Source: Amphiscolops sp. MND2022
Lineage: Eukaryota
Direction of reading: 5' to 3'
Assembly (NCBI GenBank): GCA_964187785.1
Contig: OZ076409.1
Coordinates: 26,164,001 to 26,228,000 of the forward strand
Length of the DNA: 64,000 nucleotides
In this document: piece after piece, positions 1 to 64,000 of the stretch
Layout: each line of letters begins with the position of its first letter
Numbering within the stretch: position 1 is the first letter of the stretch
Program-made: the position numbers and the translations under genes
Notes under the pieces: generated by a model
Told to the model about the DNA's origin: nothing
Seen by the model: only the letters and a program-made list of their open reading frames with translations
Databases searched by the model: none

Positions 1-3000
1 AACTATCATGGGATTGAGAAAAATCAGAGAAATTTTCTGGTATAATTTTCATGTAAAAATTATCCCCGAAAGACGGTAAAATAATAAAAATACTGATTTT
101 TGCGAGCGATCGAGGCTCGTTAAACCAATGATATTTGAGTAGCGAGGCGTTGTGAACCAATCAGATTAGAGAATTCTTTGCATTCTGAGCAACTAAGTCG
201 CATTCTTTCTTCACACCACTGTAGAACCAGTTCATTTCTATAACGCGGGAGGAGGGCGAAAAAGGGATTTTGCATTGGTTATTTTGTTCCCAGTGAGAGA
301 AAGCCCTTTGAAGCCCAAACTTCATTTTTGGCAGAGATTTCAGCTCCAGCGGGGCACCGACTTATGCTGTTTCCGGCTACAATGCCAATTATATAACTAA
401 ATGGTAAAAAATGGTCGGCTTGAAGCTGTCATTTCGAGGTAACTTATGCTCTGACAACTAGACCATGATCCTAAAAATTTTGAACTTTCTGGATCATTTT
501 ACACCTTTGAAAAAAATTCATGACCACTTCTTTGGTGCTGATAGCCTAATTAGCTAATTTTTAGCTGTTTTCTTTTCCCACTATCTGGATCTTCTCATCC
601 GAACATCTTTTTCGGTAAAAAGCTTCATTTCTTTTTAAAAAAGTATACAAAATCACGAAACGTCTCTTTTTTTCTGTGAATTTTTTAACGCACGCTAACA
701 TCCAAAACCGGATAAGAAATGCAACAAACAGACAAAAAGAAAAATTTCATTTTTTTTTCATTTCACGCAAACCTTTGATGAAAAAGCACTAGTTTTTGTT
801 GAACTCAGTGAAAACTTTGACAATTTGCGGCATTTTTCCAGGCATTCTCGAGTCTTCCAAAAAGTGTTCTAAATAAGCAATAGTTTTTACAACTATACGG
901 TTAATATCCGGGGTAGAAAAATAACCGGTATCCGGTAAATTCTTTTCTGTTTACAATCAATCCTATTTAGAAGACCTTTTTGGACTGTAATTCCAATAAA
1001 TAGTCTTGAACGTTATTTCCAACTTGCTCTGGACGTTATTTCCTCCAACCGTTTCTCTGCGTCTTCCATGCAAAAACAAATTGTGTTCTCTTGCGGTGTA
1101 TTCCTTTGTAGTTTGCTGGGAATTTTTGACTTATTGCAGCTCTTTTGTTTTCAGTACCATAAATCAGAACGAAAAGCTAAAAAGGTATTTTCATCATTCG
1201 CCTATAAAGCTAAACGTGATGTCATTATCTGCTGATGCCGCCGCTGCTAAACCTACTAATGGTTTGAGGCTGGTCGTACATGTATTAACAGTTGATGTGA
1301 AGTTGATGACATTAAGTTTATTTTTGCATGATATGAACAGAAAATTAGTTGCAGGTTTTAGAGTTTCATAGAAACGGATAGTGATTAACAATTGAAATTA
1401 GTATTCAAACTGATGCGAAGTAACCGTGTAACTAACTTTCAAAAAATTCACTCGAGTTTAAAGTCATACAGAATTGATTTAAGCAGATTTGAATCACGCG
1501 TGAACAATTAAATGCAATTTATGTAGAATGGAAACAGGGCTATCATGAAATCCTCGACAAAGGGAAGTCGACCAGGAGACCCAAGAGACCCAACCTCCGC
1601 GAAGATAAATTACAAATTGAGGGAGAATTTCTATCTGCCCTCTAATGACCTTTCTGAATGAATACTCGTTTTTTAGCGTCGTTAATCAGCGGGTAAAATA
1701 AAATTTGCGTGACAATAAATTGATACGATTCGTGGCAATTTTTGAATTAATTTGTGGGAGTGAAAAGGGATGAATGAAAGAGGCAAAACAAATCCATTTG
1801 CCTATTATGAGTACAATGACTTGATTTATGCACCTTTACTGGCTGTTGATAGGCACAAAAAGTTGATTAAAAAGCCTTGGTCGCCTAATCTCCATTCCCT
1901 CTCTGCCTAATTAAGGGGACGACTGAGTCACATGGCATCTTTTGTAACGTGAATGAGGTTAGTGGCTCTGAGACACTCAACATCCCTGGCTGGACCCACT
2001 CTGAGTTGCACTTCATTTGACAACAGAACTTCGTTTTTCCTCTCTTTTCTCCTTCTTTGTCTCTAGCCTCTCTGGTCGGTCTTCTAATCAATCCCTTATT
2101 ATTTCCATGTTCTCCATAAGCCAATGGATGTGCTCCAATTATCGTGACAACATACCTACTCCGAAGTGCGCCGCCCAAGCACTACTACGTCGCTTCTCAG
2201 CTATAATCCCTCCTACGCCTTACGGCGTATATACACGTAGGTATGTGTATTCTGCCAATGCCCAGAAAGTCTCCTTGCACTCAGATCAACTTAAATTTCA
2301 CGCAGGGCATCATTATTGCAATTGCCAACATCCGGTCCTACTGTACTGAGTGCACCCTGCATTAAATGAATCGAGACCCAACTTTTCACTTCCTCTATGA
2401 AAACCCCCCGTCTGGAGAGAAACAATTCTCACGATACCACCGCCACCACTACTAGCTGATGGCCGGTCTGTGAAATCAATTCAGCTCTGATAATATTCCC
2501 ACGCCTCTTTCCACTGTGGGATTCAAAATTGAATCGTCTCTTACTTTTTACCTGTTAATCACGGTCAGAAAAGTACGCACGCTTCTACATTCTTTTGTAG
2601 GTCAGTCCGAAAATGCAGCTTGGGTCCATTCTCGATTGATTTTACCAACAATTTTTGTTCTAATTACTGAATTTGTGGAATATCAGCTACTTGAGATGTT
2701 CAGCTGGGGGCTTATTTTGCGACATTGTAAATGCGATTACAGCAGGTCAAAAAACTGCTAGTGGAGGAATTTGCATTGCAGCAACGTAAGTGTGACCGGG
2801 TACAGCGCTGCAGCTTTAAGAGCAGAGCCGTCGTTTTCCTGTTATTTACCAGTCGGCGCGCGCTGCCCATTTGATAGCAAGAAGCGTGTTCCCTAATCAG
2901 GAGGTCGCGCTGTGTTATGCAAAATTATCGGTCGTACTGAATGAAGAGCATTAGCTGCTATTTTTCTTCGGCGTCAATCCGAATGTTGTACCAACGGAAA

Positions 3001-4223
3001 AAAGGAAATGAGTCATTGCAAGTCTATTCATTCACACTTTATTGTCAGTTTACCCTTGGATGCAAAAGATTGATAACTTTATCACGTCTTTTTCTTATTT
3101 CCACTTTTAAAAAGATAGACCTCATTTTTGCTTGATTTCTGGGAAGAAATTAATTCTCATTTAGCTTCCTCACTTCACTGATAGTTATAAGCAACCTTTG
3201 TTCTTTATCTGCCGTTTCTCGATATTTATAACTGAGACAGATACGTTGCACTTTTAATTCTCCACCTCCTTGTTGAAGAGATTGGAAAAATTGAGCCATG
3301 TATCCGTTTTGTTGGTCAACCTGTAATTCCATTTAATTCCGTGCAAATATAAAAATGATGTTCTTACTTTGGGTGACTGAACAAATTGATTGACAGCTGC
3401 AGATTATGTAATTTCTTCACTGGGTTACTCACCCCTGGTGCAGTGAAGGCATCGCAGTGTTTTAAATGGGCGCAAATGTATATTCCTGACCGGAAATACG
3501 ATATCTTTTAAACCAACATGTTGTAAGCGATCGTTCATATTCATTAAAACACGACCGTTCCTTTTTCCTGTCCTAACTATAAAAATTTTATATATCTTCA
3601 CGTCGAATTCGTTTTTCGTTTTACGACTGTGAACAAAAAAGGAAGAGCGCCTTATTCTAGTTTCTTGCCACAATGGAAACCTTTTATGCTTCGAGTTGAT
3701 TGCAATACGCAATATAATTGTCTCTCAATGGCCCCGTACCGAATTAAAGTTTGACGGCGGACGGAACGCAAGTTTGTAAATATTGCGACTACATGGAATA
3801 AATATGTAGTAGTCTGTTTCTTCAGTTGGTCACAATTTACTCTTCCGAAACCGGCGTGAGAAAGTACCATTAACGTGATAGAAGTAATTACAACATTACT
3901 GAAGTGAAATTACCACCCTCACAAGGCCCATTGAACGAACAACAGCCAGTGTAACGCATTCTTGGAAGCATTCAAGTGGCTTCAAATTGTCAAAAACTGT
4001 GCCATTATTGGAGCCAGCAGTGCTTTGACATAGTTTCATGTTCTTTTTAACCAGCTGGCTTCAAAATACTGTTGGAAGAGTTATATTCCTTCAAACACCC
4101 TTTGTCTGTACATTGAATGTTATCAAATGCTCTTTACAGTTCTATCACAGTTAACGCAAATTGTTGGGCAGTTTCTTGGAACCTTTTATTAAAAGGTTTG
4201 ATCACAGATTGTTTGGTGTTACC

Positions 4224-4793
4224 ATGGAGTTACGTAACACAAAACCGTCGTCGTCTAAAGATGGCGTACCGAGCGCCAATTGTGACGTAACAAGTGGCGA
4301 CAGGTACCCACTATGTCCGGATCTGTACTGTTCCGGACTGGACTGTGCTCAACAAATAATCAATAACCGGCGACAACAATCCAGTAAGTTGAGGAGAAAC
4401 CATTCCATGTCTTTGGCTGGCAAAGCAATCATGCGGCGGCACAAAACAAAGAGCTACCCTTACACAACTGCAAATATCATCAACGCACCACTGCAGTACC
4501 ACCCTAATAATGACCAAGCCTCAGACACTGGTTATACTGCTCAAATGCAAGATGAACCCCTAAACGCCACTACATCACTGGGTCAAGGCCACGAGGTACT
4601 ACCCTCCTGCAATCCGAGGGTCCCCGTAGAAGGAATGACATCATCAAGTGTTGTCACGCCCTTTGACCAAAGTGAACTCTCCATGACTAATAGTCAGATA
4701 TCTGCTGCCGCTGTCTGCCCACTCACCTTAAACACATCATATCCTCCGATGCCTGTTCCATCATCCGCTGGATCCGATTCCGGTCCGAATTAG
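4224..4793 (+). CDS. Candidate coding block (189 aa, Ser/Pro/Thr-rich, no recognisable domain); possible first exon of a long ankyrin isoform or a separate small gene
   Basis: accATGg at 4224, in frame with track ORF 4161-4793. Visibly GC-richer than its flanks, with an abrupt return to AT-rich sequence after the TAG. Possible phase-1 donors at 4384 (CCA|GTAAGT) and 4783 (CCG|GTCCGA). Confidence 0.45.
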   Translation: MELRNTKPSSSKDGVPSANCDVTSGDRYPLCPDLYCSGLDCAQQIINNRRQQSSKLRRNHSMSLAGKAIMRRHKTKSYPYTTANIINAPLQYHPNNDQASDTGYTAQMQDEPLNATTSLGQGHEVLPSCNPRVPVEGMTSSSVVTPFDQSELSMTNSQISAAAVCPLTLNTSYPPMPVPSSAGSDSGPN

Positions 4794-5244
4794 TTCAATC
4801 TCGCTTTTTTTTCAATCGTTGCCACTTAATTTGTGTATAGTAAAAAACATATATGATTTTTCCATATAGATGAAAACAAAACATGATCAATTTTAATCGT
4901 TATTGCTTGTAAACAACGTTAATTTTGATATGATAAATTGAAAATCACATTAGCACATCAGGTTTAATTTTTCTCTGAAATGAAAATCCTTTTGGGAAGT
5001 TCTTTTCCTGAGGAACAATACTTTGCTATGGCCTTGAGTGTTATCAATTTTATCACACAATTCATTCTTCAGGTTTACAATCTCTGTGTGAGTCATGCTC
5101 ACTAATATGTTAAATCTAGATGAATTATCTGAACTTCTGGTAAAGTATATTCAAAGAAATTCAAAGGAAAATTATTTAAAAATTTGAAGAAATATATTGA
5201 AGACTTTTCAAGAATTCAGTGATCGAGTTTGAACGAGTTTTTAG

Positions 5245-5603
5245 GTGTGAGTGTTGGAATTTCTCCCAGCGGCCAAAATGTCTCCAGCCAGTCAAATGCA
5301 CACAAATTCAATTTGCGGGCAGTCAATAAATTTGATGAAAGCCTTTTTTCGAACTCAGACAGACTAAGAGAAGAAGATTGTAAAAGCTCAGAGATATCTC
5401 CGCCACCAGATAATACCAGTCGTAAAAATGTTCCATTTCAAATTGGAAAATGCAAGTCTCGACAGTCTGAGCAGCAGAATCCAAGTTTCCCTCTAAGGAG
5501 TCGTCGACTGAAGAGAAAAGAGCTGCTCAAAACGGCTGCCACTTTACCTTTTCCTAGAAGTACAATCTACGCAATCACAATAATATCAACTCCTCCATCA
5601 TCC
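5245..5603 (+). CDS. Candidate internal exon (Ser/Lys/Arg-rich, disordered)
   Basis: Within ORF 5229-5609. Acceptor ttttag|GT at 5244 (phase 1) and donor TCC|GTATGA at 5604 (phase 0). Confidence 0.35.
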
Positions 5604-5724
5604 GTATGATTTTTTCAAAGCAAATGATGGATAATGTATGCAAAAATAATGTAATACGTTTTGGAAAATGTTCAAGTCTTGAAAATGTTTTTCAAAGTTT
5701 CGTGATGTTTGGGAGTCTGAATTA

Positions 5725-7464
5725 TTGTGTTTGCGTCATATAGCAGTCTCAGCTGCCGCCTTCGAGGTGGGGAGTTTGCTAAGCAGCGCTTCCAACCCGG
5801 AAATCTCATCTACCAACTCACCCGAGTTTCAGCGTCGTTTCAGTCATCAACCTTTACGACACTTTAAAACTCCTGCTTGTTTACCGGACTTGCTCACCCA
5901 CGAAAATAATCCATATCTAGTCAGCCAGGATCCCTCAGATTCTTGCCTTGTGCTCCACAATTCTCCCATCTCGTCTCCTGCTCTTGCCAGCTATGGCTTT
6001 AAATCAACTCAAACTCAAACATCCTTCTCAGGGTTTCGACTGGTCAATAGTCGAAGAGGCTCTTTTGAGTACGAAAACTATTCCGAGTCTTCCGTTATCG
6101 GACGAAAAGAAAAGTCTCGTAGAAGCTACGTCGTCCAAGAATCACCGGTTATTCACACTACAACTAGTGTTCCTGCTGAATCTGTGCTGATCGAAGTAAA
6201 AACTACGGTTGTCACCCAGATTCCTTTTGTCTTTCCGTCTTCAAGGGTATATACTACGGAGCAAACTTTCAAAGACACATATCACAACTCAAAAAACGCC
6301 CCAATGCAAAGTCGTTCGAGAAACGAACCACGCTTCCATACTGTCCATGCAAAGAAGTCTTCCCAAGATTACCATCCTACACGTCCCCCTCCTAGAACAC
6401 ATAGAAAAACTCAGAGCTCAGAAAATATCCTATTTGAAAATCAGTTTCTTCGAAATTATCAGAACTTACCTTTGCCTTTAGTTGGCATACGACACAGCAG
6501 TGCTGATTTATGGAATGATTATTTCCATCGTAACAAAGTTTGTCAAAACAGCTTGTTCAACCTACAATCAAAAACAGAATTCGAGAAACATCGTGGAAAC
6601 ACGTCGTTTGTGTGGAATTCAAACCTAAATAAATTTATACAAAATCAATTTGATTTGTCAAATCAAAAACCAAACCGACGGTGCTCTGTTCCCGTTTTTC
6701 TTCAGGGCTATAAAACTCCACAAAGCAGTCTACCTCCCAAACCTGAAAGAGTTGTTCGTCGAGCTTTTTCTTCAGTTCCTAAATGTGCTCCTCTAACAAT
6801 GGCCCCGTTGGCTTTTGATCGGTTCCAAGATGACTCATTGACTGCTGATCAGAATTCACGCTTCATGGGCCCAATGTCACACCTACCTTTGTATAGACTA
6901 TACGATGGAGCGTTGTCCCGAATGGGTTCAGATCATCGTAAGGCCAACAAAAAACCTACCAAACAAACCACCAATGTGTTTTCTAAAGCGATCAACAAAG
7001 TGGGAAAAATGTGTAGCCGTGATAAAGGTCGGAATAATTGGCCTAAATTGAAAACCTTGAACGAAGAAAGTGAATGCAGTCAGTCATATTGCTCAAGAGT
7101 TAATACTAAATCCCAGAACTCAACCTTGGACCGAAACGTTGAGAGGTTCGGAGGCCAAACTAGCAAGGGTCTGCTGATAGCATGTCCTTCGTACGAGCAG
7201 CTGAATACTGCACATAACAACAGCTTCTCCAGTGATTTTCACAGCAAGCGCTGCTTCTCATGGCACTCTTTCCCCCGCAATATAAACATGCCTTCTAGTG
7301 TAGAGCCTGATATGGAAGACCCCAATTTAATTAGTGGCCTGTACAATAACAGTAGTCACATTTACACGTCTCCAACTAATACTCTTCCCTCGTGTAGTGG
7401 AGCTACTGCGAATAATTCCAAGAGCAAACCTCGCTTTTTAGCTAACAAACAGGTAGCTTTTTAA
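5725..7464 (+). CDS. Large Ser-rich low-complexity ORF (579 aa); candidate 1.7-kb exon (about 5747-7452) upstream of the ankyrin repeats
   Basis: 1,740 nt without a stop in AT-rich DNA. No ATG near its 5' end, but tandem AG acceptors at 5743/5746/5752 (all phase 1). Phase-0 donor CAG|GTAGCT at 7453, four codons before the stop. Contains RRFS, RRGS and RRCS motifs. Confidence 0.55.
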   Translation: MCLRHIAVSAAAFEVGSLLSSASNPEISSTNSPEFQRRFSHQPLRHFKTPACLPDLLTHENNPYLVSQDPSDSCLVLHNSPISSPALASYGFKSTQTQTSFSGFRLVNSRRGSFEYENYSESSVIGRKEKSRRSYVVQESPVIHTTTSVPAESVLIEVKTTVVTQIPFVFPSSRVYTTEQTFKDTYHNSKNAPMQSRSRNEPRFHTVHAKKSSQDYHPTRPPPRTHRKTQSSENILFENQFLRNYQNLPLPLVGIRHSSADLWNDYFHRNKVCQNSLFNLQSKTEFEKHRGNTSFVWNSNLNKFIQNQFDLSNQKPNRRCSVPVFLQGYKTPQSSLPPKPERVVRRAFSSVPKCAPLTMAPLAFDRFQDDSLTADQNSRFMGPMSHLPLYRLYDGALSRMGSDHRKANKKPTKQTTNVFSKAINKVGKMCSRDKGRNNWPKLKTLNEESECSQSYCSRVNTKSQNSTLDRNVERFGGQTSKGLLIACPSYEQLNTAHNNSFSSDFHSKRCFSWHSFPRNINMPSSVEPDMEDPNLISGLYNNSSHIYTSPTNTLPSCSGATANNSKSKPRFLANKQVAF

Positions 7465-9585
7465 CAACCTAATTTTCACTGTCTACTGATTTTCATGATT
7501 GTCGTCTGCCACTCAACATGTTTAACTGTTATTCATTATGTCTCAAAACAGACCGTATTCCTAGAGCAACTCAACTTGGCGATGCAATGCTGAGATCTTG
7601 CTTTCATGTTTAGTCAATTTTTAAAGAAAAACAATTTCTGTAAGAAGTGAGTAATAATAAACTGAGAATTTAGGCAGAACATGAGTTTTCGTGGAAGCAA
7701 GTTATATCAAATGATCAATTTGAGAAAGAAAATGCAAAAAAATGTACCATTGAATGCTGCTTGTTGAAATTGATTTACATGTAAATTGATAACAATTGTA
7801 TATAAATGTATACATTATATGCTGCTTAGAAAACAGCGTTATAATTATTTAAATAATATGGGTTTCGGCCTCTGCTTCATTCCCAATAATGAAAAAAGTA
7901 CCAGTGAGAATTGTATACTAGAGTATACCAAAAAAATTCCCTTATCTTGAATATTTTGTACCCGTTTAGGCCTATTCTACTAATTCAAGTGAACAAAAAA
8001 CTGCCCTTGCTTTGAATTTGCCATTTTCAGTTCAGGCCTATGCTTCACAGTTGAATGCGTGCACTCGCACATTTACAGTAAAAATGCTTGGAAGGCGAAA
8101 AATTCTAAACATGCATTTATCAGAGTTCAACTATCGCTGATGATTATGTGCTCTTTAAAGCTGTTTGAAAAATCTGCAATGCATGTGACGTATCGGAATA
8201 AATTTCTCAAAATTTAGTTATTCAAGTTTTCGCCCTTCAATCATCGCAGAGTATATATATATTGCCTAACTAGCTAAAATAATTTTCCAATGATTTTTAT
8301 CTTCCCGAAGCCAGGAAATTTTGATGACTGGAGTTCTTTGTCAGTTTATGAAAGATTGTGTAAGGTGTAATGAAAATTTGCGTAATGTTATTAAATTAGT
8401 AAAATTAACTTTTTTCCAGTCAAATGTTTTGAAAATGGTTCGATATGATTCATTTCCTTCGCTAACTCTTAGCAGCTACGTTTAGATTTTATTGACATGA
8501 ATCTTGTAGTGTTCACTAATTCATCGTTTGGTGTCAGTATTGAGTACCAGTATACTCTCCAGTGAAACTTTTTCAGTTTAAATTTCTTTCACAAAATTTA
8601 AAATGTTCAGAGAAAGCTTCGAGAATGGAAAAATTTACTTCTGGATTTTTTTGTAAGTTTTATCCCGAACTTGTGTTTGAAAATATGTTTAAAACCTATT
8701 TGGAAGGTTTTTTCAATAGCAGAATTTTTATTGAGCCCCGATGGGGCCGGTTTTCGTCAATCAAAAGTTGTCCCAAATTTCTCAACCGTGAAACATTGAT
8801 AATTGATAAATGAAATCATATTTGAATCATTGGGTCGTTGCTTCAAACTGCGTATCATACTAACAAAATAATTTCTTGGAAATGGTCCTAATGTTATGCA
8901 AATTCCCAGTAAAATAATCTACATTCATGTGTGTGGTCATTTTTTTGCTCCAGAAAACGGCTGCTGGTGAAATTGTACCGGATTACTTATTCAGTTCATT
9001 ACTGCAAGCTAGAGTGTGAAATATAACCATGAAAATATTTATGGAATTTTGTGACCCACCATGCGTGTGCTAACATTTCCGTCTGCAATTTACGCACCTC
9101 TGATTTTAACTGTTCTTGGCAACATTAGATACGCCGCGAATATAGTCCTTCTACTATAGATAATTGCTCTTCCCTATGTAGAACAAAACATTATTCTTTT
9201 GCATTCATTTTTGAGGCTCGACTCAAAAGACTTTTTAACTGATTTTTGCAAGTCCTGCAGTTGATGATAACTGCAAAGTTGTAACTGTGAATGTCATATC
9301 CAAAATACCTGCTCTTCGCCGCTTTTAAGACCCTTTCTCAAATTCAACCAGATGAATTATGTAATGTTACCTGTGCCAGACGTAGAGTATTATTGAATTC
9401 GATTTCCTGTTTACTTCTGCTCCAATTTGATGTCGGTGAAAATTTGACAGATTCGAATTGAGAGTTCTCATTAAAGCTCAAGTGTTGCTGGAACGTTGGT
9501 AACGGCACGGTGTTCTTGTGAATTGTTGTTCAACATAAAAATCATTCTCATTCAACTGAACTACCCCGATTATGAAATCAGCCGA

Positions 9586-10325
9586 TTTTTAGGAGTCGGA
9601 AAAAAAATTCGACTACTTTTGCACTCGTACCTTTTTTTCTCCCTACCTTTCAATGAAAATTCCAATTTCTCAAAACTATCGATACTATTTTTATAAAATT
9701 TAGCACTGTCATCTACACCCAAAGGTGCTCCTGTGTGCGCAATGACATGAAAATATTATGACTGGGATCGGAGAAACATAGCCAGAATTAGTCCAAAAAT
9801 GGGTGTCAGGACATTTCATCCTATGCAATTTCAACCTATGCGATTTCAACCGTTGCAATTTCAACCGCTCACAATTTCAACCTATTACATTTTCAACCGT
9901 CCGCAATTTCGACCTAAACTAATTTTGGCTAATGGATCCTGATTAGTTACATAATTATTTGGGTGGTTTTACCTTTCATACATTTCTAAATTGAAATGTG
10001 CTAATTTTTACGGAAATTTTGATACATTTTAGCTTTTTCATGAATAATTGCCATTAATTAAGGCTGGTTGATTCATTAGTAATCATTGAACTGAAATAAA
10101 AGCTCAAACGAATGAAGACTAAATAGCCAAAATTAATAGGTAGAAATTGCGGACAGTTGAAAATGCAATAGGTTGAAATTGTGAGCGGTTGAAATGGCAG
10201 CAGTTGAAAATGCATAGGTTGAAAGTGTATAAGACGAAATGTCATGTAACCCAAAAATGACAAAAGACGTAATTCGTTTTTCAATATTTCAATCAGTTTC
10301 CGACTCCTCTACCGCGGCCCTGTTT
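9586..10325 (+). mobile_element. Helentron/DINE-1-like non-autonomous element, family A, interrupted by a MITE
   Basis: Starts TTTTTAGGAGTCGG, ends CCGACTCC-tcta-CCGCGG-ccctgtt. Interior resembles the copies at 37841-38223 and 40769-41585. Confidence 0.55.
9802..10251. mobile_element. Foldback-type MITE, GG...CC ends, 8-bp TSD, arms built of tandem ATTTCAACC units
   Basis: Left end GGTGTCAGGACATTTCATC versus reverse complement of right end GGTTACATGACATTTCGTC. CAAAAATG at 9794-9801 and 10252-10259. Confidence 0.8.
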
Positions 10326-10368
10326 GAGTAACCTCTTGAGTAACTGTTTTTACTAAACTGGTATCAAC

Positions 10369-10671
10369 ATGTTTTACCAACAACAAGTGACTTTGGTGAA
10401 CAGATTGTACAGACAACAGTTTAACATTACCAACAACTATCTTGACTTTCAGCCCCAAGTTGACCCGGTCACCAAGTACCTCCGAGCTGCCCGCAATGGC
10501 CGCCAAGATGAGATGGCGTCTCTGTTGCACCAGTTTGCAAACCACGGGGTCCAGGTCGACGTCTGCAACTCCAGTGGCCTCAATGCTCTCCATCTGGCGG
10601 CGAAAGAGGGGCATCTACACATTGCAAAGATGCTGCTGGATGCTGGCATCAACATACAAGCTGAAACTAAG
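10369..10671 (+). CDS. Ank: Ankyrin exon A (ANK1-2); starts at ATG 10369 or at the phase-0 acceptor at 10453
   Basis: KYLRAARNG...[14 protein letters not shown]; donor AAG|GTGCGT at 10672; internal acceptor cttgactttcag|CCC at 10452/10453. Confidence 0.9.
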
Positions 10672-13600
10672 GTGCGTTTTATCATCATAGGTTGATGATG
10701 CACAGTTTAATCACATTTTAGACTAGAGACCCGGGATATTTTCCGCCTTTACATGAAATATTGTAGCAACTGAAATGGTAACGGAGAAACCAATGATTTT
10801 ATTCCTTAAGAAATTCGAATTCAAATTTCTCCAAAAGTTTGTACGCTATGGAACTGATTTTATTGTGGACTCTGTGAAAGGACCTTTATCTCTTGACTAT
10901 TAAATTATATTATTGCTAAAAAAACCGCGGCCGAGAGAAAAATTCTCTTCTGAAAGATATCCCATGATATCAAATCGGGGCGGAAAATTGTCTGTTGGCG
11001 CTCTCGAAACTATGAAATGCATTGAGGATGCCAAAGTTTGTCGTATATAAAAATCATGGGTTGCTCAGCTATTGGCGTGGATTCTTAGTTCGACATAGCA
11101 TCTGATAAATTGGTTTTCAAGAAGCTGTTAGCATGTATGTCTAAAATCCATCAGGTGAAAAATAAGCCGAGGTAACGAAACCACAATGGTGTGAACTACC
11201 TCAGGTTTATTCGTTCTCTGTACTTCTTAAGATGAAGTGCGTGTGCCAACATTCTAACATTCAGAATATTTAATTAAAGCCTAATTATCATACGGAGTTC
11301 TCTTACTCCAGAAGCTCAGCTCTCGTGGACATTAAACCCACTTAGTTAACTCATTAATTACCCGAGGATAGGAAGACTGTAGAACAGGAAGTTTTGCAAT
11401 GACGTCATAGTTCTGAGGTAGTCTTGGCTCCACATAGATTCAAAAGACAATATTGCCCATTTGGATTATCTCACTTGACATTTAGTTTGTTTGCGCTACT
11501 TCTTTTTTTTGGGCTTGAAGTGCGCAATTGAACAAATAGGAAAGGAAATAATTGGCGTGGTAAGCTAACAGGGAATAAACAAATGTACAATTTGTCAAAA
11601 CAAGGCTGCGTTTATTGCGATGGCACTGTGACAAGTGCTAGAAGCAGTTATTTGTTTCCTCACTTGGATATGATGTTTAGAAAACTAAGTCGTTAACCAC
11701 GCGCTGCCTGTTCTGCCTTGAAGCACAATGACCATTTCAGGTCTTCAGGTCTTGTTCTTTCTTGTCTTCAATATTTGCTTGTCAAGGTAGATGGTAAGCT
11801 AATTATTGGGAACGCGCGGTCTCTGCTCCCGCCCGATTCAATGTATACCCATTCCTCCGTCATTTCGAAACCTCAGGGCTTTCAACGCTACGTGTTTGAC
11901 ATTTTAGTTAAGGTTCCTTAAAAATTTAACCAACCAAGATGCTTCAAGCAGTTCTTTCATTAGCGCAAAGGTAACAAAAAGGCCTCGTTGTTTGAGGCTC
12001 GAAAAAAAATTTACATGTCATACAGAGTAGCAAATCTGCACCATAATCGCATGTGGTTTCGAATGCTGCTGGTTTCAATAGAAACTTAACGAAGACCGTG
12101 TCTGAAATTTATAAAACTGATTGGTTTGATAACAGTGCAAAGTTTAGTAGGAAAATTAATTGGGATGGAAACAAAAAGCTAGTGCAAAAGTAGATGAAAA
12201 GATTTTACACATGCTCTAAAATAACCACCAAAAAATGGAGATTATCTGTTGCTTAATTGTATTCTGCTCCAAGCTATTCCGTGCTTATTGGCAATCCATA
12301 GTTTCATTGAGCAGTAGAATCAGGGTTGACTTTTTAAAATGCTGATAAAAATGCACTTTTAAACATGGGAAATTATTGTGAAATATCATGAAAAACATTT
12401 TTGGTGTGAAGCTTTTTTTGTTATTTTCCGCCCATATTCCACATAGGAAAGGAAAATATTTAAATCAACCTGGTTTTTTTCCACAAAATTTGCCATGTTC
12501 CAAATAAATATTCAAATTGAAAGGTGTCACCCATAGAATTCAACTCACATAAAGTAAGCTTCGTTATGTATTTGTTGAGATTTTTGAACTTTTATGCAAT
12601 TTTTGTCAAATTTTCGATAGACTTCGTGGATTAGAATGTTGAAAAATCACTACTTGAGATTGAATAAAGTGAACGTTTCGCGAAATTTTGGTTCTTCGCG
12701 TTACACTTTGAATTCCTGCGAAACTTTTGACTCTCAAATGAAATAAAAAAATTTCCAAAAAAGGCTCGCTGTCCATTTTTTTGGGAAGCGATCAATTGTC
12801 TAGAAAACCATTCCCTTTATTGTGTGTCAAACATATTTTGCCTCTATTGTCAACCATTTTCAAGTTCTTTTTGTAGCCATATAAATAACCTTACGAAACG
12901 TGATAACACTTTGCTACCCGACAAACGGAAGGTGCCTTTCTGCAGCAACAAGGACAATCCGATCGAATGAACCCAAGTAAAAGAAGTTGGATTAAACGCT
13001 TTAAAAATATCCGATTTTTAACTTAAAAATTACCATAGTTTTGTTACAATCCAGTTTGTTAAAATCGTCATTTGTCAATGGAAAATTTTGAACTCACGTT
13101 TCTGTGAAGTCTCCTTCAAGCGAGCCTTGCCTCTGGTCTCACGGTTTTTGTTTATTCCCAACAATCCGTCATTGGATGTCAGTTCAACGCCTCAGCTAAA
13201 ATATCTGTCAAAATTTAAGTTGAAATTTCACGCCAAAATCTAAAAGGTTTGATTGCATGTTGAATCAGAATTATATTCTCATACATGTTTGAAAATTGCG
13301 TTGTTTCCTTTGGAGCTCGTGCTATCCTGTAGTGGTGGGAAGCATTTGTCCTTTTGAAAAGGTTTTGAATTCTTTGCGACTTCAGACGAGTACTAAGTAA
13401 TTAATCCTATTTTGTACGGCATGGCCAGGGATTTTTCACCGGGATCATCTTTTGAGGCGGAAAACCTTGAACTTTTCAAAATGTTGACCTCTTTTCGGCT
13501 TGAAGTAATCATTTTAAGTGCGTAGTAACATTCAAAGTTCTTATCCTTTGAAATGCATCACTAAGTTATAATGAGAGCGTTGGAAACCACTGTGAGATCT

Positions 13601-16600
13601 CCAGTGTCGACTAGAACGGAGTTCATCTTTGTCTGCGTTTCCGATAGAGACTTTTATCCTAGAGCCTTTGTTCGAATGGCGTGGTATCCATTCAAGCGAT
13701 AGCGGCAAAGTGAATCACAACGTGGTGTGAATTGTTTTCGGAGACGGAGGGACGTTATTTATCTCCGCCAGCCTACCAAAAATTACTTTTCCAAGTCACA
13801 ACGGTTCATGACCGCATATTCTAAGTTGCCTTACATGTAGCACTTCCGCGCTTTCCAGGAGTTACATAAAGACTCTAAGCTTCGCAAGTAGCATCAAGTC
13901 CAGATTGTTGAGACTGTCGGCATCTGTGGGGAAACTGTCGTCGTGTGGGGATACTGTCATATGGTTTTTGCTTAAAAATAACATACATAACATGGCGGTG
14001 CCATATGCTTTGATGTTCAACTGTTCAAATGGTTCTTGAATAAACAAATGCATCATGCAAGCGTCATATGGTCACTTCAACACCCGAAGCTTCTTTCCTA
14101 CTACATTCAAAAGCCATTTTGAAACGTGCTTCTCACTTAGTTCGGACAAATACCTAATGATATGACAAATTTTAATACTGCTACATGTTTTCCTGTACAA
14201 ATAAAAAGCTATTTAACTGTTTCTGCAATTTTATTATGTAGAAAATGAAATGTATTGATCTTTCCTTGCAGAAATTCAAATGTTTCTGCATGATATTTTC
14301 GTCTAGGCATTCTTTTAAATTTTCCCTGAATAATATTCCCCTTAATTTCGTGAAGGCATTAAACAAAACAAGCCGGGAACAGGATAAATCGGCACCCACT
14401 GTAGGCTTGCAAAGAACAAAAATACTTCAGAGCGTCGAGGCTTGTCTACTGAAAAATTCTCAATTTCACAATACCGAAAAAAACCTAAAGGAGACTCTTT
14501 GATCTTAGAAGGTCTTTTTCATAACTAAATTACCAAAAAACCAAAAGGGGGAACACTTTTACAAAATTGATTTTTTTTTCAAAAAAGCTTTTTTCAAAAA
14601 AAAACCTAGGTCTCTGTTGTGAAACTAACCTATTAGGTTTTGTGAAAAAACCCCATTTCGGTTCTAGGACATTACGCCCAAGGAACTTACGTCCAAACGG
14701 AAATTACGCCCAAGGAAATTAGGCTATTCAAAGAGAATAGCAGCGATTTTTTCAGGTTATTATTTGAAGAGGTTAGCTTCGCTCCCTTCGCCAAGTAGCA
14801 ACATTGAGGCATGGTCATATTGGCACGTCGCTCCGCTTCGCTTCGCTCCTGCATTTAGGGCACTAGGGGTATGTGAGTATAGCTGATTACATTATCGTAA
14901 TTTCCTTGTGCGTAATTTACATTTGGGCGTAATGTCCGCTTTGGGCGCAATGTCCTTGGGCGTAATGTCCGGACACCCCCATTTCATATTTAATCGAAAT
15001 AAGTTAGTGAAAATAGGAATGGAAAGACCCTTCCAACTAATTTGCCAGTTTGTAGAATTTTGGCATTCGGCATGAAATGGTCTTTTCGATCGGATTGAAA
15101 AAAAACACGACGACTCTATAATATAGCTGAAATCCAAAAATTCTAACTGTAAAAGACATAGAGAACAAGCATCCATGAAACATTGCAATATTGCAAAGCT
15201 AGCGTTGTTATATCGATTGCATGAAAGTTGTGTTTCGGACCTGATTCGTTATAATTGTTCATCGTTCATCGGGAAACAGATGAAAAGATTCAGGTCTTCA
15301 TGTTTATAGTTCTCAGTATCTGTGAACTCGATGCCTTTATGATGTTTCAGAAAGGAAACACAGCTCTCCACATAGCGTCTCTGTCGGGTCATTTGCCTCT
15401 GGTGCAGCTACTGGTGTCACGAGGAGCAGCCGTGAACTCGGTCACCCCCGAACGGGCTTTCACTCCGCTGTACATGGCCGCTCAAGAGAACCATCTCTCC
15501 GTTGTCAAGTTTCTCGTTGACAATGGAGCCGATGTCAATCTTCTAACAGATGTGAGTTCGAACCTGATCTCCAGTTATCTTAATTATTGTTCGTATGTGG
15601 ACATTCACGCCGAGGTTGATTTTTCGAAATTTAAGACAATCTATTAAGAAATTTAAGATAATTTATTAAAAGAAAATTCAATTCTGAAACATTAAGAATA
15701 TATTGAAACTTTATAATGAAAATTTATATTAGGTACTCAGAAGTCAACTGGGCCACGAAAAGGCTGGGAAGCTGGCATTTTTCTATCGAAAATTGAACAA
15801 ATTACATGATTTCTTCAAGATTTGTTAGCTTCTTGTAATGGAAGTTTCTGAAACATTTTGTTTTTCTGGGCACTGACAAAAAAATACCAAAAACTTTCTG
15901 AATAAGTTACATGTTTTGTTGTTCTGAATATTAAAACACGTTTTTTAAATGACAACCCAATGTTGTGAATTGATTGTGTCTTTTGGTACTAATGTCCAGC
16001 TGACCTTGAAAATGTGAAACGAATTCTGATCTTTTCCTTTTTACAGAAATGATAAATTGAACAGTTTTTCTATCCGATTATTTGCTGTGGGGTTGTTTTT
16101 AATGGGAGTTCATAATTAGAAACAAGTTGGAGCTTTGAGAAAGCAATGAAATCATGTAGATGAAATGTTTCAGGACGGTTTCAGTCCCTTAGCAGTAGCT
16201 GTACAACAAAGACACGCTGACATTGTCTCGTTTTTGCTTCGTTTCGACTCAAGTGCGGGTGGTAACCGAGCCGCTACTCCCAACAACTACAACGATAACA
16301 CGAGTACTCTGATTGGAACCACGAGAAGACAACCTGCGGCTGGTGGCAAGAGGTCAAATCTGCCTGACCTCCACATCGCTGTCAAAAAAGATGACTCAAA
16401 GGCCACTGCTCTCTTACTCCAGCAACCCTCAGCTGACCCCAATGTCAGGGCCCCTGGAAGCGCGTTCACTGCATTGCACGTTGCTTCTCACTACGGATAC
16501 GTCAGCATCGCCCAAATCTTGCTCTCACACGGAGCGAACCCTAATCTGACTGCAGGCAAAGATAACATCTCGCCGCTTCACGTTGCGGCCAAATTCGGGC

Positions 16601-19600
16601 AGACTGAGATGTGCAAAGTTCTCCTTAGTCACGGAGCTGAGCCTAATGCCAAAACCAAAGACGGTCTCACTGCGTTGCATTTGGCGAGTCGTGGAGGTCA
16701 CGAGGAAGTGGTTGATTGTTTACTATTGCATGGTGGAGGAGGATTCGTCGAGTTTCGGATGAAGACGAAAAGTGGGTTGACGGCCCTCCATTCAGCTGCA
16801 CAGGCCAACACCCCCGATGGCCAAGACTGCAACCCTGGTCACATCTCGTGCGCGAGACTGCTTCTGTTCCATGGAATTCACGTTGACGAGGTTTCTCGCG
16901 ATTTGCTGACGCCTCTTCACATATCGGCGCATTGCGGTTAGAAATCGAGATTTTTCATCGACACATGAAGCAAAACAAATTTAACATTTATATTAGTTTT
17001 CATGAAGTGATTTAATAGTAACTGGTAGGTATTTGGGGTTATAGGAAAAATTGCAGAAATGAAAACTCACACGGAAAATGCCCTGAGTTAAAAACGCCCA
17101 CAGAAAAAAAAGTCCATAGGAGATATTGACTGGTAGAATTTGTTTTCACATCAACTATAATTTTTATATTGGTTTATGACTCGGCCTTCGTCGAAACTAG
17201 CCGCTAGACCGGCAATGTCTCGCCTCGCTCTTGCATTTAGGACACAAGAGGTAGGTGGCTATATTTTACTACGTTATCGTAATTTCCTATTGGCGTTATT
17301 TCGTTTCGAGCGTTTTTTTTTCAGACACCGTATTCGCGACTTCAGCGTTTTGCAATTCATATGTTTGTCACATGATTTTTAATGACATACTGACAGTCCT
17401 GTTTAAAACACATCTGCTTATGAAGGATTAAAAACTGTAGTTCTCTAACGCCCCTCCCCCTTAAGCAGTTTTGTCGAATATTTTGTTGAATTTTTCATGT
17501 GCCATGTTTTCACTTTTAATCATGCCTTTCTTTTTAAACCAGGTAATGCAAGCATGGCGGAATACCTGTTGCAACATTATGCGAACCCGGATGCGAGGGC
17601 TTTGAATGGGTTCGCCCCTCTGCACGTGGCTGTTAGGAAACGACGAGTACCCGTCATCAGGTTGCTGTTGAGGTATTTCGCTGATGTAAACGTAACCACT
17701 GAGTCTGGTCTGACTCCCTTGCATGCAGCAGCTTTCACGGGAGCTGAAGAGGAACTGAACCTGTTGTTGAAAAGTGGAGCTGTGGTCAATGCAGAGAGCG
17801 CTTTGGGCGAACGACCTCTGCATTTGGCTGTGCGAAATGACCACCTCAGAGTGGCTGAGATCCTACTGAAATTTGGTTAGTGAATTTAGTACTTGAATTA
17901 AATGATATATAGTTCATATTCCTCTAAGGGTTATCATTCGCCACGGCTCAAAATTTTAGTGATTGGTGGCACGAATTATATAGGTAATATTGCAATTGAA
18001 TTTGTTTCACGAATGCTGTGCGAAATGGAATAGAAGCGTATTTGTTGTTGCTCCTGAATCAACAATCTACCCGAATTATGTTTATTTGATATTCATTGAT
18101 CCTAGTGTGTCTACGGGCAGCTTAGAAGTCTTTATGTCTGGTCCAGATTGCCAATAAAATACTCAAATTCATGCTGAGGAATTTAATGTTGAGACACAAC
18201 AAAATTGCATTCCTTCTATTTATAGAATTATAGTTTAAGCACCTTCGAAACCTGGCCATGCTCCTGTGAAACATGTTCCAAGAATTTACGAGCCCTATTC
18301 TTAGCGAATATTGAGCCCCGATCTCTACAAATTAAAAGCCATATCATTTAACATAAGCTGTGACTGTCTTTTAAATTTCGAAGCTTTGATGGGACGGAAA
18401 TCGATGGATTCTATTGAACTTGTCAAACATTTAGTCATAAAATTGCCAAGATAGCGATGCCTTGATTGATAATAGAACTAAAACTACGACTGTAAGGAGA
18501 TAGTTTGAAGAAAGACTATTTAGCTTAGTTGGTTTGACCGTTCAGTTGAAATGCTTCTGTTTATAATAGTTGTACTCGTGTCAAATTGACTCCTCTGCTG
18601 AATAATTACTTTTATCTGATCTGTTTTGGATTACCTGGACAGCCGATACGTTTAGGGAAAAATCAACAGAACTAAAACTAACTGCAAATCAACCTATCTA
18701 CGTAACGCGATTTTGAATTTTTACCACGGATGTTTATTTGGAAAAAAGTCGTGTGCTGATATAGCAGAAGAGTTTTTTATAAACTCCGCTAGTGGTTTCG
18801 ATTGATAGTTCTCGATATTATTCCTGTCAAAAGGATCTGGTCTGGTTCTGTGACTTCGTTTGTAGCTTTTATCATGACTTGGGTCTCGTGTTGATTTGGT
18901 TTGGATGCGGTGACCAGTGCGTGCGTGGTGTCATTCATGGTACTTTTAGGAAGTGAGGTTGATGCCAGAACTGGAGACGGCGGCCAGACTTGCTTGCATC
19001 TGGCAGCCAGAGCCAACAGTGCGTCCATGTGCCATCTTCTGTTGAAACATGGTGCAAACCCATCCAACTTCGCTTCTTCGTCCGGTGGCCCCAGTGTGCT
19101 CCATGCAGCAGCTAGAGATGGCGCATTCGAGTGTGCACAGATGTTGCTCCAATGTGGAGTCGATCCTAACTGCAGAACAACTGTTAGTGCTTCGAAAGAA
19201 ATAAAGTTCATTTCCCCATAAGAGTTTATTCATTCATTTGTATGTCATTACATAAGTAATACACAATACAAACAAAAGGGACATAGAATGAGCTGATCAG
19301 CTCTTCTAATGTATTTACCCCCAGAGAACCAACAATGACTTTTTAAAGCTACCCCGTATTTCCTTTTTAATGCTTGTAGTCAATTCATAAATGATACGTT
19401 CAATGTTATATGACGTAAAATTATACCGGGTGGGTATATATCTGCTTTTTCTAAGTCGGTGCCCTTTCAGATACAATGGTACCATATTTGCAGCCAAGTG
19501 GTCAAGTAATGGTTTCAAAATTATTGAAATTTGAGATTTTCAGGTGTGAAAATTGTGCTTGTCAATACATTTTTGAAATGAAGCTTAGAAAAGTAATTTG

Positions 19601-22600
19601 CCGAATCCATTTGTGTCTGACTCAAATACTGTTTTTTTTCGAAACTTAGATTCAAGAGAAATAATCATCCAGCGTAAGAACTCAATGCTGACAGGTACTT
19701 ATTTCAGCAAGCAAAGTTCGCCTTGATGTTTTATACTGAATCAGTCTTTAAAATGACATTGGCCCTGTAAGGTTCAAAAAAGTCTTTATGACAGACAGTT
19801 TGATACTGTTCATGCAGATGAAGAGACAGTGAGTGTACATGTAATGTGGATAAATCATGAACTTTATTTTGCAGAGAGGTGGCGAGCTGACTCCCGTGCA
19901 CCTGTCTGCCAAGTACGGGCATCTGGAACTGTCTCGTCTGCTGATTGCTCACGGGGCAGCCCCAGACGTGGCGGCCAACGGGGCCAGTTGCATGACCCCC
20001 CTGCACTTCGCAGTCATGAACGGTCACAGCGATGTTGCCCTTTTGCTCCTCCAATCAGGCGCCTCTGCTGACTCCATTGCGGCTGTGAGTAAACAACAAA
20101 CTTCCTCATGTATTATTCCCAACTGATCCTTTCAGTGGCAGAAATTTTTATATTCACCAGTTTTACATGCCAAAGTCACAGTGATCTACCATGCAACGAC
20201 GGCCTACACTGAGCTAATTCAGGAGGATCATGCTATGGCTCGGTTTTTTTTCCTTTCCACACTGGTCTGTTTTGTTAGAGCGGGTTTCTTACATAATGAA
20301 AACGTTACCTACTTCCTGCGTTTGTTTCACCAGTGCTTCAGATTGTCGTTGTTGAGGTCTTGACTAAGCTCGCTAGCATAAATCGAAACTCAATAAAACT
20401 AAAGTTTTCATGTAATTTTCTTCAAAACTTGTGGTTGTTGCTTAAATCGGTTTTTAATTTCTAAAAATATACTTCACGAACTTTCAAATGCATACAAAAA
20501 TTGTAAAAAAACGGCACCCTTCAACGTCGTGACGGTACGCTAAATTTTTTTGTGGAAGCCTTCATCAGAACAACTCTGGCGCATTTTTCACCACTAACAA
20601 TGCCTAATGACTTGGTTGGGGTATACCTTTCGACTACGTTGATCTAAGGTGGAACAAAAATATCTCAGGTGTTTTGCTTTTTTCACGTTTTTCAACTCAA
20701 GAAAAATGACACATTTCGATATTGAAACTTTGATGATGGTAATTGCACCTCAAGACAGTTGGTTGAAGTTGTTTTGTAGTAAAAACCACCTTTTTCGATC
20801 CCGATGTCCTTTTGTCGCTGATAAAATCTATATATATATAAAGCAAAGCATCTATATATAATATGCTTTGCCTCAATTGAGGACGAAATCACTGTCGCGG
20901 TTAAAATCTTCAGGTTGAATTTTTTTGACTTCTAGCTTTACTTGACAAAGTACTTCTATAAAATGGATTGTTTTATATTTCCATATTTCGCCTTTTGAAA
21001 ATTAGGATCAGAATTTTTCTACTGGCATTGGATTTCTAAATAGATTTGTCTTTGTTTTAGAATCTCGGCATTACACATGGCTGTTAGGAAGAACTCTTTG
21101 GAAATGGCTCAGAGGCTGGTTGACCACGGTGCATCTCCTGATGCCCAAACCAAGTGGGGTGAGGCGCCAGCTCACACAGCTGCGAGACTAGGATTCTTGG
21201 AAATGCTGAAGTTCCTGCAGTACTGCGATGCTAATCTCCACATTTCGTCACCTGTGAGTCATCAGATTTTTCATCATATTTTTATGTTTATAATGGCAGT
21301 CTGTTCTATTCTCATCAATCTAATTTCAAACTTGTGTACTTGGCAATTCAAAATTGAAGGTAAAATTGTGAAATACATGTATGTAAAAGTTTTTCAAAAT
21401 TAAAATTTACTATGAGTTTTTTTCTCTTGCAACTGTTCTGCCCGCATGTATCTATGAGTCATTTCTATGTTCCCCAAGCCTCTTCTTCAATTCAAGCATA
21501 ATGAATCTCAGTAAGATAATGAAGTCTTGGTGCATTTCTGGGTGGTGTCAAACAGTAATAACATCATTAAGCTTTTCGTTACCAAATCATAGTTCAAATT
21601 ACGTTCTGCATATTTGCAGCTGGGTGTTGCTCCTCTTCATCTGGCGGCACAAGAAGACAAAGTCACCGTGTGCAAGTTTCTCATCGAGGACTGCCGACCA
21701 TTGAAAGGACTCGGCATCTCCAACGTGGCTGAGATGCGCACCAAGGCTGGCTACACAGCTCTGCATGTGGCAGTGTACCACAACTGTGTGAACACAGTCA
21801 TGTATTTGCTGCAATGCGGAAGATGCAATCCCAACTGGCAGACACAGCTCTCGGGTTACTCTCCTTTGCACATAGCGGCCCAGCAGGGCAACACGTCGCT
21901 TGCACATATGCTACTCAGAGCCAACTGTCAGCCGAACTTGAGGACAAACAACGGGGCAACCGCTTTGGCCATCGCTTCTAAGCTCAGATACATCACCCTA
22001 GTGGATCTGCTCAAGAGTGTTACTACCATTGCTGTCACCCTAACATCTGTTAGTCACACCGTTTTACATGTACATGAGAATCATTAATTAATGCCACTAT
22101 TTCGTTGTCTCTGAAATGTCAAGATATGTATGATTCAACGGAATGCATTGAAACTCTTAAACAGGGCGTAGACCTTCAAGGGGTAACATTTTGCGTGTTC
22201 AGGAAATCGATAGTGAGATTCGAACGTTCCGAGCTCCGGAATCCATCCAAGATGCAGTCAACTGGGGAGAGAACATAACGGGCGGCCCAGCGAACATCGC
22301 AGAACAAGAAGATGAGATTGATTACCCGGAGACTGAAGACATGAACTGTTTTCTGGCGCCTGCAGACGTCCAATTCCTAACCAAGGAATCCGACGCTCTT
22401 CCCCATTTGAGTGCCAGCACTCGATCTCTTCCCAGAAGTGGGGCTCAGACCCCCACTCACTTCGAAAGCTATGCGTCCTACAACCGATACTTGTCTCCCT
22501 CTGGAAACGATCAGGCATGAGCGATAAAATCAAACTGTTTTTTTCAAGTATCTCTGACCGTTTTGTAAAATTATTTCTTTCTGTGTTTGCATTGTAGGAT

Positions 22601-25600
22601 TTTGTTGAGGTGTTGAAGGAACATTTAGCTGGATAGTCTAAGTACGTTCCCCGATCGAAGTAGCACAAAGCATTTCTACTACCGCTTGCCTTCGAGATAA
22701 AAAATTAGGTTATATTTAATCTTAATGACAATAAAAATGTCAAATGGAACCCTAGAAATAGCTAGATAACATCTATTGTTATGGGATCGAAAGCTATCAA
22801 GATACTCGAAGCATTCGGGCAAACGCTCCGAGAATAAAATGACTACCTACCAGAAATAAAACCCATTCTGAATTGAATTGAATTGGAATTTATCTGTTAT
22901 TCAATGAACGAAACGCAAGCAAATACAATTAATATACAATCATCGAACAACAGAACTTCCAAAGGCATATGCCCGCTTAACGGAAGCCTGATAAGTAATT
23001 CATAACATCAAAACAAAAATATGAGGAATGTCAATTTTTTATATTTTTAATTTTTTTTAAATTATTTTTTGAATTAAACAAAGTATGTAAGGAACCGTTT
23101 GATACTTTGCACTTAGATGTATTTCCAATATAAGGTACACAGATGCCTTGTGTGGTGAACCTGGTGTCTACTGGGAACTCCCACAGAAAACCATGTAACC
23201 GATTGTTGAAGTGTGCACACAGTGCCTACTTCGCGCATGGTTCCTAACAAGGGAGACCCCAGCAGACACCGCATAGTGCAGGCTGGGTTATGCCCGTCTT
23301 ACCCAATGTAAGGCTCTGAAAGTTCGCTCTTTTTGTAACCCCTCCTGAAAATGTTTCTTGACAATTCTTGAAAGTATCAGTGAACTGGGAATAAACCAAA
23401 GCTCTAAGCTATTCAATTTGAAAATCCCTTTTGACCGTAACAGACATTCAAAGCATTTCATCGGAAAGCTCCATTGTTTGTTTCTGCGTTAGCTGGAATA
23501 TTAAAACGCGGACAGTCAACTTTTTTCCCAACATTATTATTTTGAAACGTTCAGTTCTACTTAAAGACGGCGAGAGCGAAACGGTCTCGGGTCCTGTTTC
23601 TTTTTTGAGAGAAAGCTAGTGATTGCTTGCTGAACGGCTAACGTTTAAAAGGTTTTCAGCGCTATCATATTTGTTCAAATTTATTTTCTTGTATTCATGT
23701 CGCAAAGCATCTCCCAAGATTTGGATGCTTTCAGTAAATCTGGCTAGGTTTGAATTTTTTTTCGATATTTCAAAAGTTGGGACTTCTAAGAAATCTGTTT
23801 GGAATTAAAGTTTCACTTCTGGACATTTTTATAAAATCCGATTTATCCGGAAAATGCGGAAATGCTAGATGTATTGGAGTTTTTGCAGTTGCAGAAGTAA
23901 TGCTGAGCCCGAGGGATCCGATGCCTAATAACAAAATTTTGAAAATGCTAAAGTGAATTCTCTTAGGTCAAAAATGCGTGAATTTCTTGTGGCCTACAAG
24001 TCAATTTTTGGTTTCAAGCTGAAACTAATTGAACTACAACTTTACTCATCTCTGAACGCGTGAACAGTATGGAAGCCGACCTCCCTCTGGAACAAGCAAC
24101 ATTTCTGGATACACGACCACCTCTTACGGCGACAATCTGTTGCTGTCCCCGGTCAACGCAGGGAGTCTTATGGCACGTTTGTCTATCTCTGACTTAGCCC
24201 ACGTTCGCACTTTCGAGCAACAAGTGCCATCAAACAATGCTGACGCTGTTCCTGACAGACTGTCTGCATCTGGATTTCTCATCAGCTTCGTGGCGGATGC
24301 CAAAGGATGCAGAATGCGCGCAGCCAGAGGAAATAGACTGTGCTTTATTATACCAGCTAGATCGTGTGAACAGCCCCAGAGGATTACGTGCAGACATGTG
24401 AGGAGACATAAACTAGCAGCTCCGCCTCCGTTGTGTGAGGACCAAGCGCTTGCGTCACGAGTGCTGGAGTTGGGCCCTGTCGGTACCAAGTTCACGGGCG
24501 GGCCTATAATAATTGAAGTTCCCTACGTGGCTTCTCTCTGCAACGGCGAACGAGAAATTGCAGTGTTCACTTTCACGTCAGCATCATCTAGCAGAATTGC
24601 CAGCAGCAGCGGCGGCGGCGGTCCCAACACATTTGGCGAATGGGTAGAACACAAGCAGCCGGAAATAGAAGCTAGGATTAAACGCTTGCTCGACAGTCAT
24701 CTCGCAGACACTAGGAATTCCTCTACAAAAAGAGGATCCGTGGGGGGTTAGTTTGTTGCCCATTAATCTCACAAATTGAGCATTCCCCTTGTCACTTGGG
24801 AACAAAAAATACATGCGTACTATCAAAGCAAGTACATTTGCTTACAAACACGACGAGACTATACACCTACGCCTAATTAATGCATTCTATTTTAGGGAGA
24901 TTTTGATGCTTCTGAACTCAAATGATTTTTTTCTGTTTTCCTCTGAATTTGTTTCAAACGTTCAAATGTGCATGAGGATGAACTACAGCGTGCTTACATG
25001 AATGATGCGCAGAATCAATTTTTAATGCATTAGATGGCATGCAAGAGAAACCAAGAGAAATATAGGTCAATGTGTGACAACAAAACTATTCGAGTACATG
25101 TATCATTGCACTGATAGATTCTTTCTCCTTCTGAATTGACTAACACTATTGACAAAGAAGACATTTGAATGGGACTGAAACAAAATATTCTGGATACTTG
25201 ATTTTTTTCATGTTCTGGAAGGAACTGTAAATAGTTTTTGTAAATCTGTTATACGTTTCGTAGAGATTGAAAACTTGAGAGTGATATCCAGTTAAATTAT
25301 TTGGAAATTTAAATTTAACCATTTTTAGTATCTTTGAGTTTCAACTGATCACGTACACAAGTTTTTTGCCGCACAAATGATTCAACTGATTTTCAACTTC
25401 AAAAATTTCCAAAATATGGAATGTCGCTTTGGAAACAACTGTTCGTGGAACGGGTAAATTTACAACAAATTCTTAAAAAAACTAATAATCGAGTGCCACG
25501 TTTTCATACGTGATATACCAAACCCCTGAGAAAGGGGAAATTTCCCAGCAAATTCAAACCAATTAGAGATCTCTTTTGAAAATACCCTCTCTAGACATTG

Positions 25601-28600
25601 TCAGGCAGATGCCTCCCACATAGGTTGTTTATATCAATTCAGTATTCATCTTTTTTCAACATTGTGCTTTAACGTTGAGTATACGCTGTTTTAATTCAAT
25701 TCTTTTATTTAAAGAAAGTGAAAAACCGACGTCATTTGTCAAAGAAGTCCCTCTATAATGAAATATTTTCATGGGTCTTTCCTGTATAAATAATCCTTAA
25801 AATCTGCTCGAAACATAGTGCATCTTTCATTTATTAGACACGTCAGTAGTGAAATAGCAGGGCATGTGAAACAGGGGCGGTTATAGGGGGCATCCCCTTT
25901 TTTGAAAAAATATAGTTCCATTGCTCAAAAAGGGGACCCTTCTAGGTTTCACTATAATTTTTATATGTAAGAAATAGGCGCTTGTTCACGCAAATGCCGT
26001 TTTCACTCAATCAGCATCCCCCTTAAAAATATTCTGAAACCGCCACTGATGTGAAAGTAAACGACTATTTCCTGTTAAAAATTCGCTCGTTTGTACTATC
26101 ACATAATTGACTTTTTAGGCGATTCAAGTGGAACCGAAGACGATGGAGAAGATCAGCGACTGACGCGGGTGATTCTGACAGAGATCCCACAGTACATAGC
26201 CCTGGTGAGTCGAGTGAAGAAGGACAGTGCAGACATCTCTCCTCTGGGCGGAATCCTCTCTTCGTCTGTGGAGGCACGCGTCCAGCTTTCCTTCCCCGAA
26301 AAGTGTGTGAAAAAAGACGTCTCTGTCTCTCTGCATGTGTTGCGGATCAGATCGGACATCACTAGTCGACTTCTCACTGCTAATCAAGGAGGGTAAGTTA
26401 GAAGACATCGGCAATCTATCTACATGGAAGATATTTGTCTCGTTTCCAAAAGATTTCAGCATGGAACAGCATTGATGTAAAATGACCCTAGATAGGGACA
26501 GACAGACTGATTATGTCAGGTTGGACATTCAGAGAGAGCTGATTTAACCCTAATTCGCATGGGAGTTTTTGCAAATATACAAAAAATGAAAAAAAATCAA
26601 TCGTCAATATCTCCTCTACTACGCATATCAGAATTGTTGCAAAACATCAAAAAATTGAAGGGGTCTTTTTGAGGAAAAATGTTACGCTGAAAAAAGGAAA
26701 ACCTTTTTGGTTCAGTTTTCTAGGCCTAATGGTTCAATTTGACACCAAAAAAATTCGTAGAATTTTGTAGAACTATTTTGGTCAGTTCGTGTGGATTGAG
26801 AAAAAAGTCACTATTATAGTCGCGTTTCACTTCATGAAGCGCCGACTAAAAATGTATGCTCCTTTAACCTTAACTTGGCCAAAACACGAAAAAGCATAAA
26901 TTTAACTACATTTGGATGAATTTGATTCTTTTCAGTGGAGAAATTGAGGATGAATATGATTTGAAATAGATTTAGAAACCTCATAATTTTCCTCATAGGG
27001 TGTGCCAAAAACGGCACATTAGCTAAAAAAGGTAAAAAAAGGCTCTTCGCAAAATTTTCAGAAAAAAATTATTTTCAAGTAAATTTCCAATTCACTTCAA
27101 AATTTTTGGTCATGAAATGACTGAAAACAGTTTCGGTGAGAGTTTACACAGAGGTGACGCTGGCATTTTTTGCACCAAACAGTGCTCTTGGCATTGCAAC
27201 CAGGTAACTTGCATCGTTGTCTGTCGACCGACTCAGGCCAGTGACCACCGTTGCTTGATTGCATTGCTCGCAGTAGTAATGGTGACGCCACCCGAACTGG
27301 TGTTTCCATCTCAGGCACTTTTTTTCGTGGACGCCCCCTTGGTGTAACAGGATCAACTGTCATACTTGTAAGACACGAACACAAGCGTGAACAGAAGTCA
27401 AATAAGCTCAAAGTGTCATTTATTGGAAGTTGGGAGTCCTCAGCGTCTCTTCTATAAAGGACCCAGCTATTGACGAAGAACGCATCGATGAAATGGAAAA
27501 AAATTCTCAAGTAATGACGAGTTACACAGTGTTGTCCAGAGCGGTAAAGTGCAATGTATCTGTTGAACTCATCTACATAACCCATATGCTTATTGTATTC
27601 CATTACAATCGCTGGGCAGTCCACAATTTTTCTGTTTCTTTCCCCTTTGTCATACCTTTGTTGCTGATAAACCGGTTGGCCACCAACGAAAGAGCTGAGC
27701 AATGAAACCTGCTTGTTATCATGCCATAACACAGCAGCGAGTCGGATGCCATTGACCTCACATTGTTGTTCTTGAATTGACCCTCTAGATGGTTTTGACA
27801 ATTTTTCGAACGATAATCCAGGTGCTCTGTTCAACCGAATAGTCCCGAGCATGTAAACGTCTTTCTGAGCCAGTGCTACTTGGAGTTTTGGAGAATTGAA
27901 GTAGTTGTCTGCGTATAACCTGTAAAATTTTCCGTCGGGGATAGCCTCCGCTAGTCGCATCACCACTGCCGAAGCTTTCCCGAAATCATTATCGAACTTT
28001 TTCTCGATACGAGTTTTGCCGCAATAAAATTCAACGTATCTTTCGCCCAATACATATGCATTTGCGGTAATTTGATCAGAGACATCCATTTTGAAACTCC
28101 AATGAAAACTAAAAGTTCCTTCGAATCAAGGTTAAATGGGTCATTGATGGATTGCTGTCGTGCATACAGGTTTGTATTGTAGCAAATATTTTCTAGGAAT
28201 TCGGTTGTCAGATAATCTGAAAGGTATTCGAAAGGTTTTCGCATTTTTGAAACCACTTCTCTATCTTCAGAGGCTGCTGGAATGTCAAAAGCATCCGTTC
28301 GATTCCGCCACCTAAGTTCCTTGGTATTCGGCAGAATGAGGTCGTCTTCACTTTCTTCTTGTGATTTGTTTATTAAATCTTCCCCAATGTTCTCTTTATC
28401 GCTGTCATCGCTTGAATCAGAAGATGAAAACTCAGTAACTGTTGCTGTTTCCTCACCAAGTTTCAGCCCATAAAAGGCTCTGTTAGCCTTGTTGCTCACA
28501 GATTCCTTGAGTGGTATGTCCAAATCGGAGTCATCAGTCACCTCTGTAGCCAGTGGAAGCTCATTCATTGATTTCAAACATCTCTTCTTCACGTACTTTT

Positions 28601-31600
28601 TAGGGACAACCATGTTCCATTCTTCAGGATAATTGTCAAAAGTAACTTGGTAACCGGTTTTTAAAACCTGCAAGATTGAGCCAGGATAGTAATGCCCCCA
28701 TCTCGTTTCATCAGCCCAGAAAATATCAACTGGATCTCCGACGTTAAAAACCATAATTTCTGAAAAATAGTGAAAATGAAGAATAATCTCGTTTTACTGT
28801 TGTTATTTTATGTGCCTAAAATGGCACGCTATTTTCTACAGGATTTCCGAAAGAATGGGGCAAAACGGCACACCTGAATTTTAACGGTAGCGAAGTACAC
28901 TTTCTGTAAATTATTATAAAAAAGAATGACCAAATTCTGTAACGTATTCGCTGAGATATGGTGTTGCTAAGTTTCTAATACAAATGCATTATGCCAGACT
29001 AAATGTGTTAATAACAGTAGTTGCCTTTAATCAAGCTGCATTATTGTATTAACTTTATCTCTGTGTCGTACTGTCGGCAGCCAATCAGATTTCGTGATTT
29101 AATTTGGATTGAAATGGTTATTACGTCATGCTCACAGTCACAATTCAATTTACACGCTGTGCCAAATTTGGCACATTGGCCAAGTTAAGGTTAAAATACC
29201 GCTATGCTATTTCGGGTTAAGCATTATAGGTCGTTCATGGTAAGTTCATGATGAAACACTTTGCAGTTGAGCAAATGTATGACGAAAAACGATTTTGGCT
29301 TCACAGCGGCGTTAGTCGTCGTTCATCGGAACTTTTTAGATTATGATTCCCAGCCACGGAGTCGAATTTTGGTAGTTTAAAACCCAGATTAAGATCATTC
29401 GCTACGACGTTCATCCTACCGGATTCTGTCAAAAGTCCGGCCGGATACCGACGTGCATTTGATGTCCGGTGCACCCCTAATGGGACCTGTATCTTTTGGA
29501 CCTGTATTTGCTCTGTTTAATTTGGCGTTTCAAAAAAATGCTCGGCAATGTTCTAAAAAATCTCACGTTTACAGTGTTTTCCAAAACTTGATACCCCTTC
29601 AGATTTTGACCAGTGATGTTGATTCCTTCTTGAATCAGTTTTTCATGCTTTTCAAACCATCCGAATTGTAGGTAGCAATGTTGGCATAATTACTGACTAT
29701 TATTCAGACTTTTCAAGTCAAAGTATTCTATTATAAGAAAACAGGACATTTCCATGGGCTCAATACTTCACGGAAAATCGGAAAAATCGATTGTCCATGA
29801 ATAACATTAAGTTTAGATCTTAATGCGAATTATAATTTGGTCTGAAATACTGTTTTGATTTGTGTTGAAAGTATCTATATATATCCTGTATAAATAGAAA
29901 AACTTTTTTCCTTTAAAAAATTCTTTTGAAAAATAGAAATGCACAACACTGATTATAGTACCATACTGTTTTTAGTCGGCGCTTTGAAGACTAAAATCAC
30001 CAGAATATTACAGTCACTTTTTGTATTCAAGACAGACACGAACGCGGCCAAAAGGAGTGAGTCTAAAAGATCATATAAATAATTTTCCTTTCTTCAAGTC
30101 AAAGGTACTGTTCCAAGATGTGGGTGCTGTCAGACTTCCGAGAAATCTGCCTTTAAGTGGAATTTCATTGTTTATTCTTGCTAATCAATTTGGATCATAT
30201 TCCTGGAAATGACTGGTACTGTTCTTCGAATTTCATTTGGAAGCTTTTGCTGTTCCAAAAATATTATAAAGGCCTGAACGGAACAATTTTTCTAGATAAA
30301 AAGAGGATTGTTAAAGTTTTGGATACTTTCAGCCAAAAGATTCAATTTTTAATGGAAACTGATTTAATTAGCTGATGTGCATAGGTATGTGCAACCGAAC
30401 AACGCATTCTTCTGCAGTCCAGTGGTGACCGTGGAGCCCCGCAAGAGACAGTTCCACGAGCGCTTCAATATTTGCATTCCATCTCCAGTGCCAGCGCCCT
30501 CTAACGGCGGAAACGAGCTCAATTCGGGCGGCTCCCTCAGCAGACGACCCTCTCTGGGCAGTGGCCACAACAGCGTCATCCGATTACTCCGAAGTGTCAC
30601 TGGTAATCCATTCTTTCGTGAGCCTATTGTAGTAGGGGTGTGAATAACGTCTCAAAATGTTTCGGGAATAATGTCTAACAAATTGTCCGAAATACTTTTA
30701 GACGTTATTCTTGGTTTCAAGCCTCCTTCTTTTGCCTCACTTTGCTTATACATTTACAGCAACAATTATGCCAAAATGATCAAAAATAGTTCCACTAATG
30801 TAGTTTTGAAATGATTCGGTTTTGGTAATGATCAAGGCTGGCACGTTTGTTTTAAACAGCAGTAGAAAAACATGTTTTAAACAATAACAAAAAACATGTT
30901 TTTTTTTCACGTAGCTATGCCTCGCACCAAAGAAAAAATCCTAAACCTGAGGTGTTCCGACAAGGCATGAGTTACATAGAAAACTACTTTGGGCCTTGCC
31001 TATGGTTCTCTTCGAACAAATTTGGGTGTTGAGAAAGCTGGCAAACAAGCATTTTTGTTCAGACAGTTGAACGCTAAAAAATTGAACTCTCTCTGCATTA
31101 TAATTAAGCTTTGAACCTTACTTTTGGAAGAAAAATGCGCGGAAAAATAGAAAACAAATATTCGTTTTTTGAAAAACAAGACGGGAACGTCTAAAGTCGG
31201 TGCTATATCTCAGGCTCAAAAAGCGCAGTTTTCAAAATATGCGTAGGACGTTTTCATGAAAAAAGTCCTGCTTTCGAACCTCCGCCTCCTCCTTACGAAA
31301 AAGCAATATAATTCGGATATAACGTCAAAAGTTCGGATTTAGCGCTTAACTCCGGATATTGCGAGGGGGACTTCAATAAAATCGTAGGGGGGACCCTTTG
31401 GAGACAAAAAATTTTCGAAAAAAAGTCGCACAGTGCCGAAAAAAATCGAAAGGGGGGACCCTTTAGTCCCGTCCGGGTTTGTAGGTAACGTTTAAAAAGT
31501 AAAAAACCAAAGGGGGACCCTTTGGAATAACTTAAATGCGTTTCCGGGGTATTCGTTTAGTTTCCTTTAGTTGAAGATACTGAACGTTAACGTTCGTCGC

Positions 31601-34600
31601 TTCGAGTCTGTCTTAAAAAAGGAAAAAAACGAGTGACTGTAATAGTCGGGCTCTTTTATTAATAAAAGCGCCGACTAAAAACACGCTGTTCGTTTCATTC
31701 GATTCAAAAGCACGTTTTTTCCCCAGCCCTGGTAATGATTTTATTGTGTGTAAATTAGTATCAAGCCAGCAAAAGATATGAAGCCTAGGTAGTTGTTTCG
31801 CAAAAAAATGTTGATAACTGCGTGGATCAATGGTAGTGCAACTGACGCTAATGAAAAAGTAGCTAGTTATAGCCTAATTTTAGAGTGTATTCATGGGAAT
31901 TTCTGTTCGAACAGTTTTTGGATAATAAGCAAGAAAGAGAACTTGCAAGTCACAAAATTGAGAAGCCTCTTTGATTGAATGTTGTTCTATGTTCATGGAA
32001 AAGGCATCAATCATACAAGCGTTGTGCTGACTGACCTTGTGAATTCAGGTTTTCATTCTAACAAAAAGGAAAACAATTTTCATGCAACTGCAAAATTTAG
32101 TGGTAGCGATATTTCCTAGTGGCGGCAACTCTAAATTTGAATATCAAACGAACCACTGTTGTGGGAATTAAACATGTACAATTGTTCCAATTGGGCCATG
32201 AATAGTCTTCCTGTGATCACTTAAGCAGTTATATGTTCTGGAATGATATGGTATGTTGTTTTTCTCAGAAGCGGAAGGCAAAATCTATTTCCACACAATC
32301 ACGAATTCCTGTTGTGAAATTACCATAATTATTTCTTTTCCTTGAGTGACACTTTCGTGATAGATTTCTTATTGAAAATGGTTTTTCTACCAAAAACGTT
32401 TCTCTAAAATGTGACAAGTCAACTTGAAATGGGTTGAATTGGAATTAATTTCATTCAAGCTTGATGAAATAAAATAGAATTAGCCTGATATCTTGTACAG
32501 TCTTTGGGGTCAGCCATCAAGATCTGTTCATTGTATATATTGTATGGATTGTAAGATTAGATAATTCAGTAAAACAAATGCTATCAGTATATTTGGTTGA
32601 TTCAGGAAACAATGAATTACTGGAGAAATCAGGAAACAACTTACTCAGGCGTTAATGTGCTTAGTGTTGGAGTGATGCATTTGATTCAGGAAACAATAAA
32701 TGCTAATGTTTTTTTTATCGTATTTGAATTCGACAAAAATGTTTAGAATGAAGTAGGAAGACAGACGTTTATCGGAAGGTATTTGTTTCCAACTCATGTG
32801 CTGACAAAAAGCATATTTTTGATGCAGAGATTTGTTTAGTTTCGGGACCGTTACTGACACTGTGAGGTGCAGCGTATATGTCACCCATTTTCTGTCAGTG
32901 CTTTGGTTAGCCTTTTTTTTCGTGGCTCTGCGATTTTTTTCCTTTCATCAACGCCTTCTGTTTTTAGAAGTTTCCTGTTCGAGCTTAAAGTGTCTCCATT
33001 TGGGGTTTTCGCCACTGTGCGACTTAGTTTATTTTTTTTTAAATGTATTTTTGGGATAATTCCAGTTCAGAAAAAGGGTACCTGCACTGGTATTTTTTGG
33101 CACTAAATGATAGTTGAAAAGTTTCACAACAATTGTCCCACATTCTAAACACTTCACTCTTTTTGAACCTTGAGCGGAACGCAGACTTGTGGCGTTCCCG
33201 ACTTTTGTTATTTCGGCGGAAGCTCAAATGTTCTAGAAGCCGTAAATGTTATTTTGGCCAGACTTCTATCGTTTTTTATCGGCCACAACTTTCCTGTTTT
33301 TATCGGCCAACTGTAGTAGCACTCCAAGTCTTTAGCTAGTTTGTTTAGTTCATGTAGCACCGAGCCAGCGCTTTTTTTAAATGAAGCGAATGAGTGTTAA
33401 TCATTCGTACGGCGAGAGTTCACCTGCATTCAAGTACGAATGTGAAATGTCATATGCTTTTAATAGTTGTATTTTCTTTTATTCAAGTGGGAGAGCTCTT
33501 AGTCCGAGAAAAATCGAGGGCGGTGTAAATTGGTACAGTGATTAATTTCAGGTTTATTTCTACTTTTGAAGTTTCAAATTGATGGTTATCGTAGCCTAAA
33601 GCAAAATTATCAATCTGTTCCCTAGGTCCCTCTTAGCAGAACTGATTTTGAATACCGTGTGAGTCATACGCGGATGATATTAGTGCCTTTCTGCTCATGA
33701 TTTGTTTCGGGAAAAGGATGTCTATTGTTCTGTTCATCCATAAGTATTTTTTCTCGAACTGCATATTACGCTCACTCAGCTTTTCAGTGGTCTTTTTTGG
33801 AAGCTTGCAAATTGTTTTTTGGTGGTCGTTTTTAGTCGGCTTTTTAATAAATACAATGACTAGTTTTTTTCTAAAATTTTGATTGGGAAGATTCTAGTTT
33901 TGGAGCTTTGTGTTTTTTCGAAGTTTTGGGCTTTTCGGAACCTCTGATGGTTCATCACTTTTTTCGTTTTCTCAAGATGAATAATGTCACGTTTTAGCAG
34001 GATAGTTTTTCTTTTCCAGCGGTTTTTGCCCGAAACTACTGCATTGACTTTGATGGAAACTATTTGCGCCTCTGTCTTGAGAAAACCCTTTGTCCAATTT
34101 CAAGTTCTCCTAGGATTCGAAGTGCATTCAGAGGTGCCAAACAGCTTAGTTTGTTTCTTACACATTTTTCAACAGGTTTAAGAAACTAATTGAAACCAAA
34201 GGGTCACCCTCCTGTTTTTTTTTGGCACTGTACGACTCCGATATTCTTTTCTTCATGTCATAACGAGGTCTCCCCTTTAGTTTTTTGACGTTTTCAAGTG
34301 AGAAATTACGATTTTCCAGCCTGAGGAGTCAGCTTTTGTGTTTTTTGCCATTGTCTGACTTTCAAAGTTTCATGTTAGGGAAAAGTCTTTTTTAGTCTAG
34401 AAGGTTTCTCATGTTGGTTTTTCTAGCATTGTGCCACTTTTTTGAATTTGTTTTTCAACAATTAGTCTCTCCAGCTCGGGAGTGCGCATCTAACCAGTAT
34501 TGAATATCTTTTCAGACTGAACTATAGAATTACCGTTTTCTAATAAAAAGTCTGTTTGAATACGCTTCTACAATTTTTTGACGTTAGATCTGAATTCTAA

Positions 34601-37600
34601 TAGATATTGTATAGGATTTGCGTTGGTATTACCAGGAAGAATGGGGTTCGACTTTCACCAGTGCTTAACTTTTTTCTTTTCAATTTGAGCAATAATAGTC
34701 CGTTTTCAGATGAATCTTTTCAAATGTTAAGAAACGCACCCAATCCAATATTTCGACGTTTTATCCGTTTGATTTCACGTTTTGACAGAAAGAGCGTGTA
34801 GTATGACTCCGTCGAAGTGTTGTATTGTTTTACTTTGTACAAATTTCATCGTTTGCTGATATAACACGCAGCCATAAAAATGCACTGTATTCGAATTATC
34901 AACTTTGTTCCCAAATATATAGCGGGTCTTGCAAGGAGGAGGCAAGTGGAAACTCTTATATTTTGGATTGCTATTTTGGAACCCTTGATGCATTTTTGCG
35001 CGAGCTGGTTTTCTGATCTTTAGAGACTTTTTCAGATCAACGTATTCCGGTATTTTTTCGTCAAACAATTGAGACTGGAAAATCTGATCTTTCTTCTGGA
35101 GGCAATATTAGCAGTTGCTAGATAAAAATATCTTAGTGCCACTGCGCCTCTTGACAGTGCCTAGTTAGGCGTACAAAACGTGATCCTCACACAAATGTAC
35201 ACGAAGCCTTTTCATAATGGATCGTATTTTGAGGACGCCATAAAATAGAATTCGGCCATTGCGAGTACGGCCAAAAGTCAACCTGTTTTCTGAAACGTTT
35301 AGGACTTCCTTAGTAATTTGCTGTGAAGTTGCCAATGTGTCTCATCTTTTTCCGCCCATGTTTGGGAAAGGAGCATGTCTCTATCAGCCGCGTTTTTCCC
35401 CCAAACTTTGCCATTGTTTATTCTTGAAAGCAACCGAGTTCGACGATTAAAAATTGGTTCATGTAAAAAATGTATGCTAAAATAGGATATGTGCGACTGT
35501 TCACTTTATTGACTTTCTGCTTTACAAAACTTTATGAAATTTCTTAGAACTTAACTTCAGTTTTTGAACCTCAAATGCTCTTTCGAACAATCTTTGTATG
35601 GATGTTGCTAAAATGAAGCAGAACGGGGAATATCCAGGTGTTTAGTGGGCATCTTGTTGAAAATTTTCATTTTATTTGCGGTTTCGTCATGCTTATCAAC
35701 TTTTTTGATGCTTCTTGAATTCGATATATGCGAAGATTTGAGTATCTCAAATTCGAAAACCTTATGAGTGAATTCTGTATATGCGAAGATTTGAATATCT
35801 GATTCGAAAATCTAATGAGTGTATAATTCATTTTTTCAATTGAGAATTTTCAGCTCAGCATCTTTTGACAACTAGTACTACACTGCCTCGTGTTTCAGAC
35901 ACCGTGCATCCTGCTGTGTGGGAAGACATAACCGAACAAACGAGACTAGTGGAACTACAGAACGGGTGTGTGACTTTCTCCAGCAAAGTGTCGGCCAGGT
36001 TCTGGCTCGTTTTCTCACCCAGACCTCGTTCGATCCCAGAGGTGCTCAAAATAGCCCACACTGTATATAATGAAGCTATCCGTGTGCCCTACATGGCCAA
36101 GTTTGTAGTCTTTGCCAAGCGCCATGCCGAGAATGAAGCTAGACTGCGACTGTTCTGTGTCACCGATGACAAGCATGAAGGGTTCATGTCGGCCAATACC
36201 CTGGAGACTCAGGAGAACTTTACCCAAATTGCAAAGAGCCGAGACGTTGAGGTGGGTCATGATTAAATTCAATACATCTGTTTAGCAGTTTCCCAATATG
36301 ATTCTAGTTTCTGTTATGGTATTCAATGATTATCGAATTGCGATTGATATTTAAATGAGCACAACGATTATATTGGGCAAAGTTCAACATTGAGGAGGCA
36401 TGTGATATTCAGCGGACATCGCTTTTGTTATACAAATTTAGGATTAATGAAAGTTACAGTTTCTATAGGTAACATTTGAGGTTTGTTGATGAAATTATGA
36501 ATAATACCAGGATCTCATTAGTGAAAATAATTTTTATACTGAATTTTTTTGGTTAGTTGAAATGTAATAAAAAAGGCTGAAACGTCATTTGTTTGTTTTA
36601 TTCAATGCTAGAATGACTCATTCACTTCATTCTTCACTATTTCTAGATATTCGAGGGAAACCGAAATTACTTGGACTGGGATGCGAATTCCAATCTTTTC
36701 CCGGTACAGCACCCATTGAACTCCTTCAGACAGACTCCCATGATGGCCTCCAAGAATCCAGACGACCCTAGAAATGCGAATGGCAACAACGACCAACAGC
36801 AGCTCAGTCTCACCTTCTGGGCTTTCAAGGAAAACCGCGTTCATTTCTTCGTGCAAGTGAAGGACTCTCTGCTATTCAAAACTGGTTCACCTAGTGGCCG
36901 TTTGCAGATCTACAGCTCCCCACGCTCTCATCTGAAGCTGTTGAGAAATGAGGCCGAAATTCTGCAGCAGCATATTTGCACGCTAAATCTTGCCCTACCG
37001 GCAGTTTTCAAGCCCGAAATGTCAGACGAACTGAGTCCTGAGAATAGTCTGAACCATATTATAAACTTCGCGTCGGCCGGGGAACGAAGACGCGACAGGA
37101 GTGGCAGATTATGTGAACCTCATTTGTCGCCGGACAGTAGTGCAGAAAGAGCTCTGCTGAGACTGACTGTGGTTGCAGAGCACATTGGAAAAGACTGGCA
37201 GAAGCTGGGATTAGAGCTGGGACTGGACAAAAACAACATCAATATTATAGATTTGCAAGTAGGATCTGGAACTCCAATGGCTAATGGAAGTTCCACTGGC
37301 GCAGCCAAGAAGAATAGCGCAGATGCCCAGAAGGCGTATCGAATGTTGCATCATTGGGCCGAGGTGCAAGGGGTGAACGCAACAGGTTAATGCCAGCTTA
37401 GTGCTTTGTTTATTTTGATGTCTCTGCAGCCGCATGTTGAATTATGCTTTCTTTAGTTTTTAGACCAGTTATGCATCAGCATTTCATTTTTCCATATTTT
37501 TTGCTCCTGTTCTGGAAGTTTTTGCCTGGAATCCAAAAATCAACTCTCAAAGAATCCCATATTCTTTTATTCTATGTTGGCTGGAGCCATAGAAGCTGGT

Positions 37601-39168
37601 GAAGAGTGTTTTGTCGCAAAGAAAAAAGTTTCAAAGTATCATTTTAAAGAAAACAATCAATTTTTTGAAAATCTCAATGAACAATGAAGTAGTTGATTTT
37701 AGGAGCCATATTGGAGGAAAGCTTGAAATCAATTGGAAGAGATGAATTGAACCCGATGTGGAAAAAGCCAGTCTTCAGATCTCCAAATTTTGACGCTTCT
37801 GTGAGTAATTTTTCAAAGTTCGATCGTAAAAGCTACGTAGTTTTTTAGGAGTCAGAAAAAAATTTTGACTACTTATGCGCTCGTACTTTTATATAAATAT
37901 ACTTCGTATACTTTGTATTTTTATATAAATTAGCACAGTCATTATACACCCAAAAGTTCCCCTGACATAAATATCGTATAACTGTGATCTGAGAAATTTG
38001 GCCGAAATCAGTGCAAAAAATGACCAAAAAAACAGCCATTTTTGGACTTTTTTCTATTTTCTCAAAAACTCCATACGATTCGAACGAATTTTTTCACAAT
38101 CATTCTACACGATATCAGGGTCCTATGTGTGCAATGAGATCAAAATCGTATGAGTGGGATTCGAGCGAGTCAGAAGGAAAAAGACCTAAGCCGACTCCCT
38201 TTACCGCACATGCGGCTCTGGTTATCCTGTGAATTTTTCTAGCCCTCCGATGATTTCCATGGACACGTTGGAGACGACAGGCACTCAAACGGCTCGGCAG
38301 CATCGCCTGGGTACAGAAACGAAGAAGATGACAAAGTTGTGGTGAGGAAGTTGACTAGAATAATCAGAGTGGACCCTGATGGATCCCGACACGAGTACTT
38401 GAGAGAAGTGGACCCTCAGAGCTCCGAAGAAGCGGAAAGTAGAGCGACTGAAAAACTCATAGAACAGGCTATTTCTGAGTCGCCATACGCATCGGCATTC
38501 AAAGGCTCTTCTTTGGACGATCGGTCATCCATCGATAGGAACAGCGTTGAAACAAAAACTCGCAGGTTTGTCAAAATTCTGTTTTTACTTAGTTCTATAG
38601 TCTCTATGTTCGAATTTCCATTGACGTTAGAAAATAATGAGCCAAATCCTTGCAATTCATGTGAACTTCCATTTTTGTAGATGTCAAGTTTCCCCTGCAT
38701 AGATTACTTTTTTCAAAGCGGATATTTTGTCCTATCATAATTTTATCAGAGTGGACTCCAATAAAATGACTTGTTTAAGACCCTTATGTATCTTAAGTGT
38801 TACTGAGAGGACAAACCCTTGAGCATCGGTATTTTAGTTAGTTTAAGTGTTAGTAGTGTATTATTTTTATCAGAGCTGTAGTTACTAAGGAAGTAACGAA
38901 GAAGACAGTGGTAGTAAACGGGAGAGAAGAAACAGTGATTGAAACCAGTCAAGAGGTGCAGCCTCAGCCCATGCGTCGTACCTCCCAGTCTTCCTCTGGC
39001 AGATCTAAAAGACCCTCTTCCAGAGGCGCTGACCTCCTCGTTAACGGCAACTCTTCTGCCGTGAACAGTCTCGAAAGTGACCCCTACTCCAAAGAGGAAG
39101 AGGCTGAGTTGCAGAACACATTGCATAACTACTTGCAGAAACATCCCTCCCCTTACGGAGTACAGTAG
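10369..39168 (+). CDS. Ank: Canonical ankyrin (ANK1/2/3, unc-44 family): 24 ANK repeats, ZU5-ZU5-UPA, death domain, C-terminal tail; multi-exon
   Basis: Exon translations are colinear with the remembered human ankyrin sequence across all 24 repeats (e.g. [53 protein letters not shown]), ZU5 ([13 protein letters not shown]), [30 protein letters not shown] and the DD. Splice phases agree at every junction except 20084/21061. With a 5-nt microexon there, the CDS from 10453 sums to 5,877 nt (5,961 from ATG 10369). Confidence 0.95.
14660..14977. mobile_element. MITE, GG...CC ends, 8-bp TSD, arms of tandem TTACGCCCAA-like units
   Basis: GGTTCTAGGACATTACGCCC versus GGTGTCCGGACATTACGCCC (reverse complement of right end). 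CCCATTTC at 14652-14659 and 14978-14985. Confidence 0.85.
15351..15551 (+). CDS. Ank: Ankyrin exon B (ANK3-4)
   Basis: tttcag|AAA GGA AAC ACA ([10 protein letters not shown]); donor GAT|GTGAGT; phase 0-0. Confidence 0.93.
16174..16936 (+). CDS. Ank: Ankyrin exon C (ANK5-11)
   Basis: tttcag|GAC GGT TTC ([12 protein letters not shown]) through LHISAHC; donor G|GTTAGA; phase 0-1. Confidence 0.93.
17037..17329. mobile_element. Older copy related to the 14660-14977 MITE
   Basis: Ends GGTTATAGG ... CAGACACC. Right half resembles 14820-14977. Degenerate TSD GTATTTGG/GTATTCGC (6 of 8 match). Confidence 0.5.
17543..17875 (+). CDS. Ank: Ankyrin exon D (ANK11-14)
   Basis: aaaccag|GT AAT; [14 protein letters not shown] and [11 protein letters not shown]; donor G|GTTAGT; phase 1-1. 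Confidence 0.93.
18950..19182 (+). CDS. Ank: Ankyrin exon E (ANK15-16)
   Basis: cttttag|GA AGT; [19 protein letters not shown]; donor ACT|GTTAGT; phase 1-0. Confidence 0.9.
19875..20084 (+). CDS. Ank: Ankyrin exon F (ANK17-18)
   Basis: tttgcag|AGA GGT; [12 protein letters not shown]; donor GCT|GTGAGT; phase 0-0. Confidence 0.92.
20279..20283 (+). CDS. Ank: Inferred 5-nt microexon AGCGG
   Basis: Preceded by ttttttttcctttccacactggtctgttttgttag and followed by GTTTCT. Converts phase 0 to phase 2 and supplies Ser-Gly at the position of the conserved Asn-Gly of ANK19. Confidence 0.4.
21061..21253 (+). CDS. Ank: Ankyrin exon G (ANK19-20)
   Basis: tttgttttag|A ATC TCG GCA TTA CAC ATG ([12 protein letters not shown]), phase-2 start; donor CCT|GTGAGT. 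Confidence 0.85.
21620..22048 (+). CDS. Ank: Ankyrin exon H (ANK21-24)
   Basis: tttgcag|CTG GGT; [10 protein letters not shown] ... [25 protein letters not shown]; donor TCT|GTTAGT; phase 0-0. Confidence 0.93.
22203..22514 (+). CDS. Ank: Ankyrin exon I (linker after the repeats)
   Basis: gtgttcag|GAA ATC; RAPESIQD resembles the ankyrin linker VPETMTE. The most plausible phase-0 donor is non-canonical, CAG|GCATGA at 22515. Confidence 0.75.
23145..23314. other. GC-rich intronic island folding into a long nested hairpin, identity unknown
   Basis: 23163-23182 pairs with 23251-23270 (17/20); AACCATG 23189-95 with CATGGTT 23236-42; GAAGT 23208-12 with ACTTC 23228-32; GCCTT 23145 with AAGGC ending 23314. 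Confidence 0.5.
24068..24746 (+). CDS. Ank: Ankyrin exon J (ZU5-N)
   Basis: gaacag|TAT is the only phase-0 AG after the in-frame TGA at 24053. [13 protein letters not shown]...[18 protein letters not shown]...[10 protein letters not shown]; donor G|GTTAGT, phase 1. Confidence 0.88.
25872..26048. mobile_element. hAT-type MITE (177 bp)
   Basis: TIR CAGGGGCGGTT / CAGTGGCGGTT; perfect 8-bp TSD ATGTGAAA at 25864-25871 and 26049-26056. Confidence 0.88.
26119..26392 (+). CDS. Ank: Ankyrin exon K (ZU5-C, first part)
   Basis: tttttag|GC GAT; [10 protein letters not shown]...GGILSSS...VQLSFPE; donor GG|GTAAGT; phase 1-2. Confidence 0.92.
26868..29190 (-). mobile_element. piggyBac element (2,323 bp), internally deleted, antisense in an ankyrin intron
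   Basis: Perfect 15-bp TIR CCTTAACTTGGCCAA (26868-82 and 29176-90). TTAA TSD at 26864-67 and 29191-94. Transposase ORFs inside. Confidence 0.95.
27097..28754 (-). pseudogene. piggyBac (DDE_Tnp_1_7-type) transposase with N-terminal Tudor-like domain, split by an internal deletion and frameshift near 28035
   Basis: ORF 27960-28754: Tudor-like N-terminus, acidic stretch, LYARQ...MYW. ORF 27097-28089: [38 protein letters not shown] and the C-terminal Cys-rich domain. The segment carrying the first catalytic Asp is missing. Confidence 0.9.
30385..30602 (+). CDS. Ank: Ankyrin exon L (ZU5-C)
   Basis: catag|G TAT; [14 protein letters not shown]...IRLLRSVT; donor G|GTAATC; phase 2-1. Confidence 0.92.
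30833..31731. mobile_element. hAT-type non-autonomous element (899 bp) with a nested family-B element
   Basis: Ends CAAGGCTGG / CCAGCCCTG; perfect 8-bp TSD GTAATGAT at 30825-30832 and 31732-31739. Confidence 0.8.
31172..31681 (-). mobile_element. Helentron/DINE-1-like non-autonomous element, family B
   Basis: AAGCGCCGACTAAAAA at the right end; AAACAAGACGGGAACG..AAGTCGGTGC at the left end. Reverse-orientation relative of 42072-42484. Confidence 0.55.
35717..35820. repeat. Two-copy tandem repeat of about 53 bp
   Basis: GAATTC..TATATGCGAAGATTTGA.TATCT...ATTCGAAAA....ATGAGT starts at 35717 and again at 35770. Confidence 0.8.
35899..36251 (+). CDS. Ank: Ankyrin exon M (end of ZU5-C, start of UPA)
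   Basis: gtttcag|AC ACC; [33 protein letters not shown]; donor GAG|GTGGGT; phase 1-0. Confidence 0.93.
36647..37385 (+). CDS. Ank: Ankyrin exon N (UPA plus most of the death domain)
   Basis: tttctag|ATA TTC GAG GGA; WAFKENRV; [21 protein letters not shown]; donor G|GTTAAT; phase 0-1. Confidence 0.92.
37703..37800 (+). CDS. Ank: Ankyrin exon O (end of death domain); not in the ORF track
   Basis: gattttag|GA GCC ATA TTG GAG... translates as [33 protein letters not shown]; donor TCT|GTGAGT; phase 1-0. Confidence 0.85.
37841..38223 (+). mobile_element. Family A element filling most of the intron between exons O and P
   Basis: TTTTTTAGGAGTCAG ... CCGACTCCC-TTTA-CCGCACATGCGG-CTCTGGTT; 383 of the 442 intron bases. 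Confidence 0.6.
38243..38565 (+). CDS. Ank: Ankyrin exon P (C-terminal tail)
   Basis: tttttctag|CCC TCC GAT, in frame with ORF 38339; donor AG|GTTTGT; phase 0-2. Confidence 0.8.
38874..39168 (+). CDS. Ank: Ankyrin terminal exon Q, stop TAG at 39166-39168
   Basis: tttttatcag|A GCT GTA, phase 2 matching exon P, in frame with ORF 38908-39168. Confidence 0.8.
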
Positions 39169-40768
39169 AGAGAAAGAAAACAGGGACAAGGCCTAGGAAG
39201 GATGATTCTTAACAAGAACAGATGAAGATTAATGAACTATGAACTAAACTGAACTCCTTGTCATTCATTCCTTGCATCAATTCTCTGCAACCAAGTAACG
39301 GACAGATTAACAAGACGGAACAAGTGCAATGAGGTCCTCCCCTACTCGAAGAAGAAGCTGCTGCTGCTGCACAACTAAATTCGCAATATAACAGAGTTAA
39401 CAAATTAGATGTCAAATACTAATTAATCAGATCGCAACCTTTCATCTATTCATTTCCTCTTTCCCGCCCACTTTTGGCGCAATTGTAAAGTTGATGCATT
39501 TGTTTTTATAACAACGTTTATCTTCCATATCTTCTTACCTTCTCATTCTTTTCTTTCATGACGTCCGCAAATGCTTTTGCACGTCTTGTAATCAAGTTTA
39601 AATTAATTTTCAATTCTCATTTTCATTTCATGGTCGTTTCTCTGCTAAAACTTTTTTTATATTTTTCGGTTGAAGGAGATCGCCGCCCTGCTCTGTAAAG
39701 GTAACCTCGGTATGAAATATTTCGATGTTGCAAATTGTAATTATTTATATTTTTAAAATTATTTGTATTGTCAATTTTTCACTGTTTTACCAATTGCAAT
39801 TTAAATGTAGATGTTAGTTTTGCTCGCTGTTCCTTCCTTTCGTTCGACTACTCAGTTTATCCTTATTGTAGAAGTAATCACTCATCCGTAACAACCATCT
39901 ATTAATGTGTCACACAGATCGCCCCTCTTCCTCTCCCTGCAGTTTCCCTTACCATGCTCTTTGTCCCTCCCCTCAACTCACCCCCCCCCCCCCCTTGATC
40001 CATTTGACCCCTGACCGACCTTTGTTCTAGAGTGATAAACATGGTTAGAAGCCTCGCCCTGGTGGTATCTCGATGTTACTTTTGTTCATTAATTTGTAGA
40101 TTATTATATTGATTATAAATGTCAACAAATAGATATAAATCGCGAATGTTAAATTCACTGTTTAACCTGAGATTCAGACTTTGTATCATTATTTCAAATA
40201 GATTCTTTATAGAAAAATTTTTCGGATTCTTAGTAGATACTCTCTGAGTGAGTGAGTACCCGCCATTTTGATGAAATTAATGTTGGTGAAAATGCATTGG
40301 CCTTTGATCAAATTATGCGAGACTCGCCACGTCTTGGAGACGCACATTGCTGCCAAATATAAATGCAGTCGATAGTTTTTGAAAATTATTGTAAGATAAG
40401 AGGGTCCAAAATCAAAACTATTTTCAAAAACTATTGCAAAATTAATCAACTTTTAATGTCGACAACTGATTGTTGTCCGAAAATTCTTAGATGAACATAC
40501 AAATGCCTGAAGCATTTTACTTCTGATTTCGCTTTTAATTTGGTTAGGTTCAAATTTCAACACCTTTGAGGGCTAACTTTTTTTAAGTTTTTAAATTGTT
40601 CAGATGCTTTTTCAACAGAAGTGTCCACTAAGATAACTTTCATTGGGAAGATTTTGGAAAGAAACGCTCTTGAAGAGGACATTTAAGAGAAAAAACGAGT
40701 GCAATTTTTTAAGATAGGGGCATTAGATTCAAATCTGAGAAAACCCAAATTTAAATTTTGTCTACGAA

Positions 40769-41585
40769 TTTTTAGGAGTCGGAAAAAATTTTCGACTACT
40801 TATGCAATCGTGTTGTTTTTTTTTTCTCCCGACCTTTTCATGAAAATTTCAAATTTCTCAAAAACTGTCCATACGATTTTCACGAAATTTTGCACAGTCA
40901 TTCTACACCCAAAGGGGCCCCCGCGTGTGCAAAGGCATCAAAATCGTATGGCTGGGATGTGAGAAACATAGCCAAAATTAGCCCAAAAATGGCCAAAAAA
41001 CAGCCATTTTTCGAGTTTTTTCGATTTTCTCAAAAACTGTCCATACGATTCGAACGAAATTTTCTACAGTTATTCTACACCATATTAGAGTCCTATATGT
41101 GCAATGGCATCAAAATCGTATGGCTGGGATGTGAGAAACATAGCCAAAATTAGCCCAAAAATGGCCAAAAAACAGCCATTTTTCGACTTTTTTCGATTTT
41201 CTCAAAAACTGTCCATACGATTCGAACGAAATTCTCTACAGATATTCTACACCATATTAGAGTCCTATATGTGCAATGGCATCAAAATCGTATGGCTGGG
41301 ATGTGAGAAACATAGCCAAAATTAGCCCAAAAATGGCCAAAAAACAGCCATTTTTCGACTTTTTTCGATTTTCTCAAAAACTGTCCATACGATTCGAACG
41401 AAATTTTCTACAAATATTCTACACCATATTAGAGTCGTATATGTGCAATGGCATCAAAATCGTATGGCTGGGATGTGAGAAACATAGCCAAAATTAGCCC
41501 AAAAATGGTCAAAAAAGGGCCATTTTTCGACTTCAGAAAAAAATACCTAAGCCGACTCCTTTACCGCACATGCGGCTCTGGTTTT
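40769..41585 (+). mobile_element. Family A element with an internal 172-bp tandem array
   Basis: TTTTTAGGAGTCGG ... CCGACTCC-TTTA-CCGCACATGCGG-CTCTGGTTTT. Confidence 0.65.
40860..41532. repeat. Tandem array, period 172 bp, about 3.9 copies
   Basis: CATACGATT recurs at 40870, 41042, 41214 and 41386. Track ORFs at 41104 and 41276 are near-identical and 172 bp apart. Confidence 0.95.
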
Positions 41586-42071
41586 GTAAACAAACATTAT
41601 TTCCATTAGTGAATGGAGTAGTTTCTGTCAATAAAATGTCTGTGAGAGACCTAAATTTGCAAAAGCTTGGTCCTAGATCAGAAATCAGTAGAAAATACAA
41701 GTAGTCAAAAGTGGTATCAAGCTACAAAATTGTTTGCTAAAATGATTCTAAAGTGTCAACAAATATGATTTTTAATGGAGCATTTTTTGATTACCACGAA
41801 AATAACTCTGGTTTTTATTTTCAGTCCAAATAATTTACAAACAGGGGTCCAATTTATTTATTACAGTATGGTTCTTCAGTTACGAGCAAGAATGGGCGTG
41901 AAGCGTGGATGAATTTGTAAGTTGTTCAAGACTATGAAGCCCGACAGTTGTCAAATTACGTTTAATGGAAGACACTTTTTAACAAAACTTCCATAAAACC
42001 ACTGATTGAGGACAACTAACCAACGGATTTTGAAATAAAGCAAAATCAACTATAACTGACTAGTAGTTACA

Positions 42072-42484
42072 TTTTTAGTCGGCGCTTTTCGTATAAAACG
42101 CATACTATAGCAGTGACTTTTCTTTTTTGAAGACCAACGAAGTGACAGATTTTATAAACTTTAATTGAGTCTCGCCCTTGACCAAAAGTCTTTTTGTGCA
42201 TGTTATTTCGGCTTCGTGAGACTTTTGTTTCGCAAATTTTTTAAATGTCTCCACAGTCTCCCCCCTCAATTTTTTATATTTTGCAACAGAATGGATGTTC
42301 AAAAAAATCCCAAAGGGTCCCCTTTTACATTTTTCTGCACTATGCTACTTACCGGAGACTTCAAAAAAAATCGGAAAAAAATTTTCCCCATTCGGTTACT
42401 GTAGAAGAGAATACTTGACACTGAAGTCCTTTTGTTATTTTTGAGCCTTAGATATGGCGCCGACTTGGCCGTTCCCGGCTTGTT
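42072..42484 (+). mobile_element. Family B element (full length)
   Basis: TTTTTAGTCGGCGC ... GCGCCGACTT-G-GCCG-TTCC-CGGC-TTGTT. Further ends or fragments near 14365, 26839, 29969, 33771, 44095 and 45335. Confidence 0.6.
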
Positions 42485-42984
42485 CACTTTTCTGGGATCT
42501 CTTGTTTCTTAATTGAAAAAGCGTTTTTTGAAAGCTTGAAATGCTACCTTTTGATTGCGCACGGATTTTGCTGATTTTTGCACTCTAAGCATATTTAAAA
42601 GACTCAGCGTGTTTTGAGCTGCAAGCGAGGCGCCGACTTAAGATGGCCTGTCTTTTTCTTTTCTATAGAGATACTTTACAGGCTTTCCTCCTAGATCCAA
42701 GGAGTAGCCAAAGGTAAAAAGAGTACTCTTTTAGTGTTACATTCATAGTGGAATTAGGAAGCTGTATGAGTCCGAAGCCCCCTTTTAGTTTCTTCAGCAC
42801 TGTGTGTTTTATTAAGATATTTGCAGCTGGCAGGTGCCCTATTTAAGGTTTCCGTCTTGTTCCCGCTCATTTCAACTCGATGAGGCGTTGCAAAATGTAT
42901 TACCAACATTCTATTTGCAACTTTAAGTTCTCTAAGAAACCTCACAGCGTTTCTACTGCGAGAAGGTATTGTCACTGTGGAAAT

Positions 42985-45900
42985 AATTCGTTTCACCCCT
43001 AAGTTTTGGCTGAAAAACACTGCCTAATATGTTTATTTGGCGCGAATCCCCACAAGCCAGGTAGATTCCAAAACATTCAAGTTCACTACATCAATTGTTC
43101 TCATTGTTTTTGAGGAACCTAGGAAAACTCGTCGAAAAGCAACTCGCCAAAAATTCTGCGGCCGAAAACTCGTCGCAAGCAGATAAATTCAACACAGTCA
43201 AATATGGTGTTATTTTTGTGATCCTATTGTAATACCAACACAATTATCACATGATAAACTACAAAAGTAAGAAATTTCGAACAGTTATACACCCAAAAAA
43301 GCTATATTATGAGTAAAAGTGAAAATTTCATGCGCCAAACTCCAGCAAACAAAGTTCAATGTTTTCGTAACTCACGAACCAGTCTCATTACTTGCTGTAG
43401 TAGCACCCAATTAGTGACATTTTGCCTGATAGTAGCATTGTCCTAGTAGATGTCCTAGAAGCGAATTGCTTAGTAGCAAGTGTCCGGACACTTATCCCAC
43501 TGCTTCATACGGAATTGGAGAGATCGGCTTCCAGTAAATCCCCACAAAAATGAAGTATCACATAATCAACTCCGCGCTGGAACAACCGAGAAAAAAATCA
43601 ATTGGCAACTGCTTGTCAACAAAAAAAAACAAACAAACGCGATTCATGAAATCTGATTGCTTGAAACATATCCAATGGAGATATTCTCAACGATTTCGAA
43701 AACAAGACGCCCGCTGAGCACCGGGATACTTTCCGTTCCGGATAATTTTAGCTACAGCGTTTTTAGGCTTTCAGATTTTTAAAGTTTACACAAAAAGCTC
43801 ACAAAATTGATTTGTTTACCAGTTTACAGCTCATCTTAGGCTCTCAATGAGAAATTCAAACGTCTCCTGAAAACTATCCTTTGAAAATAATTGTTTGCAC
43901 ACTGAGTTCACAAAGAAAAACAAAATTCTCCTAATGTAGCAATAAGTTAGCTTTTGGGCAATTTTGTCGTTCAGTTCTGTGAAGAAAACTCCATTTTCTT
44001 GATATAAAAATGAGATACGGAAAAAATAGGAAAATATGCTGCTTCTTCTTTTCTCATAAATAAAATATGTGCTGTAACTGAAAAATTTGAGGCTAACAAA
44101 ACGCGAACGTGTCAAGTCGGCACTATATTTAAGGCTCAAAAAGCGCAAAGTATTAAAAAAATATGCTCAGAACGTTTTTAGGAAAAACTCACAAAGTGCT
44201 CCGAAACACCCAAAGGGTGCCTTTCCTGCTCGAAAACGGCTTCAGAAGTTCTGATATAGCGTGCTGGGCCACATGGAAGCGCTTTTTTTAACATCGGCCT
44301 CCTCTCTTCTGACATTCAATTTACTTCGGATTAAACGTCATAGTTTGGAAGGTATTGAAAAAAAACATCCAGGAGGATATGTTTTGAGGAAATCTAATTT
44401 CAGACGGAAATTAGGAATTTTTAAGCAGTCTCTTAGTGCCGAAACAAAAACAAAAGAGAGTGCCCCAGGCAGCCGCCTGTGATGGGAAAATAAATTCAGT
44501 TTTGATTACAAATCAGTGAGCTCTACCAGGAACCATCGTGCTAATTTACAATAACAAAGTTTGAACAGTAGTTTTGTTCTCTTTTTCTCCGCTGTTGTTT
44601 AGTTTCTTATTTTCGGCCGTCGCAAATTTATTTGTGTATGGGGGAGGAAAATCATAATCTGTGTTGCATTTTTTTCTTCCAAATTTTTCCCAAATCTCCA
44701 CTTTTCCTCTTTCGATTCAATATCCTGGTGCTTAGAAAAAGAGCTAACATTTGTCCCAGCACGCTTTATTCCAACTTTTTACGCTACATACGAAGAAAAT
44801 TATGTGTTTTACTAAGGAGCAAGCGTAGGTTCGAAAATATTGCGCTATCCGAATTTCGACGTTATATCCGAAATAAATTGCGTTCTACCGAGAAGGATGT
44901 AATTTTTCAATTGAGCGTCTATTGTTAGTCAATTGAAGGCGGAAATTATCCCGGTGCATAACGGGCGTGTTGTATTTCATAGACTGTAAACGTTTGCATG
45001 TAGTTTACCGGGAATTTTTTGGCACCAACAGAAGTACTAACAAGCAGGAAGGAAATGCGTTTGAATGCTTGCCTGTCCAGTACAGTTAACGTGATCTACT
45101 AGGAACTAATCGAGTACGGCCATACGTCTTAGCGGCAATTTAATTTTCATAAAGACAAAAAGATTCCCCTTTTACATTTTACGGCACTGAGCAACTGTTC
45201 AAAAATCTAATTTTTAAAAAATTTTCGAAAACCTCCAAAGGGTCCGCCCTTCAATTTTTGTCATATTTTGCAACCAACTGGAGTTTCAAAAAGCCCAAAG
45301 GGTCCCCCCTTTTACAAATTTGAACCTTACATATAGCGCCGACTTTGACCGTTCCCGGGTTGCTGTAGGTGGTCATTTCATTCTTAGAATTGGACTGAAG
45401 GTACACTAATTGAAGATATTGTTAGTTAATTATACTTCTCCCAATTATGTAAATCAAACGTTACCTATTTGCAAAGCCAAACGTTACTTCCGTTAAAATA
45501 AAGCAGTAAACAACTGAATATTCCTTCCCGAACAAGTCGTTCACCTGCCGACAACTAGAGAACAAAAAGTCCGAAAGAGACGCTCTGGGAAATGGATAAT
45601 TGTCTGACTATGAGAACCTGGGAATCATGCTCGACGAAAATAATTCAAACTCTAGAGAGAGAGAACTGAAAACGCAATACGCAATTCTACAAGTCAAGGT
45701 GACACTGAGGCCATACCTAGGCATAGAAAACGAGAGAGATGCATTGGCAGTGAAGACAAAAGTTCATGATCTTCTAGACTCTTAGAGTCCATGGGAATAT
45801 TGTCTGGGGAAATGAACTCAAGATTTTCCCGAAAGATGGACTCACTAATGAGTGTGATACAGTCGCAAATAATTAGAGCAATCAGTTTTGCAATCAATGA

Positions 45901-47032
45901 CAGTGTCATCCAGAGATAAAAACATAGTAGGGATTTTGCCTTTGAGAGAGAGAGAGAGAGAGAAAGATAGACAGAGCGTAACCTAACTTTGTGCTTTTTT
46001 ATCATCCAGTTGGGTTCACAAAATCAAAACAACTGAAAAAGGGATCAAAAAAATTTGGTGGAAAATCTCCCTCAATGTCGGAATAAACAGTAAAATCAAA
46101 CCTTCTGAGTTGTCCAGTAACAAAAAGCTTTCAAAATTATGGTGCCCAAAAGTGTCACAATTTCGAAGCATCCGAGATTGCTTTATATTAAGATAGGAAG
46201 GCCTTGAGAAATCTGTGAAAAGTGGTCTTTTCAGGGTGAGGTTGGTGATCTGAACAAAAAAGGTCACTGTAAGATTCGGGCATGTTTTGCTTCACAAAAA
46301 GAACCGACTAAAAGTCATCTTTGAAAAGTGGAAATTAACCGTAAAATCGACTCGATTTATGTGATTGGTAAATCTTGACTTCTTCCAAAATTTCAATGCG
46401 TTGAATTTGAAGCACGATTGAAATTGTGATTGTAGACGCTATATAACTATCCCTAAGCGGATTATACGATGCAAAGGAGCCGAAGACACGGTTTCCGGTG
46501 CCGATCAGCAACGTTACTAATGTTAGAGTTCTTATCCTTAGCTATTCGGAGTTTAGAAAACTTTGTTTGAACTCAAAACTGTTTTCAGACGGAGCGTGAC
46601 AAGACGGTATTTGAGGCTGTATATTCTCACCTGCAGATTTCCCTTGACATGTTTCACAGTCAATTTTTGAGCTAATTTTTGTGAATAATTCAGTTTTTGT
46701 GTTTTTAGAGGTTTTAGTAGAGGATTGAAACCCATGGAGGTACAACAATTGTGAACACGGTATAGAAGAACGGTTATAGCAACTAACCACAGCATCATAT
46801 CATCAAATCATTGCAAAAGACGACGCAAATACTCTGAGTCAAAACCAAGCTTGAAAGAGTGGGAAAAAGAGAAAAGAGTGCAAAAACAATCACAAAAAAG
46901 TGAACATTAAGACAGAAAATTGAGTAATGTTGCTTGGATGTTTTGAACACTACATTACTTGAGATATTATCATTCGTTTCATGAATTAGAAGTACAAGTT
47001 TTTAAGCAATCTGGTGAATGTAGATTCTTCAA
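42985..47032. repeat. Direct tandem duplication, copy 1 (about 4.05 kb)
   Basis: Sequence and ORF track repeat at an offset of 4048, then 4047, then 4054 after small indels. Confidence 0.97.
45944..45963. repeat. (GA)n microsatellite, 4 bp longer in the duplicate (about 49994-50017)
   Basis: Direct reading of the sequence. Confidence 0.9.
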
Positions 47033-50000
47033 AATTCGTTTCACCCCTAAGTTTTGGCTGAAAAACACTGCCTAATATGTTTATTTGGCGCGAATCCCCA
47101 CAAGCCAGGTAGATTCCAAAACATTCAAGTTCACTACATCAATTGTTCTCATTGTTTTTGAGGAACCTAGGAAAACTCGTCGAAAAGCAACTCGCCAAAA
47201 ATTCTGCGGCCGAAAACTCGTCGCAAGCAGATAAATTCAACACAGTCAAATATGGTGTTATTTTTGTGATCCTATTGTAATACCAACACAATTATCACAT
47301 GATAAACTACAAAAGTAAGAAATTTCGAACAGTTATACACCCAAAAAAGCTATATTATGAGTAAAAGTGAAAATTTCATGCGCCAAACTCCAGCAAACAA
47401 AGTTCAATGTTTTCGTAACTCACGAACCAGTCTCATTACTTGCTGTAGTAGCACCCAATTAGTGACATTTTGCCTGATAGTAGCATTGTCCTAGTAGATG
47501 TCCTAGAAGCGAATTGCTTAGTAGCAAGTGTCCGGACACTTATCCCACTGCTTCATACGGAATTGGAGAGATCGGCTTCCAGTAAATCCCCACAAAAATG
47601 AAGTATCACATAATCAACTCCGCGCTGGAACAACCGAGAAAAAAATCAATTGGCAACTGCTTGTCAACAAAAAAAACAAACAAACGCGATTCATGAAATC
47701 TGATTGCTTGAAACATATCCAATGGAGATATTCTCAACGATTTCGAAAACAAGACGCCCGCTGAGCACCGGGATACTTTCCGTTCCGGATAATTTTAGCT
47801 ACAGCGTTTTTAGGCTTTCAGATTTTTAAAGTTTACACAAAAAGCTCACAAAATTGATTTGTTTACCAGTTTACAGCTCATCTTAGGCTCTCAATGAGAA
47901 ATTCAAACGTCTCCTGAAAACTATCCTTTGAAAATAATTGTTTGCACACTGAGTTCACAAAGAAAAACAAAATTCTCCTAATGTAGCAATAAGTTAGCTT
48001 TTGGGCAATTTTGTCGTTCAGTTCTGTGAAGAAAACTCCATTTTCTTGATATAAAAATGAGATACGGAAAAAATAGGAAAATATGCTGCTTCTTCTTTTC
48101 TCATAAATAAAATATGTGCTGTAACTGAAAAATTTGAGGCTAACAAAACGCGAACGTGTCAAGTCGGCACTATATTTAAGGCTCAAAAAGCGCAAAGTAT
48201 TAAAAAAATATGCTCAGAACGTTTTTAGGAAAAACTCACAAAGTGCTCCGAAACACCCAAAGGGTGCCTTTCCTGCTCGAAAACGGCTTCAGAAGTTCTG
48301 ATATAGCGTGCTGGGCCACATGGAAGCGCTTTTTTTAACATCGGCCTCCTCTCTTCTGACATTCAATTTACTTCGGATTAAACGTCATAGTTTGGAAGGT
48401 ATTGAAAAAAAACATCCAGGAGGATATGTTTTGAGGAAATCTAATTTCAGACGGAAATTAGGAATTTTTAAGCAGTCTCTTAGTGCCGAAACAAAAACAA
48501 AAGAGAGTGCCCCAGGCAGCCGCCTGTGATGGGAAAATAAATTCAGTTTTGATTACAAATCAGTGAGCTCTACCAGGAACCATCGTGCTAATTTACAATA
48601 ACAAAGTTTGAACAGTAGTTTTGTTCTCTTTTTCTCCGCTGTTGTTTAGTTTCTTATTTTCGGCCGTCGCAAATTTATTTGTGTATGGGGGAGGAAAATC
48701 ATAATCTGTGTTGCATTTTTTTCTTCCAAATTTTTCCCAAATCTCCACTTTTCCTCTTTCGATTCAATATCCTGGTGCTTAGAAAAAGAGCTAACATTTG
48801 TCCCAGCACGCTTTATTCCAACTTTTTACGCTACATACGAAGAAAATTATGTGTTTTACTAAGGAGCAAGCGTAGGTTCGAAAATATTGCGCTATCCGAA
48901 TTTCGACGTTATATCCGAAATAAATTGCGTTCTACCGAGAAGGATGTAATTTTTCAATTGAGCGTCTATTGTTAGTCAATTGAAGGCGGAAATTATCCCG
49001 GTGCATAACGGGCGTGTTGTATTTCATAGACTGTAAACGTTTGCATGTAGTTTACCGGGAATTTTTTGGCACCAACAGAAGTACTAACAAGCAGGAAGGA
49101 AATGCGTTTGAATGCTTGCCTGTCCAGTACAGTTAACGTGATCTACTAGGAACTAATCGAGTACGGCCATACGTCTTAGCGGCAATTTAATTTTCATAAA
49201 GACAAAAAGATTCCCCTTTTACATTTTACGGCACTGAGCAACTGTTCAAAAATCTAATTTTTAAAAAATTTTCGAAAACCTCCAAAGGGTCCGCCCTTCA
49301 ATTTTTGTCATATTTTGCAACCAACTGGAGTTTCAAAAAGCCCAAAGGGTCCCCCTTTTTACAAATTTGAACCTTACATATAGCGCCGACTTTGACCGTT
49401 CCCGGGTTGCTGTAGGTGGTCATTTCATTCTTAGAATTGGACTGAAGGTACACTAATTGAAGATATTGTTAGTTAATTATACTTCTCCCAATTATGTAAA
49501 TCAAACGTTACCTATTTGCAAAGCCAAACGTTACTTCCGTTAAAATAAAGCAGTAAACAACTGAATATTCCTTCCCGAACAAGTCGTTCACCTGCCGACA
49601 ACTAGAGAACAAAAAGTCCGAAAGAGACGCTCTGGGAAATGGATAATTGTCTGACTATGAGAACCTGGGAATCATGCTCGACGAAAATAATTCAAACTCT
49701 AGAGAGAGAGAACTGAAAACGCAACAATACGCAATTCTACAAGTCAAGGTGACACTGAGGCCATACCTAGGCATAGAAAACGAGAGAGATGCATTGGCAG
49801 TGAAGACAAAAGTTCATGATCTTCTAGACTCTTAGAGTCCATGGGAATATTGTCTGGGGAAATGAACTCAAGATTTTCCCGAAAGATGGACTCACTAATG
49901 AGTGTGATACAGTCGCAAATAATTAGAGCAATCAGTTTTGCAATCAATGACAGTGTCATCCAGAGATAAAAACATAGTAGGGATTTTGCCTTTGAGAGAG

Positions 50001-51088
50001 AGAGAGAGAGAGAGAGAAAGATAGACAGAGCGTAACCTAACTTTGTGCTTTTTTATCATCCAGTTGGGTTCACAAAATCAAAACAACTGAAAAAGGGATC
50101 AAAAAAATTTGGTGGAAAATCTCCCTCAATGTCGGAATAAACAGTAAAATCAAACCTTCTGAGTTGTCCAGTAACAAAAAGCTTTCAAAATTATGGTGCC
50201 CAAAAGTGTCACAATTTCGAAGCATCCGAGATTGCTTTATATTAAGATAGGAAGGCCTTGAGAAATCTGTGAAAAGTGGTCTTTTCAGGGTGAGGTTGGT
50301 GATCTGAACAAAAAAGGTCACTGTAAGATTCGGGCATGTTTTGCTTCACAAAAAGAACCGACTAAAAGTCATCTTTGAAAAGTGGAAATTAACCGTAAAA
50401 TCGACTCGATTTATGTGATTGGTAAATCTTGACTTCTTCCAAAATTTCAATGCGTTGAATTTGAAGCACGATTGAAATTGTGATTGTAGACGCTATATAA
50501 CTATCCCTAAGCGGATTATACGATGCAAAGGAGCCGAAGACACGGTTTCCGGTGCCGATCAGCAACGTTACTAATGTTAGAGTTCTTATCCTTAGCTATT
50601 CGGAGTTTAGAAAACTTTGTTTGAACTCAAAACTGTTTTCAGACGGAGCGTGACAAGACGGTATTTGAGGCTGTATATTCTCACCTGCAGATTTCCCTTG
50701 ACATGTTTCACAGTCAATTTTTGAGCTAATTTTTGTGAATAATTCAGTTTTTGTGTTTTTAGAGGTTTTAGTAGAGGATTGAAACCCATGGAGGTACAAC
50801 AATTGTGAACACGGTATAGAAGAACGGTTATAGCAACTAACCACAGCATCATATCATCAAATCATTGCAAAAGACGACGCAAATACTCTGAGTCAAAACC
50901 AAGCTTGAAAGAGTGGGAAAAAGAGAAAAGAGTGCAAAAACAATCACAAAAAAGTGAACATTAAGACAGAAAATTGAGTAATGTTGCTTGGATGTTTTGA
51001 ACACTACATTACTTGAGATATTATCATTCGTTTCATGAATTAGAAGTACAAGTTTTTAAGCAATCTGGTGAATGTAGATTCTTCAAAA
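47033..51088. repeat. Direct tandem duplication, copy 2
   Basis: Identical ORF translations (e.g. 43831/47878, 44632/48679, 46542/50596). Junction ...CTTCAA|AATTCGTTTCACC with AA microhomology. Confidence 0.97.
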
Positions 51089-52684
51089 CTTATTATTTTT
51101 TTATGAGATCGAGAACATCTTGAATATTATACCAGAATCTCCATTCAAACCTGGTTCGCAACTGGCGTCGCGAACACGAATGTAGAACTGAAGAGTTTCC
51201 GTTTCTCAACAAAAGCAGTTTCAGTAGATTATGTCACGTACACTTACTTCTTCCTCCTTACTGCTATTTGAACCAGGGAAAACTCGAAAGAACGAAACTT
51301 TCGGATATCAAAGCACAGTGCTTCAGTTTCTGCAGTGCTTTAGTTTCTGACAAAAGAATTTTAAAAATACTTTCGGTTCGTTGCTACGTAATGACCTAGT
51401 GTTTATTGGCAACCAATAAATATTTCCAGCTGTACGCGTTCAGAAAGTGTCCGCATTTGTTTGAACGTTTTCCACATAGAAGACTTATTCGGAGGTTATC
51501 TCCTCTCCAATTTTTCCGTCCTGTTTGGTTAGTTTTTTTTTAAAATTCCTTTTCAATTTTGAATAACTTGTGTAACATCCGATATTATCGAAAGCTAGAA
51601 ATCTCAAAGGACCTACAAAACAAATTCATTTTTGGATTCGCATACCGTTAAAACAAAATGATTTTTTTGAAGAAAACTTACCTTGTAATGATGGTATCAC
51701 TTGGTTGGCTTTGAAGACAAGAAACTTATTCACCCACGCGTGAAATCTCCCGAATATTTAGCTGATGCGCATTTCATAGCCATCACAATTATTCCTTTTC
51801 TTGTAACATTTGAAGTTGATTTTATATCTATGCAAATTTTGGGCTCTACTGAAGTGGTGGTCTCAGCTGAAAACCCTTTACAAATGAATGTCACTTTTTA
51901 AAATGTGAATATAAAATATTCCTACCCTTTTTTTCTTGCTTCATGATGTTATGAAACAAAATGGCCTCCTGTCAAAACGTAGTTTCTCTGTAACGATGAT
52001 TAGTAAATATATCTAATTGCAGATAGAATTCAACATCTAGAAAAGAATCTAGGCAAAGGGTCGATTTTGGTAAGTTTCTTAAATTAGAAAGAAGACTTTC
52101 AAAATCTTAGTTTTACTAGATCGTCAATAATTTAAGAAATGCCCATTTTACAATGTTTTTTTTTTCAAAATTGATCACTGGAAAATTAACTAGAAAAATT
52201 CTTTCTTTAAGAGGCGCTGAAATAACTCGTTTGCTTATTGATTTACGCCGTCACATGAATAAAGAATTCATTATTCTACGTTAAATAATTTGCAGTTAAA
52301 TAACGTGCAGTTTTCCACTTATCAAGAAATCCGAGAAATCCTTAAAAATTGCATTCAGCTAGTCTGTGATCAGGGGCGTTCGTATGGAACCAATTGTGTT
52401 TATAAAAAATTTCAGCGGAAAAATGGAAAAATATCAAGTATAAAATCAGGGAAACTTTCCAAAAGTGTCTGGAAGCGAACTTGTTGAATCAGATTTATAA
52501 CGTTATGATTATATAAAACAAAATTTGGTACTAATTGAAATATCGTCTTCTTTAGAACAATAGTATACTAATACAGTATACTAATTTCAGTTCACCGTTT
52601 CTCTATTTTAGTATTGCTCAAGACCATTACTTCTACCAAAATAAATGAAAGTTAAGGCGTTTTTGCATTTTCATCAATGATCAT

Positions 52685-52937
52685 TGTTCTATTTCTGCTT
52701 TGTTGAGATATAATAAAACAATGTCAGTACTGATTTCTATTTTCTAATGCCAAACTGTATCGTAAATTTACGTTAACAACAATGGTTCCTTACGAAACTA
52801 ATCTAGTGTACATATGTATACAAATATGTATAAACAGAAAGAGGAACAATTATAGTTTGTTGGTATATGTTCATTTTCAGTTTGATTGGCACTTCATTGA
52901 ACCGAATAATTCGGACGCGGTATATCACCGTATAACA
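52685..52937 (-). repeat. 3' LTR of the gypsy element
   Basis: Reads identical by eye to 58297-58549. Confidence 0.95.
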
Positions 52938-52949
52938 TTCCCCCCTTCT
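52938..52949 (-). promoter_or_regulatory. Polypurine tract AGAAGGGGGGAA
   Basis: Directly precedes the 3' LTR on the minus strand. Confidence 0.9.
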
Positions 52950-52999
52950 GGGCTTCTCTTTCACATCTTGGAAGTTCCCGGCATTGGGCTCAGCTCTCT

Positions 53000-55900
53000 T
53001 TGGAAATCTGCTGGTTTCGGTAGTACTGGTTCTGAACTACTTTGGTTATTTCCTGAAACAGATCATTTTTTATAACCAAAAGTTTTTTGTATATCGTACT
53101 CCCCCGTACAAATTCGGTTGACTACATTTTCGGCTTGACCTTCTAACAGGTGATTTTTCGGTTTCTAGAAATTTATTTTCATTCTCACCGGTAGGCATCT
53201 CACCGTCTCAATTCGTCTTCGGGATTTGTGTTGATCGGCTTGTACCCGTTTCTTTCGGACGTATCCGGATTTTCCATCTCGAAATCGCTTTCCTCGTCAA
53301 TTTCACCCTCCTCGCTTTCTGATTCCGATTCGTATTTATGTGTCCGGTTTTGTATGATTTTCAATTTTCCATTCAGTATATCGCGGAGTATTTCATTCCA
53401 CTGAATGTATTTCCCGTCGACGCCTCGGAGACAGTGTCGATTCTTCGGTGTAATTTTGTCTCCGATTTGCGGTGCCCGTTCTTTCTTCTTTTCGGTCTGA
53501 AATACAATTGGTCCCGAAATGTGTTTTCAGTGAATTATTCTTCCACTTTCGGTGGTTACGGTATGTTCGGTTCCGCTTACCGCGGTTTGAATTTTCTTTT
53601 GAAATTTTCCTTCTAGTGATTTTCTATTGTAGTTTTTTTCTACAAATTTAAAGGGATATTCACTAACCGAATGTTTCTTTTTCGGTTGTTTGTCCACCGC
53701 CTTTTCCTCGGCTTTGGTTTTTGTTATGACCAGGTAATTTGTTACATCCCCCTCTTCATCCCTCGAAACATAGGTTGGGATTTTTGGCTTTCTTTCAGCT
53801 GAAACAGATAGTTCCGTCCAATCAGAGAGAATTGATTTACCGTCTTTAACCAGATTGGTTAATTCGGTTCGCAGCTTTCTACCGTGGTGTAGTTCGAATG
53901 GCGTTAATTTTAATCCGGTGTGTATTGTAAATCGCATTACTTTTAATGCTCTGTTTACACATTCGGTCAGGCATAAATTGTCTTCTAAATTAGCCACTAT
54001 TAAGTTCTTCATGGTTTGTATAGCGCGTTCTACTGCTCCCGTACCGGTATGTATTCTCGGTGTGCTGTATTCTATTTCAATGTTTTTCGATTTACAGAAT
54101 TCAATGTAGTCTTTTGGAATAAATGCTCCGCTTTTATCCGATTTAATTTTTCCGGTATTCCGTACAAGTTAAAGTTTTGTTTTAGGAAGTTAATTACTTC
54201 TTTTGTTTCGGATGTTTTGCAAATTTTTACGGTCGGCCATTTACTAAATCTATCTACCGCAATTAGTAGCTGGTTCTCCCCGTTCAATTTTTTGTTTGTG
54301 TATTTTTCCGGTAAAATCGATTTGAATTTCTTGTCCCGGTTCGGTAAGTGTTTTTAATTTTCCGCTATCGTTTTTCGGCAATTGATATTTTAAATTCTTA
54401 CCGGGTGATAAGCAGGCTACACAATTTTTGACTTTTTCTGCGATGTCTTTGGTGATGTTTGGCCACCAAAAGATTTTTGCTTCTGCAGCCATTTTGGTGG
54501 TTCCCGCATGTCCAAAGTGTAAGGTATTCAATAGCTTCTTTCGGAGTTCGGTTGGTACAATTATTTTGTCGTTTATGAAAGGTAGTCCCCATCTTGTTGA
54601 GATGTTTTCGAATTGTTGTCGATAATGTTCGGGTGCCATGCTGCGGTCTTCTCTTGTTAATGCTAGTTTTACCCGGTTTAGTTCGGCGTCCGTTGCCGAT
54701 TTTGCAATTAAGCTTTTCAGGTCCAGCATGAAATCCCTTTCCGCTTTCTTAGTTGTTTCTTCGGTGACTTTCTTTCTTTCGGTGACCACTCCGATTATTT
54801 GATTGATTTGCACGTAGTGTGCCTCTTTTCCTTCCGTGTTGTAGTTCTTTAGATCAACAATTGGTATGTTGTCCCCGCGTATGATTTGGCATTCTCCTTC
54901 ACTCTCCGGGTCATTTGATTGTTCTTCCGGCAATTGTTCTTCCATCGGGATTTGTTCCTGTTCTTCTCTAATTGTTTGTAGGGGTTGGTATCCTCCTCCC
55001 AACCTGTTTGCCCGTTGTATCAATTGTCCATCTATTTCAGCGATTTCTTCCCTACTTCTTTTGTTCGGTCGGGATGGGACAAAGATTGTTCGTTGGTCAT
55101 TCTGGTCATATCTTTTTCTCATTGTGCCGGGTCTAGCGATCTCTAGCCTTCTCTCCACTAATCTTCGGGTTTCCGGACTCTTTTCTCTCCTTTGTATAAT
55201 TTGCATGATTTCGGCAGTTGCGCCCCAATGAAAGTAATCGCGGTCCATTTCTTTTTCAATTGATGCTGTTGCTGGTTTCAAATGATTATGTAATGGTAAA
55301 GTTTCTTAACGTTTGAATTCTATCGCGTCGCTATTTGGACTGGTTTCCGTTCGTTCGTTTGTTTTGTTCACGTGTCGGTTTTTCTCGAATGTTCTATTCA
55401 TTTCTGATTGGCCGCTCAATTCACAGTCGTGTGTAATTTTTGCGTTCGGTGCGTGCTGTAATTGGTTTGTGAAAACTCTTCCGTATTTCAGATTCAATTC
55501 GGCTTGTTCCGTGAGAGTATTTATTACGTATTGTTCATCGTATGTGTTTTCCGTCGTGGCGCCCTCTACCGGATTGCGCCTTAAATAGTCCGTGAATTTC
55601 AAGTTGTTTCCGGCTATATGTTGTATTGAGATATCAAAATGTGCTAGCCGGTCTAACCATCTGGTTAGTCTTGCGCTGTATTGTTTGTTACATCTATTTC
55701 GTTTAATTAGGGGTTCTAATGCTTGATGATCGGTGTATAAAAACACCTTTTTCCCGTATAAGTAAAAACGGAATTTTTCTAATCCCCATACAACTGCTAA
55801 TAATTCAAGTTCTCCAATCGAAGAATTCTTTTCGCTGTCATTAAGGAATCTATTACCGAACGCTATCGGTTTTAATTCTCCATCTGCTTGTTTTTGCCAT

Positions 55901-58250
55901 AATGTTATTCCGAGACCTGTTTTGCTTGCGTCGGTTGATACAATGTTGTCTTTGTCTTTTGCGTAGTGTGCTAATGCCGGTTCTTCGGTGAGCATTTTTT
56001 TGATCATTTCGAAATCATTTTGTTGTTCCGTTTCCCATTTCCATTCTGTATTTTTCTTCAGTAGTTTTCGTAATTTGTCGGTTCTTTCTGACAGCCTCGG
56101 TAGGAATTTTGCTAGGTACTGTATTGCACCGAGAAACGATTTTAATTGCTTCGGGTTTTCCGGGTGTTTCAAATCCAGTATGGCTTTGACTTTTTCTTTG
56201 TTTGGTTTTATTCCTTCTTCGTCTATTTCATGTCCGAGCCATTCCATTTTGTTTTGAAAGAATTCGGATTTCTTCTCACTTGCTCTATAACCGGCATCTT
56301 CCAATTTCTTCAGTACATCGAACAGTTTCTTTTCGTGATCTTTTCGGTCTCCCCGTGTTACTACTATAATATCGTCTAACCATGCGGGTGTACCATATTC
56401 CAGTGTTCGATCAATTTTTTTCTGAAAAATTGTGGGTATGTCGGCTAATCCGTAGAATCCTTTTTCAAATCGGTAGTAGCCGCTAAAATTTCCCCCGGTA
56501 ATTGCAAATACACATTGTCTGCTTGTTTCTTCCGATAACAGCATTTGACCGTATGCATAATCAAGATCTATTTTTGACATCATTAATTCTTTCGTTCGGT
56601 CTTTTGTTATCTCCACCGAAATTTCGTTCAGCAGTTCTTCCATGTTCGGCATGTGAGGTCGGACTTTGATGCAACTGTCATTCAGTTTTCGTGAATCGAG
56701 GGCTATTTTTACCGATCTATCGTTTTTCACAGTTATCACTACCGGTGACACAAAACAGTCTTCATCTACTTGTTTTACTCTTTCCAAGTGTCCGGATTTC
56801 GTTAATTTTTCAATTTCTTTACCGACTGCTTCTTGTAGATGAAGAGGGATCGGTCTTGCTTTTTGTTTTACCGGATACTGTCCCGGTTTCAATTGTATAT
56901 TTATTTCAGCATCTTTTATGGTTGTGTTATTCTTGAACAAGTCCGGAAATTTCTCTACGATCTGTCTCTTTTCTGGTTGGTTGTTATCGTCCAATCGGAT
57001 GTTGCCGATTGTTAATTTGAATTTCTTTAACCAGTCCATTCCAAGTAGTGGTGTTATGTCATTTCATTCGGTAATTAATAGTTGCATCTTTTGTTTGCTG
57101 TTCTCATATTCGATGTCTACCGGTATCTTTCCCCGGAATTTTACTTCGTTCTTGTTTACATCTTGGTACCGGTGTCTCACTTTTTGGATTTCGGTATCTT
57201 TCACTATTGTTTTATCCGCCGGCATTATCGATATTGGTGATCCGGTGTCTATTATAAATTTTTTCTCCGTTCCGTTGATTTTCACTGTCGTTGTTGAATA
57301 TTTGTTTTTGTGCACGATTCTGTTTATTCTTTCAATTCTGTAGATACTCGATTCTGATTCGTCCCTTTCTTCATCAATTGTTGAGGCTTCGTTCTCGATT
57401 ACGTTCCGTATTTTGCGTTTGTGATAATCTTTTTGTCTGCATGCCCGGGCGAAGTGGCCCTTCTTTCCGCAATTATTGCATGTCTGATCTAATGCTGGGC
57501 ATTTGTGTGATTGGTTCCAGTTCGGTGCATTGCAGAATCTACATTGTCTGTTATTGTTGAATTTATTTCTCGGTCGTGTGTTAAATTTGTCCATTCTCTG
57601 TATCGGTTCTTCTTTAATCTCTTTTTCTCGGTTCGATATTAGTGCTTCCGGTATTGTGTTTTTTTGTTTTTCTCGTATGTGTTTTGCTTGATCATTTCTA
57701 TCGCTTTTTTCATCTCGAGTTTCTTTTCTTTCATTAATTTGTCTCGGAGTTTCTTGTCCGTAATTGCGGTCATAAATTTGGAAATGAGTAATTCTTCGGC
57801 TGTTATGCTTTCGAAGTTGCATTCTTTTTCGATTTCTATCAGTCTTCGCCAGAAGTCTTCTGGTGTTTCGGATTCTGTTTGTTTAGTCCAGAAAAATTCT
57901 CCCCGGTTGTGATATGTATTTCTTTTCGGTAAGAAATACTCGTTGAATAGCCGAATTAATTCTTTGATTGCGATTTTGTCCGGTTCTGTCTTGTACTCTG
58001 CTCTTGTCGTTTGGTATAGAGCTTCTGGGCCAATACCCCACATGAAATCGTCTTGTACTTGGTTTTCTTTTGTGGCCCAGTCTGCTTGCGTCATGTCTTC
58101 TCCTCGGATCAATTCCGCAATGTCCGTTTTGTATTTCCGTTTTGTGTATTGCCGGAATCGTTCAAGCCATTGTTTCGGTCTGAATATCTTCTTTCCGTCT
58201 GTTGTTGCTTCGAAGTTTGGCACCTCAATTTGTGTTGCTTCTTGTGTCAT
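53000..58250 (-). pseudogene. Disrupted gag-pol of the gypsy element (3' end approximate)
   Basis: Gag zinc knuckles (CNNCGKKGHFARAC), protease IDTGS, RT (IDLDYAYGQ, WLDDII), RNase H (TDASKTG, ELELLAV, TDHQAL), integrase HHCC (HFGH..CVAC) and core (IDFTG, VDRFS). In-frame stops at 57064 and 55306; frameshifts near 57660, 54300 and 54150. Confidence 0.93.
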
Positions 58251-58283
58251 TGTTTCTTTGTTTCGATAAAATCAAATTAGGAA

Positions 58284-58296
58284 GCTGACTGCGCCA
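58284..58296 (-). promoter_or_regulatory. Primer-binding site TGGCGCAGTCAGC, probably tRNA-Ser
   Basis: Starts TGG immediately after the 5' LTR. Complementary to a ...GCUGACUGCGCCA 3' end resembling Ser tRNAs (assignment from memory). Confidence 0.75.
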
Positions 58297-58549
58297 TGTT
58301 CTATTTCTGCTTTGTTGAGATATAATAAAACAATGTCAGTACTGATTTCTATTTTCTAATGCCAAACTGTATCGTAAATTTACGTTAACAACAATGGTTC
58401 CTTACGAAACTAATCTAGTGTACATATGTATACAAATATGTATAAACAGAAAGAGGAACAATTATAGTTTGTTGGTATATGTTCATTTTCAGTTTGATTG
58501 GCACTTCATTGAACCGAATAATTCGGACGCGGTATATCACCGTATAACA
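58297..58549 (-). repeat. 5' LTR of the gypsy element
   Basis: TGT...ACA, 253 bp, flanked by the PBS and the TSD. Confidence 0.95.
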
Positions 58550-58564
58550 ATCATGATCATTGAT

Positions 58565-58735
58565 AAACTCTTGGAACTCTTGATATGAATCTTGGATATT
58601 CCTGGATCTCTGCAAACTCACGAATTTGCAAGAACTTGCAAGATGGTGCCAAGAATTTTAAGAGTTATCAGGAGTTTGAAGAAATTTAATGGATGCAGGA
58701 ATATCCAAGAGTCTTATCCAGAGTTCCAAGAGTTT
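58565..58735. repeat. Foldback inverted repeat, 44-bp arms with 4 mismatches
   Basis: 58565-58608 AAACTCTTGGAACTCTTGATATGAATCTTGGATATTCCTGGATC versus the reverse complement of 58692-58735. Confidence 0.85.
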
Positions 58736-59152
58736 TTACACTTGGATGGATAAGAATGCATGAACGGGTGGGTATTTTAGGTTGGTTATCCATAAAAACG
58801 AAAATCCACGAATCTCAAAATCTTCGTTTTCACTCATTTTGGCTTCCTGTCTCTTGAAACAAAGGAGAAGGAAGATTGGAAAACGACGGACTTGTCAGCC
58901 CTTTAAGAGCAAACATCGCAGAACTGGAACTACTGAGGGTTCTCATACTACTTTTGAGGTATGAGGATCTTTGCTGCTGGTGTGACATCAACGAGATACA
59001 CGTAAGAGGGTCCACTAACGTAAGTAGTTGTTTGAAGAGGCAGCTGTCAAGGACAAACCTCATTGAGAGAAATAATATAGTATAGTACAATAAGAGCTGG
59101 TGTGTGGAGAACAATCGAGCCCATCAAAGTTCTACATTTCTCTATAAAGAGT

Positions 59153-62100
59153 GTTACTGATTTCTGTAGTGAATATATCTCCTTTTGTGAGAAGTGAACA
59201 AATGCTCTGAGTTGCAACAGGCGACATAATAAAAAACGAATAGTTGTTACTGACCTCGCATAATGGGTGAATTCGTCATAGCAGTCGTGGGGACAGTGGC
59301 CATAAAATGAATGGTCAGGAAATGCCCGGAAACACTGACTAAGATTAGTAAAAGGTTGAGACCAGTAAAATAACTGATATTATATAAAATATATTTATTA
59401 TATAAGAATAATCAGAAAAGAGGAGGGGTAACAAAGAGGGGACAGTTTCAAAATATATTTACCTGAGGAATTGGTTTCCTCTTTCTCTTTTCTTTTCTTG
59501 AGTTTCGTTTCTATATCTTGCAAAAACGCAAAGATTAATTTTTGAATAATTCCATTCAGGAGAACTTGCTATGAGCAATACGAATTAAGCAACAATCAAA
59601 AACTATTCAAAAGATTTCACGTCGAAATTCATCGATCAAAATGTTGAGTCACAACATATTCCGACCCCGAAAAAGGGTTTGGATGAAAGTTGATATCACT
59701 ATTCAGGTAAAACTAAGGCGAAGTTTCAAGTTTTGTTTACGATGTCGACAGGGATTTTTGACAACTTCACGACTGGTCTGTGAATGTAGCCATAGCTCGT
59801 TTTGAGTCTGCAAGATCGCACGACTCCATCCGCCCCCGGAAACACTTTGTCAACTCTTGCCATCGGCCATAACCCACGTGGTGTAAAATCTTCTAGTACC
59901 CAAACCAAGTCGCCAGGCTGCAAATTCTGGGTTGGAGTGGACCATTTGCCACGCTTGAGGAGAGTAGGCATGTATTCTTTCAGAAAACGATTCCAAAACT
60001 GATCAGAGATCTGTTGTGCTTGCTTCCAACTGCTGGAGATAGTAATTGACTTGTCCAAGAAAATGCCGGGTGGAAAATTTGGCGATGGACGGCCCAGCAG
60101 GAAATGGTTTGGTGTGATTGGTTCCACGTCTCGGAAATCGCTGGATACTTGAGTAAGAGGTCGACCATTCATCATAGCAGCAACCTCGCACACAAACGTC
60201 GAGAAGGTGTCATGAGTCAAAGTTCGAGAACCAATTACACGGTAAAAAGCATTCTTGAACACCTTTACCAAACTCTCCCAAGAACCACCAAAATGAGGCG
60301 ATGATGGGGGATAAAGCGCCAATCCAAATGGAGTAGTAACAAGGCGTCGCGAAAGGAATTGTCCGTTCGAAGTTTCTCAATGCCATCTTTCAGTTCTTTA
60401 CTAGCTTTGATGAAAGTTGTCGCATTGTCAGAGTAGATTTGTTGTGGATTTCCACGCAAAGAAACGAAACGACGTATTGCCATGAGGGTTGTCTCAGTAT
60501 TAAGATCAGCACAAGTTTCGATATGAACAGCTCTTGTGACAAGGCAAGTAAATAGCAAGCAATATCGTCTCTCGAATTGACCATTGTCTTTGATGGGAAA
60601 CGGACCAACGAAATCGAGTCCTGTCGTAAGAAATGGAAAGTGGTTGGCAGAAGGTAAGCGACAATCAGGTAGATCAGCCATGATCGGATAGTCAACATGC
60701 TGGGTAATCCTTTTGCAAGGAATACAATGATGGATTATGGTCTTGAGTGCAGATCGACAACGTAGAACCCAAAACTGCTCTTGAACAATGCTACGAGACT
60801 GTTCGAGACTAGCATGGGAGTTGCTTTTGTGTATATGGAGGAGAAATAGTTTTACTGCCGGATGTTTCGAATCAAGAATGATTGGGTAACGAGCCACAAG
60901 CAGATATTTAGCTTTGGAAAGCCTGCCACGAGAGCGAAGAAGACATTGACGATCAAGAAATGGAGAGAGCGATGATATTCGTGAGTTAGACGCAGGAGGT
61001 TTTTGATTCCTTAGAGCGTTGATTTCTTCCGGAAACGAAGTTCGTTGAGTCTCCAATAAGATCCATCTGAACGCTTTCATAAGGTGAGCAACACCCAATC
61101 TATCGTTGATGCGACGGTGTTTGTCCAACAATAAATAACAGAATGCAACGGTTTTGAGGAGACGAGTCCATTGACTAAAATTTTGAAAAGATACGATTGC
61201 GTCATTTGGGTGCAGGGGGAAACAAGAAATTGGACATTCGGGTGCGATGTGTGATCTTTCTGGCCAAGTCTCCGGATTTTTCAGAAGGAAATCGGGTCCT
61301 TTGAGCCATCGTGACTCGGATGTAAAATTTGAAACCGGTATTCCTCTAGTACCATCGTCAGCCGGATTCAAGTCTGTGGGAACGTAACGCCACTGCGACA
61401 CAGTCGAAGTTGAGAGAATGATGGATATACGGTTGGGTATGAAAATTTTGTGTCGACTCTCGGATGAGTTGATCCAAGATAGAACTGTAGTGCTGTCTGT
61501 CCAATATACAATTGTGTCAAAAGAAAAGTTTTGCTCTTCTTTGATGAATTGAGCCAGTTTGGCTCCGTTCGTTGCTGCCAATAGTTCGAGATTGGGGGTG
61601 GTCATTCTCTTGATTGGTGCTACTCGAGCTTTTCCTAGAATGAAACTGAGACTCACGGATTTGTCGGAGAAAACTGTACGAAGAAATACAACATTGGCTA
61701 TTGCTTTTTCAGAAGCATCGTTAAAAACGTGTAATTCTTTACGAACTGGTTGCTTGGAAGCTTCGAAATAATGTCGCTTGATGTGAACTGTCGAAAGATT
61801 CGCTACATCTTCGAAAAATTTTTTCAGGATAATCTGCAAGCGCGATGGGACGATCCCAATGCTGGTTACCCTTCCAAATTTGCTGAAGAGAGGTGCGAAC
61901 GCGAATTTGAATAGGTGACGACATACCAAGAGGGTCAAAAATTGAAGAAACGTACTTCAGTAGTGTTCTTTGAGTTAGCTTTTTTGGAGTGTCTTGAAAA
62001 TTGGTAGGTTCCAAAAGATAGCAATCGTCAATCGTATTCCATTTCACGCCTAATACTCTGTCGATACCTTTCTTGTTTGGATTGATTGGTGCTGAATTCG

Positions 62101-64000
62101 ACCTGTCGGACTCTGGAATGGACTGATTGAATTCAAGGTTGTTGGACGTCCATTTCGTTAAATTGAAACCACCGGTTGCTAAAACTGTTTGGAGGACTGT
62201 GCGCAAATTCTTTGCTTCTTCGAGGGTATCAGTCGACACTTAGAGATCGTCCATGTAGATGTGACGAGCGACCAAATTTGGAGCGTCAGGATAGGCAGTT
62301 TTGTTGTCCTCGGCGCATTGTCGAACAGCGTAGCAAGCAGCACAGGGTGAATCTGTGGCACCAAAAATATGGCGATTGTACTCATGAACTTCGTTACGCC
62401 ATAAATATCGTAAGAAGCGTCTATCTGAAGGGGGTACTGAAACTTGCATGAACATTGCTTCAATGTCAGCGGATAAGGCTACACATTTTTCGCGAAAGCG
62501 CATAATCAAACCAGTTACACAACAAGTCAGGTCCTTTCAGAAGACTAGAATTCAGCGAAGTACCTTGATAAACTGATGATGCATTGGTTACTCTTCGAAT
62601 TTTACCAGGTTTATTTACATTGGTTACAGGGTGATGTGGAAGATACCAAGCGTCTTCTCGATTCGCTTCGGAGTCAGGTACAACAGACACGTATCCCTTC
62701 TCGATGTCGGCTGCAATGGACGCTTCGTAAAGAGAACCTAGTTGAGGTTTTCGTGCCAACTTGATTTCAAGTGACGATAGCTGTTTTTGAGCTACCCATT
62801 TGTTGTTAGGCAGAGAGACATGGTTCTTCCAAAGGAGGCCAACTTCATAGTGTCCATCAACAAGTTTGGTAGTTTTCTTCAAGATGGAGAGAGCTTGCTG
62901 ATCTTCAGCAGACAGACTTTTTTTGCTACTCGTGATGCCAGAGCAATCAATGTGCATCCACTCTTGAACTTGCTGGAAGAGAGCTTCATGTCGAGATCGA
63001 AGATTTGTAACGTTTGTGGCAGCTGTTGTCGGAAGTATCGAACGACCAGCAACTGTCCAACCAAGTTTTGTCGACATAGCACAAGGTGTGTTGGGCGGCC
63101 CCCGAATCACAGTACGACTATGAATGAGGTCGAATTGATCCGAACCGATGAGAAGATCGACAGTCGATTGTTTTAGGAAAGGAAATGAGACGTGTTGCAG
63201 GTGAGGGTACTGTTGGCACAATGAATTGATGGGCGCTGAATCAAATGTTTGGAGGTTCAAGGTAGGCACCGCCAAAACATTGCGCAATGGCATTGCCGCT
63301 GCGGCATTGTAAGGAGCAATTGTCAAGTCGAGTGATATAGCAGCAACTGTTGATGTAGTGTTGACGCCTTCAAGAAGAATAGGGGAAGACTCTGGTAACT
63401 GACCGACTAAATGTTCAGCAATTTTCTTGGTGATCAAAGACACTGAGCTGCCTGTGTCTAGAAGGGCGAACACGTCTGCAGTTTTACCACACGATGAAAC
63501 AGTCACAGGCACAATTGGACGGAGACCGGGGTTTAGCAGCCGCGAAGTGGACAATGTGGAAGATTGTATTTGATTTTGACCTTGTCTGTCAATATGGAGC
63601 AAGGTGTGGTGTTTTTTCATACATCCAGGTTGCTGACAAACTTTTGTTGACTTGCAATCATTGAAGTTATGACCCTTCAGACAGTTGAAGCACAAGTGGT
63701 ACTTCTTAGCGTAGTTTTTGCGGTCTATTGGAGAAAATGCTTTGAAATGCTCGCAGCTCCCCAAGTAGACACAACCTTTCTTCTCCTGACATAAACTAAA
63801 TTGAGAAGACGGTTTGACGAACGGCATTTTGGAATTGTGGCCTTGAGCTCGCGCATTTGTTGATGAGGAGGAACGTCCGTTGTGATTAGTGTCAGAGAAA
63901 GGAATAAAGCTGTCACGACAAGCTGTAGCAAAGTTTTGAAGCCAAGGAGCAAAATTTCTGAGCGACGGGTCTTTGATGTTTTGCGAAAGCTCGTGGCGAT
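59153..64000 (-). mobile_element. BEL/Pao LTR retrotransposon, 5' part outside the window; left boundary uncertain
   Basis: Pao-type gag-pol. PPT-like GGGGTCGGAATA (59657-68, minus strand) followed by TGTTGTG marks a likely 3' LTR start at 59656. The LTR may end at TGTTACTG near 59246 or 59153. Confidence 0.85.
59726..64000 (-). pseudogene. Decayed BEL/Pao gag-pol
   Basis: Clustered Cys/His motifs (CFNCLKGH..C..C..KHHTLLH), protease LLDTGS, RT (LPHHPV, ADIEAMFMQV, YMDD), Pao RNase H (HVFNDAS), integrase (GLDFVGP, YSDNATTF, PHFGGSWE) and the typical C-terminus (LWPMARV..GADGVVRS). In-frame stop at 62240; frameshifts near 62500, 61850 and 60300. Confidence 0.92.

Follow-up and report, generated by a model that had tools for sequence, protein, structure and literature searches.

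A piggyBac transposon family of Amphiscolops sp. whose transposase begins with a Tudor/chromo-barrel domain, a possible reader of methylated chromatin

The window, a 64,000-nucleotide stretch of contig OZ076409.1 (assembly GCA_964187785.1, positions 26,164,001 to 26,228,000) from Amphiscolops sp. MND2022, contains an element of the piggyBac superfamily, identified by its DDE_Tnp_1_7 core, its TTAA sites, its short terminal inverted repeats (TIRs) beginning CC, and its Cys-rich domain. An initial annotation of this DNA had described a transposase enclosed by intact TIRs, and its ends are indeed undamaged: a perfect 20-nt inverted repeat (26863-26882 / 29176-29195) provides TTAA and a 15-nt TIR (CCTTAACTTGGCCAA) at each end. 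The features, in window coordinates, are as follows.

26864..26867, no strand: TTAA target-site duplication on the transposase 3' side; a 99% identical copy (C1383) also carries TTAA, within other flanking DNA
26868..26882, minus strand: 15-nt TIR, reading TTGGCCAAGTTAAGG in transposase orientation; perfect inverted repeat, with identical ends in C1383
26868..29190, minus strand: whole piggyBac element, 2,323 bp, subfamily A, internally deleted
27097..28089, minus strand: ORF2, 330 aa, second half of DDE_Tnp_1_7 and Cys-rich tail, in a frame different from that of ORF1
27100..27225, minus strand: C-terminal Cys-rich domain, ORF2 ~aa 289-330, from the Cys/His pattern in the translation
27960..28754, minus strand: ORF1, 264 aa, comprising domain, linker, the first 66 DDE profile positions, then out-of-frame read-through
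28034..28035, minus strand: junction of a 307-bp internal deletion, from two BLAST HSPs with one common junction base
28035..28235, minus strand: start of the DDE_Tnp_1_7 core, ORF1 aa 174-240 (PF13843, E 8.2e-10, profile 2-66)
28236..28577, minus strand: acidic Ser/Asp-rich linker, ~aa 60-173, from composition and pLDDT below 50 past residue 57
28578..28601, minus strand: basic patch KKYVKKRC immediately after the barrel, from the alignment
28584..28754, minus strand: Royal-family (Agenet/Tudor/chromo-barrel) domain, aa 1-57, from the initiator Met
29158..29175, no strand: subterminal palindrome TGTGCCAAATTTGGCACA, an inverted repeat adjoining the 5' TIR
29176..29190, minus strand: 15-nt TIR, the 5' end in transposase orientation, CCTTAACTTGGCCAA; perfect inverted repeat
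29191..29194, no strand: TTAA target-site duplication on the transposase 5' side

Relatives at full length measure ~2.63 kb (L003:1501-4135), and the 307-bp deletion, defined against L003 positions 2661-2967, removes DDE profile positions ~66-172 and shifts the frame; as a result, the transposase is split at ~28035 into ORF1 and ORF2, whose Pfam coordinates meet at the junction. The window copy is thus defective, with its transposase broken into two overlapping ORFs. ORF1 opens with exactly the peptide that the initial annotation had quoted as the transposase start, and the coordinates given there for a Tudor-like segment (28587-28754) correspond to aa 1-56; the domain does begin the transposase as proposed, but the supposed single transposase ORF is disrupted in the window, its DDE core being divided between ORF1 and ORF2. 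The C1383 copy, which is 99% identical and has other flanks with the same TTAA and CCTTAACTTGGCCAA ends, encodes the domain together with the DDE core in a 531-aa frame. Single frames containing both parts also occur in subfamily E (~420-430 aa) and in P0102, P0112, and P0117 (615-624 aa). Of the candidates scored, no copy from this genome was both domain-bearing and fully intact.

Outside the N-terminal domain, the protein is that of a piggyBac transposase. Both ORFs exceed the DDE_Tnp_1_7 (PF13843) cut-off of 22.4 bits, ORF1 with 38.9 and ORF2 with 96.6 (E 2.3e-27, profile 172-349), and the C1383 transposase matches the piggyBat structure sequence at E 8e-22. The Cys-rich tail of ORF2 can be aligned to the CRD found elsewhere among piggyBac proteins and gives weak Pfam matches to zinc-binding modules. 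The linker, weakly conserved in relatives (dN/dS 0.3-0.4), corresponds to the disordered N-terminal stretch usual in piggyBac proteins. Of the catalytic Asp residues, the second (DNYF) and the third (GYVD) are present in the transposase alignment; the region of the first is deleted from the window copy. In the column of that first Asp, subfamily A and the majority of its PGBD3-like clade have Gly, the Tara/Logan clade has Ser or Cys, and subfamily C retains Asp. Because the first catalytic Asp is replaced, the catalytic autonomy of the subfamily A and Tara/Logan transposases is uncertain. A second palindrome related to TGTGCCAAATTTGGCACA lies at 27001-27018, the 5' palindrome copy is common to the element and to a family of MITEs, and the subterminal palindromes are possible candidates for transposase-binding sites.

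The N-terminal 57 residues form a genuine five-stranded Royal-family barrel that starts from Met1. The window copy by itself stays under every Pfam threshold (E 0.03-0.06), which would suit an accidental resemblance or a recently captured host fragment without a role in the element; profile and structural matches are nevertheless significant. Searched against 1.84 billion representatives, a 60-aa query of the domain recovered 35 proteins with E<=1e-3. These are Tudor/Agenet proteins or piggyBac N-termini, and those that are not transposases pass the Pfam cut-offs of Tudor_5, Agenet, Tudor_3, and Tudor-knot; the Tudor-like resemblance of the window peptide exceeds chance. Among 18 transposase-linked domains, 11 match Agenet at E<=0.01 (best 7.5e-8) and 5 match MSL3_chromo-like, and P0096 scores 29.6 bits against a cut-off of 27, a family-level similarity to curated Royal-family members. 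A profile built from transposase-linked sequences only, searched against the PDB, returns the UHRF1 TTD (3.8e-6) and FXR1 (1e-4), in addition to FMRP, PHF20, and MSL3.

Structure prediction agrees with the profiles, so that the Tudor or chromo-barrel fold anticipated by the initial annotation is recovered by both routes. The AF2 model, computed from an alignment that also contained non-transposase Tudor/Agenet sequences, reaches pLDDT 89.3 and shows five strands in a closed barrel without the chromodomain helix; the single-sequence model is poor (pLDDT 54), with similar strand positions nonetheless. Nearly all of the best 50 Foldseek matches are Royal-family domains (TMq up to 0.79, with 0.65-0.79 for MSL3, PHF20, TIP60, FMRP, UHRF1, and SGF29), the exceptions being Rous sarcoma virus integrase chains at TM 0.54-0.58; the E-values are all >1e-3, as expected of a 57-aa domain. 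VIA-align superposes 52 residues on MRG2 bound to H3K36me3 with Z 9.8 and rmsd 0.7 Å, and gives Z 8.2-9.6 for MRG15, SGF29, UHRF1, FMRP, TDRD3, PHF1, and SMN. The closest Pfam family is Agenet, and the closest structures are MRG/MSL3 chromo-barrels and Tudors. A classical chromodomain of the chromovirus type was rejected, since neither the window copy nor any of the 18 family members matches PF00385 and the model is a closed five-strand barrel that lacks the helix.

The domain is distributed as an inherited part of a mobile lineage. It has 22 matches in the genome, from 100% down to 31% identity and almost all followed by a same-strand piggyBac core, and at least six diverged subfamilies have it at the start of their transposase; complete domain-bearing elements with TTAA and TIRs occur in at least three other public samples, and the family is also present in marine plankton DNA. 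The Tara element and the Logan element share 82% identity, and each has perfect TTAA and 17-nt TIRs within differing flanks. Between these two elements, dN/dS is 0.09 for the barrel, 0.40 for the linker, and 0.066 for the DDE core; within subfamily C the barrel is at 0.07 and the remainder at 0.31, and within subfamily B the barrel is at 0.08. The barrel is therefore an inherited and selected transposase part in a diversified lineage, and not a captured fragment confined to one copy, an outcome that the initial annotation had named as counting against its proposal. Chance resemblance or recent capture is refuted by the spread of copies, the elements of other samples, the low dN/dS of the barrel (0.07-0.09), and the profile and structural matches, and we give it almost no credence. 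In the DDE tree, domain-bearing transposases stand at three separate places (AU p 6e-38), and the barrel is absent from the nearest database relatives of two domain-bearing clades (75 and 120), except P0117.

The same genome contains a MITE family of ~0.6 kb that has the 38-bp end in common with the element, together with TTAA duplications and TIRs of its own, similarly arranged; at least 31 genomic matches retain this 38-bp end, and the 14 inspected are 89-98% identical. A domesticated host gene of the PGBD type was rejected on account of the multiple copies bounded by TIRs and TTAA, the matching MITEs, and the decayed paralogues.

The initial annotation placed cage aromatics at four positions, and W13, Y23, F39, and Y42 are found where it put them, together with a fifth aromatic, W46. 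Among the 18 members, W13 is invariant, an aromatic occupies position 23 in 18, position 39 in 17, and position 42 in 18, and W46 is kept in 17, which yields a family pattern of W13, Y/W23, F/Y39, Y/W/F42, and W46 with an acidic residue at 40. In HMMER alignments, positions 23, 39, and 42 fall opposite 'AWF' and 'YDDY' of UHRF1 and Y, Y, W, W of MRG2, which the literature describes as cage residues; judged from these alignments, the five conserved aromatics sit at the ligand-cage columns of solved readers.

The reading that we favor, and hold to be somewhat probable, is that the cage of the domain-bearing transposase reads methyl-lysine, tethers the enzyme to marked chromatin, and biases the choice of TTAA. 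In this mechanism, the methylated lysine bound by the conserved aromatic cage would most likely lie in a histone tail; binding of the mark would tether the transpososome to nucleosomes that bear it, and tethering would cause TTAA sites in one kind of chromatin to be used preferentially. A reader of methylated histones lies at the start of the transposase under this proposal, and therefore the elements may choose their landing sites by chromatin marks; if true, this would be a cut-and-paste element family with its own chromatin reader for target choice.

Alternatively, the barrel may be a DNA- or RNA-binding module for the element's own ends, for target DNA, or for the transcript, comparable to some chromo-barrels and to the SH3-like domain at the C-terminus of retroviral integrases. 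We consider this unlikely, yet with an appreciable share of probability, inasmuch as its structural neighbors include MSL3 with DNA and H4K20me1 (3oa6), PWWP with ssDNA, and the C-terminal domain of Rous sarcoma virus integrase (TMq about 0.57), the conserved patch after the barrel is rich in K/R in every subfamily, and palindromes that could be bound adjoin the TIR. Five near-invariant aromatics in the exact cage columns are, however, a methyl-ammonium signature that DNA binding does not need, and integrase C-terminal domains match at an rmsd of about 5 Å as against 0.7-1.9 Å for methyl-lysine readers. Moreover, end recognition in piggyBac is already provided by the Cys-rich domain (PMC7351741).

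A methyl-reading barrel could instead recognize methyl-arginine or methyl-lysine on a non-histone protein (sDMA of the PIWI or Sm type, a repair factor, or another host protein), which would link the transposase to piRNA/nuage machinery or DNA-repair factors and not to target-site chromatin. The initial annotation had put forward such an idea, the methyl-arginine readers SMN and TDRD3 superpose on the model (Z 8.2-9.1), and the UHRF1 TTD also reads LIG1 K126me3 (5yy9). Nevertheless, PIWI-binding extended Tudors need an SN-like extension, and the present 57-aa barrel is minimal, running straight into a disordered linker; PF00567, the extended Tudor family, is matched neither by the window copy nor by any of the 18 family members. 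An extended Tudor of the TDRD/piRNA type was accordingly rejected, the low-confidence acidic linker after the barrel showing no SN-like fold, and of the two functional ideas in the initial annotation, the piRNA link is for these reasons less likely than chromatin targeting. The best sequence and profile relatives are, furthermore, of the Agenet, UHRF1, FMRP, PHF20, and MSL3 class, and transposases work in the nucleus, on chromatin; a non-histone ligand is regarded as improbable.

The N-terminal region of piggyBac modulates activity, and the barrel may, by the same token, serve a regulatory or structural purpose (oligomerization, autoinhibition, nuclear import, or stability), with the aromatics building a hydrophobic core or an interface in place of a cage. 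The missing canonical first catalytic Asp in several domain-bearing transposases could likewise hint at a non-standard division of labor among subunits. Against this stand the aromatics themselves, conserved at the ligand-cage columns of solved readers and not at core positions alone, and the small size of the barrel, more than 100 disordered residues away from the core, so that we judge a purely regulatory or structural barrel to be very improbable.

The preferred reading, a chromatin reader within the transposase, has its best-known counterpart in the chromovirus integrase chromodomain, by which a transposable element reads chromatin for its choice of insertion site. In chromoviruses (Ty3/Gypsy), as is proposed here, the enzyme by which the element integrates its DNA carries a Royal-family reader of methyl-lysine; chromoviruses are, in contrast, LTR retrotransposons with a classical three-strand-plus-helix chromodomain at the C-terminus of a retroviral-type integrase, whereas the present family has its Tudor/chromo-barrel at the other end, the N-terminus, of a DDE transposase of the cut-and-paste piggyBac type. 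The PWWP of LEDGF/p75 tethers HIV integrase, and BET proteins bias MLV and piggyBac; in concept these are alike, a Royal-family or related reader bringing an integrase or transposase to marked chromatin, but in those cases a host protein distinct from the enzyme does the reading in trans, and here the putative reader is encoded by the element in cis. The proposed mechanism would thus follow the logic of chromovirus chromodomains and of the LEDGF PWWP for HIV integrase, inside a cut-and-paste transposase.

A full-text literature search gave no published account of a Tudor/chromo-barrel joined to a piggyBac transposase, in keeping with the initial annotation, which knew of no description. Gypsy-10_Ec32 of the alga Ectocarpus was reported in 2025 as, to its authors' knowledge, the first Tudor-domain transposable element (PMC12477816); it resembles the present family in that a TE-encoded protein carries a Tudor-type reader, and differs in being a stramenopile LTR retrotransposon with a C-terminal domain, the present family being a DNA transposon.

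Compared with other piggyBac proteins, the family shares with Trichoplusia ni piggyBac (6x67/6x68) and piggyBat (9c0f) the DDE_Tnp_1_7 core, TTAA, short TIRs, an acidic disordered N-terminal region, and the C-terminal Cys-rich domain; those enzymes are without a folded N-terminal domain, and they differ from subfamily A, which has Gly at the first catalytic Asp. PGBD1-SCAN, CSB-PGBD3, and ciliate PiggyMac/Tpb2 similarly join a piggyBac core to a chromatin- or transcription-related module, and histone methylation guides the ciliate cores through partner proteins. Such domesticated fusions are, however, immobile host genes without TIRs, whereas the present family is multi-copy, TIR/TTAA bounded, accompanied by matching MITEs, and holds the putative reader in the same polypeptide.

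Among host readers, MRG15/MRG2/MSL3, UHRF1, and FMRP/plant Agenet have the five-stranded barrel in common with the transposase domain (Z 8.4-9.8, rmsd 0.7-2.8 Å), as well as aromatics in matching cage columns. These proteins regulate host chromatin and often have tandem domains, while the domain described here is a single barrel, only 10-27% identical to them and attached to a transposase. Chromo-barrels and Tudor-like barrels can also bind nucleic acids, and the basic patch of the present protein adjoins the barrel.

The peptide in which the initial annotation had seen a Tudor-like domain is the exact start of a minus-strand ORF at 27960..28754, where the interval 28587-28754 corresponds to residues 1-56. 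The same annotation placed the transposase ORF within intact terminal inverted repeats (TIRs); the TIRs are indeed perfect, but the transposase is split over two ORFs.

Features of the piggyBac element in the window
26868-29190: whole element, 2,323 bp
26863-26882 and 29176-29195: perfect 20-nt inverted repeat, that is, the TTAA duplication plus a 15-nt TIR (CCTTAACTTGGCCAA) per end
27960..28754, minus strand: ORF1, 264 aa, comprising the barrel, a linker that is acidic and rich in Ser and Asp, and positions 2-66 of the Pfam DDE_Tnp_1_7 profile
27097..28089: ORF2, 330 aa, in a frame different from that of ORF1, comprising positions 172-349 of the DDE_Tnp_1_7 profile, followed by a Cys-rich tail

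Aligned against a 99% identical copy on contig C1383, the window copy proves to have lost 307 internal bp at position ~28035 of the window, with 1 base of microhomology; this deletion accounts for both the absent stretch of core and the shift in frame. TTAA is found at both copies and their flanks differ; therefore, the two represent independent insertions. Whether the barrel and the DDE core share one ORF elsewhere in the genome, a question raised together with the original proposal, is answered by the C1383 copy, in which both lie in one 531-aa frame (L003:1941-3533, on the extracted locus), with a separate frameshift near the C-terminus. The core, the TTAA duplications, the TIRs, and the Cys-rich domain assign the element to the piggyBac superfamily. 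Immediately upstream of the C1383 copy lies a 219-aa minus-strand ORF (L003:814-1473) that, as judged by eye, resembles the C-terminal portion of ORF2 from a non-LTR retrotransposon.

The window copy alone reaches no Pfam threshold (E 0.03 for Tudor_3 and 0.06 for Agenet), and a word-index protein search with residues 1-62 only gave no matches. An exhaustive phmmer search with the 60-aa segment retrieved 35 proteins at E<=1e-3 among 1.84 billion representatives. One group consists of multi-repeat or tandem proteins passing Pfam thresholds (Tudor_5, Agenet, Tudor_3, Tudor-knot, 53-BP1_Tudor, and similar), whose high totals are partly the sum of many weak repeats; the other consists of short N-terminal matches from Met1, several of which run on into DDE_Tnp_1_7 (the database proteins P0102, P0112, and P0083). 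Agenet is matched at E<=0.01 by 11 of 18 transposase-linked domains (best 7.5e-8), MSL3_chromo-like by five, and Tudor_3 by three; a classical chromodomain is rejected, as PF00385 has no match in the window copy or the family members. In order to avoid circularity, a further profile, A2, was restricted to transposase-linked sequences, and its 53 PDB matches are almost all Royal-family domains, including the UHRF1 tandem Tudor (3.8e-6), FXR1 (1e-4), FMRP, the PHF20 Tudor, and the MSL3 chromo-barrel.

AlphaFold2 models the domain with a pLDDT of 54 from the single sequence and of 89.3, with five strands, from the alignment. Nearly all of the best 50 Foldseek matches are Royal-family structures (MSL3 at TMq 0.78-0.79, PHF20, TIP60, FMRP, UHRF1, SGF29, and MRG15), the exceptions being Rous sarcoma virus integrase chains at lower TM; none of them has an E-value better than 4e-3, which the short length of the domain would predict. 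In VIA-align, the MRG2 chromo-barrel bound to H3K36me3 is superimposed with Z 9.8 and an rmsd of 0.7 A over 52 residues, followed by MRG15 (Z 9.6) and by SGF29, UHRF1, FMRP, TDRD3, PHF1, and SMN (Z 8.2-9.6). The Tudor-like fold of the initial annotation is thus borne out by profile, AlphaFold2, Foldseek, and VIA-align, while its SMN-like typing gives way to an 'Agenet/chromo-barrel-like Tudor', which fits better.

The W, Y, F, and Y originally assigned to four cage positions are conserved as aromatics, each in 17-18 of the 18 aligned sequences.

Residues of the predicted cage among 18 transposase-linked sequences
Position 13: W, 18/18
Position 23: Y or W, 18/18
Position 39: F or Y, 17/18
Position 40: D or E, 14/18
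Position 42: Y, W, or F, 18/18
Position 46: W, 17/18

In HMMER alignments, positions 23, 39, and 42 stand opposite the F and two Y of UHRF1 'AWF...YDDY', and positions 23, 39, 42, and 46 opposite Y, Y, W, and W of MRG2, which we take to be the methyl-lysine cage residues of these proteins. The alignments show the predicted methyl-lysine cage to be intact in the barrel, and modeled fold, profile, and cage together confirm its predicted membership of the Tudor clan.

A genome-wide search with the barrel returned 22 matches, ranging in identity from 100% down to 31%, nearly all of which then run into a same-strand piggyBac core; such a distribution speaks against capture of a host exon by a single copy, just as the 35 phmmer proteins, the PDB matches of the A2 profile, and VIA-align Z-scores of up to 9.8 speak against a chance pattern. 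The proposal that the resemblance arose by chance or from a captured fragment is refuted and retains next to no probability. A domesticated PGBD-type host gene is rejected on the basis of multiple TIR/TTAA-bounded copies in different flanks.

The barrel-bearing copies fall into at least six subfamilies in the genome. Further copies on C10, C2, C12, and C4 are older (75-94% identical) and decayed. In subfamily E, a single frame of ~420-430 aa spans the barrel and the greater part of the core. A subfamily C copy (L060:789-2604; C1:104094297-104096112 of the genome), with ORFs of 250 and 399 aa, is a single frameshift short of intact; subfamily C (L060 and L059) retains its barrel, its Cys-rich tail, and the canonical DDD residues, and its second copy, on C8, is similar to the first. 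No fully intact barrel-bearing copy was found in the genome among the scored candidates. A MITE family of ~0.6 kb shares its first 38 bp (TTAA, TIR, and the subterminal palindrome TGTGCCAAATTTGGCACA) with the subfamily A element, to which the window copy belongs, and is flanked by TTAA on both sides; its 3' TIR is almost the same, differing by a single mismatch. From 602 first-look candidates and 31 listed matches, 14 MITE copies were inspected (e.g., L017-L030, at positions ~1506-2098 each) and are 89-98% identical among themselves. Since these copies are alike, TTAA-flanked, and share their ends with subfamily A, the lineage was mobile recently. Tandem or nested MITE copies occur in L018 and L026.

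Outside the genome, P0112 and P0117 are intact proteins of 621 and 624 aa, encoded by elements with TTAA, perfect 17-nt TIRs, and differing flanks, and barrel ORFs followed by DDE ORFs (P0082 and P0084) occur on contigs of two further samples; some of these metagenomic contigs may derive from Amphiscolops sp. MND2022 or close relatives. The P0117 record holds precomputed Agenet and DDE_Tnp_1_7 matches with no name attached. The 75 closest relatives of subfamily A all lack the barrel; of the 120 closest to P0102, P0117 alone has it. On a DDE-core tree, six barrel-bearing transposases occupy three places.

Places of barrel-bearing transposases on the DDE-core tree
A+B+E clade: inside the PGBD3-like group
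P0102+P0117: inside the PGBD4-like group
Subfamily C: also PGBD4-like

Constraining the barrel-bearing transposases to one clade lowers the log-likelihood by 311 units (AU p 6e-38). The three places imply either transfer of the barrel, its gain on at least two occasions, or numerous losses; the tree of the 57-aa barrel alone is unresolved, being too short to separate module swapping from an ancient fusion with losses. The polyphyletic distribution suggests that accessory targeting modules pass between transposon lineages. In hhalign, the family profile showed no relation to the N-terminus of P0001, the barrel-less sister of A/B/E, which has its own beta-rich-looking extension of ~100 aa (P0001:1-100); N-terminal extensions, as yet unexplained, are also seen in P0009, P0011, and P0013 (820-853 aa).

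The first catalytic Asp column holds Gly in subfamily A (L003:2900-3000) and most of the PGBD3-like clade ('xGVSG'; alignment of P0001-P0075) and Ser or Cys in the clade of the Tara/Logan elements (P0102, P0112, and P0117); the Asp is kept in barrel-less relatives and subfamily C. Elements of the Tara/Logan clade are nevertheless bounded by perfect TIRs, with the DDE core at a dN/dS of 0.066, and some of the transposases without this Asp, judged from sequence, may use another acidic residue or depend on a partner. Selection was assessed with two complete elements from separate public samples, L051 (Tara Oceans) and L052 (Logan), which are 82% identical in DNA; dN/dS was 0.09 over the barrel, 0.40 over the linker, 0.066 over the DDE core, and 0.11 at the C-terminus. 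Because dN/dS is similarly low in barrel and core, the barrel is constrained as much as the catalytic core. Two more lineage pairs gave barrel values of 0.07 in subfamily C (remainder 0.31) and 0.08 in subfamily B; in both pairs dS is saturated, and the dN contrast is the robust part.

These data show a selected N-terminal reader-type barrel joined through a disordered acidic linker of >100 residues to a piggyBac core, in elements with a history of mobility. Chromovirus chromodomains tether in cis and the LEDGF PWWP domain in trans; by analogy, the barrel would bind methylated lysine on the nucleosome and, once bound, tether the transpososome, thereby biasing the TTAA sites used, a mechanism to which slightly better than even weight is given. 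The barrel might instead bind nucleic acid, as some chromo-barrels bind DNA and a basic patch adjoins this one, although this is rather unlikely. Recognition of methyl marks on proteins other than histones, such as PIWI or Sm, is less likely still, as the extended Tudor architecture of the piRNA pathway is absent (no PF00567 match in the window copy or 18 family members), and a regulatory or structural role is improbable. Beyond nucleosome binding itself, a natural piggyBac lineage may carry a portable methyl-lysine-reading N-terminal barrel that steers TTAA integration to one chromatin state and was either swapped among deeply diverged clades or fused to them independently; this wider proposition is tentative, with somewhat less than an even chance.

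To our knowledge, the built-in chromatin readers described so far belong to LTR retrotransposon integrases, with none recorded on a classical cut-and-paste transposase; Maverick integrases also bear chromodomains. The initial annotation knew of no description of this architecture, and full-text literature searches likewise yielded none for a Tudor or Agenet domain on piggyBac or on another cut-and-paste transposase; an uncurated entry in Repbase or Dfam is possible. A Gypsy element with a C-terminal Tudor, described from Ectocarpus in Genome Biology in 2025, is to its authors' knowledge the first transposable element reported with a Tudor (PMC12477816). Fusion of a transposable-element enzyme to a chromatin reader is known as such, and the barrel on piggyBac is a variant of such fusions. 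If true, the proposed mechanism would be the first known example of histone-mark reading in cis by a cut-and-paste DNA transposase. The choice of landing site is a central question of mobile-element biology, and piggyBac is a main genome-engineering vector for which much effort has gone into artificial fusions that bias integration. A natural, conserved, and selected reader-transposase fusion would open direct tests of the mark read, of insertion redirection, and of transplanting the 57-residue module. Ready internal controls for comparing insertion sites are provided by many barrel-less piggyBac copies with uninterrupted frames of 650-750 aa, 38-42% identical to subfamily A from residue ~107 and with no detectable barrel (C12:55015152, C13:40908447, C8:19237647, C7:62120024, C10:38302250, C4:68241004, and C3:32159589).

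In the window, plus-strand ORF fragments with ankyrin repeats, ZU5, and UPA plus death domains lie at 16165-16941, 24140-24751, and 36671-37390, respectively, and look like exons of a single metazoan ankyrin gene. The window copy lies antisense between the ZU5 and UPA/death exons and is probably placed in the gene body, within an intron; as a single gene-body insertion, it is uninformative on insertion preference. Two LTR-retrotransposon bodies are also present on the minus strand (54250-57822 and 60265-63827), one Gypsy-like (zf-CCHC, RVT_1, RNase H, and Integrase_H2C2) and the other BEL/Pao-like (Peptidase_A17 and rve).
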